From Lysobacteraceae bacterium (GTDB taxonomy: Bacteria > Pseudomonadota > Gammaproteobacteria > Xanthomonadales > BQJN01): a stretch of 44,283 nucleotides of DNA. A program made the position numbers and the translations under genes. Positions within the stretch are counted from its first letter, which is position 1. The number at the start of each line of letters is the position of its first letter. Below are positions 1 to 44,283 of the stretch, piece by piece. The notes under the pieces are model-generated. The model searched no databases and had not been told where the DNA came from. It saw only the letters and a program-made list of their open reading frames with translations. The DNA is taken from positions 1 through 44,283 of the forward strand of contig BQJN01000031.1 in the NCBI GenBank assembly GCA_021604725.1, written 5' to 3'.

Positions 1-590
1 CCGGTATCTTCGATCTTGCCGTCAGCACTGGATTTGATCACACCGCGGGGCCCAAAGGCTTGGCGAAAGGTCTGGCCATTGGCCAACACCGCATCGCCTG
101 GGTAGTCAACATTCTCTGGCTCATCTTCCGCGTTGAGGTGATACAGATTGCCAAAGAACTCGTCGAAGCCATGGTTGGTTGGCAAGTGTTCGTCACGATC
201 GCCCAGATGATTCTTCCCAAACTGACCGGTCATGTAGCCATGGCTCTTAAGCAGACCGGCAATGGTCGGGTCCTCAACCGGCATGCCTTCCTTTGCGCCG
301 GGAAGACCGACTTTGGTCAGGCCGGTGCGGATTGGCGACTGCCCGGTAATAAAGGCGGCGCGCCCAGCAGTGCAACTTTGCTGTCCGTACCAGTCAGTGT
401 ACATCGCTCCTTCGCGCGCGATGCGATCAATATTGGGCGTCTTGTAGCCCATCACCCCCAAGTTGTATGCGCTGATGTTGTACCAGCCAATGTCATCGCC
501 CCAAACCACAACGATGTTGGGTTTGTCCTGAGCAAATACGCTGGCAGAAGCCAGAACGGTGCTCATTAGAAAGGCCTTTCCAAGTTTCAT
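1..590 (-). CDS. Sulfatase-family hydrolase (alkaline-phosphatase superfamily), N-terminal part; 3' end lies beyond the window start
   Basis: Reverse-complement translation of 1-590 gives MKLGKAFLMSTVLASASVFAQDKPNIVVVWGDDIGWYNISAYNLGVMGYKTPNIDRIAREGAMYTDWYGQQSCTAGRAAFITGQSPIRTGL... This carries a Sec signal peptide, the DD metal-ligand pair and a (C/S)-x-(P/A)-x-R formylglycine motif (C-T-A-G-R) followed by xxxTG. The ATG at complement(588..590) is preceded by GGAGGTGG. The ORF has no stop inside the window, so it is absent from the ORF track. Confidence 0.75.
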   Translation of the reverse strand, partial: MKLGKAFLMSTVLASASVFAQDKPNIVVVWGDDIGWYNISAYNLGVMGYKTPNIDRIAREGAMYTDWYGQQSCTAGRAAFITGQSPIRTGLTKVGLPGAKEGMPVEDPTIAGLLKSHGYMTGQFGKNHLGDRDEHLPTNHGFDEFFGNLYHLNAEDEPENVDYPGDAVLANGQTFRQAFGPRGVIKSSADGKIEDT

Positions 591-716
591 TTCCACCTCC
601 ACGAGTGTGCCAATCGCGCGCGAATTCCCCGGCGCGATTCCGTCACCGTAGCACGTGGTATGAAGGCCTGCCGCAGATGGCAGTGCGACGTAACTAGTTG
701 TTGCGACTGGAAATGA

Positions 717-1241
717 CTAGGTATCAGCCGCGAAATGCTGAGCCTCGCTAACAATCTCCCGATTATCTTCGATACGATCCAGCCACAGCAGCCCATCGAG
801 GTGATCGATCTCGTGTTGTGCGACGCGAGCAAGAAAGCCGCTCCAATCGACATGCACCCAATCGTTGCTACCTACTTGCTGATAGCTGAGCCTGATCTGG
901 GCATGGCGGGGCACGCGACCACGAATGCCCGGAATGCTGAGGCAGCCCTCGAAGCCCAACTCAATCTCGTCACTGAGCGGCGTTATCTTAGGGTTGATCA
1001 ATGCGGTCAATGGCATGTCTGGTGCATGCGGGTAGCGTGCGTTGGGCCGTGAAGCGACAATCACCACCCGTTTCGATTCACCGATCTGCGGTGCGGCAAG
1101 GCCCATGCCATTTGCCTCCAGCACGGAATTGATCATGCGGTCGATCAGATCAGGCAGAGCGGGGTCAAGCGGATCCACCGGCTGCGCAGTTTTTCTCAGC
1201 GTGGGGTGACCGATTTCCAGGATGGCGGGAAGTTGACTCAC
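717..1241 (-). CDS. def: Peptide deformylase
   Basis: 174 aa with the three PDF motifs: GLAAPQIG, EGCLSIPG and HEIDHLDG. Confidence 0.9.
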   Translation of the reverse strand: MSQLPAILEIGHPTLRKTAQPVDPLDPALPDLIDRMINSVLEANGMGLAAPQIGESKRVVIVASRPNARYPHAPDMPLTALINPKITPLSDEIELGFEGCLSIPGIRGRVPRHAQIRLSYQQVGSNDWVHVDWSGFLARVAQHEIDHLDGLLWLDRIEDNREIVSEAQHFAADT

Positions 1242-1894
1242 TGCGCGATCCAGCTAGCGGCGGTGTCGGCCAGTTCAATCATCACGTCTTGTTCAGTTCG
1301 GCCCGACCGCTTCAAAACCTTGAACCCATGATCGGCACCGTCTACGACATGCATGGTCGCTGTGGGCAGCGCCCCAGTTACGGTTGTGATCAAAGACAGT
1401 TCGGCAAGCCGATCACGGGTACCCTGAAGATACAGCATGGGTACGCTGACTTGATCAAGGTGTGCCGCCCTTTCGGTTCCCGGTTTGCCGGCAGGATGCA
1501 ATGGGAATCCGAAGAACACCAATCCGGCCAGGTCGGGTAGATGGCCCTCTGCTGCACAGGCCGAACTGATGCGCCCACCCATGGATTTACCCCCTGCAAA
1601 CCACCTCAGCTGCGGTTGGCTAGTTGTTGCCAGGGTCCAGGCGGCTCGGATCGTGGCCTTCAAAACGTTTGGGTAATCCGGCCGTCGCGAGCCCTTTTCC
1701 ATGTATGGGAACTGATACCGCAAGGTGGTGACGTTGCGTTGGGCAAGGAGCTCGGCCAACTGGTCCATGAACACGTGATGCATGCCGGCACCGGCACCGT
1801 GGGCCAACAGCAAGCCGTGTCGGGCTTCGGGCGCTTCGGTCCACTGACCGGAAACCGAACCAATAGACTCAGAGATCGCGATCTGCAGCGGCAT
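1238..1894 (-). CDS. Alpha/beta-fold hydrolase (dienelactone-hydrolase-like)
   Basis: 218 aa with a GGKSMGGR nucleophile-elbow-like motif and a downstream FFGFPLHP...QGTRD. The stop overlaps the def start (ATGA), so the two are co-transcribed. Confidence 0.55.
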   Translation of the reverse strand: MPLQIAISESIGSVSGQWTEAPEARHGLLLAHGAGAGMHHVFMDQLAELLAQRNVTTLRYQFPYMEKGSRRPDYPNVLKATIRAAWTLATTSQPQLRWFAGGKSMGGRISSACAAEGHLPDLAGLVFFGFPLHPAGKPGTERAAHLDQVSVPMLYLQGTRDRLAELSLITTVTGALPTATMHVVDGADHGFKVLKRSGRTEQDVMIELADTAASWIAQ

Positions 1895-2408
1895 ACTGAT
1901 CTTTCAAAATGGCGTAATGTTTGGCCGAATACATCAACATCTCAACGTCTTCATCGCCGAGTTCCCTGGCATGTCGCGCGGGTTGTCCGCGCCACAGGCT
2001 GCGTGGTGGTACGACTTTGCCTGGAGAGACGATGCTGCCAGCAGCAACAAAGCAATGGTCGCCCAGGATTGCGCCGTCCAGAACGACCGCACCCATGCCG
2101 ATCAGGCAGCCGTTGCCTACAGTGCAGGCATGCAGCGTCACGTTGTGGCCGACCGTGACATCATCACCGATGATCAACGGGCCACCTTTCGGGCTATACG
2201 GGCCAGCGTGGGTGACATGCAAAACGCTGCCGTCCTGAATGTTGGTTCGTTCGCCAACTCGTATGTAGTTGACGTCGCCGCGAATTACCGCGCATGGCCA
2301 CACTGAGGTGTCCTCACCGAGCACGACGTCGCCAATTACCACGCCGCTTCTATCTACCCACGCGCTGGGGGCGATGATCGGTGTTTTATCTGCAAAGGGT
2401 CGAATCAT
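1869..2408 (-). CDS. Gamma-class carbonic anhydrase family / hexapeptide-repeat (LbH) protein
   Basis: 179 aa with left-handed beta-helix hexapeptide repeats (VIGDVVLGEDTSVWPCAVIRGDVNYIRVGERTNIQDGSVLH...) and the His ligand pattern of the gamma-CA/YrdA/PaaY family. It overlaps the downstream hydrolase gene by 26 nt. Confidence 0.85.
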   Translation of the reverse strand: MIRPFADKTPIIAPSAWVDRSGVVIGDVVLGEDTSVWPCAVIRGDVNYIRVGERTNIQDGSVLHVTHAGPYSPKGGPLIIGDDVTVGHNVTLHACTVGNGCLIGMGAVVLDGAILGDHCFVAAGSIVSPGKVVPPRSLWRGQPARHARELGDEDVEMLMYSAKHYAILKDQYAAADRDL

Positions 2409-2555
2409 TGACTAATGATAGCCCGAATCGGACGCGAATTCGCTGACCGTCATTATTATTAAAGATAGGACAAAAGAGATCGAATCAAACCTGTGGATAA
2501 CACCATTTGAGGTAATGAAACAGGCGTCTTCACGAAATTTTCATATTTGCGATGA

Positions 2556-2585
2556 TTGACTGTATATGTCGGACATACGTATTGA
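2556..2585 (+). promoter_or_regulatory. Putative sigma70-type promoter with an embedded palindrome, upstream of the protease gene
   Basis: TTGACT (2556-2561), a 17-nt spacer containing the perfect palindrome TATGTC-G-GACATA (2565-2577), then a weak -10-like GTATTGA. The 2409-2714 intergenic region is AT-rich. Confidence 0.2.
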
Positions 2586-2714
2586 AACGCAAATTGAACT
2601 GGTGTAAGGTCCAAGCCAACTTGAGGGTGAGGGCCTTCGAGTAGGGGTATATCGCTCAATATCGTTCGTGTCACGGCCCAGGGGGTCGCGGCCTGCTGTT
2701 GAGCCTTTCAATAA

Positions 2715-5111
2715 TTGGGAAAAAACGGGGTTCTTATGAACATCAAATCCACCAGGGGAACGTCCCCAGGTATTCGCGCCCTTGTGTTGGCGCTCGGCTT
2801 GGGCATTGCTGCCACGGCCGCAGCTCACCAGGGCGAGCCACCGCGAGGCTACGCGGACTTCGCCGCTGTCAAAAAATCCATAGACGCCATGAGTGTTGAC
2901 GCGATTGATGCGGCTGACCTGCTGTATCGCGATCAACTGAAGGCAGCCAGCAGTGGGCAGGGCCCGGTGCAGTATGCGCTGCCGGCCAAGGTATCGATCA
3001 CCACTGACAGTCACGGCACTTGGTCAACTGTTGAGGGCGGCCAGCTTTGGCAACTGAAAGTAAATGCACCGGGTGCCACCGACCTCAACTTCGGGTTCAC
3101 CACGTTTGATTTGCCGAAAGGCGCTACGCTGCATATCTACAGTGCAGACGGCAAGTACTTCCAAGGGCCCTACACGCGTCAACATCAACAGGACAAGCAG
3201 CTTTGGACACCGGTCATTCCTGGTGGTGAAGGCGTGGTTGAACTGTTTGTGCCCGATAGCGCGGGTGAGGCCAAGATTGAATTGACGCAGATTGGTCGCG
3301 GCTATCGCAACCTGTTTGAAAAGGGCTTGTACGCTGCTATCAAACAAGGCAGCTGCAACAACGACGTGGTTTGTCCGGAAGGCAACGCCTGGGCCGATCA
3401 GATCCGCAGTGTCGCCGTTTATGGCACCAACGGCTCGACGTTTTGCACCGGTACGCTGGTCAACAACGTTGAGCAGGACGGTCGGCCGTTTTTCATTACC
3501 GCCAACCATTGCAACCTCAACTCTGGTAATGCGCCTTCAGTGGTGACTTATTGGAACTACGAGTCACCGAGCTGTGGCCAGCTCAGTGGCGGCTCCTTGA
3601 GCGATAACACCAACGGTGCCACGTTCCGCGCGTCCAATGCCAACAATGACATGGCATTGATCGAGTTGAGCAGCGTGCCGGATTCTAGCTACAACGTCTA
3701 TTACGCCGGCTGGGACGCACGCTCTAGCGTGTCACCATCGGGTAGCGTCGGTATCCACCATCCGAACACCGATGAGAAGGCGATCTCGTTCAATACTGAC
3801 CCGCTGACCACAGGCAATAGCTGCATCGGTGGTGGCGGTTCCAACACGCACTGGATCGTTGACGATTGGGAAGACGGAACAACCGAGCCGGGTTCTTCAG
3901 GTTCGGCCCTTTTTGACCCATCAACCCAGCGCATGATTGGCTACTTGTCAGGCGGTACCGCGTCATGCTCCAACACCTCAGGCTATGACTGCTACGGCAA
4001 GATGTCTGTCGGTTGGGGCGTAGGTCTGTCGCAATGGCTGGATCCGAATGGCACCGGCACACAATTCGTCGATGGTATGGACAGTGGAGGCACACCGCCG
4101 CCACCGCCTCCACCACCCCCACCGGGCGGCGGTGAACTTGATAACGGCGAAACCGTCAGCAACCTCTCTGGTGGTGCTGGTGAGTGGACACACTACACGG
4201 TTGAGCTGCCCTCAGGTGCGACCAACCTGGCAGTCAGCATGTCAGGCGGCAGCGGCGATGCCGACTTGTACACTCGAGATGCTGGTCAACCGACCACCTC
4301 CAGTTACGACTGCCGACCGTATGCCAGTGGCAATAACGAGAACTGCAGTGCTGCCAGCCCGGCCAGTGGTACCTACTACATTAGTATTCGCGGGTACTCG
4401 GCCTACTCAGGCGTTTCACTGACAGTGAGCTGGGATGACCCGGCACCGCCGCCTCCGCCCCCACCACCTGGTGGCGGTGATCTGGGCAATGGCGACACAG
4501 TAACCGGTTTATCTGGTTCAACCGGTGCCTGGGATTACTACACCATCGAAGTGCCAGCTGGCGCGACTGATCTGGTGGTTAGCATGTCCGGTGGCTCAGG
4601 TGATGCAGATCTGTATCTACGTGAAGGCGCACAGCCAACGACGTCAGCCTATGACTGCCGTCCGTATCAAAGTGGCAACAACGAGAATTGCACGGTGGCC
4701 AGCCCAGTGGCTGGAACCTACCACGTAGGCATTCGCGCTTACTCGGCTTACAGCAATGTATCGTTGTCAGTGACCTGGACCGATGGCGGAACACCTCCGC
4801 CACCCGTGGGTGGTGGCAACACCATCAACAACATCTCGGCGTCACGGAACACCTGGAAGCACTACACGCTGACTGTTCCGGCGGGCATGGCTAATCTGGA
4901 CGTTGATATCTCCGGTGGAAGCGGCGATGCGGACTTGTACGTTCGCTTCGGTTCGCAGCCGACCACTTCAAGCTACGACTGCCGTCCGTACCTAAACGGC
5001 AACAACGAGTCGTGCAATTTCAGCAACCCGGCGGCAGGGACCTGGCATATCAGTGTCCGCGCCTACCGCACATTCTCAGGTGTCACGCTGGATGCGTACT
5101 ACAGCCCGTAG
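2715..5111 (+). CDS. Secreted lysyl-endopeptidase-like (Achromobacter protease I family, S1) serine protease with pre-pro region and three C-terminal PPC (pre-peptidase C-terminal) domains
   Basis: 798 aa. A signal peptide is followed by a ~200-aa propeptide. The catalytic core matches API closely (SCNNDVVCPEGN...TGTLVNN...FFITANHC; NNDMALIEL; GWD...IHHP; TEPGSSGSALFD; WLDPNGTGTQFVDGMDSGG), with H, D and S of the triad in place. Three ~105-aa repeats follow (GETVSNLSG...WTHYTVELPSGATNL...GGSGDADLY...YDCRPY...GNNE.C...GTY.I..R.YS.YSGV.L), separated by poly-Pro linkers. Confidence 0.85.
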   Translation: MGKNGVLMNIKSTRGTSPGIRALVLALGLGIAATAAAHQGEPPRGYADFAAVKKSIDAMSVDAIDAADLLYRDQLKAASSGQGPVQYALPAKVSITTDSHGTWSTVEGGQLWQLKVNAPGATDLNFGFTTFDLPKGATLHIYSADGKYFQGPYTRQHQQDKQLWTPVIPGGEGVVELFVPDSAGEAKIELTQIGRGYRNLFEKGLYAAIKQGSCNNDVVCPEGNAWADQIRSVAVYGTNGSTFCTGTLVNNVEQDGRPFFITANHCNLNSGNAPSVVTYWNYESPSCGQLSGGSLSDNTNGATFRASNANNDMALIELSSVPDSSYNVYYAGWDARSSVSPSGSVGIHHPNTDEKAISFNTDPLTTGNSCIGGGGSNTHWIVDDWEDGTTEPGSSGSALFDPSTQRMIGYLSGGTASCSNTSGYDCYGKMSVGWGVGLSQWLDPNGTGTQFVDGMDSGGTPPPPPPPPPPGGGELDNGETVSNLSGGAGEWTHYTVELPSGATNLAVSMSGGSGDADLYTRDAGQPTTSSYDCRPYASGNNENCSAASPASGTYYISIRGYSAYSGVSLTVSWDDPAPPPPPPPPGGGDLGNGDTVTGLSGSTGAWDYYTIEVPAGATDLVVSMSGGSGDADLYLREGAQPTTSAYDCRPYQSGNNENCTVASPVAGTYHVGIRAYSAYSNVSLSVTWTDGGTPPPPVGGGNTINNISASRNTWKHYTLTVPAGMANLDVDISGGSGDADLYVRFGSQPTTSSYDCRPYLNGNNESCNFSNPAAGTWHISVRAYRTFSGVTLDAYYSP
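4125..5108 (+). repeat. Three tandem intragenic PPC-domain repeats separated by poly-proline linkers
   Basis: The repeat units are ~4125-4439, 4470-4790 and 4809-5108. The linkers are (CCN)10 at 4095-4124, PAPPPPPPPP at 4440-4469 and PPPPV at ~4793-4807. The protein-level repeats are clearly homologous. Confidence 0.7.
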
Positions 5112-5167
5112 CGGCTGACTATGCAGACCAGCCTCTGCTTGGGCTGGTGCTGCAATTAGGCTAAGAG

Positions 5168-5202
5168 AAAGGGTCGGCATTTGCCGACCCTTTTTCGTTT
5201 TT
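5168..5202 (+). terminator. Rho-independent terminator after the protease gene
   Basis: The stem GGGTCGGCA/TGCCGACCC (5171-5190) is preceded by AAA and followed by TTTTTCGTTTTT. Confidence 0.8.
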
Positions 5203-5270
5203 GGCCGAGGCCGGGCGATAAGCTTGCTAAACGTTTAAACTACGGCACCGCTTTGAGCCAAGAGTTGAAG

Positions 5271-7898
5271 ATGAAGAACGCCAGCGCCCGCACAGCGATC
5301 AAACGCAGTGACTACAGCCCACCGCCGTTTCTGATTGACCATGTTTCACTGGATGTGCAGATTGACGCGAACTCGACCACGGTTAAAGCTCGTCTGTCTT
5401 TGGCAAGAAACGAGGGCGTTGCTGCCGATACGCCGTTGCGGCTGGACGGCGACGCACTGGATACAAAACGCGTCATCCTCGACGGCCAACCGCTAGGCGA
5501 AGACGCCTGCCAAATCGAAGACAGCGCGCTGACGATCCAGCATGTTCCTGATCGCTTTGTCCTGGAAACCGAGGTGCTGTTGCAGCCGGACAGCAACACC
5601 GCTCTCGAAGGCTTTTACCGGTCCGGCGACTTCTTGCTGACGCAGTGCGAAGCGGAAGGATTTCGCCGCATTACCTGGTTCATTGATCGGCCGGATGTGA
5701 TGAGCCGGTTCAAGGTACGCATGAGCGCAGACCGAGACCAGTTCCCGGTGCTGCTCAGCAACGGCAACCCCGCTAACGCTGGCGTTTGCGACGACAATCC
5801 GCAACGCCACTATGCCGAGTGGGATGACCCCTTTCTCAAGCCCAGTTATCTATTTGCCATGGTCGCGGGAAAGCTTGAGCACATTGAAGACCAGTTCGTC
5901 ACCATGGAGGGTCGTACGGTGACGCTAAAGCTGTGGGCAGAAGCGGCCAATATGCACAAGGTTGATTACGCAATGGCGGCCTTGAAGCGTTCGATGAAAT
6001 GGGATGAACAGCGGTTTGGTCTGGCCTATGATCTGGATATCTTCCAGATCGTTGCCACCGATGATTTCAATATGGGGGCGATGGAAAACAAGTCGCTCAA
6101 TATCTTCAACTCAAAGTATGTGTTGGCCAGTCCCGAAACGGCCACCGATGCCGATTTCGAGGGCATTGAAGGGGTTATTGGTCATGAGTACTTTCACAAC
6201 TGGACCGGCAATCGTGTGACCTGTCGCGACTGGTTTCAATTGACCCTGAAGGAAGGGCTGACGGTTTTTCGTGATCAAGAGTTTTCCGCTGACATGCAAT
6301 CTCGCGCCACCCAGCGCATTGGCGATGTAAGAGCCTTGCGTGTAGCCCAATTCCCGGAAGATGCCGGTCCCATGGCGCATCCGATTCGACCCGATGCCTA
6401 TGTCGAGATCAACAACTTCTACACCGCTACGGTGTATCAGAAGGGCGCGGAAGTGATCCGCATGTATCACAGCTTGTTGGGCGAGGACGGGTTTCGGCGT
6501 GGCATGGATCTGTATTTTCAGCGCCATGACGGGCAAGCGGTGACCTGCGATGATTTCTTCGCGGCGATGCGCGATGCCAACGATGATGCGCTGGAAGGCT
6601 TCAGCGGCTGGTATGAACAAGCCGGAACGCCGGTGGTCGAGGTTGAAAGTGATTACCACGCCGATAGCCAAACTCTGACCCTGACCTTGTCGCAACACAC
6701 GCCTGATACACCAGGCCAGGACAACAAGAAGCCGGTATTGATGCCGGTGCGAGTTGGCTTGATCGGTGAGGACGGGTCGGACTTGCCGCTACACTGCGAT
6801 GGACTGGAACATGGTGATACCTTGCGTTTTTCCCAGCCCAAGCAGTCGTTTGTATTCTCTGATGTTGCCAGCAACCCGGTTGTATCAATATTTCGAGGGT
6901 TCTCCGCTCCGGTCAGCGTTGAACAAGGGCTATCTACTGCGCAGTTAAAGCTGCTATTGCGCGCCGACAGCGACCCATTCAATCGCTGGCAGGCCAGTCA
7001 GACGCTGGCCAGCAATGAGATCAAACGTTTGGTGGCTGAACCCGGTGGCGAAGTAGATGCGCAACTGGTCGATATCCTGGTTGGGCTTGTCGACGAGCAA
7101 GACACTGACCCCGCTTTGATCGCTGAAATGCTGCGAGTTCCTGACGAAACAACCTTGGCCAGTGCATTCACACCGTTCGACCCCGACGCCATTCACCAGG
7201 CTCGAGTGGCTCTGGTGTCTCGAATCGGTGAAGTGGGCGAGGCGGCACTGGAACGGCGCTATCATGCGCAGGCCTGTGCAGACCCTTACCAGCCCGATGC
7301 CGAACAAATCGCCGGCCGAGACTTGCGCAACGTTTGCCTTGATCTGCTGCGAGATCGGCCGGTCGGTCAGGCGTTGGCGAAAGCTCAGTTCGACAGCGCT
7401 GACAACATGACCGATCGCTTCGCGGCATTGCGGAGCCTGGTGTTTGGTCGGTCACAGCACGCGGATGGTGCCTTGAAGCGCTTCCATGAGCAGTTTGGCG
7501 AAGACGCATTGGTCATGGACAAGTGGTTGGCGGTACAGGCCATGGTCCCTGGTATCGCCACCCTGCAAACGGTTCGTCAGCTGATGCAGGGGTCGGTATT
7601 CAATATCCTCAATCCGAATAAAGTCCGGTCATTAATCGGTGCATTTCTGCATGGTAATCCAACGGCGCTGCACGACCTGTCTGGCGATGGTTACAAGTTC
7701 GCCGCTGAATGCGTGCTGACGCTGGATCGGACCAACCCGCAGATCGCTGCACGACTGGTTTCGGCCTTCAATACCGTGGGTCGTATCGAAAAGCAGCGGG
7801 CCGTGCTGATGACTGCAGTGCTACAGGGCCTGGCCAGTCACGATCTCTCTTCCGATGTTGGAGAAATCGTCGACCGGGCACTCGCACAAGCGGGCTGA
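5271..7898 (+). CDS. pepN: Aminopeptidase N (M1 family)
   Basis: It is collinear with E. coli PepN along its full length. Motifs present are GAMENKSLNIF, HEYFHNWTGNRVT (HEXXH), LKEG and the C-terminal ERAP1-like domain. The track's 5181 start lies inside the upstream terminator, so the call was trimmed to the ATG at 5271 (MKNASARTAIKRSDYSPPPF, which matches the PepN N-terminus). Confidence 0.95.
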   Translation: MKNASARTAIKRSDYSPPPFLIDHVSLDVQIDANSTTVKARLSLARNEGVAADTPLRLDGDALDTKRVILDGQPLGEDACQIEDSALTIQHVPDRFVLETEVLLQPDSNTALEGFYRSGDFLLTQCEAEGFRRITWFIDRPDVMSRFKVRMSADRDQFPVLLSNGNPANAGVCDDNPQRHYAEWDDPFLKPSYLFAMVAGKLEHIEDQFVTMEGRTVTLKLWAEAANMHKVDYAMAALKRSMKWDEQRFGLAYDLDIFQIVATDDFNMGAMENKSLNIFNSKYVLASPETATDADFEGIEGVIGHEYFHNWTGNRVTCRDWFQLTLKEGLTVFRDQEFSADMQSRATQRIGDVRALRVAQFPEDAGPMAHPIRPDAYVEINNFYTATVYQKGAEVIRMYHSLLGEDGFRRGMDLYFQRHDGQAVTCDDFFAAMRDANDDALEGFSGWYEQAGTPVVEVESDYHADSQTLTLTLSQHTPDTPGQDNKKPVLMPVRVGLIGEDGSDLPLHCDGLEHGDTLRFSQPKQSFVFSDVASNPVVSIFRGFSAPVSVEQGLSTAQLKLLLRADSDPFNRWQASQTLASNEIKRLVAEPGGEVDAQLVDILVGLVDEQDTDPALIAEMLRVPDETTLASAFTPFDPDAIHQARVALVSRIGEVGEAALERRYHAQACADPYQPDAEQIAGRDLRNVCLDLLRDRPVGQALAKAQFDSADNMTDRFAALRSLVFGRSQHADGALKRFHEQFGEDALVMDKWLAVQAMVPGIATLQTVRQLMQGSVFNILNPNKVRSLIGAFLHGNPTALHDLSGDGYKFAAECVLTLDRTNPQIAARLVSAFNTVGRIEKQRAVLMTAVLQGLASHDLSSDVGEIVDRALAQAG

Positions 7899-7937
7899 GC
7901 ATTGTTGGAACGCTCGGTGACTGCGATCATTACAGCA

Positions 7938-9902
7938 ATGCGGTCAACCGTCTTGTTGCTTGCGCTATCGGTGCTTGCGGCGTGTAGTTCGGTACCAACA
8001 AAGACGACCAGCATTGAGGTCGAGCCAGCATCGGCCTGGGTAGCGCCTGGGCGAATTGTTCTCGCCATTGGTGATCAGGAATCTGCGTACCTGACAGCGA
8101 GCTGGACTGATGAGTCTTGTGGTGAGTGTGGTTACCGTCATTACGCCGCGCCGCTGGAGATTGCCTTCGAGGCGACTGACGTTGAGCTTGAACGCTTGTC
8201 TGTTGCCAGCGATGCGGCCTGGGCGCAGGTCAATCGCGATGTTCTGGACGCATTGATACCAGCGCAAGCCATGCAAGGCGTCGTGGTCCGTGTTCGGCTG
8301 GTCGACCTTGCGGTCTATCGAGACCACGACGGCAAGGTGGTGTCGGCACCGCTGGAAGCGATTCCGTCGGATGTTGAAGTGGTGGAGCGCGTGGCTGATG
8401 AGCGGTTTCTCGATCTGGTGGTTGGCCACCTGCACGAGCGGGGCTATCGAGGAAAGACGCTGTGGATGACAGGCCGGGTTGGGGCACCGGCCGTCTATAC
8501 CGACCTTGAGCGAGGCGAGGTGGTGTTGATTCTTGCGCCGCCCGACCCTGAACTGGCCACTGGCCTGGATACGCTGGGATTTTCTTTGGCGTCGATCAAT
8601 TCGGTTTTGGTTCGCAGTCACTTGCTGACTTTGTTGAATAACCCGGTGACGACGGTCAGCCGCTTGATCGCCTACGCCGGCACTACGACTTTGGCTTTCG
8701 CCAACACTGAGATCACGGACGTGGCGCAGCCGCCGCCGGTCAGCCAAGGCCCCGGCATGGATATTGATGCCTGGGAGGCAGCACTGGACGAGATGGTGGA
8801 CAGTCCTGCCTATGACGCTCGGCTGAGCTATCTGATCGATGGCGATGAGTTTTTTCCCGAGCTATTTCGCGCCTTCAATGGGGCCGAGAAGTTCATCAGC
8901 ATCCAGGTATTCATCTTTGATTTGGACGACTTTGCAGTTCGCGTAGCCGAGCGTCTAAAGACTCTGTCCACCAAGGTCAAGGTCAAGGTGTTGATGGATG
9001 ACCTCGGTTCCCTGGTGGCGGGAAACCTGCCACCGGAAACCCCGCCGCCGCCTGGGTTTGATCCACCATCATCAATTGAGAGTTTTCTGGAAGAAGATTC
9101 GCGAGTGCGCGCCAGAGTCACCTCTAACCCCTGGTTTACGGCCGACCACACCAAACGCATCATTGTTGACGATGAGCTGGCATTCATCGGCGGCATGAAT
9201 ATTGGTCGCGAGTATCGTTCCGAGTGGCATGATCTGATGGTCAGGATCGAGGGGCCGTTGGTCAAGCGCATCAACAACGATTTCAAGCTGGCCTGGGCGC
9301 ATGCTGGTGTTGCGGGCGATCTGGCCTACGGATGGCGCAAGTTGAAGCCACTGCCCAATCCAAAGGGGGCCGCGGGCGAAGACTGGATCAAGGTTCGGCC
9401 GTTATACACCACCACCGGCGATGCCGAGATATTTCGTACGCAAATAGCCGCCATCGAGCGTGCCCAGCAGCGTATCTACGTACAAAATGCCTACATCGCC
9501 GACGATGCGATCTTGCGTGGGCTGATTGAAGCCCGACACCGGGGTGTTGATGTACGGGTGATATTCCCGACCCGTGCAGACTCCGGAATTATGCACGCAT
9601 CCAACGTTGTGACCGCCAATGCGCTGCTAGCCAATGGCGTTCGGGTCTACTTGTATCCAGGGATGACGCATGTAAAGGCGGCTTTGTACGATGGCTGGGC
9701 TTGCCTTGGCACCGCCAACTTCGACAAGATCAGTTTGTTCGTCAATCAGGAAGTCAATCTAGGGTTCTCTGATCCAGACACCGTTGAACTGTTAAACCAA
9801 CGCCTGTTTCAGGCCGATTTTGCCATTTCCAACGAGGTCACAGAGCCGGTAGATGTTGGATGGTCTGACTACTTGTGGGAATTTCTGGCGAACCAGCTTT
9901 GA
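7938..9902 (+). CDS. Phospholipase-D-family (two HKD motifs) lipoprotein
   Basis: MRSTVLLLALSVLAACSS is a lipoprotein signal with an LAAC lipobox. The C-terminal half carries two HKD motifs, HTKRIIVDDELAFIGGMNIG and HVKAALYDGWACLGTANFD. The ~300 N-terminal residues have no recognisable domain. The track's TTG at 7902 was trimmed to the ATG at 7938. Confidence 0.75.
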   Translation: MRSTVLLLALSVLAACSSVPTKTTSIEVEPASAWVAPGRIVLAIGDQESAYLTASWTDESCGECGYRHYAAPLEIAFEATDVELERLSVASDAAWAQVNRDVLDALIPAQAMQGVVVRVRLVDLAVYRDHDGKVVSAPLEAIPSDVEVVERVADERFLDLVVGHLHERGYRGKTLWMTGRVGAPAVYTDLERGEVVLILAPPDPELATGLDTLGFSLASINSVLVRSHLLTLLNNPVTTVSRLIAYAGTTTLAFANTEITDVAQPPPVSQGPGMDIDAWEAALDEMVDSPAYDARLSYLIDGDEFFPELFRAFNGAEKFISIQVFIFDLDDFAVRVAERLKTLSTKVKVKVLMDDLGSLVAGNLPPETPPPPGFDPPSSIESFLEEDSRVRARVTSNPWFTADHTKRIIVDDELAFIGGMNIGREYRSEWHDLMVRIEGPLVKRINNDFKLAWAHAGVAGDLAYGWRKLKPLPNPKGAAGEDWIKVRPLYTTTGDAEIFRTQIAAIERAQQRIYVQNAYIADDAILRGLIEARHRGVDVRVIFPTRADSGIMHASNVVTANALLANGVRVYLYPGMTHVKAALYDGWACLGTANFDKISLFVNQEVNLGFSDPDTVELLNQRLFQADFAISNEVTEPVDVGWSDYLWEFLANQL

Positions 9903-9920
9903 ACGGATTCCAATTCCATC

Positions 9921-11039
9921 GTGCTCAGTAGTATTGCCATCACCTTCGCCTCCCTGCTGACCAGCAGTGCCAGTTTCGACTATGAGCTGGCCTGCGGTAC
10001 GGTCAATAGCACCTCAGCGCAATCGCAACCAGCTTTGCTGCTGATTGGTGGCGATGAAGCAGGTCGGGTGGGTGAAGTTGAAGCCACCGAATGGTTTCTG
10101 GCCTCTGGAGGTGGTGGCGACTATCTGGTCTTGAGGGCTGATGGTGTCGGTGGTCAGGCGCAATGGATATGTGACAACTTCTCAGCCCAGGTGTCGTCCG
10201 CTGCGGAGTTGTCAGTAGATTCAATGACGGCGGCAAACGACCCGCAGGTTGAGAGCCTGCTCGCGGAAGCAGAGATGGTATTTATTGCGGGTGGCGACCA
10301 GTCGCTGTACCGTCAAGCGTGGCGCGACACGCTGCTCTCACAAGCACTCGAGGCGCATGCAATCAGTGGGGCGATCGCGGGGACCAGTGCAGGCATGGCC
10401 ATCCTCGGTAGCAGTTACTATGCGCCGGCTACCTCAGGGGTATTGTCATCCGAGCTGTTGAATAATCCTTACCATCCCTTGTCGCAAGGCCTGTCACATG
10501 ATGACTTTCTGTCTTTGCCCTGGACCGCCAATGTAATCACGGACACACACCTTGATCGTCAGCATGGTCCGGACGATCAAAATCGTTACGGGCGCCTGTT
10601 CGCTTTGCTGGCCCGGACCTGGCAGGATCGAGACAGCGCCAGGCCAGCGCATGCCATTGGCGCTGAAGAGGGCGCATTTGTCGCGGTTGACCAAACGGGT
10701 ATGGCACGAGTATTTGGCAATGGCGCAGCTGCCGGTGCGGTCGCGTATTTCCTGATCGCCCACCGCACGCCACCGGAGCAGCAGACCGCGAGTTTGCCGT
10801 TGATCTGGGACAAGCAACATTTAGCGGTAAAGGCCTACCGAATTGATGGGTCGGTCAATGGCAGCGGTCAGTTCGACCTGATCAACTTTGGAGCAACTGC
10901 TAGCGGTGGTCAATGGATGGACTGGTGGACCTCGGGTGGCGCTGCCGGATTCAATTTCACCGGTGGCCAATGTGCGTCATGCGGCAGTGCCTTGCCACCG
11001 GGAGAGCTGATTCACATCGATGGCTTTGAGGTGTGGTAG
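9921..11039 (+). CDS. Peptidase S51 family (cyanophycinase / dipeptidase E-like) protein
   Basis: 372 aa with the LLLIGGDEAG ... FIAGGDQS ... GTSAGMAILG pattern typical of the S51 Ser-nucleophile family. The start is GTG, 19 nt after the PLD gene stop. Confidence 0.5.
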   Translation: MLSSIAITFASLLTSSASFDYELACGTVNSTSAQSQPALLLIGGDEAGRVGEVEATEWFLASGGGGDYLVLRADGVGGQAQWICDNFSAQVSSAAELSVDSMTAANDPQVESLLAEAEMVFIAGGDQSLYRQAWRDTLLSQALEAHAISGAIAGTSAGMAILGSSYYAPATSGVLSSELLNNPYHPLSQGLSHDDFLSLPWTANVITDTHLDRQHGPDDQNRYGRLFALLARTWQDRDSARPAHAIGAEEGAFVAVDQTGMARVFGNGAAAGAVAYFLIAHRTPPEQQTASLPLIWDKQHLAVKAYRIDGSVNGSGQFDLINFGATASGGQWMDWWTSGGAAGFNFTGGQCASCGSALPPGELIHIDGFEVW

Positions 11040-11076
11040 GGCTGTTCCACGATTGGACCTGAGCGGTCACAACCGG

Positions 11077-11916
11077 CTACGGCATGTCGTCCCGTTGCAC
11101 TTTGATCAGTTTTGTTAGCCCTCTAACTTCGCTACGTAGGGCGATCACCTCGTGCAGCAAGGCTTCCCGCTCGTCGTGGGCCGTATGTTCGGCTTCTTCC
11201 ATGGTTTCCTGGTGCACCGATTGCATGGAGTTGACGATCAAGGCGATAAACAGGTTGAGTACGGCAAAACTGGTGATGATGACGAAGGGCACGAAGAACA
11301 GCCAGGCCAGCGGGTACACATCCATGATCGGTCGCACAATGCCCATCGACCAGCTTTCCAGCGTCATGATCTGGAACAGGCTGTACATTGACTCGCCAAT
11401 GCCACCGAACCAATCGGGAAACTGCTCGCCAAATAGCTTGGTTGCCATGACCGCGGATACGTAGAACAGTAGCATCAGTACAGCAATGATCGAGCCCATG
11501 CCTGGCAAGGCATGAAACAAGGCACCGATGACGGTGCGCATCTGCGGCACCACTGACAATAGCCGCAGAGTTCTGAGAACCCGAAGAGCGCGCATCACTG
11601 ACAGCGGACCGGACGCCGGTAGCCAGGAGGCTGCAACAATGACGAAATCGAAAACGTTCCAGCCGCTGGTGAAGAATCGCTGTCTGTAGACCCAGAGTTT
11701 TAGGGCCAGCTCCACGGTAAAGATCCATAGCGCGATATGGTCTATCCACATCAGCAACCCGCCGGCCTGCTGCACCGCTGGCGGCCAGGTTTCCAGCCCG
11801 AGGGTGGCGGCGTTGATCAGGATTACGACGGTAATAAACAGACCGAAGCGGCGAGACTCGACCAGCGATCTTAGCGGCGAGTTCAATTCACTTTCGGCCT
11901 TGGATTGGGTGCTCAT
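11077..11916 (-). CDS. Bacterial voltage-gated sodium channel (BacNav / NaChBac-NavAb family, 6TM)
   Basis: 279 aa with an S4 voltage sensor carrying Arg at every third position (RALRVLRTLRLL), a pore loop with the selectivity filter TLESWSM, and 6 TM segments. Confidence 0.85.
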   Translation of the reverse strand: MSTQSKAESELNSPLRSLVESRRFGLFITVVILINAATLGLETWPPAVQQAGGLLMWIDHIALWIFTVELALKLWVYRQRFFTSGWNVFDFVIVAASWLPASGPLSVMRALRVLRTLRLLSVVPQMRTVIGALFHALPGMGSIIAVLMLLFYVSAVMATKLFGEQFPDWFGGIGESMYSLFQIMTLESWSMGIVRPIMDVYPLAWLFFVPFVIITSFAVLNLFIALIVNSMQSVHQETMEEAEHTAHDEREALLHEVIALRSEVRGLTKLIKVQRDDMP

Positions 11917-12160
11917 TAGCGCTCATGCTCATTGCCAGTCGACTCAGCAGCTTGAGATGGTGCTGAGCGGCCGGGGATTCAATGTGCGGTTGATGAAACA
12001 GATATAGCTACGTCCACGATTAGCCATCCATGGCTAACGCGGACACGGGTTTCAAGGAGCGCGGTCAGTGAAACCCTTCATTTTCAATAACTTGAAAATG
12101 CTGGCACTTCCGTGTGCCAGGGCGAGCGCGTCAAAACACTTATCTGTGGACGCGCTCTAG

Positions 12161-12925
12161 CTATGCCAGTTCCACCCAGACTGGTGCGTGATCTGACGGT
12201 CGTTCCCAACGTCGCGGTTCAACATCAATGCCGGCTGCAACGACGCGTTCTCGCAGCGCCTTGCTGGTGAGCGTCAAGTCGATACGCAGTCCCATTTTGC
12301 GTCTGAACGCGGCCATCCTATAGTCCCACCAACTAAAGGCGCCTTCCTCTTGTTCGAACAGCCGGAAGGCATCGTCAAAGCCGAGGGCCATGATCCTGGC
12401 AAGGGCCTCACGCTCCGGTGTCGAGCACAGAATTTTCTCATGCCAGGCTTCGGGGTCGTAGATGTCAGCGTCGGCCGGAGCGATATTGAAATCGCCGACC
12501 ACCACCATGTTTGGGTAGGTCTTCAGTTCGCGCTCGATATGGGCGGTGACCCGGTCCAGCCAATGCAGTTTGTGATGGTATTTTTCATCGTCGACTGCCT
12601 TGCCGTTGACCACATAAAGGTTCAAAACGCGCAGGTCGCCGAAGGTGGCCGAAGATATTCGACGCGACGGGTCATCCAGGTCATCAACGTCAAAGATGAC
12701 CTCAGTCGGTGCCTGTTTCGACAAAATGGCGACACCGTTGTAGGTCTTTTGCCCAGCGAAGACTACATGGTAGCCCTCCGCCTCAATGGCGTCTTTGGGA
12801 AACTTCTCATCGGTGAGCTTGGTTTCCTGCAAGCCCAGAACATCTGGCTGTTCTGAGCGCACCCAATCGATAACATGGGGTAGGCGAACATTGAGTGAAT
12901 TGACATTCCAACTGGCGATTTTCAT
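12161..12925 (-). CDS. xthA: Exodeoxyribonuclease III
   Basis: 254 aa starting MKIASWNVNSLNVRL, followed by QETK, the WDY and SDHAPV motifs of the ExoIII/APE1 family. Confidence 0.9.
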   Translation of the reverse strand: MKIASWNVNSLNVRLPHVIDWVRSEQPDVLGLQETKLTDEKFPKDAIEAEGYHVVFAGQKTYNGVAILSKQAPTEVIFDVDDLDDPSRRISSATFGDLRVLNLYVVNGKAVDDEKYHHKLHWLDRVTAHIERELKTYPNMVVVGDFNIAPADADIYDPEAWHEKILCSTPEREALARIMALGFDDAFRLFEQEEGAFSWWDYRMAAFRRKMGLRIDLTLTSKALRERVVAAGIDVEPRRWERPSDHAPVWVELA

Positions 12926-12997
12926 TTAAGACGCAGATCCAAAGTAGTGATCGCTGAGCTTTGCAGCGCGGTACATGGCCAAGAAAAAGCTGCGCGC

Positions 12998-14347
12998 CTA
13001 ATACGCACACTCATGAAAGATGTGATCGATATTGCCCTGCCAGCGTGTCTCGAAGTCGCGGAGCTTGCGTTCGGCTGGTGTCACCCCGGACTCCACGATC
13101 TCCTTGAGCGGGGTCAGGAAGCCTGATTCGTCATCGCCAGATGAGCTCAGTTGTTGGCGGTTGCTGAGTCCTTCGCTGGCAATCTCAAGTACGTCCCGGG
13201 CCAGGTCTTGTACTCGTTTGTTGCCGATGGTGGCGTTCAGGCCATGGCGCATCACGTCCAGACGGAGCTGCTCTCGCTGCTGTGCAGTCCAATCCCGGGC
13301 AATGTCCCAGGCCGCCTCCAGGGCAGCATCATCGTAGAGCAGTCCCACCCACAGCGCCGGCAACGCACACAGGCGGTGCCAGGGGCCGCCGTCGGCTCCA
13401 CGCATTTCCAAAAACTGCTTTAAGCGCACTTCAGGAAAGGCGGTTGTGGTGTGATCTTCCCAGTCGGTCATGGACGGGCGCTGACCCGGAAGTATCGACA
13501 ACTTGCCGTCCATGAAGTCGCGAAAGCTCAGTCCTGCAGCATCAAGGTACTCGCCATTGCGCCGCACAAAGTACATGGGGACGTCCAGCATGTAGTCGAC
13601 GTACCGTTCATAACTCATGCCAGATTCGAACACGAAGGGCAGCATGCCACTGCGATTCGGATCGGTATCGGTCCACACATGTGCTCGGTAGCTGAGATAG
13701 CCGCTAGGTTTGCCTTCGACGAAGGGCGAGTTGGCGAACAGGGCGGTGGCAATCGGTTGCAAGGCCAGCGAGGTACGGAATTTTTTGATCATGTCCGCTT
13801 CGCTGGAAAAGTCGAGGTTGACCTGCACCGTGCAAGTGCGGAGCATCATGTCGTGGCCCAGGGTGCCGACCTTGGGCATGTAGTTGCGCATGATGACGTA
13901 GCGATCTTTCGGCATCCATGGGATGTCTTGACGCCGCCATTTCGGCTGAAAGCCAAGGCCAACGAATCCGACACCAAGACGATCGGCGATCATCTTCACT
14001 TCTTTCAAATGGCTGTGCACTTCATTGCAGGTTTGATGCACATTGCTCAGTGGCGCACCGGACAGTTCCAGCTGCCCACCCGGTTCCAGTGTTATCGAGC
14101 AGCCACTCTTTTTCATACCAATCGGATGGTCATGTTCCATGATCGGTTGCCAGCCAAAGGCAGCGAATCCCTCCAGCATCCGGCGAATGCCCTTTTCACC
14201 CTCGTAGGTCATTGGCCGCAGCGAGTCCAGTTCAAAGCCGAATTTTTCGTGCTCTGTTCCGAGCCGCCACTGCTCTGTCGGTTTCTCGCCTGCAGCGATC
14301 CAGTTGATCAGGTCGGATTTCTCAACGGCAGTCGCATGATCATTCAA
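12998..14347 (-). CDS. gshA: Glutamate--cysteine ligase, GCS2 (plant/proteobacterial type)
   Basis: 449 aa containing [12 protein letters not shown] and full-length similarity to GCS2-type gamma-glutamylcysteine synthetases. Confidence 0.85.
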
Positions 14348-14653
14348 AACGTAGTACTCAATGCTGTTGGTGCTATTGCGAAGAACGGCAAAGTGACAGA
14401 ATCTTTCATACCGTTCGTCAAATCAATCCCCCATTGTACCTGCAAGGGAAGTGATGATTGATCGATTTGCTCAGAGCACCTTTTAGCCGTGTAATTCGGA
14501 AACCTGGTCGTTGCGTCCCAATCACTGGGCAGATTGTTGCCGATCGTAGCAAATACCGACTGTTATGGTTACCATCATCAACATGCTCGACATATGCATG
14601 CATGAGCATTTTGAACCTTCGGACGTCTGTTGCCTGGCGATTGAATCAGATCA

Positions 14654-15187
14654 ATGAATGAGTGGCTTTTATGGGGGGGCATTGGCCTGGTCGGCATCGT
14701 ATCGCTGCTGGCGATGAGCGTGCGGCGCGTTCCCGTGGGGGAGGTCTGGGTCGTGCACCGCTTTGGGCGCAAACACCGCAATCTGGATCGTGGTTGGCAT
14801 GCCCTGTTGCCTCTGGTTGAGCGCGTAGTTCACCGTATCAACATGCTCGGTCGTACTGTTCCGGTGGAACTGGACGACATGCCCACTCAGGATGCGCATT
14901 TGGTATCAGGTCATGGCAGGCTGTGCTTTCAGGTGTTGGACGCCGACAAGGCGAGCATGGAAGCCGGGCGCCTCGATGGTGCGGCGACCAATCTGGTGCA
15001 AACAGTGTGCGAAGAGATGATCGCCGAGATGAAGTTCGATGATTTGGTCAAGCGGCGGCGAGCTGACACCAACGCATGGATTCTGGGCTTGCTGAATCAG
15101 TCGTCAGCCAACTGGGGTGTGCGTATCACCAGGGTAGAGGTCATTTTTGACGAGACGGCCGACAGCGCCAAGGAGTCATCTACTTAA
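14654..15187 (+). CDS. SPFH/band-7 domain protein (short, stomatin/HflC-like)
   Basis: 177 aa with an N-terminal TM helix followed by an SPFH-like core (VPVGEVWVVHRFGRKHRNLDRGWHALLPLVERV...). Confidence 0.5.
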   Translation: MNEWLLWGGIGLVGIVSLLAMSVRRVPVGEVWVVHRFGRKHRNLDRGWHALLPLVERVVHRINMLGRTVPVELDDMPTQDAHLVSGHGRLCFQVLDADKASMEAGRLDGAATNLVQTVCEEMIAEMKFDDLVKRRRADTNAWILGLLNQSSANWGVRITRVEVIFDETADSAKESST

Positions 15188-15207
15188 GAGGTGTTCCCCG
15201 CAAACTG

Positions 15208-15498
15208 CTAAAGATCGTACTTGGCGAGCTTGCGGCGCAAGGTCCCGCGGCTGATGCCCAGTACGTTGGCGGCTTGAGATTGGTTACCCCTGGTCCATTG
15301 CATCACTTCACGCAACAGCGGACGTTCGACTTCTTCCATCACCAATTCCATCAGGTTTTCAGCTTGGTGACCGCCCATGTCCTGCAGGTAGCGTCGCACC
15401 GACTGCTCGACACAGCTCCTGATCGTTACCGGAACGTGCGCTTCGCTCGTGGTACGGGCTGTTGTCAGGGTTGTCTCGTTTGTTGCCAGCGAATCCAT
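15208..15498 (-). CDS. fis: DNA-binding protein Fis
   Basis: 96 aa. The C-terminal HTH QWTRGNQSQAANVLGISRGTLRRKLAKY matches Fis, as does the LYELV-like MELVMEEVERPLL region. Confidence 0.9.
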   Translation of the reverse strand: MDSLATNETTLTTARTTSEAHVPVTIRSCVEQSVRRYLQDMGGHQAENLMELVMEEVERPLLREVMQWTRGNQSQAANVLGISRGTLRRKLAKYDL

Positions 15499-15838
15499 AA
15501 TACTCCACGACTAGACACACAAGGTGACCGCGAAACGTTGCCTTGTCAGCATTCAAAACTGGCCAGCGGCCGACGCATAGCGCAAGGCTGGCTAGAGGGT
15601 GTATGCCATTGGCTTGCTCCCATTCAAGCTAATGGGCAGGTCCCGCGCTAAGGTTAAATTTCCGTTGGCGGGAGAGCGATGATACACAGCTATTGCATGC
15701 CTTAAAAGGGGTCTGCGTCGCAATTTTTGCATGGTCCGAAACTTGCTTGGTACAGAGCTTGAAGGCAAGTGCTTGAAACGCAAGGGAAAGGGATTTCTGT
15801 GATCTTCAATGCCGTGCTGTTTTGAATCTGGTCTGCGA

Positions 15839-16690
15839 TCAATGGAATCGAAATTCGAAAGCGACTGCATCTGAGCCCGGGTCGACTGTTTCAAAAACGA
15901 CGGGCGTGAATGAGTTTGAGGGCATCCCTTGTTCGAAGGCAATGCTGGCGTCGAGGTATTGCTCAGGCTGGAACCGGCGCAAGGCCATGGGCCGTCCATC
16001 CAGTCCGGACAGTGAGATTTCAAGAATGGGGAAGGCGACCGGGTGAGGGCCGTCGTTGACCAGGGTTGCGGTGATCATCAACGCGTCGTCAACTGATGGG
16101 TGGCGCCGTATGCTGCGGTCGACCATGCGGATGACACTGGGGTCACGGCGCAGCGGAATGGTGCAGCCTAGAGTCTCGCAAACAGACTTGGCGTAGTCGG
16201 CCGTCATCGGGTGGTAGTACCAGGTTTCGCGCCAGCCATACAACGACTGCGCCAGTAGCGCGAGCAACAGTACCACTGTACTGACGGCCCACCACGCATT
16301 GGTATTGTGTGCTTTCCTGGTCGGGCGTTTGACGCCTAATTCAATTGGAGCCGACTCCTCATCGCTGATGGCCTGCTCTTCCTCAGTGGTGAATTTGAGC
16401 GGGCGTTGCGGCCTGGACTGCAAGAACAGGTCATCCACCTCGTCGTTCAAAGGGGACAGTGTTGACTGCCAAGGCTCCAGCGTTGGTGGTGGGGCCTCGC
16501 CAGCGATCGATTTCAAACGCAAGTTTTCGCTAGCCGGCGTTCCATCTCGCAGTCGCTCCAGTGCGTCAAATACAACGCCACAGCGCCCGCAACGAAGCAT
16601 GCCGCCGGCGGCAGACAGCTCCGCCGCACGCAAGACATAAAGCGCATCACATTCAGGGCACTGCGAATACATGGAGGTTCCACTGATCAT
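15839..16690 (-). CDS. Zinc-ribbon (MJ0042-type) / DUF3426 membrane-anchored protein
   Basis: 283 aa with an N-terminal CPECDALY...CGRCGVVF zinc ribbon, a central TM helix and a C-terminal DUF3426-like domain. Its position, prmA-X-(dusB)-fis, matches the Pseudomonas arrangement. Confidence 0.65.
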   Translation of the reverse strand: MISGTSMYSQCPECDALYVLRAAELSAAGGMLRCGRCGVVFDALERLRDGTPASENLRLKSIAGEAPPPTLEPWQSTLSPLNDEVDDLFLQSRPQRPLKFTTEEEQAISDEESAPIELGVKRPTRKAHNTNAWWAVSTVVLLLALLAQSLYGWRETWYYHPMTADYAKSVCETLGCTIPLRRDPSVIRMVDRSIRRHPSVDDALMITATLVNDGPHPVAFPILEISLSGLDGRPMALRRFQPEQYLDASIAFEQGMPSNSFTPVVFETVDPGSDAVAFEFRFH

Positions 16691-17525
16691 GGCAACTGGA
16701 GCTCACCAGTCGAGCGCCAGAATGGAGGTACGCTGATTGTACCGCGATCGATTGCTCATCCAATATCCCGGTGATAACGATGCGTCCTCCTGGGGTGGCG
16801 AGCTTGATGAGTCGCGGCGCAAGCTCGATCAACGGGCCAGACAGGATGTTGGCCACCAGCAAATCCGTGGTGCCAGAAACTGCCTCGGGTTCCAGGGTAT
16901 GTACCTTGTCACTGACCTTGTTGGCAGCAGCGTTACTTTGCGTCGATTCAAGTGCTTGCGGATCAATATCGGTGGCGACGACTGAGTCGGCTCCCAATAG
17001 TGCGCAAGCTATCGCCAGGATGCCTGAGCCACAGCCGTAATCGATAACACGCAGGCCCGACAGGTCCTGCTCAGCCAGCCAGTGCAGGCACATTGCGGTG
17101 GTCGGGTGTGTACCGGTACCGAAGGCCAGTCCGGGGTCTAACCGCACAATGGTGCCCGAGTCTGGAGCCGGATGATGGTGGGCGCATACCCACAATCGAC
17201 CGCCGAACTGCATGGGCTTGAAATCAGCCAGCCAGGTACGGGTCCAGTCTTCGTCCTCGAAATGCCGTTGGCCCCAGTCCAGAACAGATGTGCCGGTTGC
17301 AGCCAAGACACGGTCTGCAACACCGCCCAGATCAACGTCACCGCCAAACAGGGCGGTGACGATCAACTGTGACCACAGCGGTGTTTCTCCAGGCGCGGGC
17401 TCGAGTATAGGCTGGTCGGCGGCATCAGTGACCGTGATGCTCAAGGCACCCTGATCGAGTAACACCTGTTCGAAGCACTCGCTATTTTCGCGGTTGCCGC
17501 GCAGCCACAACTCCTTCCAGCTCAC
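16653..17525 (-). CDS. prmA: Ribosomal protein L11 methyltransferase
   Basis: 290 aa with [15 protein letters not shown] and the [17 protein letters not shown]-binding motif. It is collinear with E. coli PrmA. Confidence 0.9.
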
Positions 17526-18871
17526 TCCCGACGCTCTTTCAGCCGTTTTTCCAGATAATGGATGTTGAACCCACCGGCCTTGAAGCCGCCATCACCCATG
17601 ATTCTAAGATGCAATGGGATATTGGTTTTCACGCCGGTCAAAACCGCTTCGGTTAGCGCGACGCGCATGCGGCTGATCGCCTGCTCGCGAGTCGCCCCGT
17701 GAGCAATCAACTTGCCGATCATTGAATCGTAGTTCGGTGGAATGCGGTAATTGTCGTAGACATGGGTATCGACCCGGATACCGGGCCCGCCGGGCATATG
17801 CACGGTATCGACAAGTCCCGGGCTGGGCATGAAGTTGTCCGGGTCCTCGGCGTTGATCCGGCACTCGATGGCGTGACCTCGAATCTCGACCTGGTCCTGA
17901 CTAATCGATAGCTTCTCGCCTGCCGCGACCAGCAGTTGCTCGCGAACCAGATCGAAGCCGGTAATGCATTCAGTGACCGGGTGCTCAACCTGAATGCGGG
18001 TGTTCATTTCGATGAAATAAAACTCGCCGTCGTCGTACAGAAATTCAAAGGTCCCGGCACCGCGGTAGCCAATGCGACGACAGGCCTCGACACAAACACT
18101 TCCAATCTTTTCACGCACTTCAGGTGTGATGCCTGGAGCCGGTGCTTCCTCGACGACCTTCTGGTGTCGGCGCTGCATGGAACAGTCGCGCTCACCAAGG
18201 TGTACGGCGTTGCCATGTTGGTCGGCGATCACCTGGATTTCGATGTGTCGCGGGTTCTCCAGAAACTTTTCCATGTAGACGGTGCTATTGCCGAAAGCGG
18301 CACCAGCTTCACTTCGAGTGGCGTTGATGGCGTTTAGCAATGCCATCTCAGTGTGTACGACACGCATGCCGCGGCCGCCACCACCACCGGACGCCTTGAT
18401 GATGACCGGGTAGCCGATCTCTTTGGCGATGCGCGCCGACTCGGCCATATCCTCGCCAAGCGGGCCGTTGGAGCCGGGTACGCAGGGGACACCGGCTTCG
18501 CGCATCGCCTTGATGGCAGCAACCTTGTCACCCATAAGGCGAATTGTTTCAGCGCGCGGGCCGATGAAAATGAATCCGGATTCCTCAATACGCTCAGCAA
18601 AATCGGCGTTCTCAGCGAGAAAGCCGTAGCCGGGATGGACGGCGACAGCATCGGTCACCTCTGCAGCAGCGATGATGCCCGGGATATTGAGGTAGCTTTC
18701 ATTCGGCGGGGCCGGACCGATACATACCGACTCGTCGGCTAGAGCCACGTGCTTGAGATTGCGGTCTACGGTCGAATGGACCGCTACTGTCTTGATTCCC
18801 ATCGCCTTGCAGGCGCGCAGGATTCTCAGTGCGATCTCGCCGCGGTTGGCGATGACAACTTTATCGAGCAT
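17522..18871 (-). CDS. accC: Acetyl-CoA carboxylase biotin carboxylase subunit
   Basis: [33 protein letters not shown]... with the ATP-grasp motifs. The track's 18952 start was trimmed to the ATG at complement(18869..18871), 7 nt after the accB stop. Confidence 0.95.
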
Positions 18872-18878
18872 TGTGGCG

Positions 18879-19343
18879 CTACCGAACGACAAACAAGGGT
18901 TGATCAAACTCGACAGGCTGGCCGTTCTCGACCAGGATCGAGCTGACAACACCGCTGACTTCAGATTCGATCTGGTTGAACATCTTCATTGCTTCAACCA
19001 TACAAACCACATCGCCTTGTTTAATTTCCTGTCCGACCCGGACGAAGGCTTCAGACTCGGGGTTCGGAGCAGCATAGAACGTGCCCACCATCGGCGATCG
19101 GATGATCTGGCCATCGCCTACATCGTCAACGGGCGGCGGTGCCGGTTGACTGCTGGCTGCCGGTGCCGCAGTCGGTGCCGGCGCTGGTGCGGCGGCGGGC
19201 GGTGCGTAGACCGGTGCCGGAGCGGCCGTGCTGTGGCGCGACAGTCGTATTGATTCGTTGTCTTCGCTGATTTCTATTTCTGCCAGATTGGAGCTTTCCA
19301 GCAGTTCAACTAGTTTCTTGATTTTGCGAATGTCCATGGTCAC
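18879..19343 (-). CDS. accB: Biotin carboxyl carrier protein of acetyl-CoA carboxylase
   Basis: 154 aa with an Ala/Pro-rich linker and the biotinylation motif EAMKM. Confidence 0.9.
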
Positions 19344-19831
19344 TTTGCCTGTTCGAGGTAACGGATGGCGGCACTTAACGCCAGCTCATATCCCTGGGCA
19401 CCCAGGCCGCAGACAACGCCTACGGCCAGGTCAGAGAAGTAAGAATGACGGCGAAAAGGCTCGCGCTGATGAATGTTTGAAAGGTGAATCTCGATGAACG
19501 GGATGGCGGATGCAGCCAGTGCGTCTCTAAGCGCGACGCTGGTGTGGGTCCACGCCGCCGGGTTGATGACGATGAAACTGGTGCCATCTTCGGCCGCAGC
19601 GTGGATGCGTTCGATCAGTCGGTGTTCGGCGTTGGTCTGGAAATGGTCCATGCCCACGCTAGACTGGTCGGCGATGGTCTGCAGCCGTTCTATGATGACC
19701 TGCAACGACTCTGAGCCGTAATGATCGGGTTCGCGCGTGCCCAGCCGATCCAGGTTGGGGCCGTTGAGGATCAGAACTTTATGAGCGGTTGCGGTCAATG
19801 CCTGATGCTTCATTCGAGACAATAGACGCAA
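19340..19831 (-). CDS. aroQ: 3-dehydroquinate dehydratase, type II
   Basis: [21 protein letters not shown]...[17 protein letters not shown]...[16 protein letters not shown] are type II DHQase motifs. The true start may be the internal Met (MKHQ...). Confidence 0.9.
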
Positions 19832-19938
19832 GCATGCCGAAGTCGACCGATGATGTCTACCTTGAATTTGGTCAATTCAGCGAGGTTCGCCGAAATTTAC
19901 CGCTATTTCGCCGGCATTTGCATCAAATTAAGCGCTGT

Positions 19939-22323
19939 TTAGATCGGTGACCCCGGTGGAATAGCCGCCCTTGCCGGGATTTGATCTGCGTTCGGCTCGT
20001 CAAGGAATGTTTGCAACGTAGCCTCGATTCGAACCCAAGTGGGGTCGTCGTCATTGCGAGCGGCGCGTTGGCGCAAAGCCGACAACGCGTCGATGACGGC
20101 ATCGCGGGCAACGTCATCCAGCGCCGGGTCTAGCGCTGCTCGCTGCAGCTCTCGAATCAAGGTCCAGGCGACAGTCCGGTTGACCGCGCTGGCTCGGTAC
20201 TTTAACTGGCGCTCGACTTCTTCGCTTACCTCAGCCAGCAAGTATTGAAGGCCTGGCAGCTGGCGGTCGGTTTGCTGTTGAGTCAGCATGCGTTGCAGGC
20301 GTTGCGGGTGAAGCAGGACCTGGGCCACCAGCTGAGATGCAGCCCTTGCCGGTGCCAGGGCGTCGAAGGTTTGACCGGTCAGGTGCGTGAAGTATTCGCG
20401 ATCTCGCCCATAACCGAACGGAGGGGGTTGCAGTTGCGCCAGCAATTGATCGGACAAGGTCAGCGACTTTTCGTCCAGCGATTGGAGTAAAGCGCCAATG
20501 GCGGCCATCTGTTGGTTGCGGGGCACCGCTTTTGGCAGCGGTGTGCCATCGCCTCTCAGTCCATACTCATAGTAACTGCCGCCAATCAGCTTGCCGACCG
20601 CCTGCATTTGATATCGATGCAGCAGGTAGACCGGGACCAGTCGGCTCTCGATGGTAAACCATGGCTGACCTTGCCGAATCACAGAGTCCCCCATTCGCGC
20701 CAGCGCGGTGCGGCGTATGGAGAGCAGTTCGTCGAAGCGCTCCAGGGCATCGGCGCCGTTGTCCCAAAGGTTTCCCGCCGGTGCTGGAGCACCTGGGTTT
20801 CGCGAGTCAGCCTCCGACAGGTAGGCCAGGTTTTCTGAGTGCTTGAGAATTGCTGCCAATCCGTTCTTTTGCTCCTCATCGTTCGCAAATTGTCGGTAGC
20901 TATAGTTGATGGCGTGCCAATCCCAGGGCGCGGTACCGCTGGCATAGGCACGGGTCAGGTCAATACGGCCATTCTTGCTGAGTTTGAGGTTGGGGTGCGG
21001 GTAGTCCATCACCGAGGCGTCGTCATTGGTGCTGGCAGCGAAGTTGTGTGCCAGTCCGAGGGTATGGCCCACTTCATGAGCGGCCAATTGGCGCAGGCGT
21101 TGCAAGGCCATGGCCGTCGCCTCCTTGCCAGACTCATCGCCATCGACGAACGGGGCAGTCAGGGCTTCAGCGATCAACTGGTCCTGACGGACGCGTTGTG
21201 AACCAAGGCTGACATGGCCTTTGATAATCTCACCCGTTCGCGGATCGATAACGCCCCAGCCATAAGACCAACCACGGGTGGCACGGTGCACCCATTGAAT
21301 CACGTTGTAGCGGATGTCGAGTGCGTCGACGCCTTCCGGCAACAGCTCGACCCGATAGGCATTGTCGAAACCCGCAGACTCAAATGCTTCAGCCCACCAA
21401 CTGGCCCCTTCCATCAAGGCGCTACGAATCGGCTCTGGTGCGCCTCGATCAACATAATAGACAATGGGCTCGACGGCTTCAGATCGTGCCGCTTCCGGGT
21501 TGGCTTTCTGCAGGCGGTGACGAACGATGACCTTCTTGTGCAGCGACTCGTTCAACGGTGCCGCAAAGTCGATATAGTCCAATGTAAAGGCACCTGACCG
21601 TGGGTGGTACGGACGCATCTCGAAGCCAGGCGGAGGCGGCTCTATCCACTCGTGACGCATACGGACCGTGAGTGAATCCGAGGTTGGCGTGACATCGTCT
21701 ACCCAGTTGCCCGGTTTGCTGCCTTTCAGGGTGATCAGCGACTCGACCAGACTATTGGCTGGGAACGCCTTGATCGAGTCACCTAGTATGACCGAGCGGT
21801 TGGCGTCCACTGAGAATTGTCCTTGCTCGGCTTGCTGCAGTCTAAGGCCGATACCATGCGCATCAGCTTTGAGAAACTTCGATGCGTCGGCCAGTACTGA
21901 CGCCTCTTTGCGTTCCTTGATAGGCCACGCCGCGAGGACAGATTGCGCAAACGCTTCTTTGACCGCCTTGACCTCGTCAGGATTGTCACTGATCGCTCGA
22001 TAGTCGAGGTTGGGCTGTATCATCAGCACGCGATCCCCGATGACACGAAGTTCTACAAAACGCGTTTGCCCGAGTTGGCCGCGGTCCAGCCCAAGATCGT
22101 TGGAGCCAACGCCGGCAGGCAAGGAGTTGACGTAAATGGCGTCAATACCGGCGGTGGGTACCTCAACGAAGGCCTCACCCTTGGTATCGTTATAGCAGAT
22201 GTTAAGAAAGCCGTTTTCGCAGCGCAGGTTGTCGTCAGGCTGCGACTCGCTGTCGGCAGCGTCGTTGGCCGCGACCATAGTTGCAGCGAACAGGGGCAAT
22301 ACTCCGAGCAGTAAGCGATTCAT
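19939..22323 (-). CDS. Secreted zinc metalloprotease (metzincin HEXXHXXGXXH; DUF4953/DUF5117-type ~800-aa family)
   Basis: The signal peptide is MNRLLLGVLPLFAATMVAAND. The active site is AHEVGHTLGLAHNF with a downstream Met-turn region. The track's 22590 start was trimmed to the ATG at complement(22321..22323) so that the signal peptide is N-terminal. Confidence 0.7.
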   Translation of the reverse strand: MNRLLLGVLPLFAATMVAANDAADSESQPDDNLRCENGFLNICYNDTKGEAFVEVPTAGIDAIYVNSLPAGVGSNDLGLDRGQLGQTRFVELRVIGDRVLMIQPNLDYRAISDNPDEVKAVKEAFAQSVLAAWPIKERKEASVLADASKFLKADAHGIGLRLQQAEQGQFSVDANRSVILGDSIKAFPANSLVESLITLKGSKPGNWVDDVTPTSDSLTVRMRHEWIEPPPPGFEMRPYHPRSGAFTLDYIDFAAPLNESLHKKVIVRHRLQKANPEAARSEAVEPIVYYVDRGAPEPIRSALMEGASWWAEAFESAGFDNAYRVELLPEGVDALDIRYNVIQWVHRATRGWSYGWGVIDPRTGEIIKGHVSLGSQRVRQDQLIAEALTAPFVDGDESGKEATAMALQRLRQLAAHEVGHTLGLAHNFAASTNDDASVMDYPHPNLKLSKNGRIDLTRAYASGTAPWDWHAINYSYRQFANDEEQKNGLAAILKHSENLAYLSEADSRNPGAPAPAGNLWDNGADALERFDELLSIRRTALARMGDSVIRQGQPWFTIESRLVPVYLLHRYQMQAVGKLIGGSYYEYGLRGDGTPLPKAVPRNQQMAAIGALLQSLDEKSLTLSDQLLAQLQPPPFGYGRDREYFTHLTGQTFDALAPARAASQLVAQVLLHPQRLQRMLTQQQTDRQLPGLQYLLAEVSEEVERQLKYRASAVNRTVAWTLIRELQRAALDPALDDVARDAVIDALSALRQRAARNDDDPTWVRIEATLQTFLDEPNADQIPARAAIPPGSPI

Positions 22324-22660
22324 CAGTTGTGGGTTCCTGCGACGACAATCTGGTGGGCGATAGTAGCCAAATAGTGCGTAGGCGTCGACTGCCCAAGGGC
22401 GGTAGCCCTCGGTTTCAAGTCGAGCACTGGCCTGTGCTGACTGCTCGGATAGCTCGCGGTGTTGTGCGCTCGGACGCCTCGTTGCGATGAATAATTTCTC
22501 GATAATAAATGTTTGCAAAGGCGCTTTGCCTGAATTGGAGGTGGCCAAATGCAACGCATTTCGTCTGGCCAAAGCAGTGCGCCGTATCACCAGCTGGTGT
22601 ACGATACGCGGTCTTCTGTAGACCGCAAACTGCGCGGTTAGAAACGATGAGGGTAGTCTT

Positions 22661-25219
22661 TTGAAGAATTTTGTTAGGAATTTATTGGTGTTGTCTTTGA
22701 TGACACTATCGGCGGTGGCCCTGGCCAGAACCGGCGAAGAGCCGCTGAGCGTTCAGCTCGGCCTGCTCGAAAAGTCAGCAATGAAAGTGATCGAGCTTGA
22801 TCCAGTTGATGTCGATGCCCGCTTGAAAGAGTTCGCGCCGAAGCCGTTTGAGGCCAAGCCGCTTCGCTTCGCCATTGGCCAGTTGGTAAAAGTATCTCCT
22901 GATACGCATGGGACCTGGCGCGACGTACCAGGGGGCAAGCTGTGGACCTTGCGATTCCACTCTGAAGGTGCGACCGACATCAACTTTGCGTTCACCAATA
23001 TAGCGTTGCCAAAGGGTGCGAAGCTATACATGTTGAGCTTCGCTGATGATCCGGTGTACTACGACGGACCTTATGGACAACAAGATGTCAAAAAGCTAGG
23101 GGAGTTCTGGACCGCACCGGTGCCTGGTGGCGACGCTGCACTTGAATTGTTCGTGCCGACCGGCAGTGAAGAAAAAGTCACTCTTGAGTTGACTCAGGTA
23201 GCGACAGGTTTTCGTGACGTTTTCAAGCGTTATGGTGGATACGGATTGGTAGCAAAGCAGGGCGCGTGTAACAACGACGTGGTTTGTCCTGAGGGTGACC
23301 CCTGGCGTGATGAGATACGTTCGGTTGCTGCTTACGCCGTTAACGGAATCGACGCGTGCACGGGTACCATGGTCATGGACGTGCCGCGCAGCTTTACCCC
23401 TTACTTTTTGACCGCATATCACTGTGGTGTGACTGCTGCGAATGCGGCGGCCGTGGTGACCTTTTGGAACTACGAGTCCATGAATTGCGGTGATCTTGGT
23501 GGCGGTTCTCGCATGGACTCTGTTTCGGGTACGATTTTCCGTTCACGCAAACAAGACGTCGATATGAATCTGCTTGAGCTTGCATCGACCCCGCCGGAGG
23601 ACTACGACGTTTACTGGTCCGGTTGGGACCGCAGCGGAGACGTGCCCAATGGCGCGGTTGCCATTCACCACCCAATGGTTGACGAGAAAGCTATCAGCTT
23701 CAATGTGGACGCCTTGACCACCGTCAATAGCTGTATTAATGGCGGTGGGTCAAATACGCACTGGGAAGTGGACAACTGGGAAGATGGCACGACTGAGCCC
23801 GGTTCATCGGGCTCCGGTATTTGGGATCCTGATTCGCATCTCTTAGTCGGCTTTCTGTCTGGTGGCCTGGCTGCCTGCGATAATAATCTTTATGACTGCT
23901 ACGGCAAGTTCTCAGTCGGCTGGGATGATGGTGGCAACCCGGCGACCAGCTTAGCCAATTGGCTGGACCCCGAAGGGACTGGTGCGATGTCCGTCTCAGG
24001 TTCGAATCCGGCACCGTTTGTGATCGAGTCAACGCCGGTATCAGTAGGCGTTTGCTCACCAGGCGATGCCGAATATGTCCTAGACCTGGTCCAGTCTGAT
24101 CCGAAGTTTGATGAAATGGTCACGCTGTCGACCATGGATTTGCCTGCTGGTGCCAGCGATTCATTCAGCGCCAATATGATTGTCCCACCGGGGACCTCGA
24201 CGCTGACCATTTCGGACACCGATATGGTCGCTGCCGGTCAATACCAGTTCGATGTTGTCGGTACGGCAACCAGTTTCGCGACAGAATTGACCTTGGGCTT
24301 GAACGTGGCTACAGCAATCGCCGGGCAGGTTGTGCTCGACATGCCTGCCGATGGAGCGATCAATGTTCCCGTTGCCCCTACCTTCTCGTGGAATGCGCAG
24401 GCCGCCGCGGCTACTTACTTGCTGGAAGTGGCCACTGACGCCGGTTTCTCTGACATCGTTGCGTCTGAGGTTGTATCGGCCCCCGATACGTCGGTTACGC
24501 TGACAGAAGAGCTGGACTCGAACACGATTCATTACTGGCGTGTGACAGCGTCCAACGGTTGCGGAGACTCAACCGCATCGGCAACGTTCAGCTTCACTAC
24601 GCTACCCTTGCCTGGCGATTGCCCAGTTGGCATGGCTCCGGTTCGGCTGTTCAACTTCACATTCGAATCTGGCGCTGAAGGTTGGGTTTCCTCAGGTACG
24701 GCCAGCACTTGGGCTTTGTCAACGACAAATCCAGCCGGGGGCTCGCAGCACTGGCATGCAGATAACTCGGATTCGATCTCTGACCAGCGCTTGCGCTCAC
24801 CGTCAATCACACTGCCAACAACGTCCAGCCCCCTCACCCTGCAGTTCATGAATGAGCAGCAGTTGGAGTCAAATGGATCGGCGGCTTGTTATGACGGCGG
24901 TTTGCTAGAGATTGCCGAGAATGGTGGCGCATTCGTGCAGGTTCCTGGCGCAGAAATGGGCACCGACCCCTACGACGGCCCGATTGATGACGGTTTCGAC
25001 AACCCAATCTCGGGTTTGGATGCCTGGTGTGGAGACCCACAGCCTTATTTGAACTCAATCGTCAACATTGATGGCTACGCGGGCAGTGATGTGCAGCTTC
25101 GTTTCCGCCTGGGAACGGACTCCAGTGTCGACCGTCCGGGTTGGGACATTGATGACGTTCAAATCATGGGCTGCGGACCGGACGAATACTTCACGGATGG
25201 ATTCGGCGACCCAAACTAG
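22661..25219 (+). CDS. Secreted lysyl-endopeptidase-like S1 serine protease paralog with C-terminal Ig/FN3-like and MAM/lectin-like domains
   Basis: 852 aa. The TTG start is preceded by GAGGG at an 8-nt spacing. The signal peptide is MKNFVRNLLVLSLMTLSAVALA, followed by a propeptide. The API-like core is present (ACNNDVVCPEGDPW...TGTMVMD...YFLTAYHCG; DVDMNLLEL; TEPGSSGSGIWD; WLDPEGTGA). The C-terminus has an FN3-like segment (PTFSWNAQAAAATYLLEV...YWRVTASNGCG) and a ~190-aa MAM/concanavalin-like domain. Confidence 0.85.
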   Translation: MKNFVRNLLVLSLMTLSAVALARTGEEPLSVQLGLLEKSAMKVIELDPVDVDARLKEFAPKPFEAKPLRFAIGQLVKVSPDTHGTWRDVPGGKLWTLRFHSEGATDINFAFTNIALPKGAKLYMLSFADDPVYYDGPYGQQDVKKLGEFWTAPVPGGDAALELFVPTGSEEKVTLELTQVATGFRDVFKRYGGYGLVAKQGACNNDVVCPEGDPWRDEIRSVAAYAVNGIDACTGTMVMDVPRSFTPYFLTAYHCGVTAANAAAVVTFWNYESMNCGDLGGGSRMDSVSGTIFRSRKQDVDMNLLELASTPPEDYDVYWSGWDRSGDVPNGAVAIHHPMVDEKAISFNVDALTTVNSCINGGGSNTHWEVDNWEDGTTEPGSSGSGIWDPDSHLLVGFLSGGLAACDNNLYDCYGKFSVGWDDGGNPATSLANWLDPEGTGAMSVSGSNPAPFVIESTPVSVGVCSPGDAEYVLDLVQSDPKFDEMVTLSTMDLPAGASDSFSANMIVPPGTSTLTISDTDMVAAGQYQFDVVGTATSFATELTLGLNVATAIAGQVVLDMPADGAINVPVAPTFSWNAQAAAATYLLEVATDAGFSDIVASEVVSAPDTSVTLTEELDSNTIHYWRVTASNGCGDSTASATFSFTTLPLPGDCPVGMAPVRLFNFTFESGAEGWVSSGTASTWALSTTNPAGGSQHWHADNSDSISDQRLRSPSITLPTTSSPLTLQFMNEQQLESNGSAACYDGGLLEIAENGGAFVQVPGAEMGTDPYDGPIDDGFDNPISGLDAWCGDPQPYLNSIVNIDGYAGSDVQLRFRLGTDSSVDRPGWDIDDVQIMGCGPDEYFTDGFGDPN

Positions 25220-25246
25220 CGCCAATCCATCGATAGAGTTAGAGTT

Positions 25247-25278
25247 AAAGCCCCGGTGTAGCGCCGGGGCTTTTTTTT
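25247..25278 (+). terminator. Rho-independent terminator after the second protease gene
   Basis: GCCCCGG-tgtagcg-CCGGGGC followed by TTTTTTTT. Confidence 0.8.
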
Positions 25279-25308
25279 GAGTTTGGTCCAAAAACGGCGG
25301 GGTAAAAA

Positions 25309-25977
25309 ATGCTTCTTAGACGCAGGCTATCGCTGGTGATTTTGGCGTTTGCAGCCCCAGTCGCTGTGGCCGGTGGGCAGGTTTGCTTCGACCCGCTGTT
25401 GTTTCGAACAGCATTCGAGGTTACGCCAAGCTGCGCTGTGGATGACCAGCCCTTGAGTGAGTTGCAATCGCTGCTTGAGCCGGATGAACCCGTTCAAGGT
25501 TGTATTCCGCCGGGCTCGAACAGTGGCCTTGATTACTGTCAGGGAACGTGTGCAGTGGGCGGCTCGGGTTGTGATGTGGAATTTTCGACCAGCGACGTCG
25601 TTATCAACGTCAGCGATGATCTGGTTTGCTTTGACGCCTTGATTGCGTTGCCAGCGGTCGACATCTCGGCTCTTGGATTTCCCGTATGTAGCATGAGGCT
25701 GGATATTGTTGGTAGCAATATGGCCGCGCTCGATGGTACCTACTCAGCCGCATACACCTGGCAATACGCATCGTCGCTAAGCGACTTTGTGGTGGATGAT
25801 GTGTTGGTCGAAGGCTGTGATGCAATTGCCGATCAGCTGGACGCCATCATCGCCGGGCTTACCCCGGATTTTGAGGCGCAGGGCGCGGCGACGGCCGATG
25901 CCTTGTTGGCAACCATGGCGGGTGTCAACTTCTGCCCCGTTGATTCGCTACACCCTGATTTCATCGGCGGTCCATAG
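25309..25977 (+). CDS. Secreted cysteine-rich hypothetical protein
   Basis: 222 aa with the signal peptide MLLRRRLSLVILAFAAPVAVAGG, 10+ Cys residues and an acidic region. It has no recognisable catalytic motif. Coding-like codon usage and its position between a terminator and convergent genes support it as a real gene. Confidence 0.45.
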   Translation: MLLRRRLSLVILAFAAPVAVAGGQVCFDPLLFRTAFEVTPSCAVDDQPLSELQSLLEPDEPVQGCIPPGSNSGLDYCQGTCAVGGSGCDVEFSTSDVVINVSDDLVCFDALIALPAVDISALGFPVCSMRLDIVGSNMAALDGTYSAAYTWQYASSLSDFVVDDVLVEGCDAIADQLDAIIAGLTPDFEAQGAATADALLATMAGVNFCPVDSLHPDFIGGP

Positions 25978-25981
25978 ATAT

Positions 25982-26584
25982 CTAACGGTTTTTCAGGGCG
26001 CTTGAAACTGAGCGCTTGAGCCACCATCGAAGCAGCCCGGTTAGTACTGCATACAGGCTGACGCCGGCTACGCCGCCGACCAGCCAGAACCAGCCGGCAA
26101 AGGCCTGATCGGCATTGCTTTGCTGTTCAAACGACAAGGTCCAGCCGCCGCCCTGATTTAGCCACAGACCTGCTTGTGGTTCGAATAAGGAATAGACCGC
26201 AATGCAGATCAGCCCAAGGGTGAACAGGTAGCCAAGGCCCAGACAGGCGATCAACAGAGTGTCTAGCAGGCCTCTGCCCATGCGGGCAGAAAAGGCCATC
26301 AAGATAGCTGCCGGATGACCCCTGCCGGCCTTACGGCTCAGTCGCAGCTCCTCGGCAAGCTCCGGGACAAAGTCGATAGGGTCGCCCAAGCGTTGTATTG
26401 CTTGTTGCAAACGTTGTGAGTCTGAGCTTGCGTCGGCATCCATCATCGCGTCATCGATATGGGCCCGAATCTCCTGGCGAACCTCATCACGTTCTCGGCG
26501 CGGCAGCGCAGCCAGCAACTGGTCCACTTTATCAAGGTAAGCGGCCAGGTCCTTCTCGACGTCGTTGTTGCTTGTGGTGTTCAT
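25982..26584 (-). CDS. DUF1700-like membrane protein, partner of the PadR regulator
   Basis: It starts MNTTSNNDVEKDLAAYLDKV (N-terminal helical sensor-like region) and has 2-3 C-terminal TM helices. Its start overlaps the PadR stop (ATGA). The track's 26629 start was trimmed. Confidence 0.6.
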   Translation of the reverse strand: MNTTSNNDVEKDLAAYLDKVDQLLAALPRRERDEVRQEIRAHIDDAMMDADASSDSQRLQQAIQRLGDPIDFVPELAEELRLSRKAGRGHPAAILMAFSARMGRGLLDTLLIACLGLGYLFTLGLICIAVYSLFEPQAGLWLNQGGGWTLSFEQQSNADQAFAGWFWLVGGVAGVSLYAVLTGLLRWWLKRSVSSALKNR

Positions 26585-26949
26585 TGGTCTTTCTCCAGCG
26601 CACGCATGGTTTGCGACCAACGCGTCCATTCGCTTTGCATCATCGATGCCAATTCTCGTCCTCTGTTTGAAATGGTGTAGTACTTGCGCGGATTGCTACT
26701 GCCTTCGGTGTCCCATTCGGTATCGACCAGTCCATCACGCTGCATTCTGCGCAGCAGTGGATACAGCGTTCCTTCGGGCAATTCGGCATCAAGCGATTGG
26801 CGAAGGTTGGTGGCGATCTCATAGCCATAGCTGCGTTTCTGACAAAGCAGCAACAAGATAAACGTCTCCAGCCAGCCTTTTCTGGCCTGGGGCTGCCAGC
26901 GTGCAAAAAGCTGTTCGACAGAATTTTCGTCATTCATGACCATCTGCAT
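26581..26949 (-). CDS. PadR-family transcriptional regulator
   Basis: 122 aa with the winged HTH LLLLCQKRSYGYEIATNL...GTLYPLLRRMQRDGLV typical of PadR. Confidence 0.8.
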   Translation of the reverse strand: MQMVMNDENSVEQLFARWQPQARKGWLETFILLLLCQKRSYGYEIATNLRQSLDAELPEGTLYPLLRRMQRDGLVDTEWDTEGSSNPRKYYTISNRGRELASMMQSEWTRWSQTMRALEKDQ

Positions 26950-27019
26950 AGTATACCTAGGTAATTCTTTGTTATGCTAGGTGCATCGGTAAGCGATGTA
27001 TAGTTTAATGCGAGGTTAT

Positions 27020-28435
27020 ATGATGCGACGTTCAAATTTGGGCTTGTTCTTTGGTTTATGTCTCTCGGTTCCTGTTTTGGCTACGGATATGACCGGGGCC
27101 TGGCAAGGCGACCTGATCATCCCCGAGGGGCCGACGCTGCCCATTGGCATCGAGGTATTCGACCGACCCGATGGCTCGCTTTGGGCCAGTGCCGCCAGTC
27201 CAGCGCAAGGTCAGCGCTACCTGCCAGTAGAGGTGTTTTCAGTCGAGGGAAGGCAGTTCCGTCTGGTGTTGGCCTCACCGCCAGCCACCATTGCCGGAAC
27301 GATGGGTGATAGCGGCCAACAATTGGAAGCAACATTCTCCCAAGGTGGTGGGGAACTGCCTATCAACCTGCAACGAGTCGAAGCCATTGACGATATTGAT
27401 CGTCCACAAACGCCACGCCAGCTGCTCGGGTATAGCGAAAAGGAGGTGTGGATTGAGAACAACAGAGACGGGATATGGCTAGCCGGCTCGCTGTCCATCC
27501 CGGACGATGTGGAGTCAGCGCCGGCTGTGTTGTTGCTGGCTGGATCGGGTGCGGCACAACGCGATGCTTACTACGCAGGCCACCGCCCAATGGCTGTTCT
27601 GGCCGACCGTCTCGCCGGCAAGGGTCTGGTGGTATTGCGCTTCGACAAACGCGGCGTCTACAAGAGCACCGGTCAGCACAACCCGGTAGCCATTGACGAC
27701 ACGCTGGCTGATGCGCAATCGGCATTGGCTTATCTGCGTGCCCAACCAGTGGTCGACGCCAAGAGACTTGCTGTGATTGGTCACAGCGAAGGCGCTTTGA
27801 TCGCCGGTATGTTGGCCTCCTCTAATGATCTGGTATCGGCGGTTTCTTTGGCCGGTCCTGGCATGCCGATTATCGAGCTGTTGCAATTGCAGGATGCCAC
27901 AGAGGCGCTGGCGGCCGGCGCTAGCGAACAGGAGGCTAGTGCGTTGTCCGAGTTGACTGGCCAAATCTATGTAGCAGCAAAGGAAGAGCGCAATATTGAG
28001 GTCAGAATGGCCCGCATCACGACGTTGCTGCAGCAGGCCACAGAACTTCAGCGCAGCGCTTTCGAGCAATACAACGGTGGTACCGGAACGTTGTCTGAAA
28101 ACTGGCTAAGCCGGCCCAAATACTCAGACTTCCTGATGATTGACCCTCAACACAGTTGGGGACAAGTCACCGAGCCGGTTCTCGTTATCAATGGTTTGGC
28201 CGATAGCCAGGTGCCGGCTGAGCAGAACGTCAAGGGCATTGTCGACTCCGTGAAGGGCCCGGTCTCAGTTTGTACGCCGGAGAACGTTAACCATATGTTG
28301 CAGCCAGCAGCCAGTGCAGCGACCGCAGACTACGCTGAAATAACGCAAACCATAGCGGAACCATTGTTGAACAACGTCATCAGTTTTGTCCGGCACAACA
28401 GCGGGCTTTCTGCGCAAGGTACAGCTGATTGCTAG
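27020..28435 (+). CDS. Secreted alpha/beta hydrolase with an N-terminal beta-rich domain
   Basis: The signal peptide is MMRRSNLGLFFGLCLSVPVLA, with GAGG 4 nt upstream. The nucleophile elbow is GHSEGALIAG. The C-terminus has GLADSQV and NH. Confidence 0.6.
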   Translation: MMRRSNLGLFFGLCLSVPVLATDMTGAWQGDLIIPEGPTLPIGIEVFDRPDGSLWASAASPAQGQRYLPVEVFSVEGRQFRLVLASPPATIAGTMGDSGQQLEATFSQGGGELPINLQRVEAIDDIDRPQTPRQLLGYSEKEVWIENNRDGIWLAGSLSIPDDVESAPAVLLLAGSGAAQRDAYYAGHRPMAVLADRLAGKGLVVLRFDKRGVYKSTGQHNPVAIDDTLADAQSALAYLRAQPVVDAKRLAVIGHSEGALIAGMLASSNDLVSAVSLAGPGMPIIELLQLQDATEALAAGASEQEASALSELTGQIYVAAKEERNIEVRMARITTLLQQATELQRSAFEQYNGGTGTLSENWLSRPKYSDFLMIDPQHSWGQVTEPVLVINGLADSQVPAEQNVKGIVDSVKGPVSVCTPENVNHMLQPAASAATADYAEITQTIAEPLLNNVISFVRHNSGLSAQGTADC

Positions 28436-28670
28436 CGCTTCTGTTGCGCAAAATCGCCCAGTGACTCTCTCGTTGGAGCACTCGTAGTGATGCAGGCCGG
28501 GAGTGAAAATGGCTCCGCTTCTAGCGGCAAGCGGCATGATTCCGGAGCTGATTTTAGCTCCCTTTAAAAAAAAATGATCCGATTCTCTTCCGAACTACGC
28601 GCTATTTGATTGACTAGGGAAAAAACCGTCCGTTGTCAGTGCATCGGGCCAATCAATTGAGGATTGCATC

Positions 28671-31600
28671 GTGAGTAGGAAGAATAGGGTTGTTGCTACA
28701 CTGTGGCTGCTTTCGAGTTTCATTTTTGCCGGACCAGTTAACGCTTCTGAAGCGCCGCCTCCGCCAGGTTGGGTCGCGGCCACTATGCGTGACGCTTTTC
28801 GCATGACCTACGACGTTCGTTGGGGCGCTGAAGCAACCGCGGACTACTATCGAATAAGGCGCATCTGTCCCGATCAGACAGCGTCGGATTGTGTTGCCCC
28901 CAACGATGTCGTTGAATTGGATGCGATCTCAACCGTTCTGACTGAACGTAGAAGCCTAGCAACACCGCCTGGTCCCGCTGGAACCTACCAGTACGAGGTA
29001 CAGGCCTGTAGTCGAAAGGCATGCAGCGCAGCAGTTTCGTCGGGAGATTTCTATGTTGACCTGCCCACGCCCGAAGCCGTCGCGGAGGTTTCGCTGACGA
29101 CGGTCGACGCGACCACCGGCGAGTATCGCCTGAATTGGGGTGATCGGTCAGAATTGTGGGTCGATGAGTATAGAGTCAAGCGGACCTGTCCCGCCGCAGC
29201 AAGCGGATGCACTACAGAGTTCGCTATCCCTGCCGGAACTTTTGCCGCTGACCAGCAACTGGTGGTAGGTGGCACATACACGTTTGAGGTTACCGCTTGC
29301 AATAGCGATGACGAGTGCAGCGCGTACGTATCGACCGGGCCGGTCACAGTAGCCGACCCAGACGTTGCGCCCAGCCCTCCGGAGGATTTTCTCGGCTCCT
29401 GGATTTCCGTTTCCCCATTGCAATATCAGCTGTCCTGGGACGCACCGAAAGACGGGCCTGCCGTCGACTTCTATCGGCTGCTGGATGGCGACACCGGGAC
29501 AAAACTGGTCGACACGACAGCCCTGAACTTCTTGATCACCGTCAGCAAACCAGAGGACTACGGTGATAAGACCTACGAGCTGTATGCGATGTCTGACAGC
29601 GGACAAAGCAGCGACGCGGTCGAGCTGGACTGGACGGTTCCGACCAATACAATCAACTCTCCGCCGCCGGCAACACCGATCAGCGAATTCAACGCGTTGG
29701 TGAACCAGCACAAGGCGGAAAGTAGCAACGTAGGCGCAACGGCCGGCCAGTTTCGTGTCGATGAACAAGGCAACGCGACCTATGCCATTGATTTCATGAC
29801 GGCACCTTCAGCGGGGGGCGTGGCCCCGTCGATTGGGCTCAGTTACAGCAGTGCTGGTGCCAATGGTGACGTCGGCGTCGGATGGGCGATCACAGGGTTG
29901 TCATCCATCACGCGTTGTGCCCAAACATATGAACAGGATGGAGCGGGAGCAGTTGCTGGTATCCAGGTCGACTACTCAGATCGGTTCTGCCTTGATGGCG
30001 AGCGTTTGTTGCTGGCGTCTGGCAGCAGTTACGGGGCTCACAATGCACAGTACCGATTGGAGTCGGACCCATTCACCAAGATTCAGTCGAAGGGCGCGGT
30101 CGGCAACGGTCCAAACTGGTTCAAGGTATGGCGCAAGGACGGTTCGGTTAGCGAGTATGGTCGGCAAGCCAGCTCAAAGATTCGCATCGAGGCCGGTAGT
30201 GCTCAAGTTACCGTGCTGACGTGGGCCGTGAACCAGATCAAGGACAGTGTCGGCAACAAAATGGACTTTGAGTATTGCTCCAGCAACGACTCGGCCAGCA
30301 ACGCGAATTGTCCGGATCAACTCGATGAAGACAATCAAGTCGAATTCCATATTTCCTCGATTTTGTATGGCAGCACCAGTCAAAAAAACCGATTGTCATT
30401 CATTTGGAGCAACAATCGGGCCGACGCTGCGGTGGCCTACGTTGGTGGTGGCCGATTGACCAGCAGCTACTTGCTGCAAAGGGTCGACAGTTTTGGCCGC
30501 GGTTACCCGGACACCAGCGAAAAGTTGCTACGCAGCTATCACCTCGGCTACGACCCGCTCGGGGATGGCTACGGCCATCCGGTATTGCAGGAAGTCAGGG
30601 AGTGCTCGAATCTTGGCGGCACTCAGTGTTTCCCACCGTTGACCTTTGAGTGGAACAAATCCAGCAATGCGCTGTTCTCAGGGAAGGCCGATATTCCGAT
30701 TGGCGGAAGCAGCAGTTCAGATCTAAACCTGTTTCCCGACAACTACATTTCTGGACAACCGGCTGACCTGGATGGCGATGGTCGGCAGGAGTTGGTGTAT
30801 TTGCACAATGCCGACCACCCTAAGCTCGGCTATGTGAAGATTGGTGGTGCCCTGGGTTCACAGACGGTCCAGCCGCGCCGCCAGGCCGTTGACAATGTGT
30901 CAAATGAGCTGCTCGACAATGCGTCCGGCTGGAACGTGCTCGATTACAACCTCGATGGTCGTGATGACATTGTCTACGTGCACAAGTCAGGCAATTCTCG
31001 CTACTGGCGCGCCTATGCCGGTCAACAGTCTGCCCCCTACATTAGCTCAACTCCGGTCAACATCGGCTATATCGGCAACTGGGGCGATAGCAGCGTTGGA
31101 GTGGGCGCGGTTTCGGTCCAGGACATCAATGGAGACGGGCGACCTGATCTGCTGTATGCCGTTCGCGGCGAGTTAACAATGAGTTTGAACCAGGCTGGAC
31201 TCGGACAGCCAGTGGGTTCGTCGTTTGCTGATGCCGAACCGATTGATTTTAGAGACGCCGATGGTTTTGCAATCTACTTTAGGGGTATGGTCGGGGACGA
31301 GCTAGCAATCCCAAACGCCACTATTAGTCCCACGAGGGTGTTCGACCTCGACAATGATGGCGACTCTGATTTGCTAGTCAAAGTGACGGCTAACGTTAAT
31401 GCTGCCAATCCCCAAGGGATGGGTGATGATCAGCTGCTCGCCATATTGACGTCAGCTCAGCAAGCGCACAACGCTCTGCCGCAAAACCGGAATTCGAACG
31501 AAGCCTACTACTCGGGTTGGTTTATCGCCGAAGCTACCCGGGGAGATGCGAGTGCAGCAAACAGTCAGGGTTTGTCATATGAACTTGTCAGACAGCCGGT

Positions 31601-34600
31601 AGCGATTGGTGAAGACTGCCAGGAAGCGACCGAGCCGCAGACCTATATATGTACGGATACCGTCAACCAGGTCGGCAACATTGAAGCTGTCGACATGAAT
31701 GCCGATGGCCTCGCCGACCTGGTGATCAAGTCAGTGGCCTTCCAGAATCACCAGTTAGGTATCTGGACCAATACGGGCGAAGGTTTCCCCATTAACCCGC
31801 AAAGTGACCCGTACGTCCATTTTACCAATATCCACAAGGCGAGATACTCCCACCTCGTCGACTTCGATGGCGATGGCCGAGTAGACATCCTGCATACCGA
31901 TGGTTCGGATAATGAACAAACCAAGTGGCAGGTTCGGCGTAATACGGCCGCCGGGTTCGGTCATACGTCTGAGTTAACGTTTGCGCATGCGAGAAACGTC
32001 GACGGCTCAACGGCAATTCCCGCGAACAAAGACACGTCGATCTTTTTTGACGCCAATGGCGATGGCCGCCTGGATCAGTTCCTGATCAACCGAGACAACG
32101 ACGGTGTCGTCAATGGCCAGACCCACTTCCGACGCGGTTACAACGAGATCAACGGCGACACCGTTGGACCGAACAATGTCATCAATCGATTCGTTGGTTC
32201 CTACGGCGACTACACCGAGATCGACTATCGGCCGTTGACTGACACAGTGGTCTACAAACGCGATTGTGTGACCACTGGCACCAACTGTGGTTCCAACGGC
32301 GCCACCTGGGGCGCAGGTTCGGCGGTTTTCGACCTGATCTCACCGATGTATGTGGTGTCGGCAGCTGTTAGTAGCGCGCCTGCTGCCTCGGTGACACACA
32401 ATGGTGGCAGCAGCTTTACCGTGCAAAGCACCAATGCATCAGCGCAGAGCATGGTGTTGTACGAGTATCGCGGCGCGAAGCTGCAAGGCGGTGGCCGTGG
32501 CTTTCTCGGGTTTAGGGAAATTGTCAGCACCGATGGTCAGCTCGGCGTCGAAACCACCACCCAATACCGTCAAGACTTCCCATTTATCGGTCGCCCAATC
32601 GAGACCGAGAAGCGACTGTTGGATGGCACACTGATCGCCCGCTCGACGGGTACCTGGGCTTCGCAAACCATTTCGGGTAGCGGTGGTGCAAGTTTTGTAT
32701 ATCAGGACACGACCGATGACTGGAGCTACGACACCTCAGGCAATTTGCTCAGTCGCGTGTTCAGCGACTCCGACTACAACGATGGCTGGGGCAACGCCAC
32801 AAATATCGTTGTCCAAACCTTTGACGGGAGTGGCAACGACCTGGTGGAACAAAAGACTACCGTCAACACCTATACAAACTCCTCATCGAAGTGGCACCTT
32901 GGCCGATTGACCAATGCGACCGTGACCACCACGTTGGACGACGGCACATCGGCGACGCGCCAAACCAGTTTTGGATATGACAGTGTCAGTGGGCTGCTAA
33001 AAACAGAAACCGTAGAGCCGGGTCACGCTAAATCAGTGACAAAGACCTATGTCTTGGATGGATTTGGTAACCGCACATCTACCACAGTCAGCAGCGAAGG
33101 CGTCAGCCGGGTCATTAGCCAGACTTACGACCCCAGCGGTCGGTATCTCTTGTCGAAGACCAATGCGCTGGGACAAATCGAGTCGGAGGTTACCGAATAC
33201 GACCATTGGGGCAACCCGCTCGAAAGTGAGGACATGCGCGATGTCGTAACCACGCATGCCGTCGATTTGATGGGACGCCCCATGGGTTCATACAGCCCAA
33301 CCGGCGCGTATCAGGTCCAGTACTACGATACGCAGGCATGCCCTTTTGCCAACGCGCCGGTCGCCTTTCGTATGGTGTCTGTTGCTGGTGGAGGAACTGT
33401 CGGTACCGTCTGTTATGACATTCTTGGGCGAGAGATTCTCAAATCCAGTCAGGCCTTGGGTGACAACAACACTATCGCCACGGTCATCGTTGAAACCGAG
33501 TACGACAGTCAGGGCAGGACGATTCGGGTATCTGAACCGGCCTTTACCGGTGATCCACAATATTGGACCAACTCGGCCCTGAATGAACTGGGCCATGCCG
33601 ATGCGATTCAGCATCCCAATGGCAGCTACACGCAGATTCAATACCTGCCCGGCAACATCATCCGCACCATAGACCCATTGGGTCACGTACGTGACGAGAC
33701 CAGGAACGGTCTTGGGCAAACCCTTGAGGTGGAAGAAACCAATGACGCGGTCAGTCCGGCGCAAACAGCAACAATCATATTCGACGAGACCATCCAGGCG
33801 TCACAACGGGTTAAGTCTGTCACCGGAGCGGACGGACATCAGGTGCGCACGACGCTGGATATCTTCGGCAACAAGATTGAGGTGGATGATCCAGACAAAG
33901 GCGTTTGGCAGTACAGCTACAACGGTTTCGGTGAGCTGACGTGCCACATTGACGCCAATGGCGACGGTTCTCGCTACGAGTACGATGCCTTGGGGAGAAT
34001 GATCGAGCGCATTGACTCGCGTTCAATACCAAGTCTGCAAAATTGTCAGGGCACTGACGCGCGCAACCAGCGCTGGACGTATGGCAACACCCATGGAGTG
34101 CCAGGGTATGGATTGCTGATCATTGAGCAGGTTTGCAATGACCCGAACTGGATTGCACAGGGGTTGTCGGGATGTGCCATTCCAGGTGGGAATGGGCAGG
34201 CCTTTGAGGGCTTCAAGGTATCTCACAATTTTGACAGTCTCGGACGGATCACTGAGACGTACACAGAAATCACCAATGAGGACGGGTACAAGTGGTTTGC
34301 TCAGACCACGGCATTCGATCAGTACGGTCGTCTGTTTCAGAGCTTCGATGCCGCAGGCGATCTTAGTGGCGTCGAATACGAGTACAACTCGGTGGGCACG
34401 CTGGTCAAGATCAAGGATGCCGTGGAAGGCGGCATTCACGAAGAAGTCAGGGAAATGGATGCGCGCGGCAATCAAACGCTGGTGCGTTATGACAACAATA
34501 CGTTCAGCGTTGCCCGCATCTTCGAACCGGATACGGGCTTGCTTGAAAGCTCAATCTCCAGTCAAGGTGACCACTGGTTGGAGTTCGACTTTGACGATGT

Positions 34601-36572
34601 TGGCAATCTCGAGCAGCGGCGCATCTATAGCGGCGGCAGCAACATTGTCGAGGACTTTGAATACGACGATTTTAACCGCTTGACCAAGGCCACACTGAAC
34701 GGCCCAACCGGTGTTCGGGTCAATAACACCGAGTACGATGTCGCCGGCAATATTACCTATCGTGACTACGCCGGAAACCAGACGCTAGGTAGCTATCAGT
34801 ATGGCCAGGTGACCTGTGGAATCCAGGCCGGCCCGCATGCGGCAACTTCCGTCGGCGGCGTTAGTTATTGTTACGACGAAAACGGAAACCGAACCAGTAG
34901 CAGCGCTGGAGAGTTGATTACCTACTCCGCGTTCGACAAACCGACACTGGTCGAAAAAGGCTCCAGTCGCCTGGAGTACAGCTACGGCGCCAACCGCGAA
35001 CGGTTGATCAAGCGCTCGGTAACACCCGGCAAGGATGCAACGACCTACTACATCGGCAGCGTTGAGGTGGTGATTGACAAGGACGGTGACCGTGAGTACC
35101 GACGCTATGTCGGCTCATCAACGCTACTGATCAGCCGCAATGGCAATCAGGCGGGAGTTGAGCGAAACGTGCTGGTCAAAGACCATTTGGGTTCGCTTGA
35201 TGTCATCATCGACGATGGCGGATTCCTCAAGGAGCAGACCAGTTTTGATGCCTGGGGCCTGCGGCGTGATGTCAGCGATCCGCTAGTATCACCGCTCCAA
35301 GGCGTTCTCGACGCGCTACACGCGGTAACAGATCGCGGGTTTGGTGGCCATGAGTCGCTGGATGAGTTTGGCTTTGTCGATATGGGTGGGCGCATGTACG
35401 ACGCGGTGATTGGCCGCTTCCTGCAAGCCGACCCGTTCATTCAGTCGCCGAAGAATGCGCAAAACCTGAACCGTTACAGCTACGTGCTCAACAATCCGCT
35501 GAGCTTGACCGATCCGACCGGCTATTTCTTTGAGGAACTGAAGGAAAACTGGCGCACTGTTGCTGCCATCGTTATCTCTGTGTTCTTGCCATATGCCGCT
35601 CCAGCAGTGTTTGGATCCGGTTTGGCAGGAGCGGTGGCTACTGGTTTTGTCGCTGGCAGTGTAGGCAGTGGCAGCCTCAAGGGAGGGCTGATCGGTGCAT
35701 TTAGTGCCGGTGTGTTTCATGGCATCGGTACCGCCTTCGCGGGTGCCGAGGGCCAGGGCGGGACGTTCTTCGGGACCAAGCTAAGTGGCGGCGCATTTGC
35801 CGGCAAAGTAGCGGCCCACGGCGTTGCCGGTGGTGTGATGAGTGAACTGCAGGGCGGAAAGTTCGGTCATGGCTTTGTCTCCGCCGGTTTGACCCAAGCA
35901 TTCAGTGGTAAAATCGATACCATCGGCGGCGGCTCAATCGAAGCGATGCCAGCCCGGGTGATGGCCGCTGCTGTGGTCGGCGGAACGGCCTCTGCTGTGA
36001 CCGGAGGCAAGTTTGCCAACGGCGCGATCACCGGGGCGTTTTCTAGGGCGTTTAATGATGAAGCGCACTGGTGGCAAAAGTTCAAACAGGGTGCCTCGCA
36101 GATTTCGCACGACTTGGTTAACGATCGAGATAAGTTGTGGGGGTTTGCAGAACAGGAGACTTGGAACGTGACCGTACGAACCGCTGCAGTAGTGGGTGGC
36201 GCTGGGCAAGTTGGTTTCGGTGTTGTAGCCTGTTCGACGGGTGTAGGTTGTGCACTTGGGGGCGTGGTTGCCGCACACGGAGTCAACAACATCTACGAGG
36301 GGTTTTCGGGGCAGAGCGGCTACTTGCGACAAGGGTATCAGGCAGTGCTGGGTGATACCGCCGGCTCGTATGCATACGCAGCAATAGATATTGGGACGAG
36401 TGCGTACGGCATAGGTAGGGGAGTTTTAAGAACGGGTCTGGATCGTCCGGCCAAGCTATGGTACTACTCCAGTACTGACTTTGTTCCTGCTTTTAGGCAA
36501 ATGACGTCGATTCAGATTGGTAGAGAAGTAGCGATCTCATCTGTCACTGCGATTGATGCGTACAGACAATGA
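28671..36572 (+). CDS. Giant (2633 aa) Sec-signal-bearing TcB/TcC-like (SpvB - FG-GAP beta-propeller - RHS/YD shell - Rhs core) polymorphic toxin with a glycine-zipper-rich C-terminal toxin module
   Basis: GTG start with GAGGA 8 nt upstream. The signal peptide is MSRKNRVVATLWLLSSFIFAGPVNA. Three ~90-aa Cys-loop repeats follow. The SpvB-like domain reads SIGLSYSSAGANGDVGVGWAITGLSSITRC...YRLESDPFTKI...WFKVWRKDGSVSEYG. At least 7 FG-GAP/VCBS motifs (D.DGDGR.D) are present, then a long YD-repeat region, then an Rhs core ending GRMYDAVIGRFLQADPFIQSP...NRYSYVLNNPLSLTDPTGYFF. The C-terminal ~345 aa is Gly-rich. Confidence 0.85.
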   Translation: MSRKNRVVATLWLLSSFIFAGPVNASEAPPPPGWVAATMRDAFRMTYDVRWGAEATADYYRIRRICPDQTASDCVAPNDVVELDAISTVLTERRSLATPPGPAGTYQYEVQACSRKACSAAVSSGDFYVDLPTPEAVAEVSLTTVDATTGEYRLNWGDRSELWVDEYRVKRTCPAAASGCTTEFAIPAGTFAADQQLVVGGTYTFEVTACNSDDECSAYVSTGPVTVADPDVAPSPPEDFLGSWISVSPLQYQLSWDAPKDGPAVDFYRLLDGDTGTKLVDTTALNFLITVSKPEDYGDKTYELYAMSDSGQSSDAVELDWTVPTNTINSPPPATPISEFNALVNQHKAESSNVGATAGQFRVDEQGNATYAIDFMTAPSAGGVAPSIGLSYSSAGANGDVGVGWAITGLSSITRCAQTYEQDGAGAVAGIQVDYSDRFCLDGERLLLASGSSYGAHNAQYRLESDPFTKIQSKGAVGNGPNWFKVWRKDGSVSEYGRQASSKIRIEAGSAQVTVLTWAVNQIKDSVGNKMDFEYCSSNDSASNANCPDQLDEDNQVEFHISSILYGSTSQKNRLSFIWSNNRADAAVAYVGGGRLTSSYLLQRVDSFGRGYPDTSEKLLRSYHLGYDPLGDGYGHPVLQEVRECSNLGGTQCFPPLTFEWNKSSNALFSGKADIPIGGSSSSDLNLFPDNYISGQPADLDGDGRQELVYLHNADHPKLGYVKIGGALGSQTVQPRRQAVDNVSNELLDNASGWNVLDYNLDGRDDIVYVHKSGNSRYWRAYAGQQSAPYISSTPVNIGYIGNWGDSSVGVGAVSVQDINGDGRPDLLYAVRGELTMSLNQAGLGQPVGSSFADAEPIDFRDADGFAIYFRGMVGDELAIPNATISPTRVFDLDNDGDSDLLVKVTANVNAANPQGMGDDQLLAILTSAQQAHNALPQNRNSNEAYYSGWFIAEATRGDASAANSQGLSYELVRQPVAIGEDCQEATEPQTYICTDTVNQVGNIEAVDMNADGLADLVIKSVAFQNHQLGIWTNTGEGFPINPQSDPYVHFTNIHKARYSHLVDFDGDGRVDILHTDGSDNEQTKWQVRRNTAAGFGHTSELTFAHARNVDGSTAIPANKDTSIFFDANGDGRLDQFLINRDNDGVVNGQTHFRRGYNEINGDTVGPNNVINRFVGSYGDYTEIDYRPLTDTVVYKRDCVTTGTNCGSNGATWGAGSAVFDLISPMYVVSAAVSSAPAASVTHNGGSSFTVQSTNASAQSMVLYEYRGAKLQGGGRGFLGFREIVSTDGQLGVETTTQYRQDFPFIGRPIETEKRLLDGTLIARSTGTWASQTISGSGGASFVYQDTTDDWSYDTSGNLLSRVFSDSDYNDGWGNATNIVVQTFDGSGNDLVEQKTTVNTYTNSSSKWHLGRLTNATVTTTLDDGTSATRQTSFGYDSVSGLLKTETVEPGHAKSVTKTYVLDGFGNRTSTTVSSEGVSRVISQTYDPSGRYLLSKTNALGQIESEVTEYDHWGNPLESEDMRDVVTTHAVDLMGRPMGSYSPTGAYQVQYYDTQACPFANAPVAFRMVSVAGGGTVGTVCYDILGREILKSSQALGDNNTIATVIVETEYDSQGRTIRVSEPAFTGDPQYWTNSALNELGHADAIQHPNGSYTQIQYLPGNIIRTIDPLGHVRDETRNGLGQTLEVEETNDAVSPAQTATIIFDETIQASQRVKSVTGADGHQVRTTLDIFGNKIEVDDPDKGVWQYSYNGFGELTCHIDANGDGSRYEYDALGRMIERIDSRSIPSLQNCQGTDARNQRWTYGNTHGVPGYGLLIIEQVCNDPNWIAQGLSGCAIPGGNGQAFEGFKVSHNFDSLGRITETYTEITNEDGYKWFAQTTAFDQYGRLFQSFDAAGDLSGVEYEYNSVGTLVKIKDAVEGGIHEEVREMDARGNQTLVRYDNNTFSVARIFEPDTGLLESSISSQGDHWLEFDFDDVGNLEQRRIYSGGSNIVEDFEYDDFNRLTKATLNGPTGVRVNNTEYDVAGNITYRDYAGNQTLGSYQYGQVTCGIQAGPHAATSVGGVSYCYDENGNRTSSSAGELITYSAFDKPTLVEKGSSRLEYSYGANRERLIKRSVTPGKDATTYYIGSVEVVIDKDGDREYRRYVGSSTLLISRNGNQAGVERNVLVKDHLGSLDVIIDDGGFLKEQTSFDAWGLRRDVSDPLVSPLQGVLDALHAVTDRGFGGHESLDEFGFVDMGGRMYDAVIGRFLQADPFIQSPKNAQNLNRYSYVLNNPLSLTDPTGYFFEELKENWRTVAAIVISVFLPYAAPAVFGSGLAGAVATGFVAGSVGSGSLKGGLIGAFSAGVFHGIGTAFAGAEGQGGTFFGTKLSGGAFAGKVAAHGVAGGVMSELQGGKFGHGFVSAGLTQAFSGKIDTIGGGSIEAMPARVMAAAVVGGTASAVTGGKFANGAITGAFSRAFNDEAHWWQKFKQGASQISHDLVNDRDKLWGFAEQETWNVTVRTAAVVGGAGQVGFGVVACSTGVGCALGGVVAAHGVNNIYEGFSGQSGYLRQGYQAVLGDTAGSYAYAAIDIGTSAYGIGRGVLRTGLDRPAKLWYYSSTDFVPAFRQMTSIQIGREVAISSVTAIDAYRQ
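28800..29640 (+). other. Domain: three tandem ~90-aa Cys-loop beta-sandwich (FN3-like) repeats at the N-terminus of the giant protein
   Basis: Repeat cores are Y.V.WGAEATADYYRIRRICPDQTASDC, YRLNWGDRSELWVDEYRVKRTCPAAASGC and YQLSWDAPKDGPAVDFYRLL. Each ends with a Y.Y/F.V.AC-like strand. Confidence 0.5.
29717..30270 (+). other. Domain: SpvB-like (TcB N-terminal) domain
   Basis: ESSNVGATAGQFRVDEQGNATYAIDF...PSIGLSYSSAGANGDVGVGWAITGLSSITRC...DRFCLDGERLL...YRLESDPFTKIQSKG...WFKVWRKDGSVSEYG matches the SpvB/TcB N-terminal consensus pattern. Confidence 0.7.
30760..32100 (+). other. Domain: FG-GAP/VCBS-repeat beta-propeller
   Basis: Repeated D.DGDG..D motifs: DLDGDGRQELVY, DYNLDGRDDIVY, DINGDGRPDLLY, DLDNDGDSDLLV, DMNADGLADLVI, DFDGDGRVDILH and DANGDGRLDQFL. 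Confidence 0.7.
32450..35531 (+). other. Domain: RHS/YD-repeat shell plus RHS-repeat-associated core with DPxG autoproteolysis motif (DPTGYFF at ~35511-35531)
   Basis: Many YD-type repeats (YDSQGR, YSYNGFGEL, YEYDALGRMIER, YEYNSVGTL, YDNNTFSV, FEYDDFNRLT, YDVAGNITY, YCYDENGNRTS...). The core has the conserved R.YD...GRFLQADP....N.Y.Y..NNPL...DP.G signature. Confidence 0.8.
35532..36569 (+). other. Domain: C-terminal polymorphic toxin (CT) module: a ~180-aa glycine-zipper region followed by a ~170-aa terminal domain of unknown activity
   Basis: Immediately after DPTGYFF there are repeated GxxxG/AxxxG strings (GSGLAGAVATGFVAGSVGSGSLKGGLIGAFSAGVFHGIGTAFAGAEGQGG...). The terminal domain has a second hydrophobic Gly-rich stretch, AAVVGGAGQVGFGVVACSTGVGCALGGVVAAHGV. 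No nuclease, deaminase or ADP-ribosyltransferase motif was recognised. Hand-counted GC falls to ~42-50% over 36420-36600, against ~55-60% elsewhere. Confidence 0.6.
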
Positions 36573-36847
36573 TGCAAGCGTATTCACTTTTGTTGTTCTA
36601 TGCGTTGGCCGCGGTTGCCATCCTTTGCCTTGATAGAAAGGATGCCTCGCTTGGGGGACGGTACTGGTTGCAGGTTCTTGCATTTTGCCTTTCCTTGATC
36701 GTAGCCATACTTCCGTTAGTTGCGTTGAAAGTGAGTTGGATCGCTTCTGGCGCGCCATCGCTAGTTTTGGCAGGTCTTGCTTTCTTTTATTTTTCTGGTC
36801 TAAAACGGCATCGCTTGTTTTCGGCAGGGCGTGATGAGCGAAGGTAG
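36569..36847 (+). CDS. Candidate cognate immunity protein (92 aa, three predicted TM helices)
   Basis: Its ATG overlaps the TGA of the giant gene (cAATGATG). The protein MMQAYSLLLFYALAAVAILCL...WLQVLAFCLSLIVAILPLVAL...LVLAGLAFFYFSGL has 3 hydrophobic helices. GC is low (~45%, hand count). It is followed by a bidirectional terminator. This is the classic Rhs-CT/immunity arrangement. Confidence 0.5.
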   Translation: MMQAYSLLLFYALAAVAILCLDRKDASLGGRYWLQVLAFCLSLIVAILPLVALKVSWIASGAPSLVLAGLAFFYFSGLKRHRLFSAGRDERR

Positions 36848-36956
36848 GTAAGACTGGCAACCAAATTCCGTGTTACGGTAAGTTAGCTCAGGGAACAGTT
36901 GTGATCCAAACTGACGTTCCTGATGTGAGATTTCAAAAAACATCACTACGAAGGGC

Positions 36957-36994
36957 GCAAAAAAAACGCGGTGCGAACCATCGCACCGCGTTTT
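36957..36994. terminator. Bidirectional rho-independent terminator between the convergent immunity-candidate and SPFH genes
   Basis: An A-run, then CGCGGTGCGA-acca-TCGCACCGCG (10-bp perfect stem), then TTTT. The T/A tracts on both sides overlap the TGA of the minus-strand SPFH gene. Confidence 0.8.
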
Positions 36995-38145
36995 CAATCC
37001 GGTCGAACGTTAATTCTTACCGTGTCCTGGAGGACGCTGTCGAGGCCACCGAAGACCGTCATGCGGTCAACTTTTTCGGTGACTTTTTCCAACGTTTCCA
37101 GTTCTTTTAGACGCATCAGCGTCGGGTTTTCATCCATCAATTTGGCAGTGTTCAAAAGAGAACGTGTCGCTGCGGTTTCTTCTCGTCGCTTGATCACGTT
37201 GGCCTGTGCGGCCTTCTCTGCAGACACGACCTGGTTGAGGATGTCCTTCATGTCACCCGGCAGGATGATGTCTTTGACGCCGGCGTGCTTCAAGGTCACT
37301 CCGTAGTCAGCGGCGGACGTTGCCGTCGCTTCGAACAGTGTGGTCTCAAGCGCGCCCTTGTCAGACAGCAACGCATCCAGGGTTCGCGTTCCAACCGCCG
37401 CCCGCAACGCAAATTGCAGCTGGCGGTACAGCGCGTCGACGTAGTCTTTGACTACCGTTCGGGCCATCACCGGGTCGGCGACCTGGTACAGCGCGGAAAC
37501 GTTGATACGCAAACTGACTTTGTCTTTGGTCAGGATTTCCTGGCCTGAGACTTCCATCGCTTGCAGACGCAGTTCGACGTGCTCAACCTTGATGTTGCGG
37601 TTGAAACGCCAGAAGGCATAGGCACCGGGTTTTAGCTGGCGAGCCAGCTCACCGTTGACGTACAGCAAACCAACGCTGTCACCGCTCACTTCAGTGGCCA
37701 GCACAAACTGCCGCGCGGCGGTAGCCAACGCCGGCAGTCGGGCTTGCGCCAGAAGTGAGGCCACAGGTTCAGTGATCTGCGGGTCGTCTTCGATGTTTAC
37801 CCGTTCGACTCGAATGTCGCTGGCATCCTTCCAGTACAACACCTCGGAGCCGGGCGGAATGACACCGCTCAGGCGTCCCTTGGTGTATTCGAGACCGACT
37901 TCAAAGTCGCCGACTTCAACCACTTCAAAGCTCGCTTCAATCAGTTCGGCGTTGTCACGTCGAAACGCGTCCAGCGCCGGGTGAGTAAAGCGAGGGTTGC
38001 TGATATCGACCACTTGCAATGAGCGGCCAGAGAACGGGGTGAACATCCAGTAAACCCCTGGGCCCAAGATGTCGTTCAACTGCCGATTACGCATATCCAG
38101 TGCGCGTTCGGTCTGGCCAACGACGAAACGTTTAATTCCAAACAT
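36994..38145 (-). CDS. SPFH/band-7 (prohibitin/stomatin-like) domain protein
   Basis: 383 aa starting MFGIKRFVVGQTERALDMRNRQLNDILGPGVYWMFTPFSGRSLQVVDI, the hallmark SPFH N-terminus, with a C-terminal coiled-coil-like region. GGAGGA sits 5 nt upstream of the ATG. Confidence 0.7.
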   Translation of the reverse strand: MFGIKRFVVGQTERALDMRNRQLNDILGPGVYWMFTPFSGRSLQVVDISNPRFTHPALDAFRRDNAELIEASFEVVEVGDFEVGLEYTKGRLSGVIPPGSEVLYWKDASDIRVERVNIEDDPQITEPVASLLAQARLPALATAARQFVLATEVSGDSVGLLYVNGELARQLKPGAYAFWRFNRNIKVEHVELRLQAMEVSGQEILTKDKVSLRINVSALYQVADPVMARTVVKDYVDALYRQLQFALRAAVGTRTLDALLSDKGALETTLFEATATSAADYGVTLKHAGVKDIILPGDMKDILNQVVSAEKAAQANVIKRREETAATRSLLNTAKLMDENPTLMRLKELETLEKVTEKVDRMTVFGGLDSVLQDTVRINVRPD

Positions 38146-38550
38146 GGATTGTCCTCCGAAAGACAGCAGACACAGTCTGCGATGGTGAGAAAAAAGGGAA
38201 ATGCGGCCTGACGATCGTCACAACGGGTCATCGGTAAACGCAGAACGTCTGTATGCTCAGAACGATCCTGCTCGGCGGACCGGTAGCGATTGCCTCATCG
38301 GGTCTGTCATCCGAACTTTGCGACCAGGGCCGCAATGCAAATATCAGACTGTTTGAAGCTAATTGATATCGGTTGGCCAAGCAGTCGGCCGACAACGCGG
38401 GTTGAGATATCGTTGGCGTATCAATAGCGGTCACCAAAGTGATTGAAACCGACACACCACGACCGCAGATCCCGGGTGGGATGGGACCTCCATCAAGGGT
38501 GGAGTTGAACCACAGGCTTTCGCCTTTACCGATGAATGGCTTGTGTGGCC

Positions 38551-38623
38551 ATTGGAAGGTAGGATTCGAACCTACGCCTAATCGAGCCTAAATCGATTGC
38601 TCTATCCACTGAGCTACATCCCG
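38551..38623 (-). tRNA. tRNA-like element (anticodon UAG if folded canonically), aberrant: the 3' acceptor strand does not pair, so a possible pseudogene or integration scar
   Basis: The minus-strand read is GGGATGTAGCTCAGTGGATAGAGCA-ATCGA-TTTAGGC-TCGAT-TAGGC-GTAGG-TTCGAAT-CCTAC-CTTCCAAT. The D-arm, anticodon arm and T-arm (GTAGG/TTCGAAT/CCTAC) are canonical. The 3' acceptor CTTCCAA cannot pair with the 5' GGGATGT. A complementary CCATCCC plus A, preceded by a second T-arm-like GTGGTTCAACTCCAC, lies ~75 nt further on (+ coordinates 38477-38520). Confidence 0.35.
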
Positions 38624-38815
38624 TGGTGGGTTTTTCATCAAATGCAATTTCGACATACGCAAACCCCATGCACGACGTGCAGGGCAGCGCACCAGGCAGG
38701 CTGAATCCTGCGCCGCTGAAACTGATTCGAAAGGAAGACCCTGAATGCATTCTGTAACTATCAGACTGCATTCAGTGGCTGCCGTTATTGATATCTGGGC
38801 ACCACTTGGGTGCCC

Positions 38816-39379
38816 TTACGCTACGTATCTGTTTTTCGGCTTTCGCATGCGCGAACGCAGGAAACTCATTTGATCGCCGATAATCCGGCGGTTGCTGAGG
38901 ATCAGGTATTCCGCTGGTTGAGGCACGTAAGGAACGGCCAACAAGGGCATGCGTGCTTCCTCTGGCGTGCGGTCTGCCTTGCGTTGGTTGCATGCTCGGC
39001 ACGCCGTGGCCAGGTTTTCCCAGGTGTCCTTGCCGCCGCGAGAGCGCGGAACGACGTGATCCCTGGTCAACTGGCCGGCGGCAAAGCTCTGCCCGCAGTA
39101 CAGGCACAGGAACTGGTCGCGTGCAAACAACAAACTGTTGCTGAGCGGTGGAACCTGGCGCACGCTGGCGCTATGAACCGGACCGTGGACCGAGATGATG
39201 GCACTGACATCGATTACGGTACGCATGCCATCGACGGCTCGTCGTCCGCCATGAAAACGCTGCGCAACGTCGCCCAATTCCCAGGCGATCGTCTGCATGG
39301 CGTAGTGCCGCACCGCGTCCTGAGGCGAAATCCACCTCAGCGGAGTGCCAGCGATATCGCATCTAAGAATGTAAGTCAT
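38816..39379 (-). CDS. HNH endonuclease-domain protein
   Basis: 187 aa with the HNH motif CLYCG...LTRDHVVPRSRGGKDTWENLATACRACNQRK, which gives the Cys4 zinc knuckle and the catalytic His. Confidence 0.75.
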   Translation of the reverse strand: MTYILRCDIAGTPLRWISPQDAVRHYAMQTIAWELGDVAQRFHGGRRAVDGMRTVIDVSAIISVHGPVHSASVRQVPPLSNSLLFARDQFLCLYCGQSFAAGQLTRDHVVPRSRGGKDTWENLATACRACNQRKADRTPEEARMPLLAVPYVPQPAEYLILSNRRIIGDQMSFLRSRMRKPKNRYVA

Positions 39380-39850
39380 GTCGCTCTCCTATCTGTTGTT
39401 TGTAGTAATCCTTGTGGCATGAGGTTGAGACTCGCCTCCAGGGTATTCCCCAATCCACAGCAGCCCTTTAGCCTGCCACTCGGCTCCTTCCGGTGACTGA
39501 CGTGTCCACGAGGCAGGATCAGGCATTGATGCGACTGCCGCGTATGCTGCATGGCTACACATTGAAGTCGGCAAAGTGGTGAGAAACCGACTTCGACCCG
39601 TGCTTCGGCTTTGAAGGCCAGGCCAATTGCTTGACGCCTTCCAAACTGCCTTGGGTCTTGCTGCATCGACGACCAGCCATTTGTCCTAATCGATTCAGCG
39701 CGCCTGCCCGCAATGTGATCGGCGTTTGTTACGCTACGACCACTGCCATCTTTCCATTTGATGACGGTCCTGGGTCATTGAGAGCTCGGCAGGGAGCTCA
39801 TCGCGCCAGGTCGCGATTTTCAAACTCTCAGTTGTCAAACAACAAGGCCA

Positions 39851-39886
39851 AAAAAAACCCCGGCCTGCAAAACAGACCGGGGTTTT
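39851..39886 (-). terminator. Putative rho-independent terminator (stronger in the minus-strand orientation) downstream of the XRE regulator operon
   Basis: AAAAAAA-CCCCGG-(13-nt loop)-CCGGGG-TTTT. On the minus strand the hairpin is followed by a T8 run. The loop is long, so confidence is moderate. Confidence 0.45.
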
Positions 39887-40184
39887 AAACCTTTGGAGGG
39901 CATTTCGCCCGCCGACCGGAAAGTTCGCTTAAGGGTGGCGAACTTCCCGAACTGATTTTCGAGCAGACGCCTAGTTCATATCCTTCTCTTGGTGCAGCCG
40001 CACAAACACCGACTTGCCGCACAAGCGGTCGAGTCGCTGTCCTATTGGACTGGTTGAATAAATGCGTCTGTTCACAAGATGTCCTAAATGTTGTGCCCGC
40101 TGAGCACGGTGCTCTGGGCTGGTGAGGGGGCATTCTACGGATTTGTTAAGGCGTGTCAACGAAAAATTAACATTCGTCAACAAA

Positions 40185-40583
40185 TTATTCCATTGCGTCA
40201 ATAAATTGTTTCAGGGCGCGTTTGAATTTTGGCGGTAAACGACGAATTTGCGCTAATAGATCGAGGTCCAGTGCCAGGTCGTCTTGAGACTTGGCCTGGG
40301 ATAACTCAAGCAGCAGCTGATCCAGTGCATCATTGCTGATTTGCAGCCCGGTGCCGCAGTACAGCCAACCGGGACTGAAGCCGGTGACTTTGCCAATGGC
40401 GATCAATAGCTGGGGTTTTGGAATGGTCTGAGGTCGGTTTTCGTAATTCCACAGTCGCGCCCGCGACACTTCCACGCCACTATTAGCCAAGCGGTGGCGC
40501 AACTCCGCTTGCGACAAGTCGGCTTGCTCGCGGGCGTAGCGCAGTCGCTCACCTATGGTGTCCAGTTCAGCTTGTTCTTTCAT
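40185..40583 (-). CDS. XRE-family (Cro/C1-type HTH) transcriptional regulator
   Basis: 132 aa with the N-terminal HTH IGERLRYAREQADLSQAELRHRLANSGVEVSRARLWNYE. A 76-aa ORF (39971-40201) overlaps its 3' end by 17 nt. Confidence 0.65.
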   Translation of the reverse strand: MKEQAELDTIGERLRYAREQADLSQAELRHRLANSGVEVSRARLWNYENRPQTIPKPQLLIAIGKVTGFSPGWLYCGTGLQISNDALDQLLLELSQAKSQDDLALDLDLLAQIRRLPPKFKRALKQFIDAME

Positions 40584-40711
40584 CCTCTAGCAGTGTCGAG
40601 CAGTGCGTGGGTCAGGTCAAGCGATCGGCTTTTCGCTACAGTTCGTCTACGATTAGGCATCCGTGGGCCGGTCGAGCTGGTCCAGAAACGCAAACTGTGG
40701 ACACGCTCTAG

Positions 40712-42052
40712 CTAGGTATTATCGGAAAGTGCTTTGTAGGCTTTGAGCGCGACCTGTCGACTGGCCTTGAGGTCGACCATGGGGTCCGGACGGCCAGATT
40801 GCAGCCAACGCCGGCGATAGCTGGCTTGTGGGTCGAACTTCTCCGCTTGCGTTGCCGGATTGAAGATACGGAAAAACGGTGCGGCATCGGCGCCGCAACC
40901 CGCCGCCCACTGCCAGCCTAGCGTGTTATTGGCAAGGTCCGCGTCAATCAGCGTGTCCCAGAACCATTGCGCGCCAAGGCGCCAATGGAAGCCGAGATTT
41001 TTGGTCAAAAAACTGGCGACAATCATGCGCACTCGATTGTGCATCCAGCCGGTGTGCCATAGTTCCTGCATTCCTGCATCCACCAGCTCAATGCCAGTCT
41101 CGCCCTTGGTCCATGCAATGAAGTCGGGGTGGTTGGCGTCGTCTTTCCACGGGTAGCGGTCAAACTTGTCGTTGTAGTTGTCGCTGGGCGTTTTTGGAAA
41201 ATGCCACAGCAGATGATGGGCAAACTCGCGCCAGATCAGTTCTGATTTGTAACGGGACAGTGATTTTGAACTGGGGTGCTGGCTGCATTCATGCCAGATC
41301 CGTCGCACGCTGATTTGGCCGAAATGCAGGTAGGGAGACAGCCTGGATGTGCCGTGTCGATCGGGCCGATCGCGGTCTGTATCGTAGTCGTTCAGTGCGC
41401 CGTCGCAGAATGCTTCCAACATGTCGTGCGCGGCCGTTTCACTCAAGGTCCAGTGCTGATCAATGCTTCGATACCATGGGACCCTTGGCATCAGATCAAG
41501 CTGTTCGAGGGTCAATGAGCTTACGCTGCTCAAGCCGTCCAATCGTTTCGGGGCGGGCAAGGGGTCAGCAGGTGCTGGCAATTTCTCTACCGTTTTTCGA
41601 AACGGCGTGTATACACGATACGGCGTGCCCTGGCCGGTTTCAATCGACCACGGCTCAAACAGCAGGCTGGCCTTGCAGGACTTGGCCTTGATCGACTGAT
41701 CCTTGAGCCAGGTCTTGATCACTTTGTCGCGCTCGACCAGGGCAGGATCGTACAAGCGGTTCCAAACCACGGCCGATACGTCGTGGGCCTTGATCAAAGA
41801 CTCTAGCGAAGCTCGCGTCGATCCCTGCTTTACTACCAGCGGTGCTCCGAGCCTGGCAAGATCAATCGAAAGGTGCTCAAGCCCTTGGTGCAGGGCCCAG
41901 CGACTGGCCGCGCCGGGTGCCCAGTCGCCATGTTCATCGGGCGCATGGATATAGATGGGAATGATGGGCTGGTCGCGTCTCACCGCCCAGTCCAGCGCCG
42001 GATTGTCATCCACACGCAGATCTCGACGGATCCAATATATTGTTGCACTCAC
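40712..42052 (-). CDS. phrB: Deoxyribodipyrimidine photolyase (CPD photolyase)
   Basis: 446 aa starting MSATIYWIRRDLRVDDNPAL (photolyase N-terminal alpha/beta domain). The C-terminal FAD-binding motifs are WREFA, GWMHNRVRMIVASFL, TLGWQWAAGCGADAAPFFRIFNP. Confidence 0.9.
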   Translation of the reverse strand: MSATIYWIRRDLRVDDNPALDWAVRRDQPIIPIYIHAPDEHGDWAPGAASRWALHQGLEHLSIDLARLGAPLVVKQGSTRASLESLIKAHDVSAVVWNRLYDPALVERDKVIKTWLKDQSIKAKSCKASLLFEPWSIETGQGTPYRVYTPFRKTVEKLPAPADPLPAPKRLDGLSSVSSLTLEQLDLMPRVPWYRSIDQHWTLSETAAHDMLEAFCDGALNDYDTDRDRPDRHGTSRLSPYLHFGQISVRRIWHECSQHPSSKSLSRYKSELIWREFAHHLLWHFPKTPSDNYNDKFDRYPWKDDANHPDFIAWTKGETGIELVDAGMQELWHTGWMHNRVRMIVASFLTKNLGFHWRLGAQWFWDTLIDADLANNTLGWQWAAGCGADAAPFFRIFNPATQAEKFDPQASYRRRWLQSGRPDPMVDLKASRQVALKAYKALSDNT

Positions 42053-42141
42053 GCTCTAATTCCCAGCCTCACCCATAACCGTGGTCGGCAGGCTAACGGC
42101 CGACACGTCAACAGGACGTGAACGGCCGCATGGCGTAGTGT

Positions 42142-43098
42142 TCAGCCCAGGCTTCCCAGCCAATCGTCGTCCGACCCTTCATTGACACCCTCAAACAGCG
42201 GCGTCGATAGATAGCGTTCGCCAGTATCCGGCAGCATCACCAGAAACACAGAGCCCTGTTCGGCCGACTCCGCAACCTTCAGCGCCGCAGCCAAGGTACC
42301 GCCAGCCGAGATGCCGGTAAAGATGCCTTCTTTCTGCGCCAGTGCTCGGGACGTGGCAATCGCTTCTTCGTCGGTGACGGGTACGAGTTGGTCGAAAATA
42401 TTCTGATTCAGGACTTCAGGCAGGAAATCTGGCGTCCAGCCTTGAATCTTGTGCGGTGCCCAGGGCTTGCCATCCAGCAATGAGGCGCCGGCAGGTTCGG
42501 TGGCAACGATCTGCACCTCAGGTCGTGCCGCCTTGATCACTTCACCTGCACCGGTCATGGTGCCGCCGGTGCCATAGCCGGTGACCCAATAGTGCAGTGC
42601 ACGATCTGCAAAATCACTCAGGATCTCTGGCCCGGTAGTGTTGCGATGAAATCGCGGGTTGGCCTTGTTTCTGAACTGATCGGCAAGAAACCAGCCGTGT
42701 TTGGCAGCCAGTTCTTCGGTCTTCTTGACCATGCCGGTGGCTCGATCAGCGGCAGGGGTCAGAATCACCTTTGCACCCAGCGCCCGCATCAGCTTGCGGC
42801 GCTCTATCGAAAAGGACTCTGCCATCACCGAGACGAAAGGATAGCCGCGAGCGGCGCAAACCATCGCCAGCGCGATGCCGGTGTTGCCTGAGGTTGCTTC
42901 AATGACAGTATCGCCGGGCTTCAGCACGCCCCGCTCTTCGGCGTCCAATATGATGGCGTAGGCGAGTCGGTCCTTGACCGACCCCATTGGGTTGAATGAC
43001 TCAATCTTGACGTAGATCTCGACGTGCTCAGGCCCGGTGCGGTGCAATTTCACCACCGGGGTTTTGCCAATCGTGTGCAAGATGTTGTTGTAGATCAT
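42142..43098 (-). CDS. cysK: Cysteine synthase A (O-acetylserine sulfhydrylase, PLP-dependent)
   Basis: MIYNNILHTIGKTPVVKL...ESFNPMGSVKDRLA (PLP-binding Lys) ...TSGNTGIALA...GTGGT. The track's 43281 start was trimmed to the ATG at complement(43096..43098), preceded by GAGCT/AGGAG-like SD. Confidence 0.85.
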   Translation of the reverse strand: MIYNNILHTIGKTPVVKLHRTGPEHVEIYVKIESFNPMGSVKDRLAYAIILDAEERGVLKPGDTVIEATSGNTGIALAMVCAARGYPFVSVMAESFSIERRKLMRALGAKVILTPAADRATGMVKKTEELAAKHGWFLADQFRNKANPRFHRNTTGPEILSDFADRALHYWVTGYGTGGTMTGAGEVIKAARPEVQIVATEPAGASLLDGKPWAPHKIQGWTPDFLPEVLNQNIFDQLVPVTDEEAIATSRALAQKEGIFTGISAGGTLAAALKVAESAEQGSVFLVMLPDTGERYLSTPLFEGVNEGSDDDWLGSLG

Positions 43099-43126
43099 TT
43101 CGCGTGAGCTCCTGTTGTACTTGGCT

Positions 43127-43915
43127 TTATCGACGGTTCGGCATGAACCAGCGTTTGATGTTCGGAATGAGCTGAGGTGTTGTTTGCTGATAAACATCAT
43201 ACGCCGGCCCCAACTCATCAGCCAGACTGCGTTCTTCGTGCTGGATGCCGACCAGGACATAGGCCGTGCAACCGATAGCAAAGGTGATGGTGCCCAGGGT
43301 CATGGTCGGTACGCACCACATGCCGATGAGCATACCCAGCATCAAGGGGTGGCGACACAGGCGATAGACCCAGTTCAGTACGAAGGGGGCCGGCTCATAG
43401 GCCCGCGCGGTGGCTCTTTTCCAGACCTGTCGCAATCCAAACAGATCGAAATGATCGATGGCAAAGGTGGCCGCGAACATCAGTGACCAACCCAGCACTG
43501 AACCTGAGAAGATGAGTGCGCGCAGCAACGGTGTTTCGACGTGCCACATGGTCAAGGGCAGTGGCTGCCATGCCATCAACGTCAGCCCCAATGTGATAGC
43601 TGCAACGAAAACATAGATGCTGCGCATCAGCCAGGCCGGCACCCAGTGTTGCAGCCAGCGCTTCACCTTTGGATCGGCCATGGCGCTGTGCAGATAGCCC
43701 CACAAACCGAGGAGAAACAGGTTCAGACTGATGGCGCCTGCGATGTTTTCAATCGAGACCAGGATGCCGGGATGCTGGGTAATGCCTAGACAGAGTGTGA
43801 TCATCCAGCCCAGCACGGCTGAGCCAAGCATATAGGCCAGGATGGCAAAAGGGACACCAGTGGCTTTGATCAGCCAGGTGCTCGAAGGGTTGGTGGTCAG
43901 TGTGTTTGTGTTCAT
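43127..43915 (-). CDS. Polytopic membrane protein of the ICMT/PEMT/NnrU methyltransferase-like family
   Basis: ~262 aa with 5-6 TM helices. The C-terminal RHPLMLGMLIGMW...GIQHEERSLADELGPAYDVYQQTTPQLIP resembles the ICMT/NnrU signature (RHP...HEE..L...FG..Y..Y). The track's 44017 start was trimmed to MNTNTL. Confidence 0.5.
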   Translation of the reverse strand: MNTNTLTTNPSSTWLIKATGVPFAILAYMLGSAVLGWMITLCLGITQHPGILVSIENIAGAISLNLFLLGLWGYLHSAMADPKVKRWLQHWVPAWLMRSIYVFVAAITLGLTLMAWQPLPLTMWHVETPLLRALIFSGSVLGWSLMFAATFAIDHFDLFGLRQVWKRATARAYEPAPFVLNWVYRLCRHPLMLGMLIGMWCVPTMTLGTITFAIGCTAYVLVGIQHEERSLADELGPAYDVYQQTTPQLIPNIKRWFMPNRR

Positions 43916-44037
43916 GATTTTCTCCGCAATGTTTCGTGTTGTCAGATAGAACGCGCAGCGCGAAAAAACCCGCCAAATGATGAGCTGTATGATTTTCAGT
44001 ACACTTCTGCTAATCAACGACGGTGGGCGGAGCGACC

Positions 44038-44283
44038 ATGGATTTCAGAACGGGTGGCGGTTTGCAGGGGTTTGATGTGGCGCGGGACTTGAGCACTGAG
44101 CTACCGCCGGGCACCGAGGTTGGCCCCTATGTCATCGACCAGACCATCGGGCAAGGCGGAATGGGTGTGGTCTACCGCGCGCACCGAAGCGATGGCAGTT
44201 TCGATCAAACCGTGGCTTTGAAGCTGGTACGTTCAGATGCCGATCTGGATGCGACCACCCAGCGATTCCTCAAAGAACGTCAA
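44038..44283 (+). CDS. Serine/threonine protein kinase, N-terminal fragment (continues beyond the window end)
   Basis: MDFRTGGGLQGFDVARDLSTELPPGTEVGPYVIDQTIGQGGMGVVYRAHRSDGSFDQTVALKLV has the Gly-rich loop GQGGMGVVYRA and the VALK lysine of Hanks-type kinases. No stop lies inside the window. Confidence 0.65.
   Translation, partial: MDFRTGGGLQGFDVARDLSTELPPGTEVGPYVIDQTIGQGGMGVVYRAHRSDGSFDQTVALKLVRSDADLDATTQRFLKERQ

Follow-up and report, generated by a model that had tools for sequence, protein, structure and literature searches.

The contig analysed here, a stretch of 44,283 nt from a Lysobacteraceae bacterium (hereafter, the window), probably carries a stand-alone two-gene polymorphic toxin/immunity module aimed at other Gram-negative bacteria; on the sequence, we give this reading a probability of roughly 0.7. 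The larger gene (28671..36572, plus strand) is a single ORF of 2633 aa, with exactly the coordinates proposed in an earlier note on this DNA. It would encode a Sec-exported protein in which a cocoon resembling the fused B and C subunits of Tc toxins (Tc BC) encloses a C-terminal toxin of the DUF4225 family, and the ORF that follows it is the candidate immunity gene. The features of the locus are collected in Table 1.

Table 1. Features of the toxin locus and its neighbours in the window.
Feature	Position	Strand	Basis or remark
Alpha/beta hydrolase, upstream neighbour	26996-28435		
Ribosome-binding site GAGGA and GTG start	28659..28673	+	GAGGA ~8 nt before GTG; sequence read directly
Sec (SPI-type) signal peptide, residues 1-25	28671..28745	+	Predicted cleavage between VNA and SE
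Three tandem FN3-like modules, ~100 aa each	28758..29645	+	Self-alignment; weak ChitinaseA_N match, E 1.2e-4
SpvB/TcB N-terminal shell part, residues 354-690	29730..30740	+	Pfam SpvB 366-576, E 5e-16
FG-GAP beta-propeller, residues ~691-1150	30741..32120	+	Pfam FG-GAP_3 in four stretches, E 1e-14; seven calcium motifs
Mosaic tract, propeller blades 4-5 and long insert, residues 831-1060	31161..31850	+	Divergence from sister strain
RHS/YD-repeat shell (TcB C-terminal part and TcC-like part)	32121..35321	+	RHS_repeat, YD_repeat_2x matches
Rhs-associated core, aspartyl autoprotease motif D2254 ... D2281-P-T-G	35322..35522	+	NCBIfam Rhs_assc_core TIGR03696
Gly/Ala-rich helical pretoxin domain, residues 2286-2464, ending in GGKFANGAITGAFSRAFNDE	35526..36062	+	Composition, family conservation, model 2
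DUF4225 toxin domain, residues 2465-2633, and stop codon	36063..36572	+	Pfam DUF4225
Exchangeable toxin/immunity cassette	36064..36959	+	Unrelated DNA in L001 16179-17188
Candidate immunity gene, 92 aa, ~3 TM helices	36569..36847	+	ATG overlaps toxin stop codon (ATGA)
Hairpin with A-run and T-run (bidirectional terminator)	36959..36994	.	Between toxin operon and convergent SPFH gene
SPFH protein, downstream convergent neighbour	36994-38145	-	

The N-terminus of the protein, MSRKNRVVATLWLLSSFIFAGPVNA followed after the predicted cleavage site by SEAPP, presents three basic residues, a 15-residue hydrophobic core and V-N-A at positions -3 to -1. It was judged by rule of thumb, the n-, h- and c-regions being read directly, and the cleavable Sec-type signal peptide proposed in the earlier note is well in line with this prediction. 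By a crude hydrophobicity rule, a signal-peptide-like N-terminus was found in 85 of 120 homologues, and lipoboxes were observed in several of these 120, i.e. some family members are lipoproteins. The earlier note had also considered that the signal peptide could be an artefact of start-codon choice. The next in-frame Met is residue 39, and this candidate was rejected in favour of the GTG, which is the first start codon 3' of the in-frame stop: it is preceded by the GAGGA site, the sister-strain protein (P0001) has an identical start, and many family members have a signal-peptide-like N-terminus.

After the signal peptide come the three FN3-like modules, the first two with two close Cys pairs each. 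They are probable adhesion or display modules, and at this position the homologues have other Ig, FN3, Calx-beta, TIG or LRR modules (Pfam). The HMM searches suggested in the earlier note (SpvB, FG-GAP_3, RHS_repeat and Rhs_assc_core) all gave matches, and among PDB sequences the SpvB part matched YenB (E 5e-7). Seven calcium motifs of the type Dx[DN]x[DN]GxxD, at residues 699, 758, 818, 892, 1008, 1064 and 1127, fit a seven-bladed propeller; both the SpvB domain and the 7-blade-like FG-GAP propeller described from the bare sequence were recovered. A weak Pfam match to TcdB_toxin_midN was also present in the ORF. In the Rhs-associated core, the NCBIfam match spans residues 2218-2284 (E 3.8e-17). 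As the earlier note stated, the DPxG motif is intact: DPTGYFF starts at residue 2281, the upstream Asp is likewise intact, and D2244, D2254, N2274, N2275, P2276, D2281, P2282 and G2284 do not vary across 27 sequences. By the precedent of TccC3 and Rhs proteins, the core would cleave itself.

To compare folds, the chain was predicted with AlphaFold as two overlapping half-models, which were searched with Foldseek. Model 1 (pTM 0.79) had TcdB1 as its best match (E 4.7e-39, TMq 0.62) and gave TMq values of 0.55-0.63 against YenB and TcdB2. Its SpvB part, with a block-mean pLDDT mostly of 80-95, matches TcB, and its propeller, of moderate pLDDT, is aligned by Foldseek at the place of the TcB propeller. 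Model 2 (pTM 0.71), in which the RHS shell reaches a pLDDT of 80-92, matched TcdB2-TccC3 at TMq 0.63-0.65 and rmsd 5.4-5.8 A. Taken separately, these two half-models support a single-chain TcB+TcC-like cocoon, and with best matches to TcdB1, YenB and TcdB2-TccC3 at TMq of about 0.60-0.65 the predictions agree with the fused B plus C architecture read in the earlier note. Its label "teneurin-like" fits worse than Tc-BC-like: the N-terminal half gave TMq values of only 0.08-0.11 against teneurins and 0.11 against the bacterial teneurin-like protein (TLP) structure 9ifo, versus ~0.6 for TcB. Membership of the teneurin-like group was rejected on these values and on the FG-GAP propeller and SpvB-type shell, without the FN-plug/NHL superfold.

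The region behind the autoprotease core consists of two parts. The pretoxin domain, with 22% Gly and 18% Ala, is predicted to form ~9 helices (pLDDT 50-75) and is kept across the family, with AFNDE as its final motif; a match to DUF637 (E 1.2e-4) lies under the Pfam gathering score. The second part matches Pfam DUF4225 over residues 2493-2611 (E 3e-9, 36.8 bits against a gathering cut-off of 25.9), and the isolated C-terminal region gave E 2e-10. By sequence, the pretoxin and toxin region had no match in the PDB, even at E 10. When the C-terminal region (CT) was used as query, a word-indexed homologue search returned one match and an exhaustive search 125 relatives, with the domain C-terminal in all of them and carriers ranging from short stand-alone or orphan-sized proteins to more than 3500 aa. 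Six of these relatives were domain-scanned, and two, P0134 and P0142, are SpvB-FG-GAP-RHS proteins. The DUF4225 toxin, the pretoxin domain, the three FN3-like modules and the 92-aa ORF had all been overlooked in the earlier note.

In Vibrio parahaemolyticus, DUF4225 is an antibacterial effector, toxic only in the periplasm and lytic, which is neutralised by Imm4225, a protein of 89 aa with three TM helices encoded directly downstream; N-terminal fusions of the domain include SpvB, RHS_repeat and Sec signal peptides (Jana et al. 2022, mSystems, PMC9765294). The window cargo belongs to the same toxin domain family, also with a small 3-TM ORF directly downstream, and its antibacterial, periplasm-acting function is taken from the Vibrio homologue. 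The carriers differ, being an Hcp-linked cargo effector in Vibrio and a Sec-exported Tc-like cocoon here. The multi-TM ORF of 92 aa is likely the immunity gene and fits Imm4225 by description. Against Pfam it gave nothing significant, the best sub-threshold match being DUF7670 (E 0.014), and it showed no similarity (E 22) to the 96-aa ORF found downstream of a Glaciecola DUF4225 orphan.

A sister strain has a locus (L001) syntenic with the window, and their comparison shows that toxin/immunity cassettes are exchanged by recombination at a conserved "GGKFANGA...AFNDE" junction. In blastn, homology between the two extends over 19928-36063 and begins again from 36960; the DNA identity of 96.8% ends exactly after the AFNDE codon (nt 36063) and returns at the terminator (36960). 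The hairpin is the right-hand cassette boundary, where L001 homology restarts. A consensus scan for promoters and terminators, which found sites no more often than in shuffled sequences, missed this hairpin. The cassette found instead in L001 comprises an unrelated CT and an ORF of 150 aa whose signal peptide is lipoprotein-like, and orphan modules with the same junction are present in L062 and P0148. Between the two strains the pretoxin domain has a dN/dS of 0.03 and a dS of 0.87.

A second difference between the strains lies in the propeller. In the mosaic tract, the amino acid identity falls to 15-70% in many 20-residue windows, versus about 99% elsewhere, and pS is 0.70-0.89, the background dS being 0.04-0.08. 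Point mutation under positive selection was considered for this variable patch and rejected, the synonymous sites being saturated (pS 0.7-0.9); this saturation indicates that the tract was imported by recombination.

The flanking genes named in the earlier note, an alpha/beta hydrolase upstream and an SPFH protein downstream, were found as described. Also its statement that no TcA or T6SS partner lies nearby held, and it can be extended to the family. No TcA, VgrG, PAAR, Hcp or T7SS gene was detected among the 20 larger neighbouring ORFs scanned in the 44-kb contig, and no TcA, T6SS or TPS gene in the 44-kb MAG contig or in 86 related loci. When the 1166 ORFs of the 87 loci (the window and the 86 related ones) were clustered, neither a conserved neighbour family nor a recurring T6SS gene family appeared. 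RHS repeats are present in all ORFs of 2000 aa or more from the 87 loci, and none of the seven large ORFs nearest to the toxin gene in their loci was TcA-like in domain scans. The downstream ORFs are enriched in TM or signal-peptide features (38/63 compared with 188/542, Fisher p 1e-4). As to the CTs, 153 of them fall into 101 clusters. Among the matches listed, taken from GTDB species representatives, 579 of 600 stretches encode a relative, so the class comprises at least 579. The window protein is an ordinary member of this class, which is large and widely distributed.

The architecture is already known, having been on record since 2012. Zhang, de Souza, Anantharaman, Iyer and Aravind (2012, Biol Direct 7:18) defined a "TcdB/TcaC" class of polymorphic toxins on a purely computational basis, assuming a TcdB/TcaC-dependent export pathway and listing nuclease CTs among the cargoes. 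The window protein shares with this class the signal peptide (judged by rule of thumb), the SpvB part with an integrin-like beta-propeller, and the RHS repeats with a variable CT and an adjacent immunity-type gene; a wide phyletic spread is also common to the class and to the relatives of the window protein. However, no such export partner was seen in the 87 loci of the window family. The Sec-dependent route, which the earlier note had regarded as possibly distinct, was thus preceded by this class and by the DUF4225 fusions of Jana et al. (2022, PMC9765294). Our searches found no paper on the combination of SpvB, FG-GAP, RHS and signal peptide, no experimental study of the TcdB/TcaC class or of SpvB-propeller-RHS secretion in diderms, and, in the literature on that class, no description of a DUF4225 cargo or of an "FNDE"-ending pretoxin.

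The closest structural relative of the protein, for both halves, is the Tc BC cocoon (TcdB2-TccC3 and YenB-YenC; PDB 4o9x, 6h6e, 4igl), and like this cocoon it would have an SpvB-type shell at the N-terminus, a propeller set into the B part, an RHS shell and a core with the aspartyl autoprotease. Unlike Tc BC, the window protein combines a predicted Sec signal peptide, three FN3-like modules and seven calcium motifs in one chain; TcA is missing from its locus, the cargo comes from an antibacterial family, and the candidate immunity gene is swapped as part of a cassette. The predicted cocoon fold is that of Tc BC, whereas linkage to TcA was found neither in the 44-kb contig nor in the 86 loci; assembly in the cytoplasm without a signal peptide or an immunity gene, as in Tc BC, does not fit the window locus, with its predicted signal peptide and immunity-type ORF.

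Under the reading that we prefer, the 2633-aa precursor would be exported by Sec and lose its 25-residue signal peptide, as its sequence and the signal-peptide-like N-termini of the family suggest. In the periplasm it may fold into a Tc-BC-like cocoon made of SpvB shell, calcium-binding propeller and RHS shell, in which 14 close Cys pairs would probably form disulfides. The aspartyl protease, whose motif is conserved, would then cut between DPTG and YFF and leave the pretoxin and DUF4225 as a free polypeptide within the shell, as in TccC3 and Rhs proteins. The weakest step is the next one: the particle would leave the producer without TcA or T6SS, most likely by the T2SS, outer-membrane vesicles or lysis, and may contact the target through the N-terminal FN3-like modules and/or the propeller. 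After release of the cargo, the pretoxin domain might, speculatively, help its passage across the target outer membrane, and DUF4225 would act in the target periplasm and lyse the cell, an activity demonstrated for the Vibrio homologue. The 92-aa inner-membrane protein would shield the producer, whose own periplasm the toxin crosses. Two points weigh against this reading: in Tc toxins the propeller is the gate that TcA opens, and the nuclease CTs listed for the class by Zhang et al. (2012) imply that delivery is not limited to the periplasm in all members.

Other explanations were weighed against this reading. One of them, which we consider unlikely, keeps the same toxin and changes its route: the cocoon would never be a free or surface-exposed secreted protein but a periplasmic cargo, packed in outer-membrane vesicles or released by lysis, and the vesicles would fuse with the prey outer membrane and bring it straight into the prey periplasm, where DUF4225 would act. 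Sec export by itself reaches only the periplasm, and no dedicated outer-membrane exporter lies near the gene in any locus; DUF4225 is periplasm-acting, the immunity candidates of both strain cassettes would be envelope-located, and the enrichment of TM or signal-peptide features downstream points in the same direction. The contig is also rich in secreted proteases, which fit a lytic or predatory Lysobacteraceae lifestyle. However, such a route leaves unexplained the variable N-terminal adhesion-type modules and the recombining propeller surface, which suggest exposure and receptor recognition, and the lipoproteins in the family also speak against it. It is very improbable, in our view, that the protein is the BC subunit of a Tc toxin that docks onto a TcA encoded elsewhere and targets eukaryotic (e.g. 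insect or protist) cells. Both predicted halves superpose best on TcdB/YenB and TcdB2-TccC3, SpvB and TcdB_toxin_midN are matched, natural BC fusion genes exist (PMC7861908) and our view covers 44 kb of the genome; nevertheless, the 87 loci hold no TcA-like ORF, all their ORFs of at least 2000 aa being RHS proteins, and Sec signal peptides are predicted here and commonly in the family. Moreover, the cargo family is antibacterial and periplasmic and comes with an immunity-type gene, whereas for Tc loci no immunity proteins are on record (Song et al.). The seven calcium motifs and three FN3-like modules, counted in the window protein alone, point the same way. The insecticidal type of toxin to which the earlier note had likened the protein does not agree with a cargo from an antibacterial family, an immunity-like gene and a cassette exchanged from strain to strain.

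The T6SS is the route of most Rhs toxins characterised in Gram-negatives, which counts in favour of an orphan T6SS Rhs effector mounted on a VgrG or PAAR spike encoded elsewhere. Characterised effectors of this kind possess PAAR or VgrG-binding N-terminal domains, and no Sec substrate is known among them. Here the N-terminus carries a predicted Sec signal peptide, PAAR, prePAAR, VgrG and adaptor domains are absent from the ORF and the scanned neighbours (Pfam, NCBIfam), the N-terminal half reaches TMq values of only 0.13-0.14 against T6SS Rhs structures, and no T6SS gene family recurs in the 87 loci. Although the first validated DUF4225 toxin was a T6SS effector and the domain is found fused to PAAR, VgrG and Hcp (PMC9765294), the chance of this explanation is slimmer still than that of a Tc subunit. 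Hardly credible is the proposal that the protein is mainly an adhesin or cell-cell recognition protein of teneurin-like function whose C-terminal domain is no weapon. The N-terminal FN3-like modules and the integrin-like propeller would suit that role, and metazoan teneurins are repurposed shell toxins (PMC13018210), but the autoprotease motif is complete and does not vary, the toxin domain exceeds the Pfam threshold, the cassette is swapped between near-identical strains and the CT diversity of the family is very high, all of which are signatures of active conflict.

The toxin/immunity module favoured here also resembles other polymorphic toxin systems in part. WapA of Bacillus subtilis resembles the window protein as an Rhs polymorphic toxin that depends on Sec and not on the T6SS and has an immunity gene; it is anchored to the cell wall of a monoderm, without the TcB half made of SpvB and propeller. 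The diderm route of the window toxin would instead cross two outer membranes. The comparison leans on what was reportedly described by Koskiniemi et al. in 2013. As in CdiA, the pretoxin (with its weak DUF637 match) ends in a short motif at the recombination boundary, FNDE here and VENN in CdiA, and orphan CT/immunity modules occur. In contrast to CdiA, the carrier would be a cocoon and not a filament, and the TPS domain, FHA repeats and CdiB were absent from the Pfam results for the ORF and the scanned neighbours. The TLPs, polymorphic toxins enclosed in a shell, are targeted to Sec (SPI or SPII) and have N-terminal adhesion modules that vary, immunity genes and no known delivery machinery (Raoelijaona et al. 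2026, Nat Commun, PMC13018210); their superfold of FN-plug, NHL propeller and YD shell differs from the SpvB and FG-GAP propeller of the window protein.

A more far-reaching idea, possible in our opinion but doubtful, is that the family constitutes a self-contained, TcA-independent device, in which the calcium-binding propeller would be a polymorphic receptor-binding gate and the pretoxin a translocator replacing the TcA channel. The propeller, whose blades 4-5 recombine between near-identical strains, would then be comparable to the exchangeable receptor-binding domain of CdiA. The pretoxin, set free together with the toxin by the aspartyl protease, would take the cargo through the target outer membrane into the periplasm.

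The earlier note had called the delivery of the cocoon unexplained, and for the parallel TLP class this gap is acknowledged in the literature as well (PMC13018210), the delivery question having been raised there in 2026. The locus is a clean example of a ~280 kDa Sec-exported shell toxin whose exit from a diderm and delivery would proceed without TcA, T6SS or T5SS. It also offers testable handles on this question, namely a cargo for the periplasm, the AFNDE cassette junction, and two natural alleles whose only differences lie in two propeller blades and the toxin cassette.

The window carries one long ORF whose product joins SpvB, a propeller, RHS repeats and an Rhs core with an autoprotease motif. 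The earlier note had described this order of domains, and the Pfam and NCBIfam searches, together with the sequence itself, bear it out (Table). Besides the domains tabulated, Pfam returned FG-GAP_3 (E 1e-14), RHS_repeat and a weak TcdB_toxin_midN. The FN3-like modules, the pretoxin segment, the DUF4225 toxin and the small downstream ORF are additions to what the note had described. The seven calcium motifs are consistent with a seven-bladed propeller, and in homologues Ig, FN3, Calx-beta, TIG or LRR modules take the place of the FN3-like modules. All the cysteines of the toxin (28/28) lie in close pairs, C416 and C440 being more than 90% conserved, which would fit an oxidising, extracytoplasmic life.

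The start codon is preceded by GAGGA, and the N-terminus (MSRKNRVVATLWLLSSFIFAGPVNA, followed by SEAPP) comprises three basic residues, a hydrophobic core of 15 residues and V-N-A at positions -3 to -1; it is predicted to be a textbook Sec (SPI) signal. The signal peptide claimed earlier can thus be read in the sequence, and signal-peptide-like N-termini are present in 85 of 120 homologues, several of them with lipoboxes.

Table. Coordinates of features in the window (nucleotides), in the toxin (residues) and in related loci (nucleotides)
Feature	Sequence	Position	Strand	Details
Toxin ORF	window	28671-36572	+	2633 codons; GTG start
FN3-like modules	toxin	30-325		three in tandem, ~100 aa each
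SpvB	toxin	366-576		Pfam, E 5e-16
Calcium motifs	toxin	699-1127		seven Dx[DN]x[DN]GxxD
Second variable stretch	window	31161-31850		residues ~831-1060; blades 4-5 and a long insert, low-confidence in the model
Rhs-associated core	toxin	2218-2284		NCBIfam, E 3.8e-17
Autoprotease motif	toxin	2281		DPTGYFF
DUF637 match	toxin	2291-2405		pretoxin region; weak, sub-threshold, E 1.2e-4
DUF4225	toxin	2493-2611		Pfam, exceeds gathering score
Small downstream ORF	window	36569-36847		92 aa; ATG overlaps toxin stop (ATGA)
Hairpin	window	36959-36994		with A-run and T-run
Homology to sister locus L001	window	19928-36063		96.8%; ends at the codon after AFNDE, restarts at 36960 (terminator)
Secreted-looking hydrolases	window	2715-5111, 5181-7898, 7902-9902, 9921-11039, 19939-22590, 22661-25219		
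Ion_trans protein	window	11077-11916	-	279 aa, single domain, E 9e-45
PadR-like regulator and HAAS-domain membrane protein	window	25982-26949	-	PadR (PF03551) by synteny with L001
ORF after alternative toxin region	L001	16627-17079		called as 84 aa; ATG overlaps toxin stop (TAATG)
TIG/BACON/RHS protein	L060	12932-20548		
Orphan module	L062	5030-6528		Glaciecola MAG

The structure was predicted as two pieces, residues 340-1539 (model 1) and 1400-2470 (model 2), with an alignment of 30 sequences. Model 1 (pLDDT 73.9, pTM 0.79) matched TcB proteins along its full length, TcdB1 (6l7i_F) at E 4.7e-39 and TMq 0.62, YenB and TcdB2 at TMq 0.55-0.63; the values were 0.13-0.14 for T6SS Rhs proteins and 0.08-0.11 for teneurins and the bacterial teneurin-like protein 9ifo. 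The best superposition of model 2 (pLDDT 79.1, pTM 0.71) was on TcdB2-TccC3 (TMq 0.63-0.65, rmsd 5.4-5.8 A), and against TccC2 it reached TMt 0.70. Therefore, the description of the protein as fused TcB/TcC-like is right, with TMq of about 0.6 to TcB/TcC for the two half-models, while "teneurin-like", the other term of the earlier note, fits more poorly.

A scan of the 20 larger neighbouring ORFs across the 44-kb window found no TcA, T6SS, PAAR or T7SS gene; most of these neighbours encode secreted hydrolases or have housekeeping roles, and the flanking genes are as first described. The window is one entire MAG contig of a diderm bacterium. Relatives of the toxin are widespread. In a word-indexed search, more than 100 proteins shared its architecture, and at least 579 stretches from GTDB species representatives encode a relative (600 matches listed); the matches listed include Lysobacterales, Cellvibrionaceae, Microbulbifer, Pseudoalteromonas, Shewanella, Bacteroidota, Verrucomicrobiota and Myxococcales, among others. 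The best match of the toxin in the collection search is 95% identical; the next-best AccC, in turn, is just 82% identical to that of the contig, and therefore the collection holds no close sequenced relative of this lineage.

We pooled 87 loci and compared their 1166 non-overlapping ORFs with one another to cluster them. With the RHS genes set aside, the commonest family of neighbours is shared by just seven loci. All ORFs of at least 2000 aa carry RHS repeats, and all but one (in L060) cluster with the toxin family. Of the remaining ORFs, 31 have 900 aa or more; the seven of them nearest to the toxin gene in their loci were scanned and none is a TcA; they encode TIG/BACON, DUF11, SdrD_B, SLH, TonB-receptor or primase proteins. 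Five contexts with precomputed Pfam annotation likewise showed no partner. On the available data there is therefore neither a partner gene, in the contig or among the pooled related loci, nor a sign that the signal peptide is an artefact of start-codon choice, which are the two findings that the earlier note had named as speaking against it.

The only recurrent neighbour, the family shared by seven loci, lies just downstream of the RHS gene in L003, L035, L053, L066, L067, L079 and L084. Its ORF is of ~80-400 aa (median ~313) with an HYHLV-type motif, and from its sequence we take it to resemble a Y1/RAYT-type transposase, which may be linked to cassette mobility. As regards the contig, the dense secreted-looking hydrolases comprise a trypsin-like protease with three PPC domains, an M1 aminopeptidase, a PLD, an S51 peptidase, a DUF4953 met-zincin and an InhA-like MAM protein, the first and last ORFs tabulated clustering as paralogues; this richness would fit a lytic or predatory lifestyle. 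The Ion_trans protein, also matched by PKD_channel, is predicted to be a NaChBac-like voltage-gated cation channel homologue. The PadR/HAAS pair is encoded on the strand opposite to the hydrolase and toxin genes and lies upstream of them.

The locus L001 of a sister strain (Logan run DRR227405) has the same order as the window: met-zincin, HAAS/PadR, hydrolase, toxin, SPFH and HNH. Its toxin, P0001, is about 99% identical to that of the window outside two stretches. One of them is the C-terminal toxin region (CT); between the two blocks of DNA homology L001 encodes an unrelated CT of 147 residues, for which the Pfam search returned no match. The ORF that follows it is probably of 150 aa, with an N-terminus resembling a lipoprotein signal (MMRSLLSVGLLFLLVCGITSCG). 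The post-junction regions of 153 homologues form 101 clusters, and 88 of these have a single member. Judged from these comparisons, the window toxin behaves as a polymorphic toxin. Orphan modules that start within the Rhs core and share the junction of the window were found in L062 and P0148, and several loci (e.g. L003 and L083) have small RHS-related ORFs 3' of the main gene.

The L062 orphan starts inside the Rhs core (MNGRIYDP...DPSGFFF) and includes the pretoxin domain, a junction (GGKFANGAITGAFSRGFNDEAH) identical to that of the window and a DUF4225 CT 50% identical to the window CT; a 96-aa multi-TM ORF overlaps its stop, and its neighbours are an AAA+ ATPase and an 834-aa ORF. The arrays of small RHS-related ORFs (~170-850 aa) in L056, L083, L057, L048, L003 and L034, with three ORFs of ~262 aa in L083, are probably orphan CT cassettes.

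The variable toxin, DUF4225 in the window, begins only after a pretoxin segment of 177 residues that follows the autoprotease motif (22% Gly, 18% Ala; about nine predicted helices) and is conserved across homologues up to "GGKFxNGA...FN(D/x)E". Between the window and the sister strain, residues 2281-2464 show dS 0.87 with dN/dS 0.03; therefore the segment arrived with the cassette, yet it is strongly constrained. In tblastn, matches to the window protein stop at ~2285-2294, just past DPxG, in about 14 of 80 loci, and at ~2443-2505, where the pretoxin domain ends, in about 46 of 80; homologues therefore exist both with and without this domain.

The second variable stretch lies in the propeller. 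Its pS against L001 is saturated at 0.7-0.9, compared with 0.04-0.08 for the background dS. The stretch is thus a recombination tract of imported DNA, and it makes the toxin carrier a mosaic at two sites, the propeller and the CT. The propeller of Tc toxins serves as a conserved gate for TcA docking. Allele exchange here suggests an exposed recognition surface.

Regarding the cargo, Jana et al. (2022, PMC9765294) showed that one DUF4225 protein, from Vibrio parahaemolyticus, is a T6SS1 effector with antibacterial activity. It is toxic only when directed to the periplasm and causes lysis, and the product of the gene directly downstream, an 89-aa, 3-TM protein, neutralises it. The same study catalogued DUF4225 fusions to PAAR, VgrG, Hcp, T5SS domains, SpvB, RHS_repeat and Sec signal peptides. 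By analogy, the window cargo is predicted to be antibacterial. An exhaustive search gave 125 relatives of the window CT, C-terminal in every one, in proteins from ~75 aa (probably fragments) to more than 3500 aa; the long P0134 and P0142 are likewise SpvB-FG-GAP-RHS, the former with a signal-peptide-like N-terminus.

The small ORF after the toxin encodes about three hydrophobic helices, agrees with the description of the Vibrio immunity protein and is thus a candidate immunity gene; the hairpin lies between it and the convergent SPFH gene. Its comparison with the ORF downstream of the 50%-identical Glaciecola module found no homology (E 22). By a crude hydrophobicity test, 38 of 63 ORFs directly 3' of a toxin gene have multi-TM or signal-peptide/anchor-like segments, against 188 of 542 other ORFs of 80-300 aa in the same loci (Fisher OR 2.9, p 1e-4). 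This bias is consistent with a tendency of the carrier to deliver envelope-acting toxins; nuclease cargoes are also listed for the "TcdB/TcaC" class (Zhang et al. 2012).

The comparisons show the architecture, the similarity of fold, the conservation of motifs, the exchange of cassettes, the lack of linked partner genes in the loci covered and a signal-peptide-like N-terminus in most homologues. From these we infer every functional step of the most likely mechanism, above all the two outer-membrane crossings. Sec would export the toxin, with removal of the signal peptide, and the protein would fold in the periplasm into a Tc-BC-like cocoon, within which aspartyl autoproteolysis between DPTG and YFF would free the pretoxin and DUF4225. 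It would leave the producer without TcA or T6SS, through T2SS, vesicles or lysis; the FN3-like modules and/or the propeller would recognise the target, and the released cargo would lyse it from the periplasm, the 92-aa membrane protein protecting the producer. That a built-in receptor-binding gate and a built-in translocator stand in place of TcA we consider unlikely.

A Tc BC subunit served by a remotely encoded TcA would share the fold, but the signal peptide and the immunity-type gene, with no TcA in the window or the pooled loci, make us disfavour it; by these three features the toxin also lies outside Tc complexes as functionally defined. Carriage by a T6SS is disfavoured as well: DUF4225 does occur in a T6SS1 effector, but no T6SS gene was seen among the 20 window neighbours, model 1 is far from T6SS Rhs proteins, and the toxin departs from the functional definition of T6SS Rhs effectors, as from those of teneurin-like proteins and CdiA. 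Delivery by vesicles alone and a role as a pure adhesin are likewise disfavoured. The Sec-exported toxin that we prefer shows all the testable features of both the Zhang class and the DUF4225 toxin family.

The finding of the earlier note is real and correctly placed, and the class is already known. Natural BC fusions were mentioned and then set aside by Song et al. (2021, PMC7861908). A 2025 preprint describes a Xanthomonas Rhs longer than 2000 aa that has SpvB and TcdB domains and suggests T6SS-independent secretion, and for T2SS secretion of Rhs toxins it states that this "has not been functionally confirmed". A parallel class is that of the teneurin-like shell toxins, which are Sec-targeted and have immunity genes, and whose delivery "remains to be elucidated" (Raoelijaona et al. 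2026, PMC13018210). The interest of the window toxin lies in the unsolved delivery problem of the Zhang class, which three features could make testable: the conserved helical pretoxin that ends in FNDE, the recombination in the propeller blades and the bias of the immunity candidates towards the envelope.
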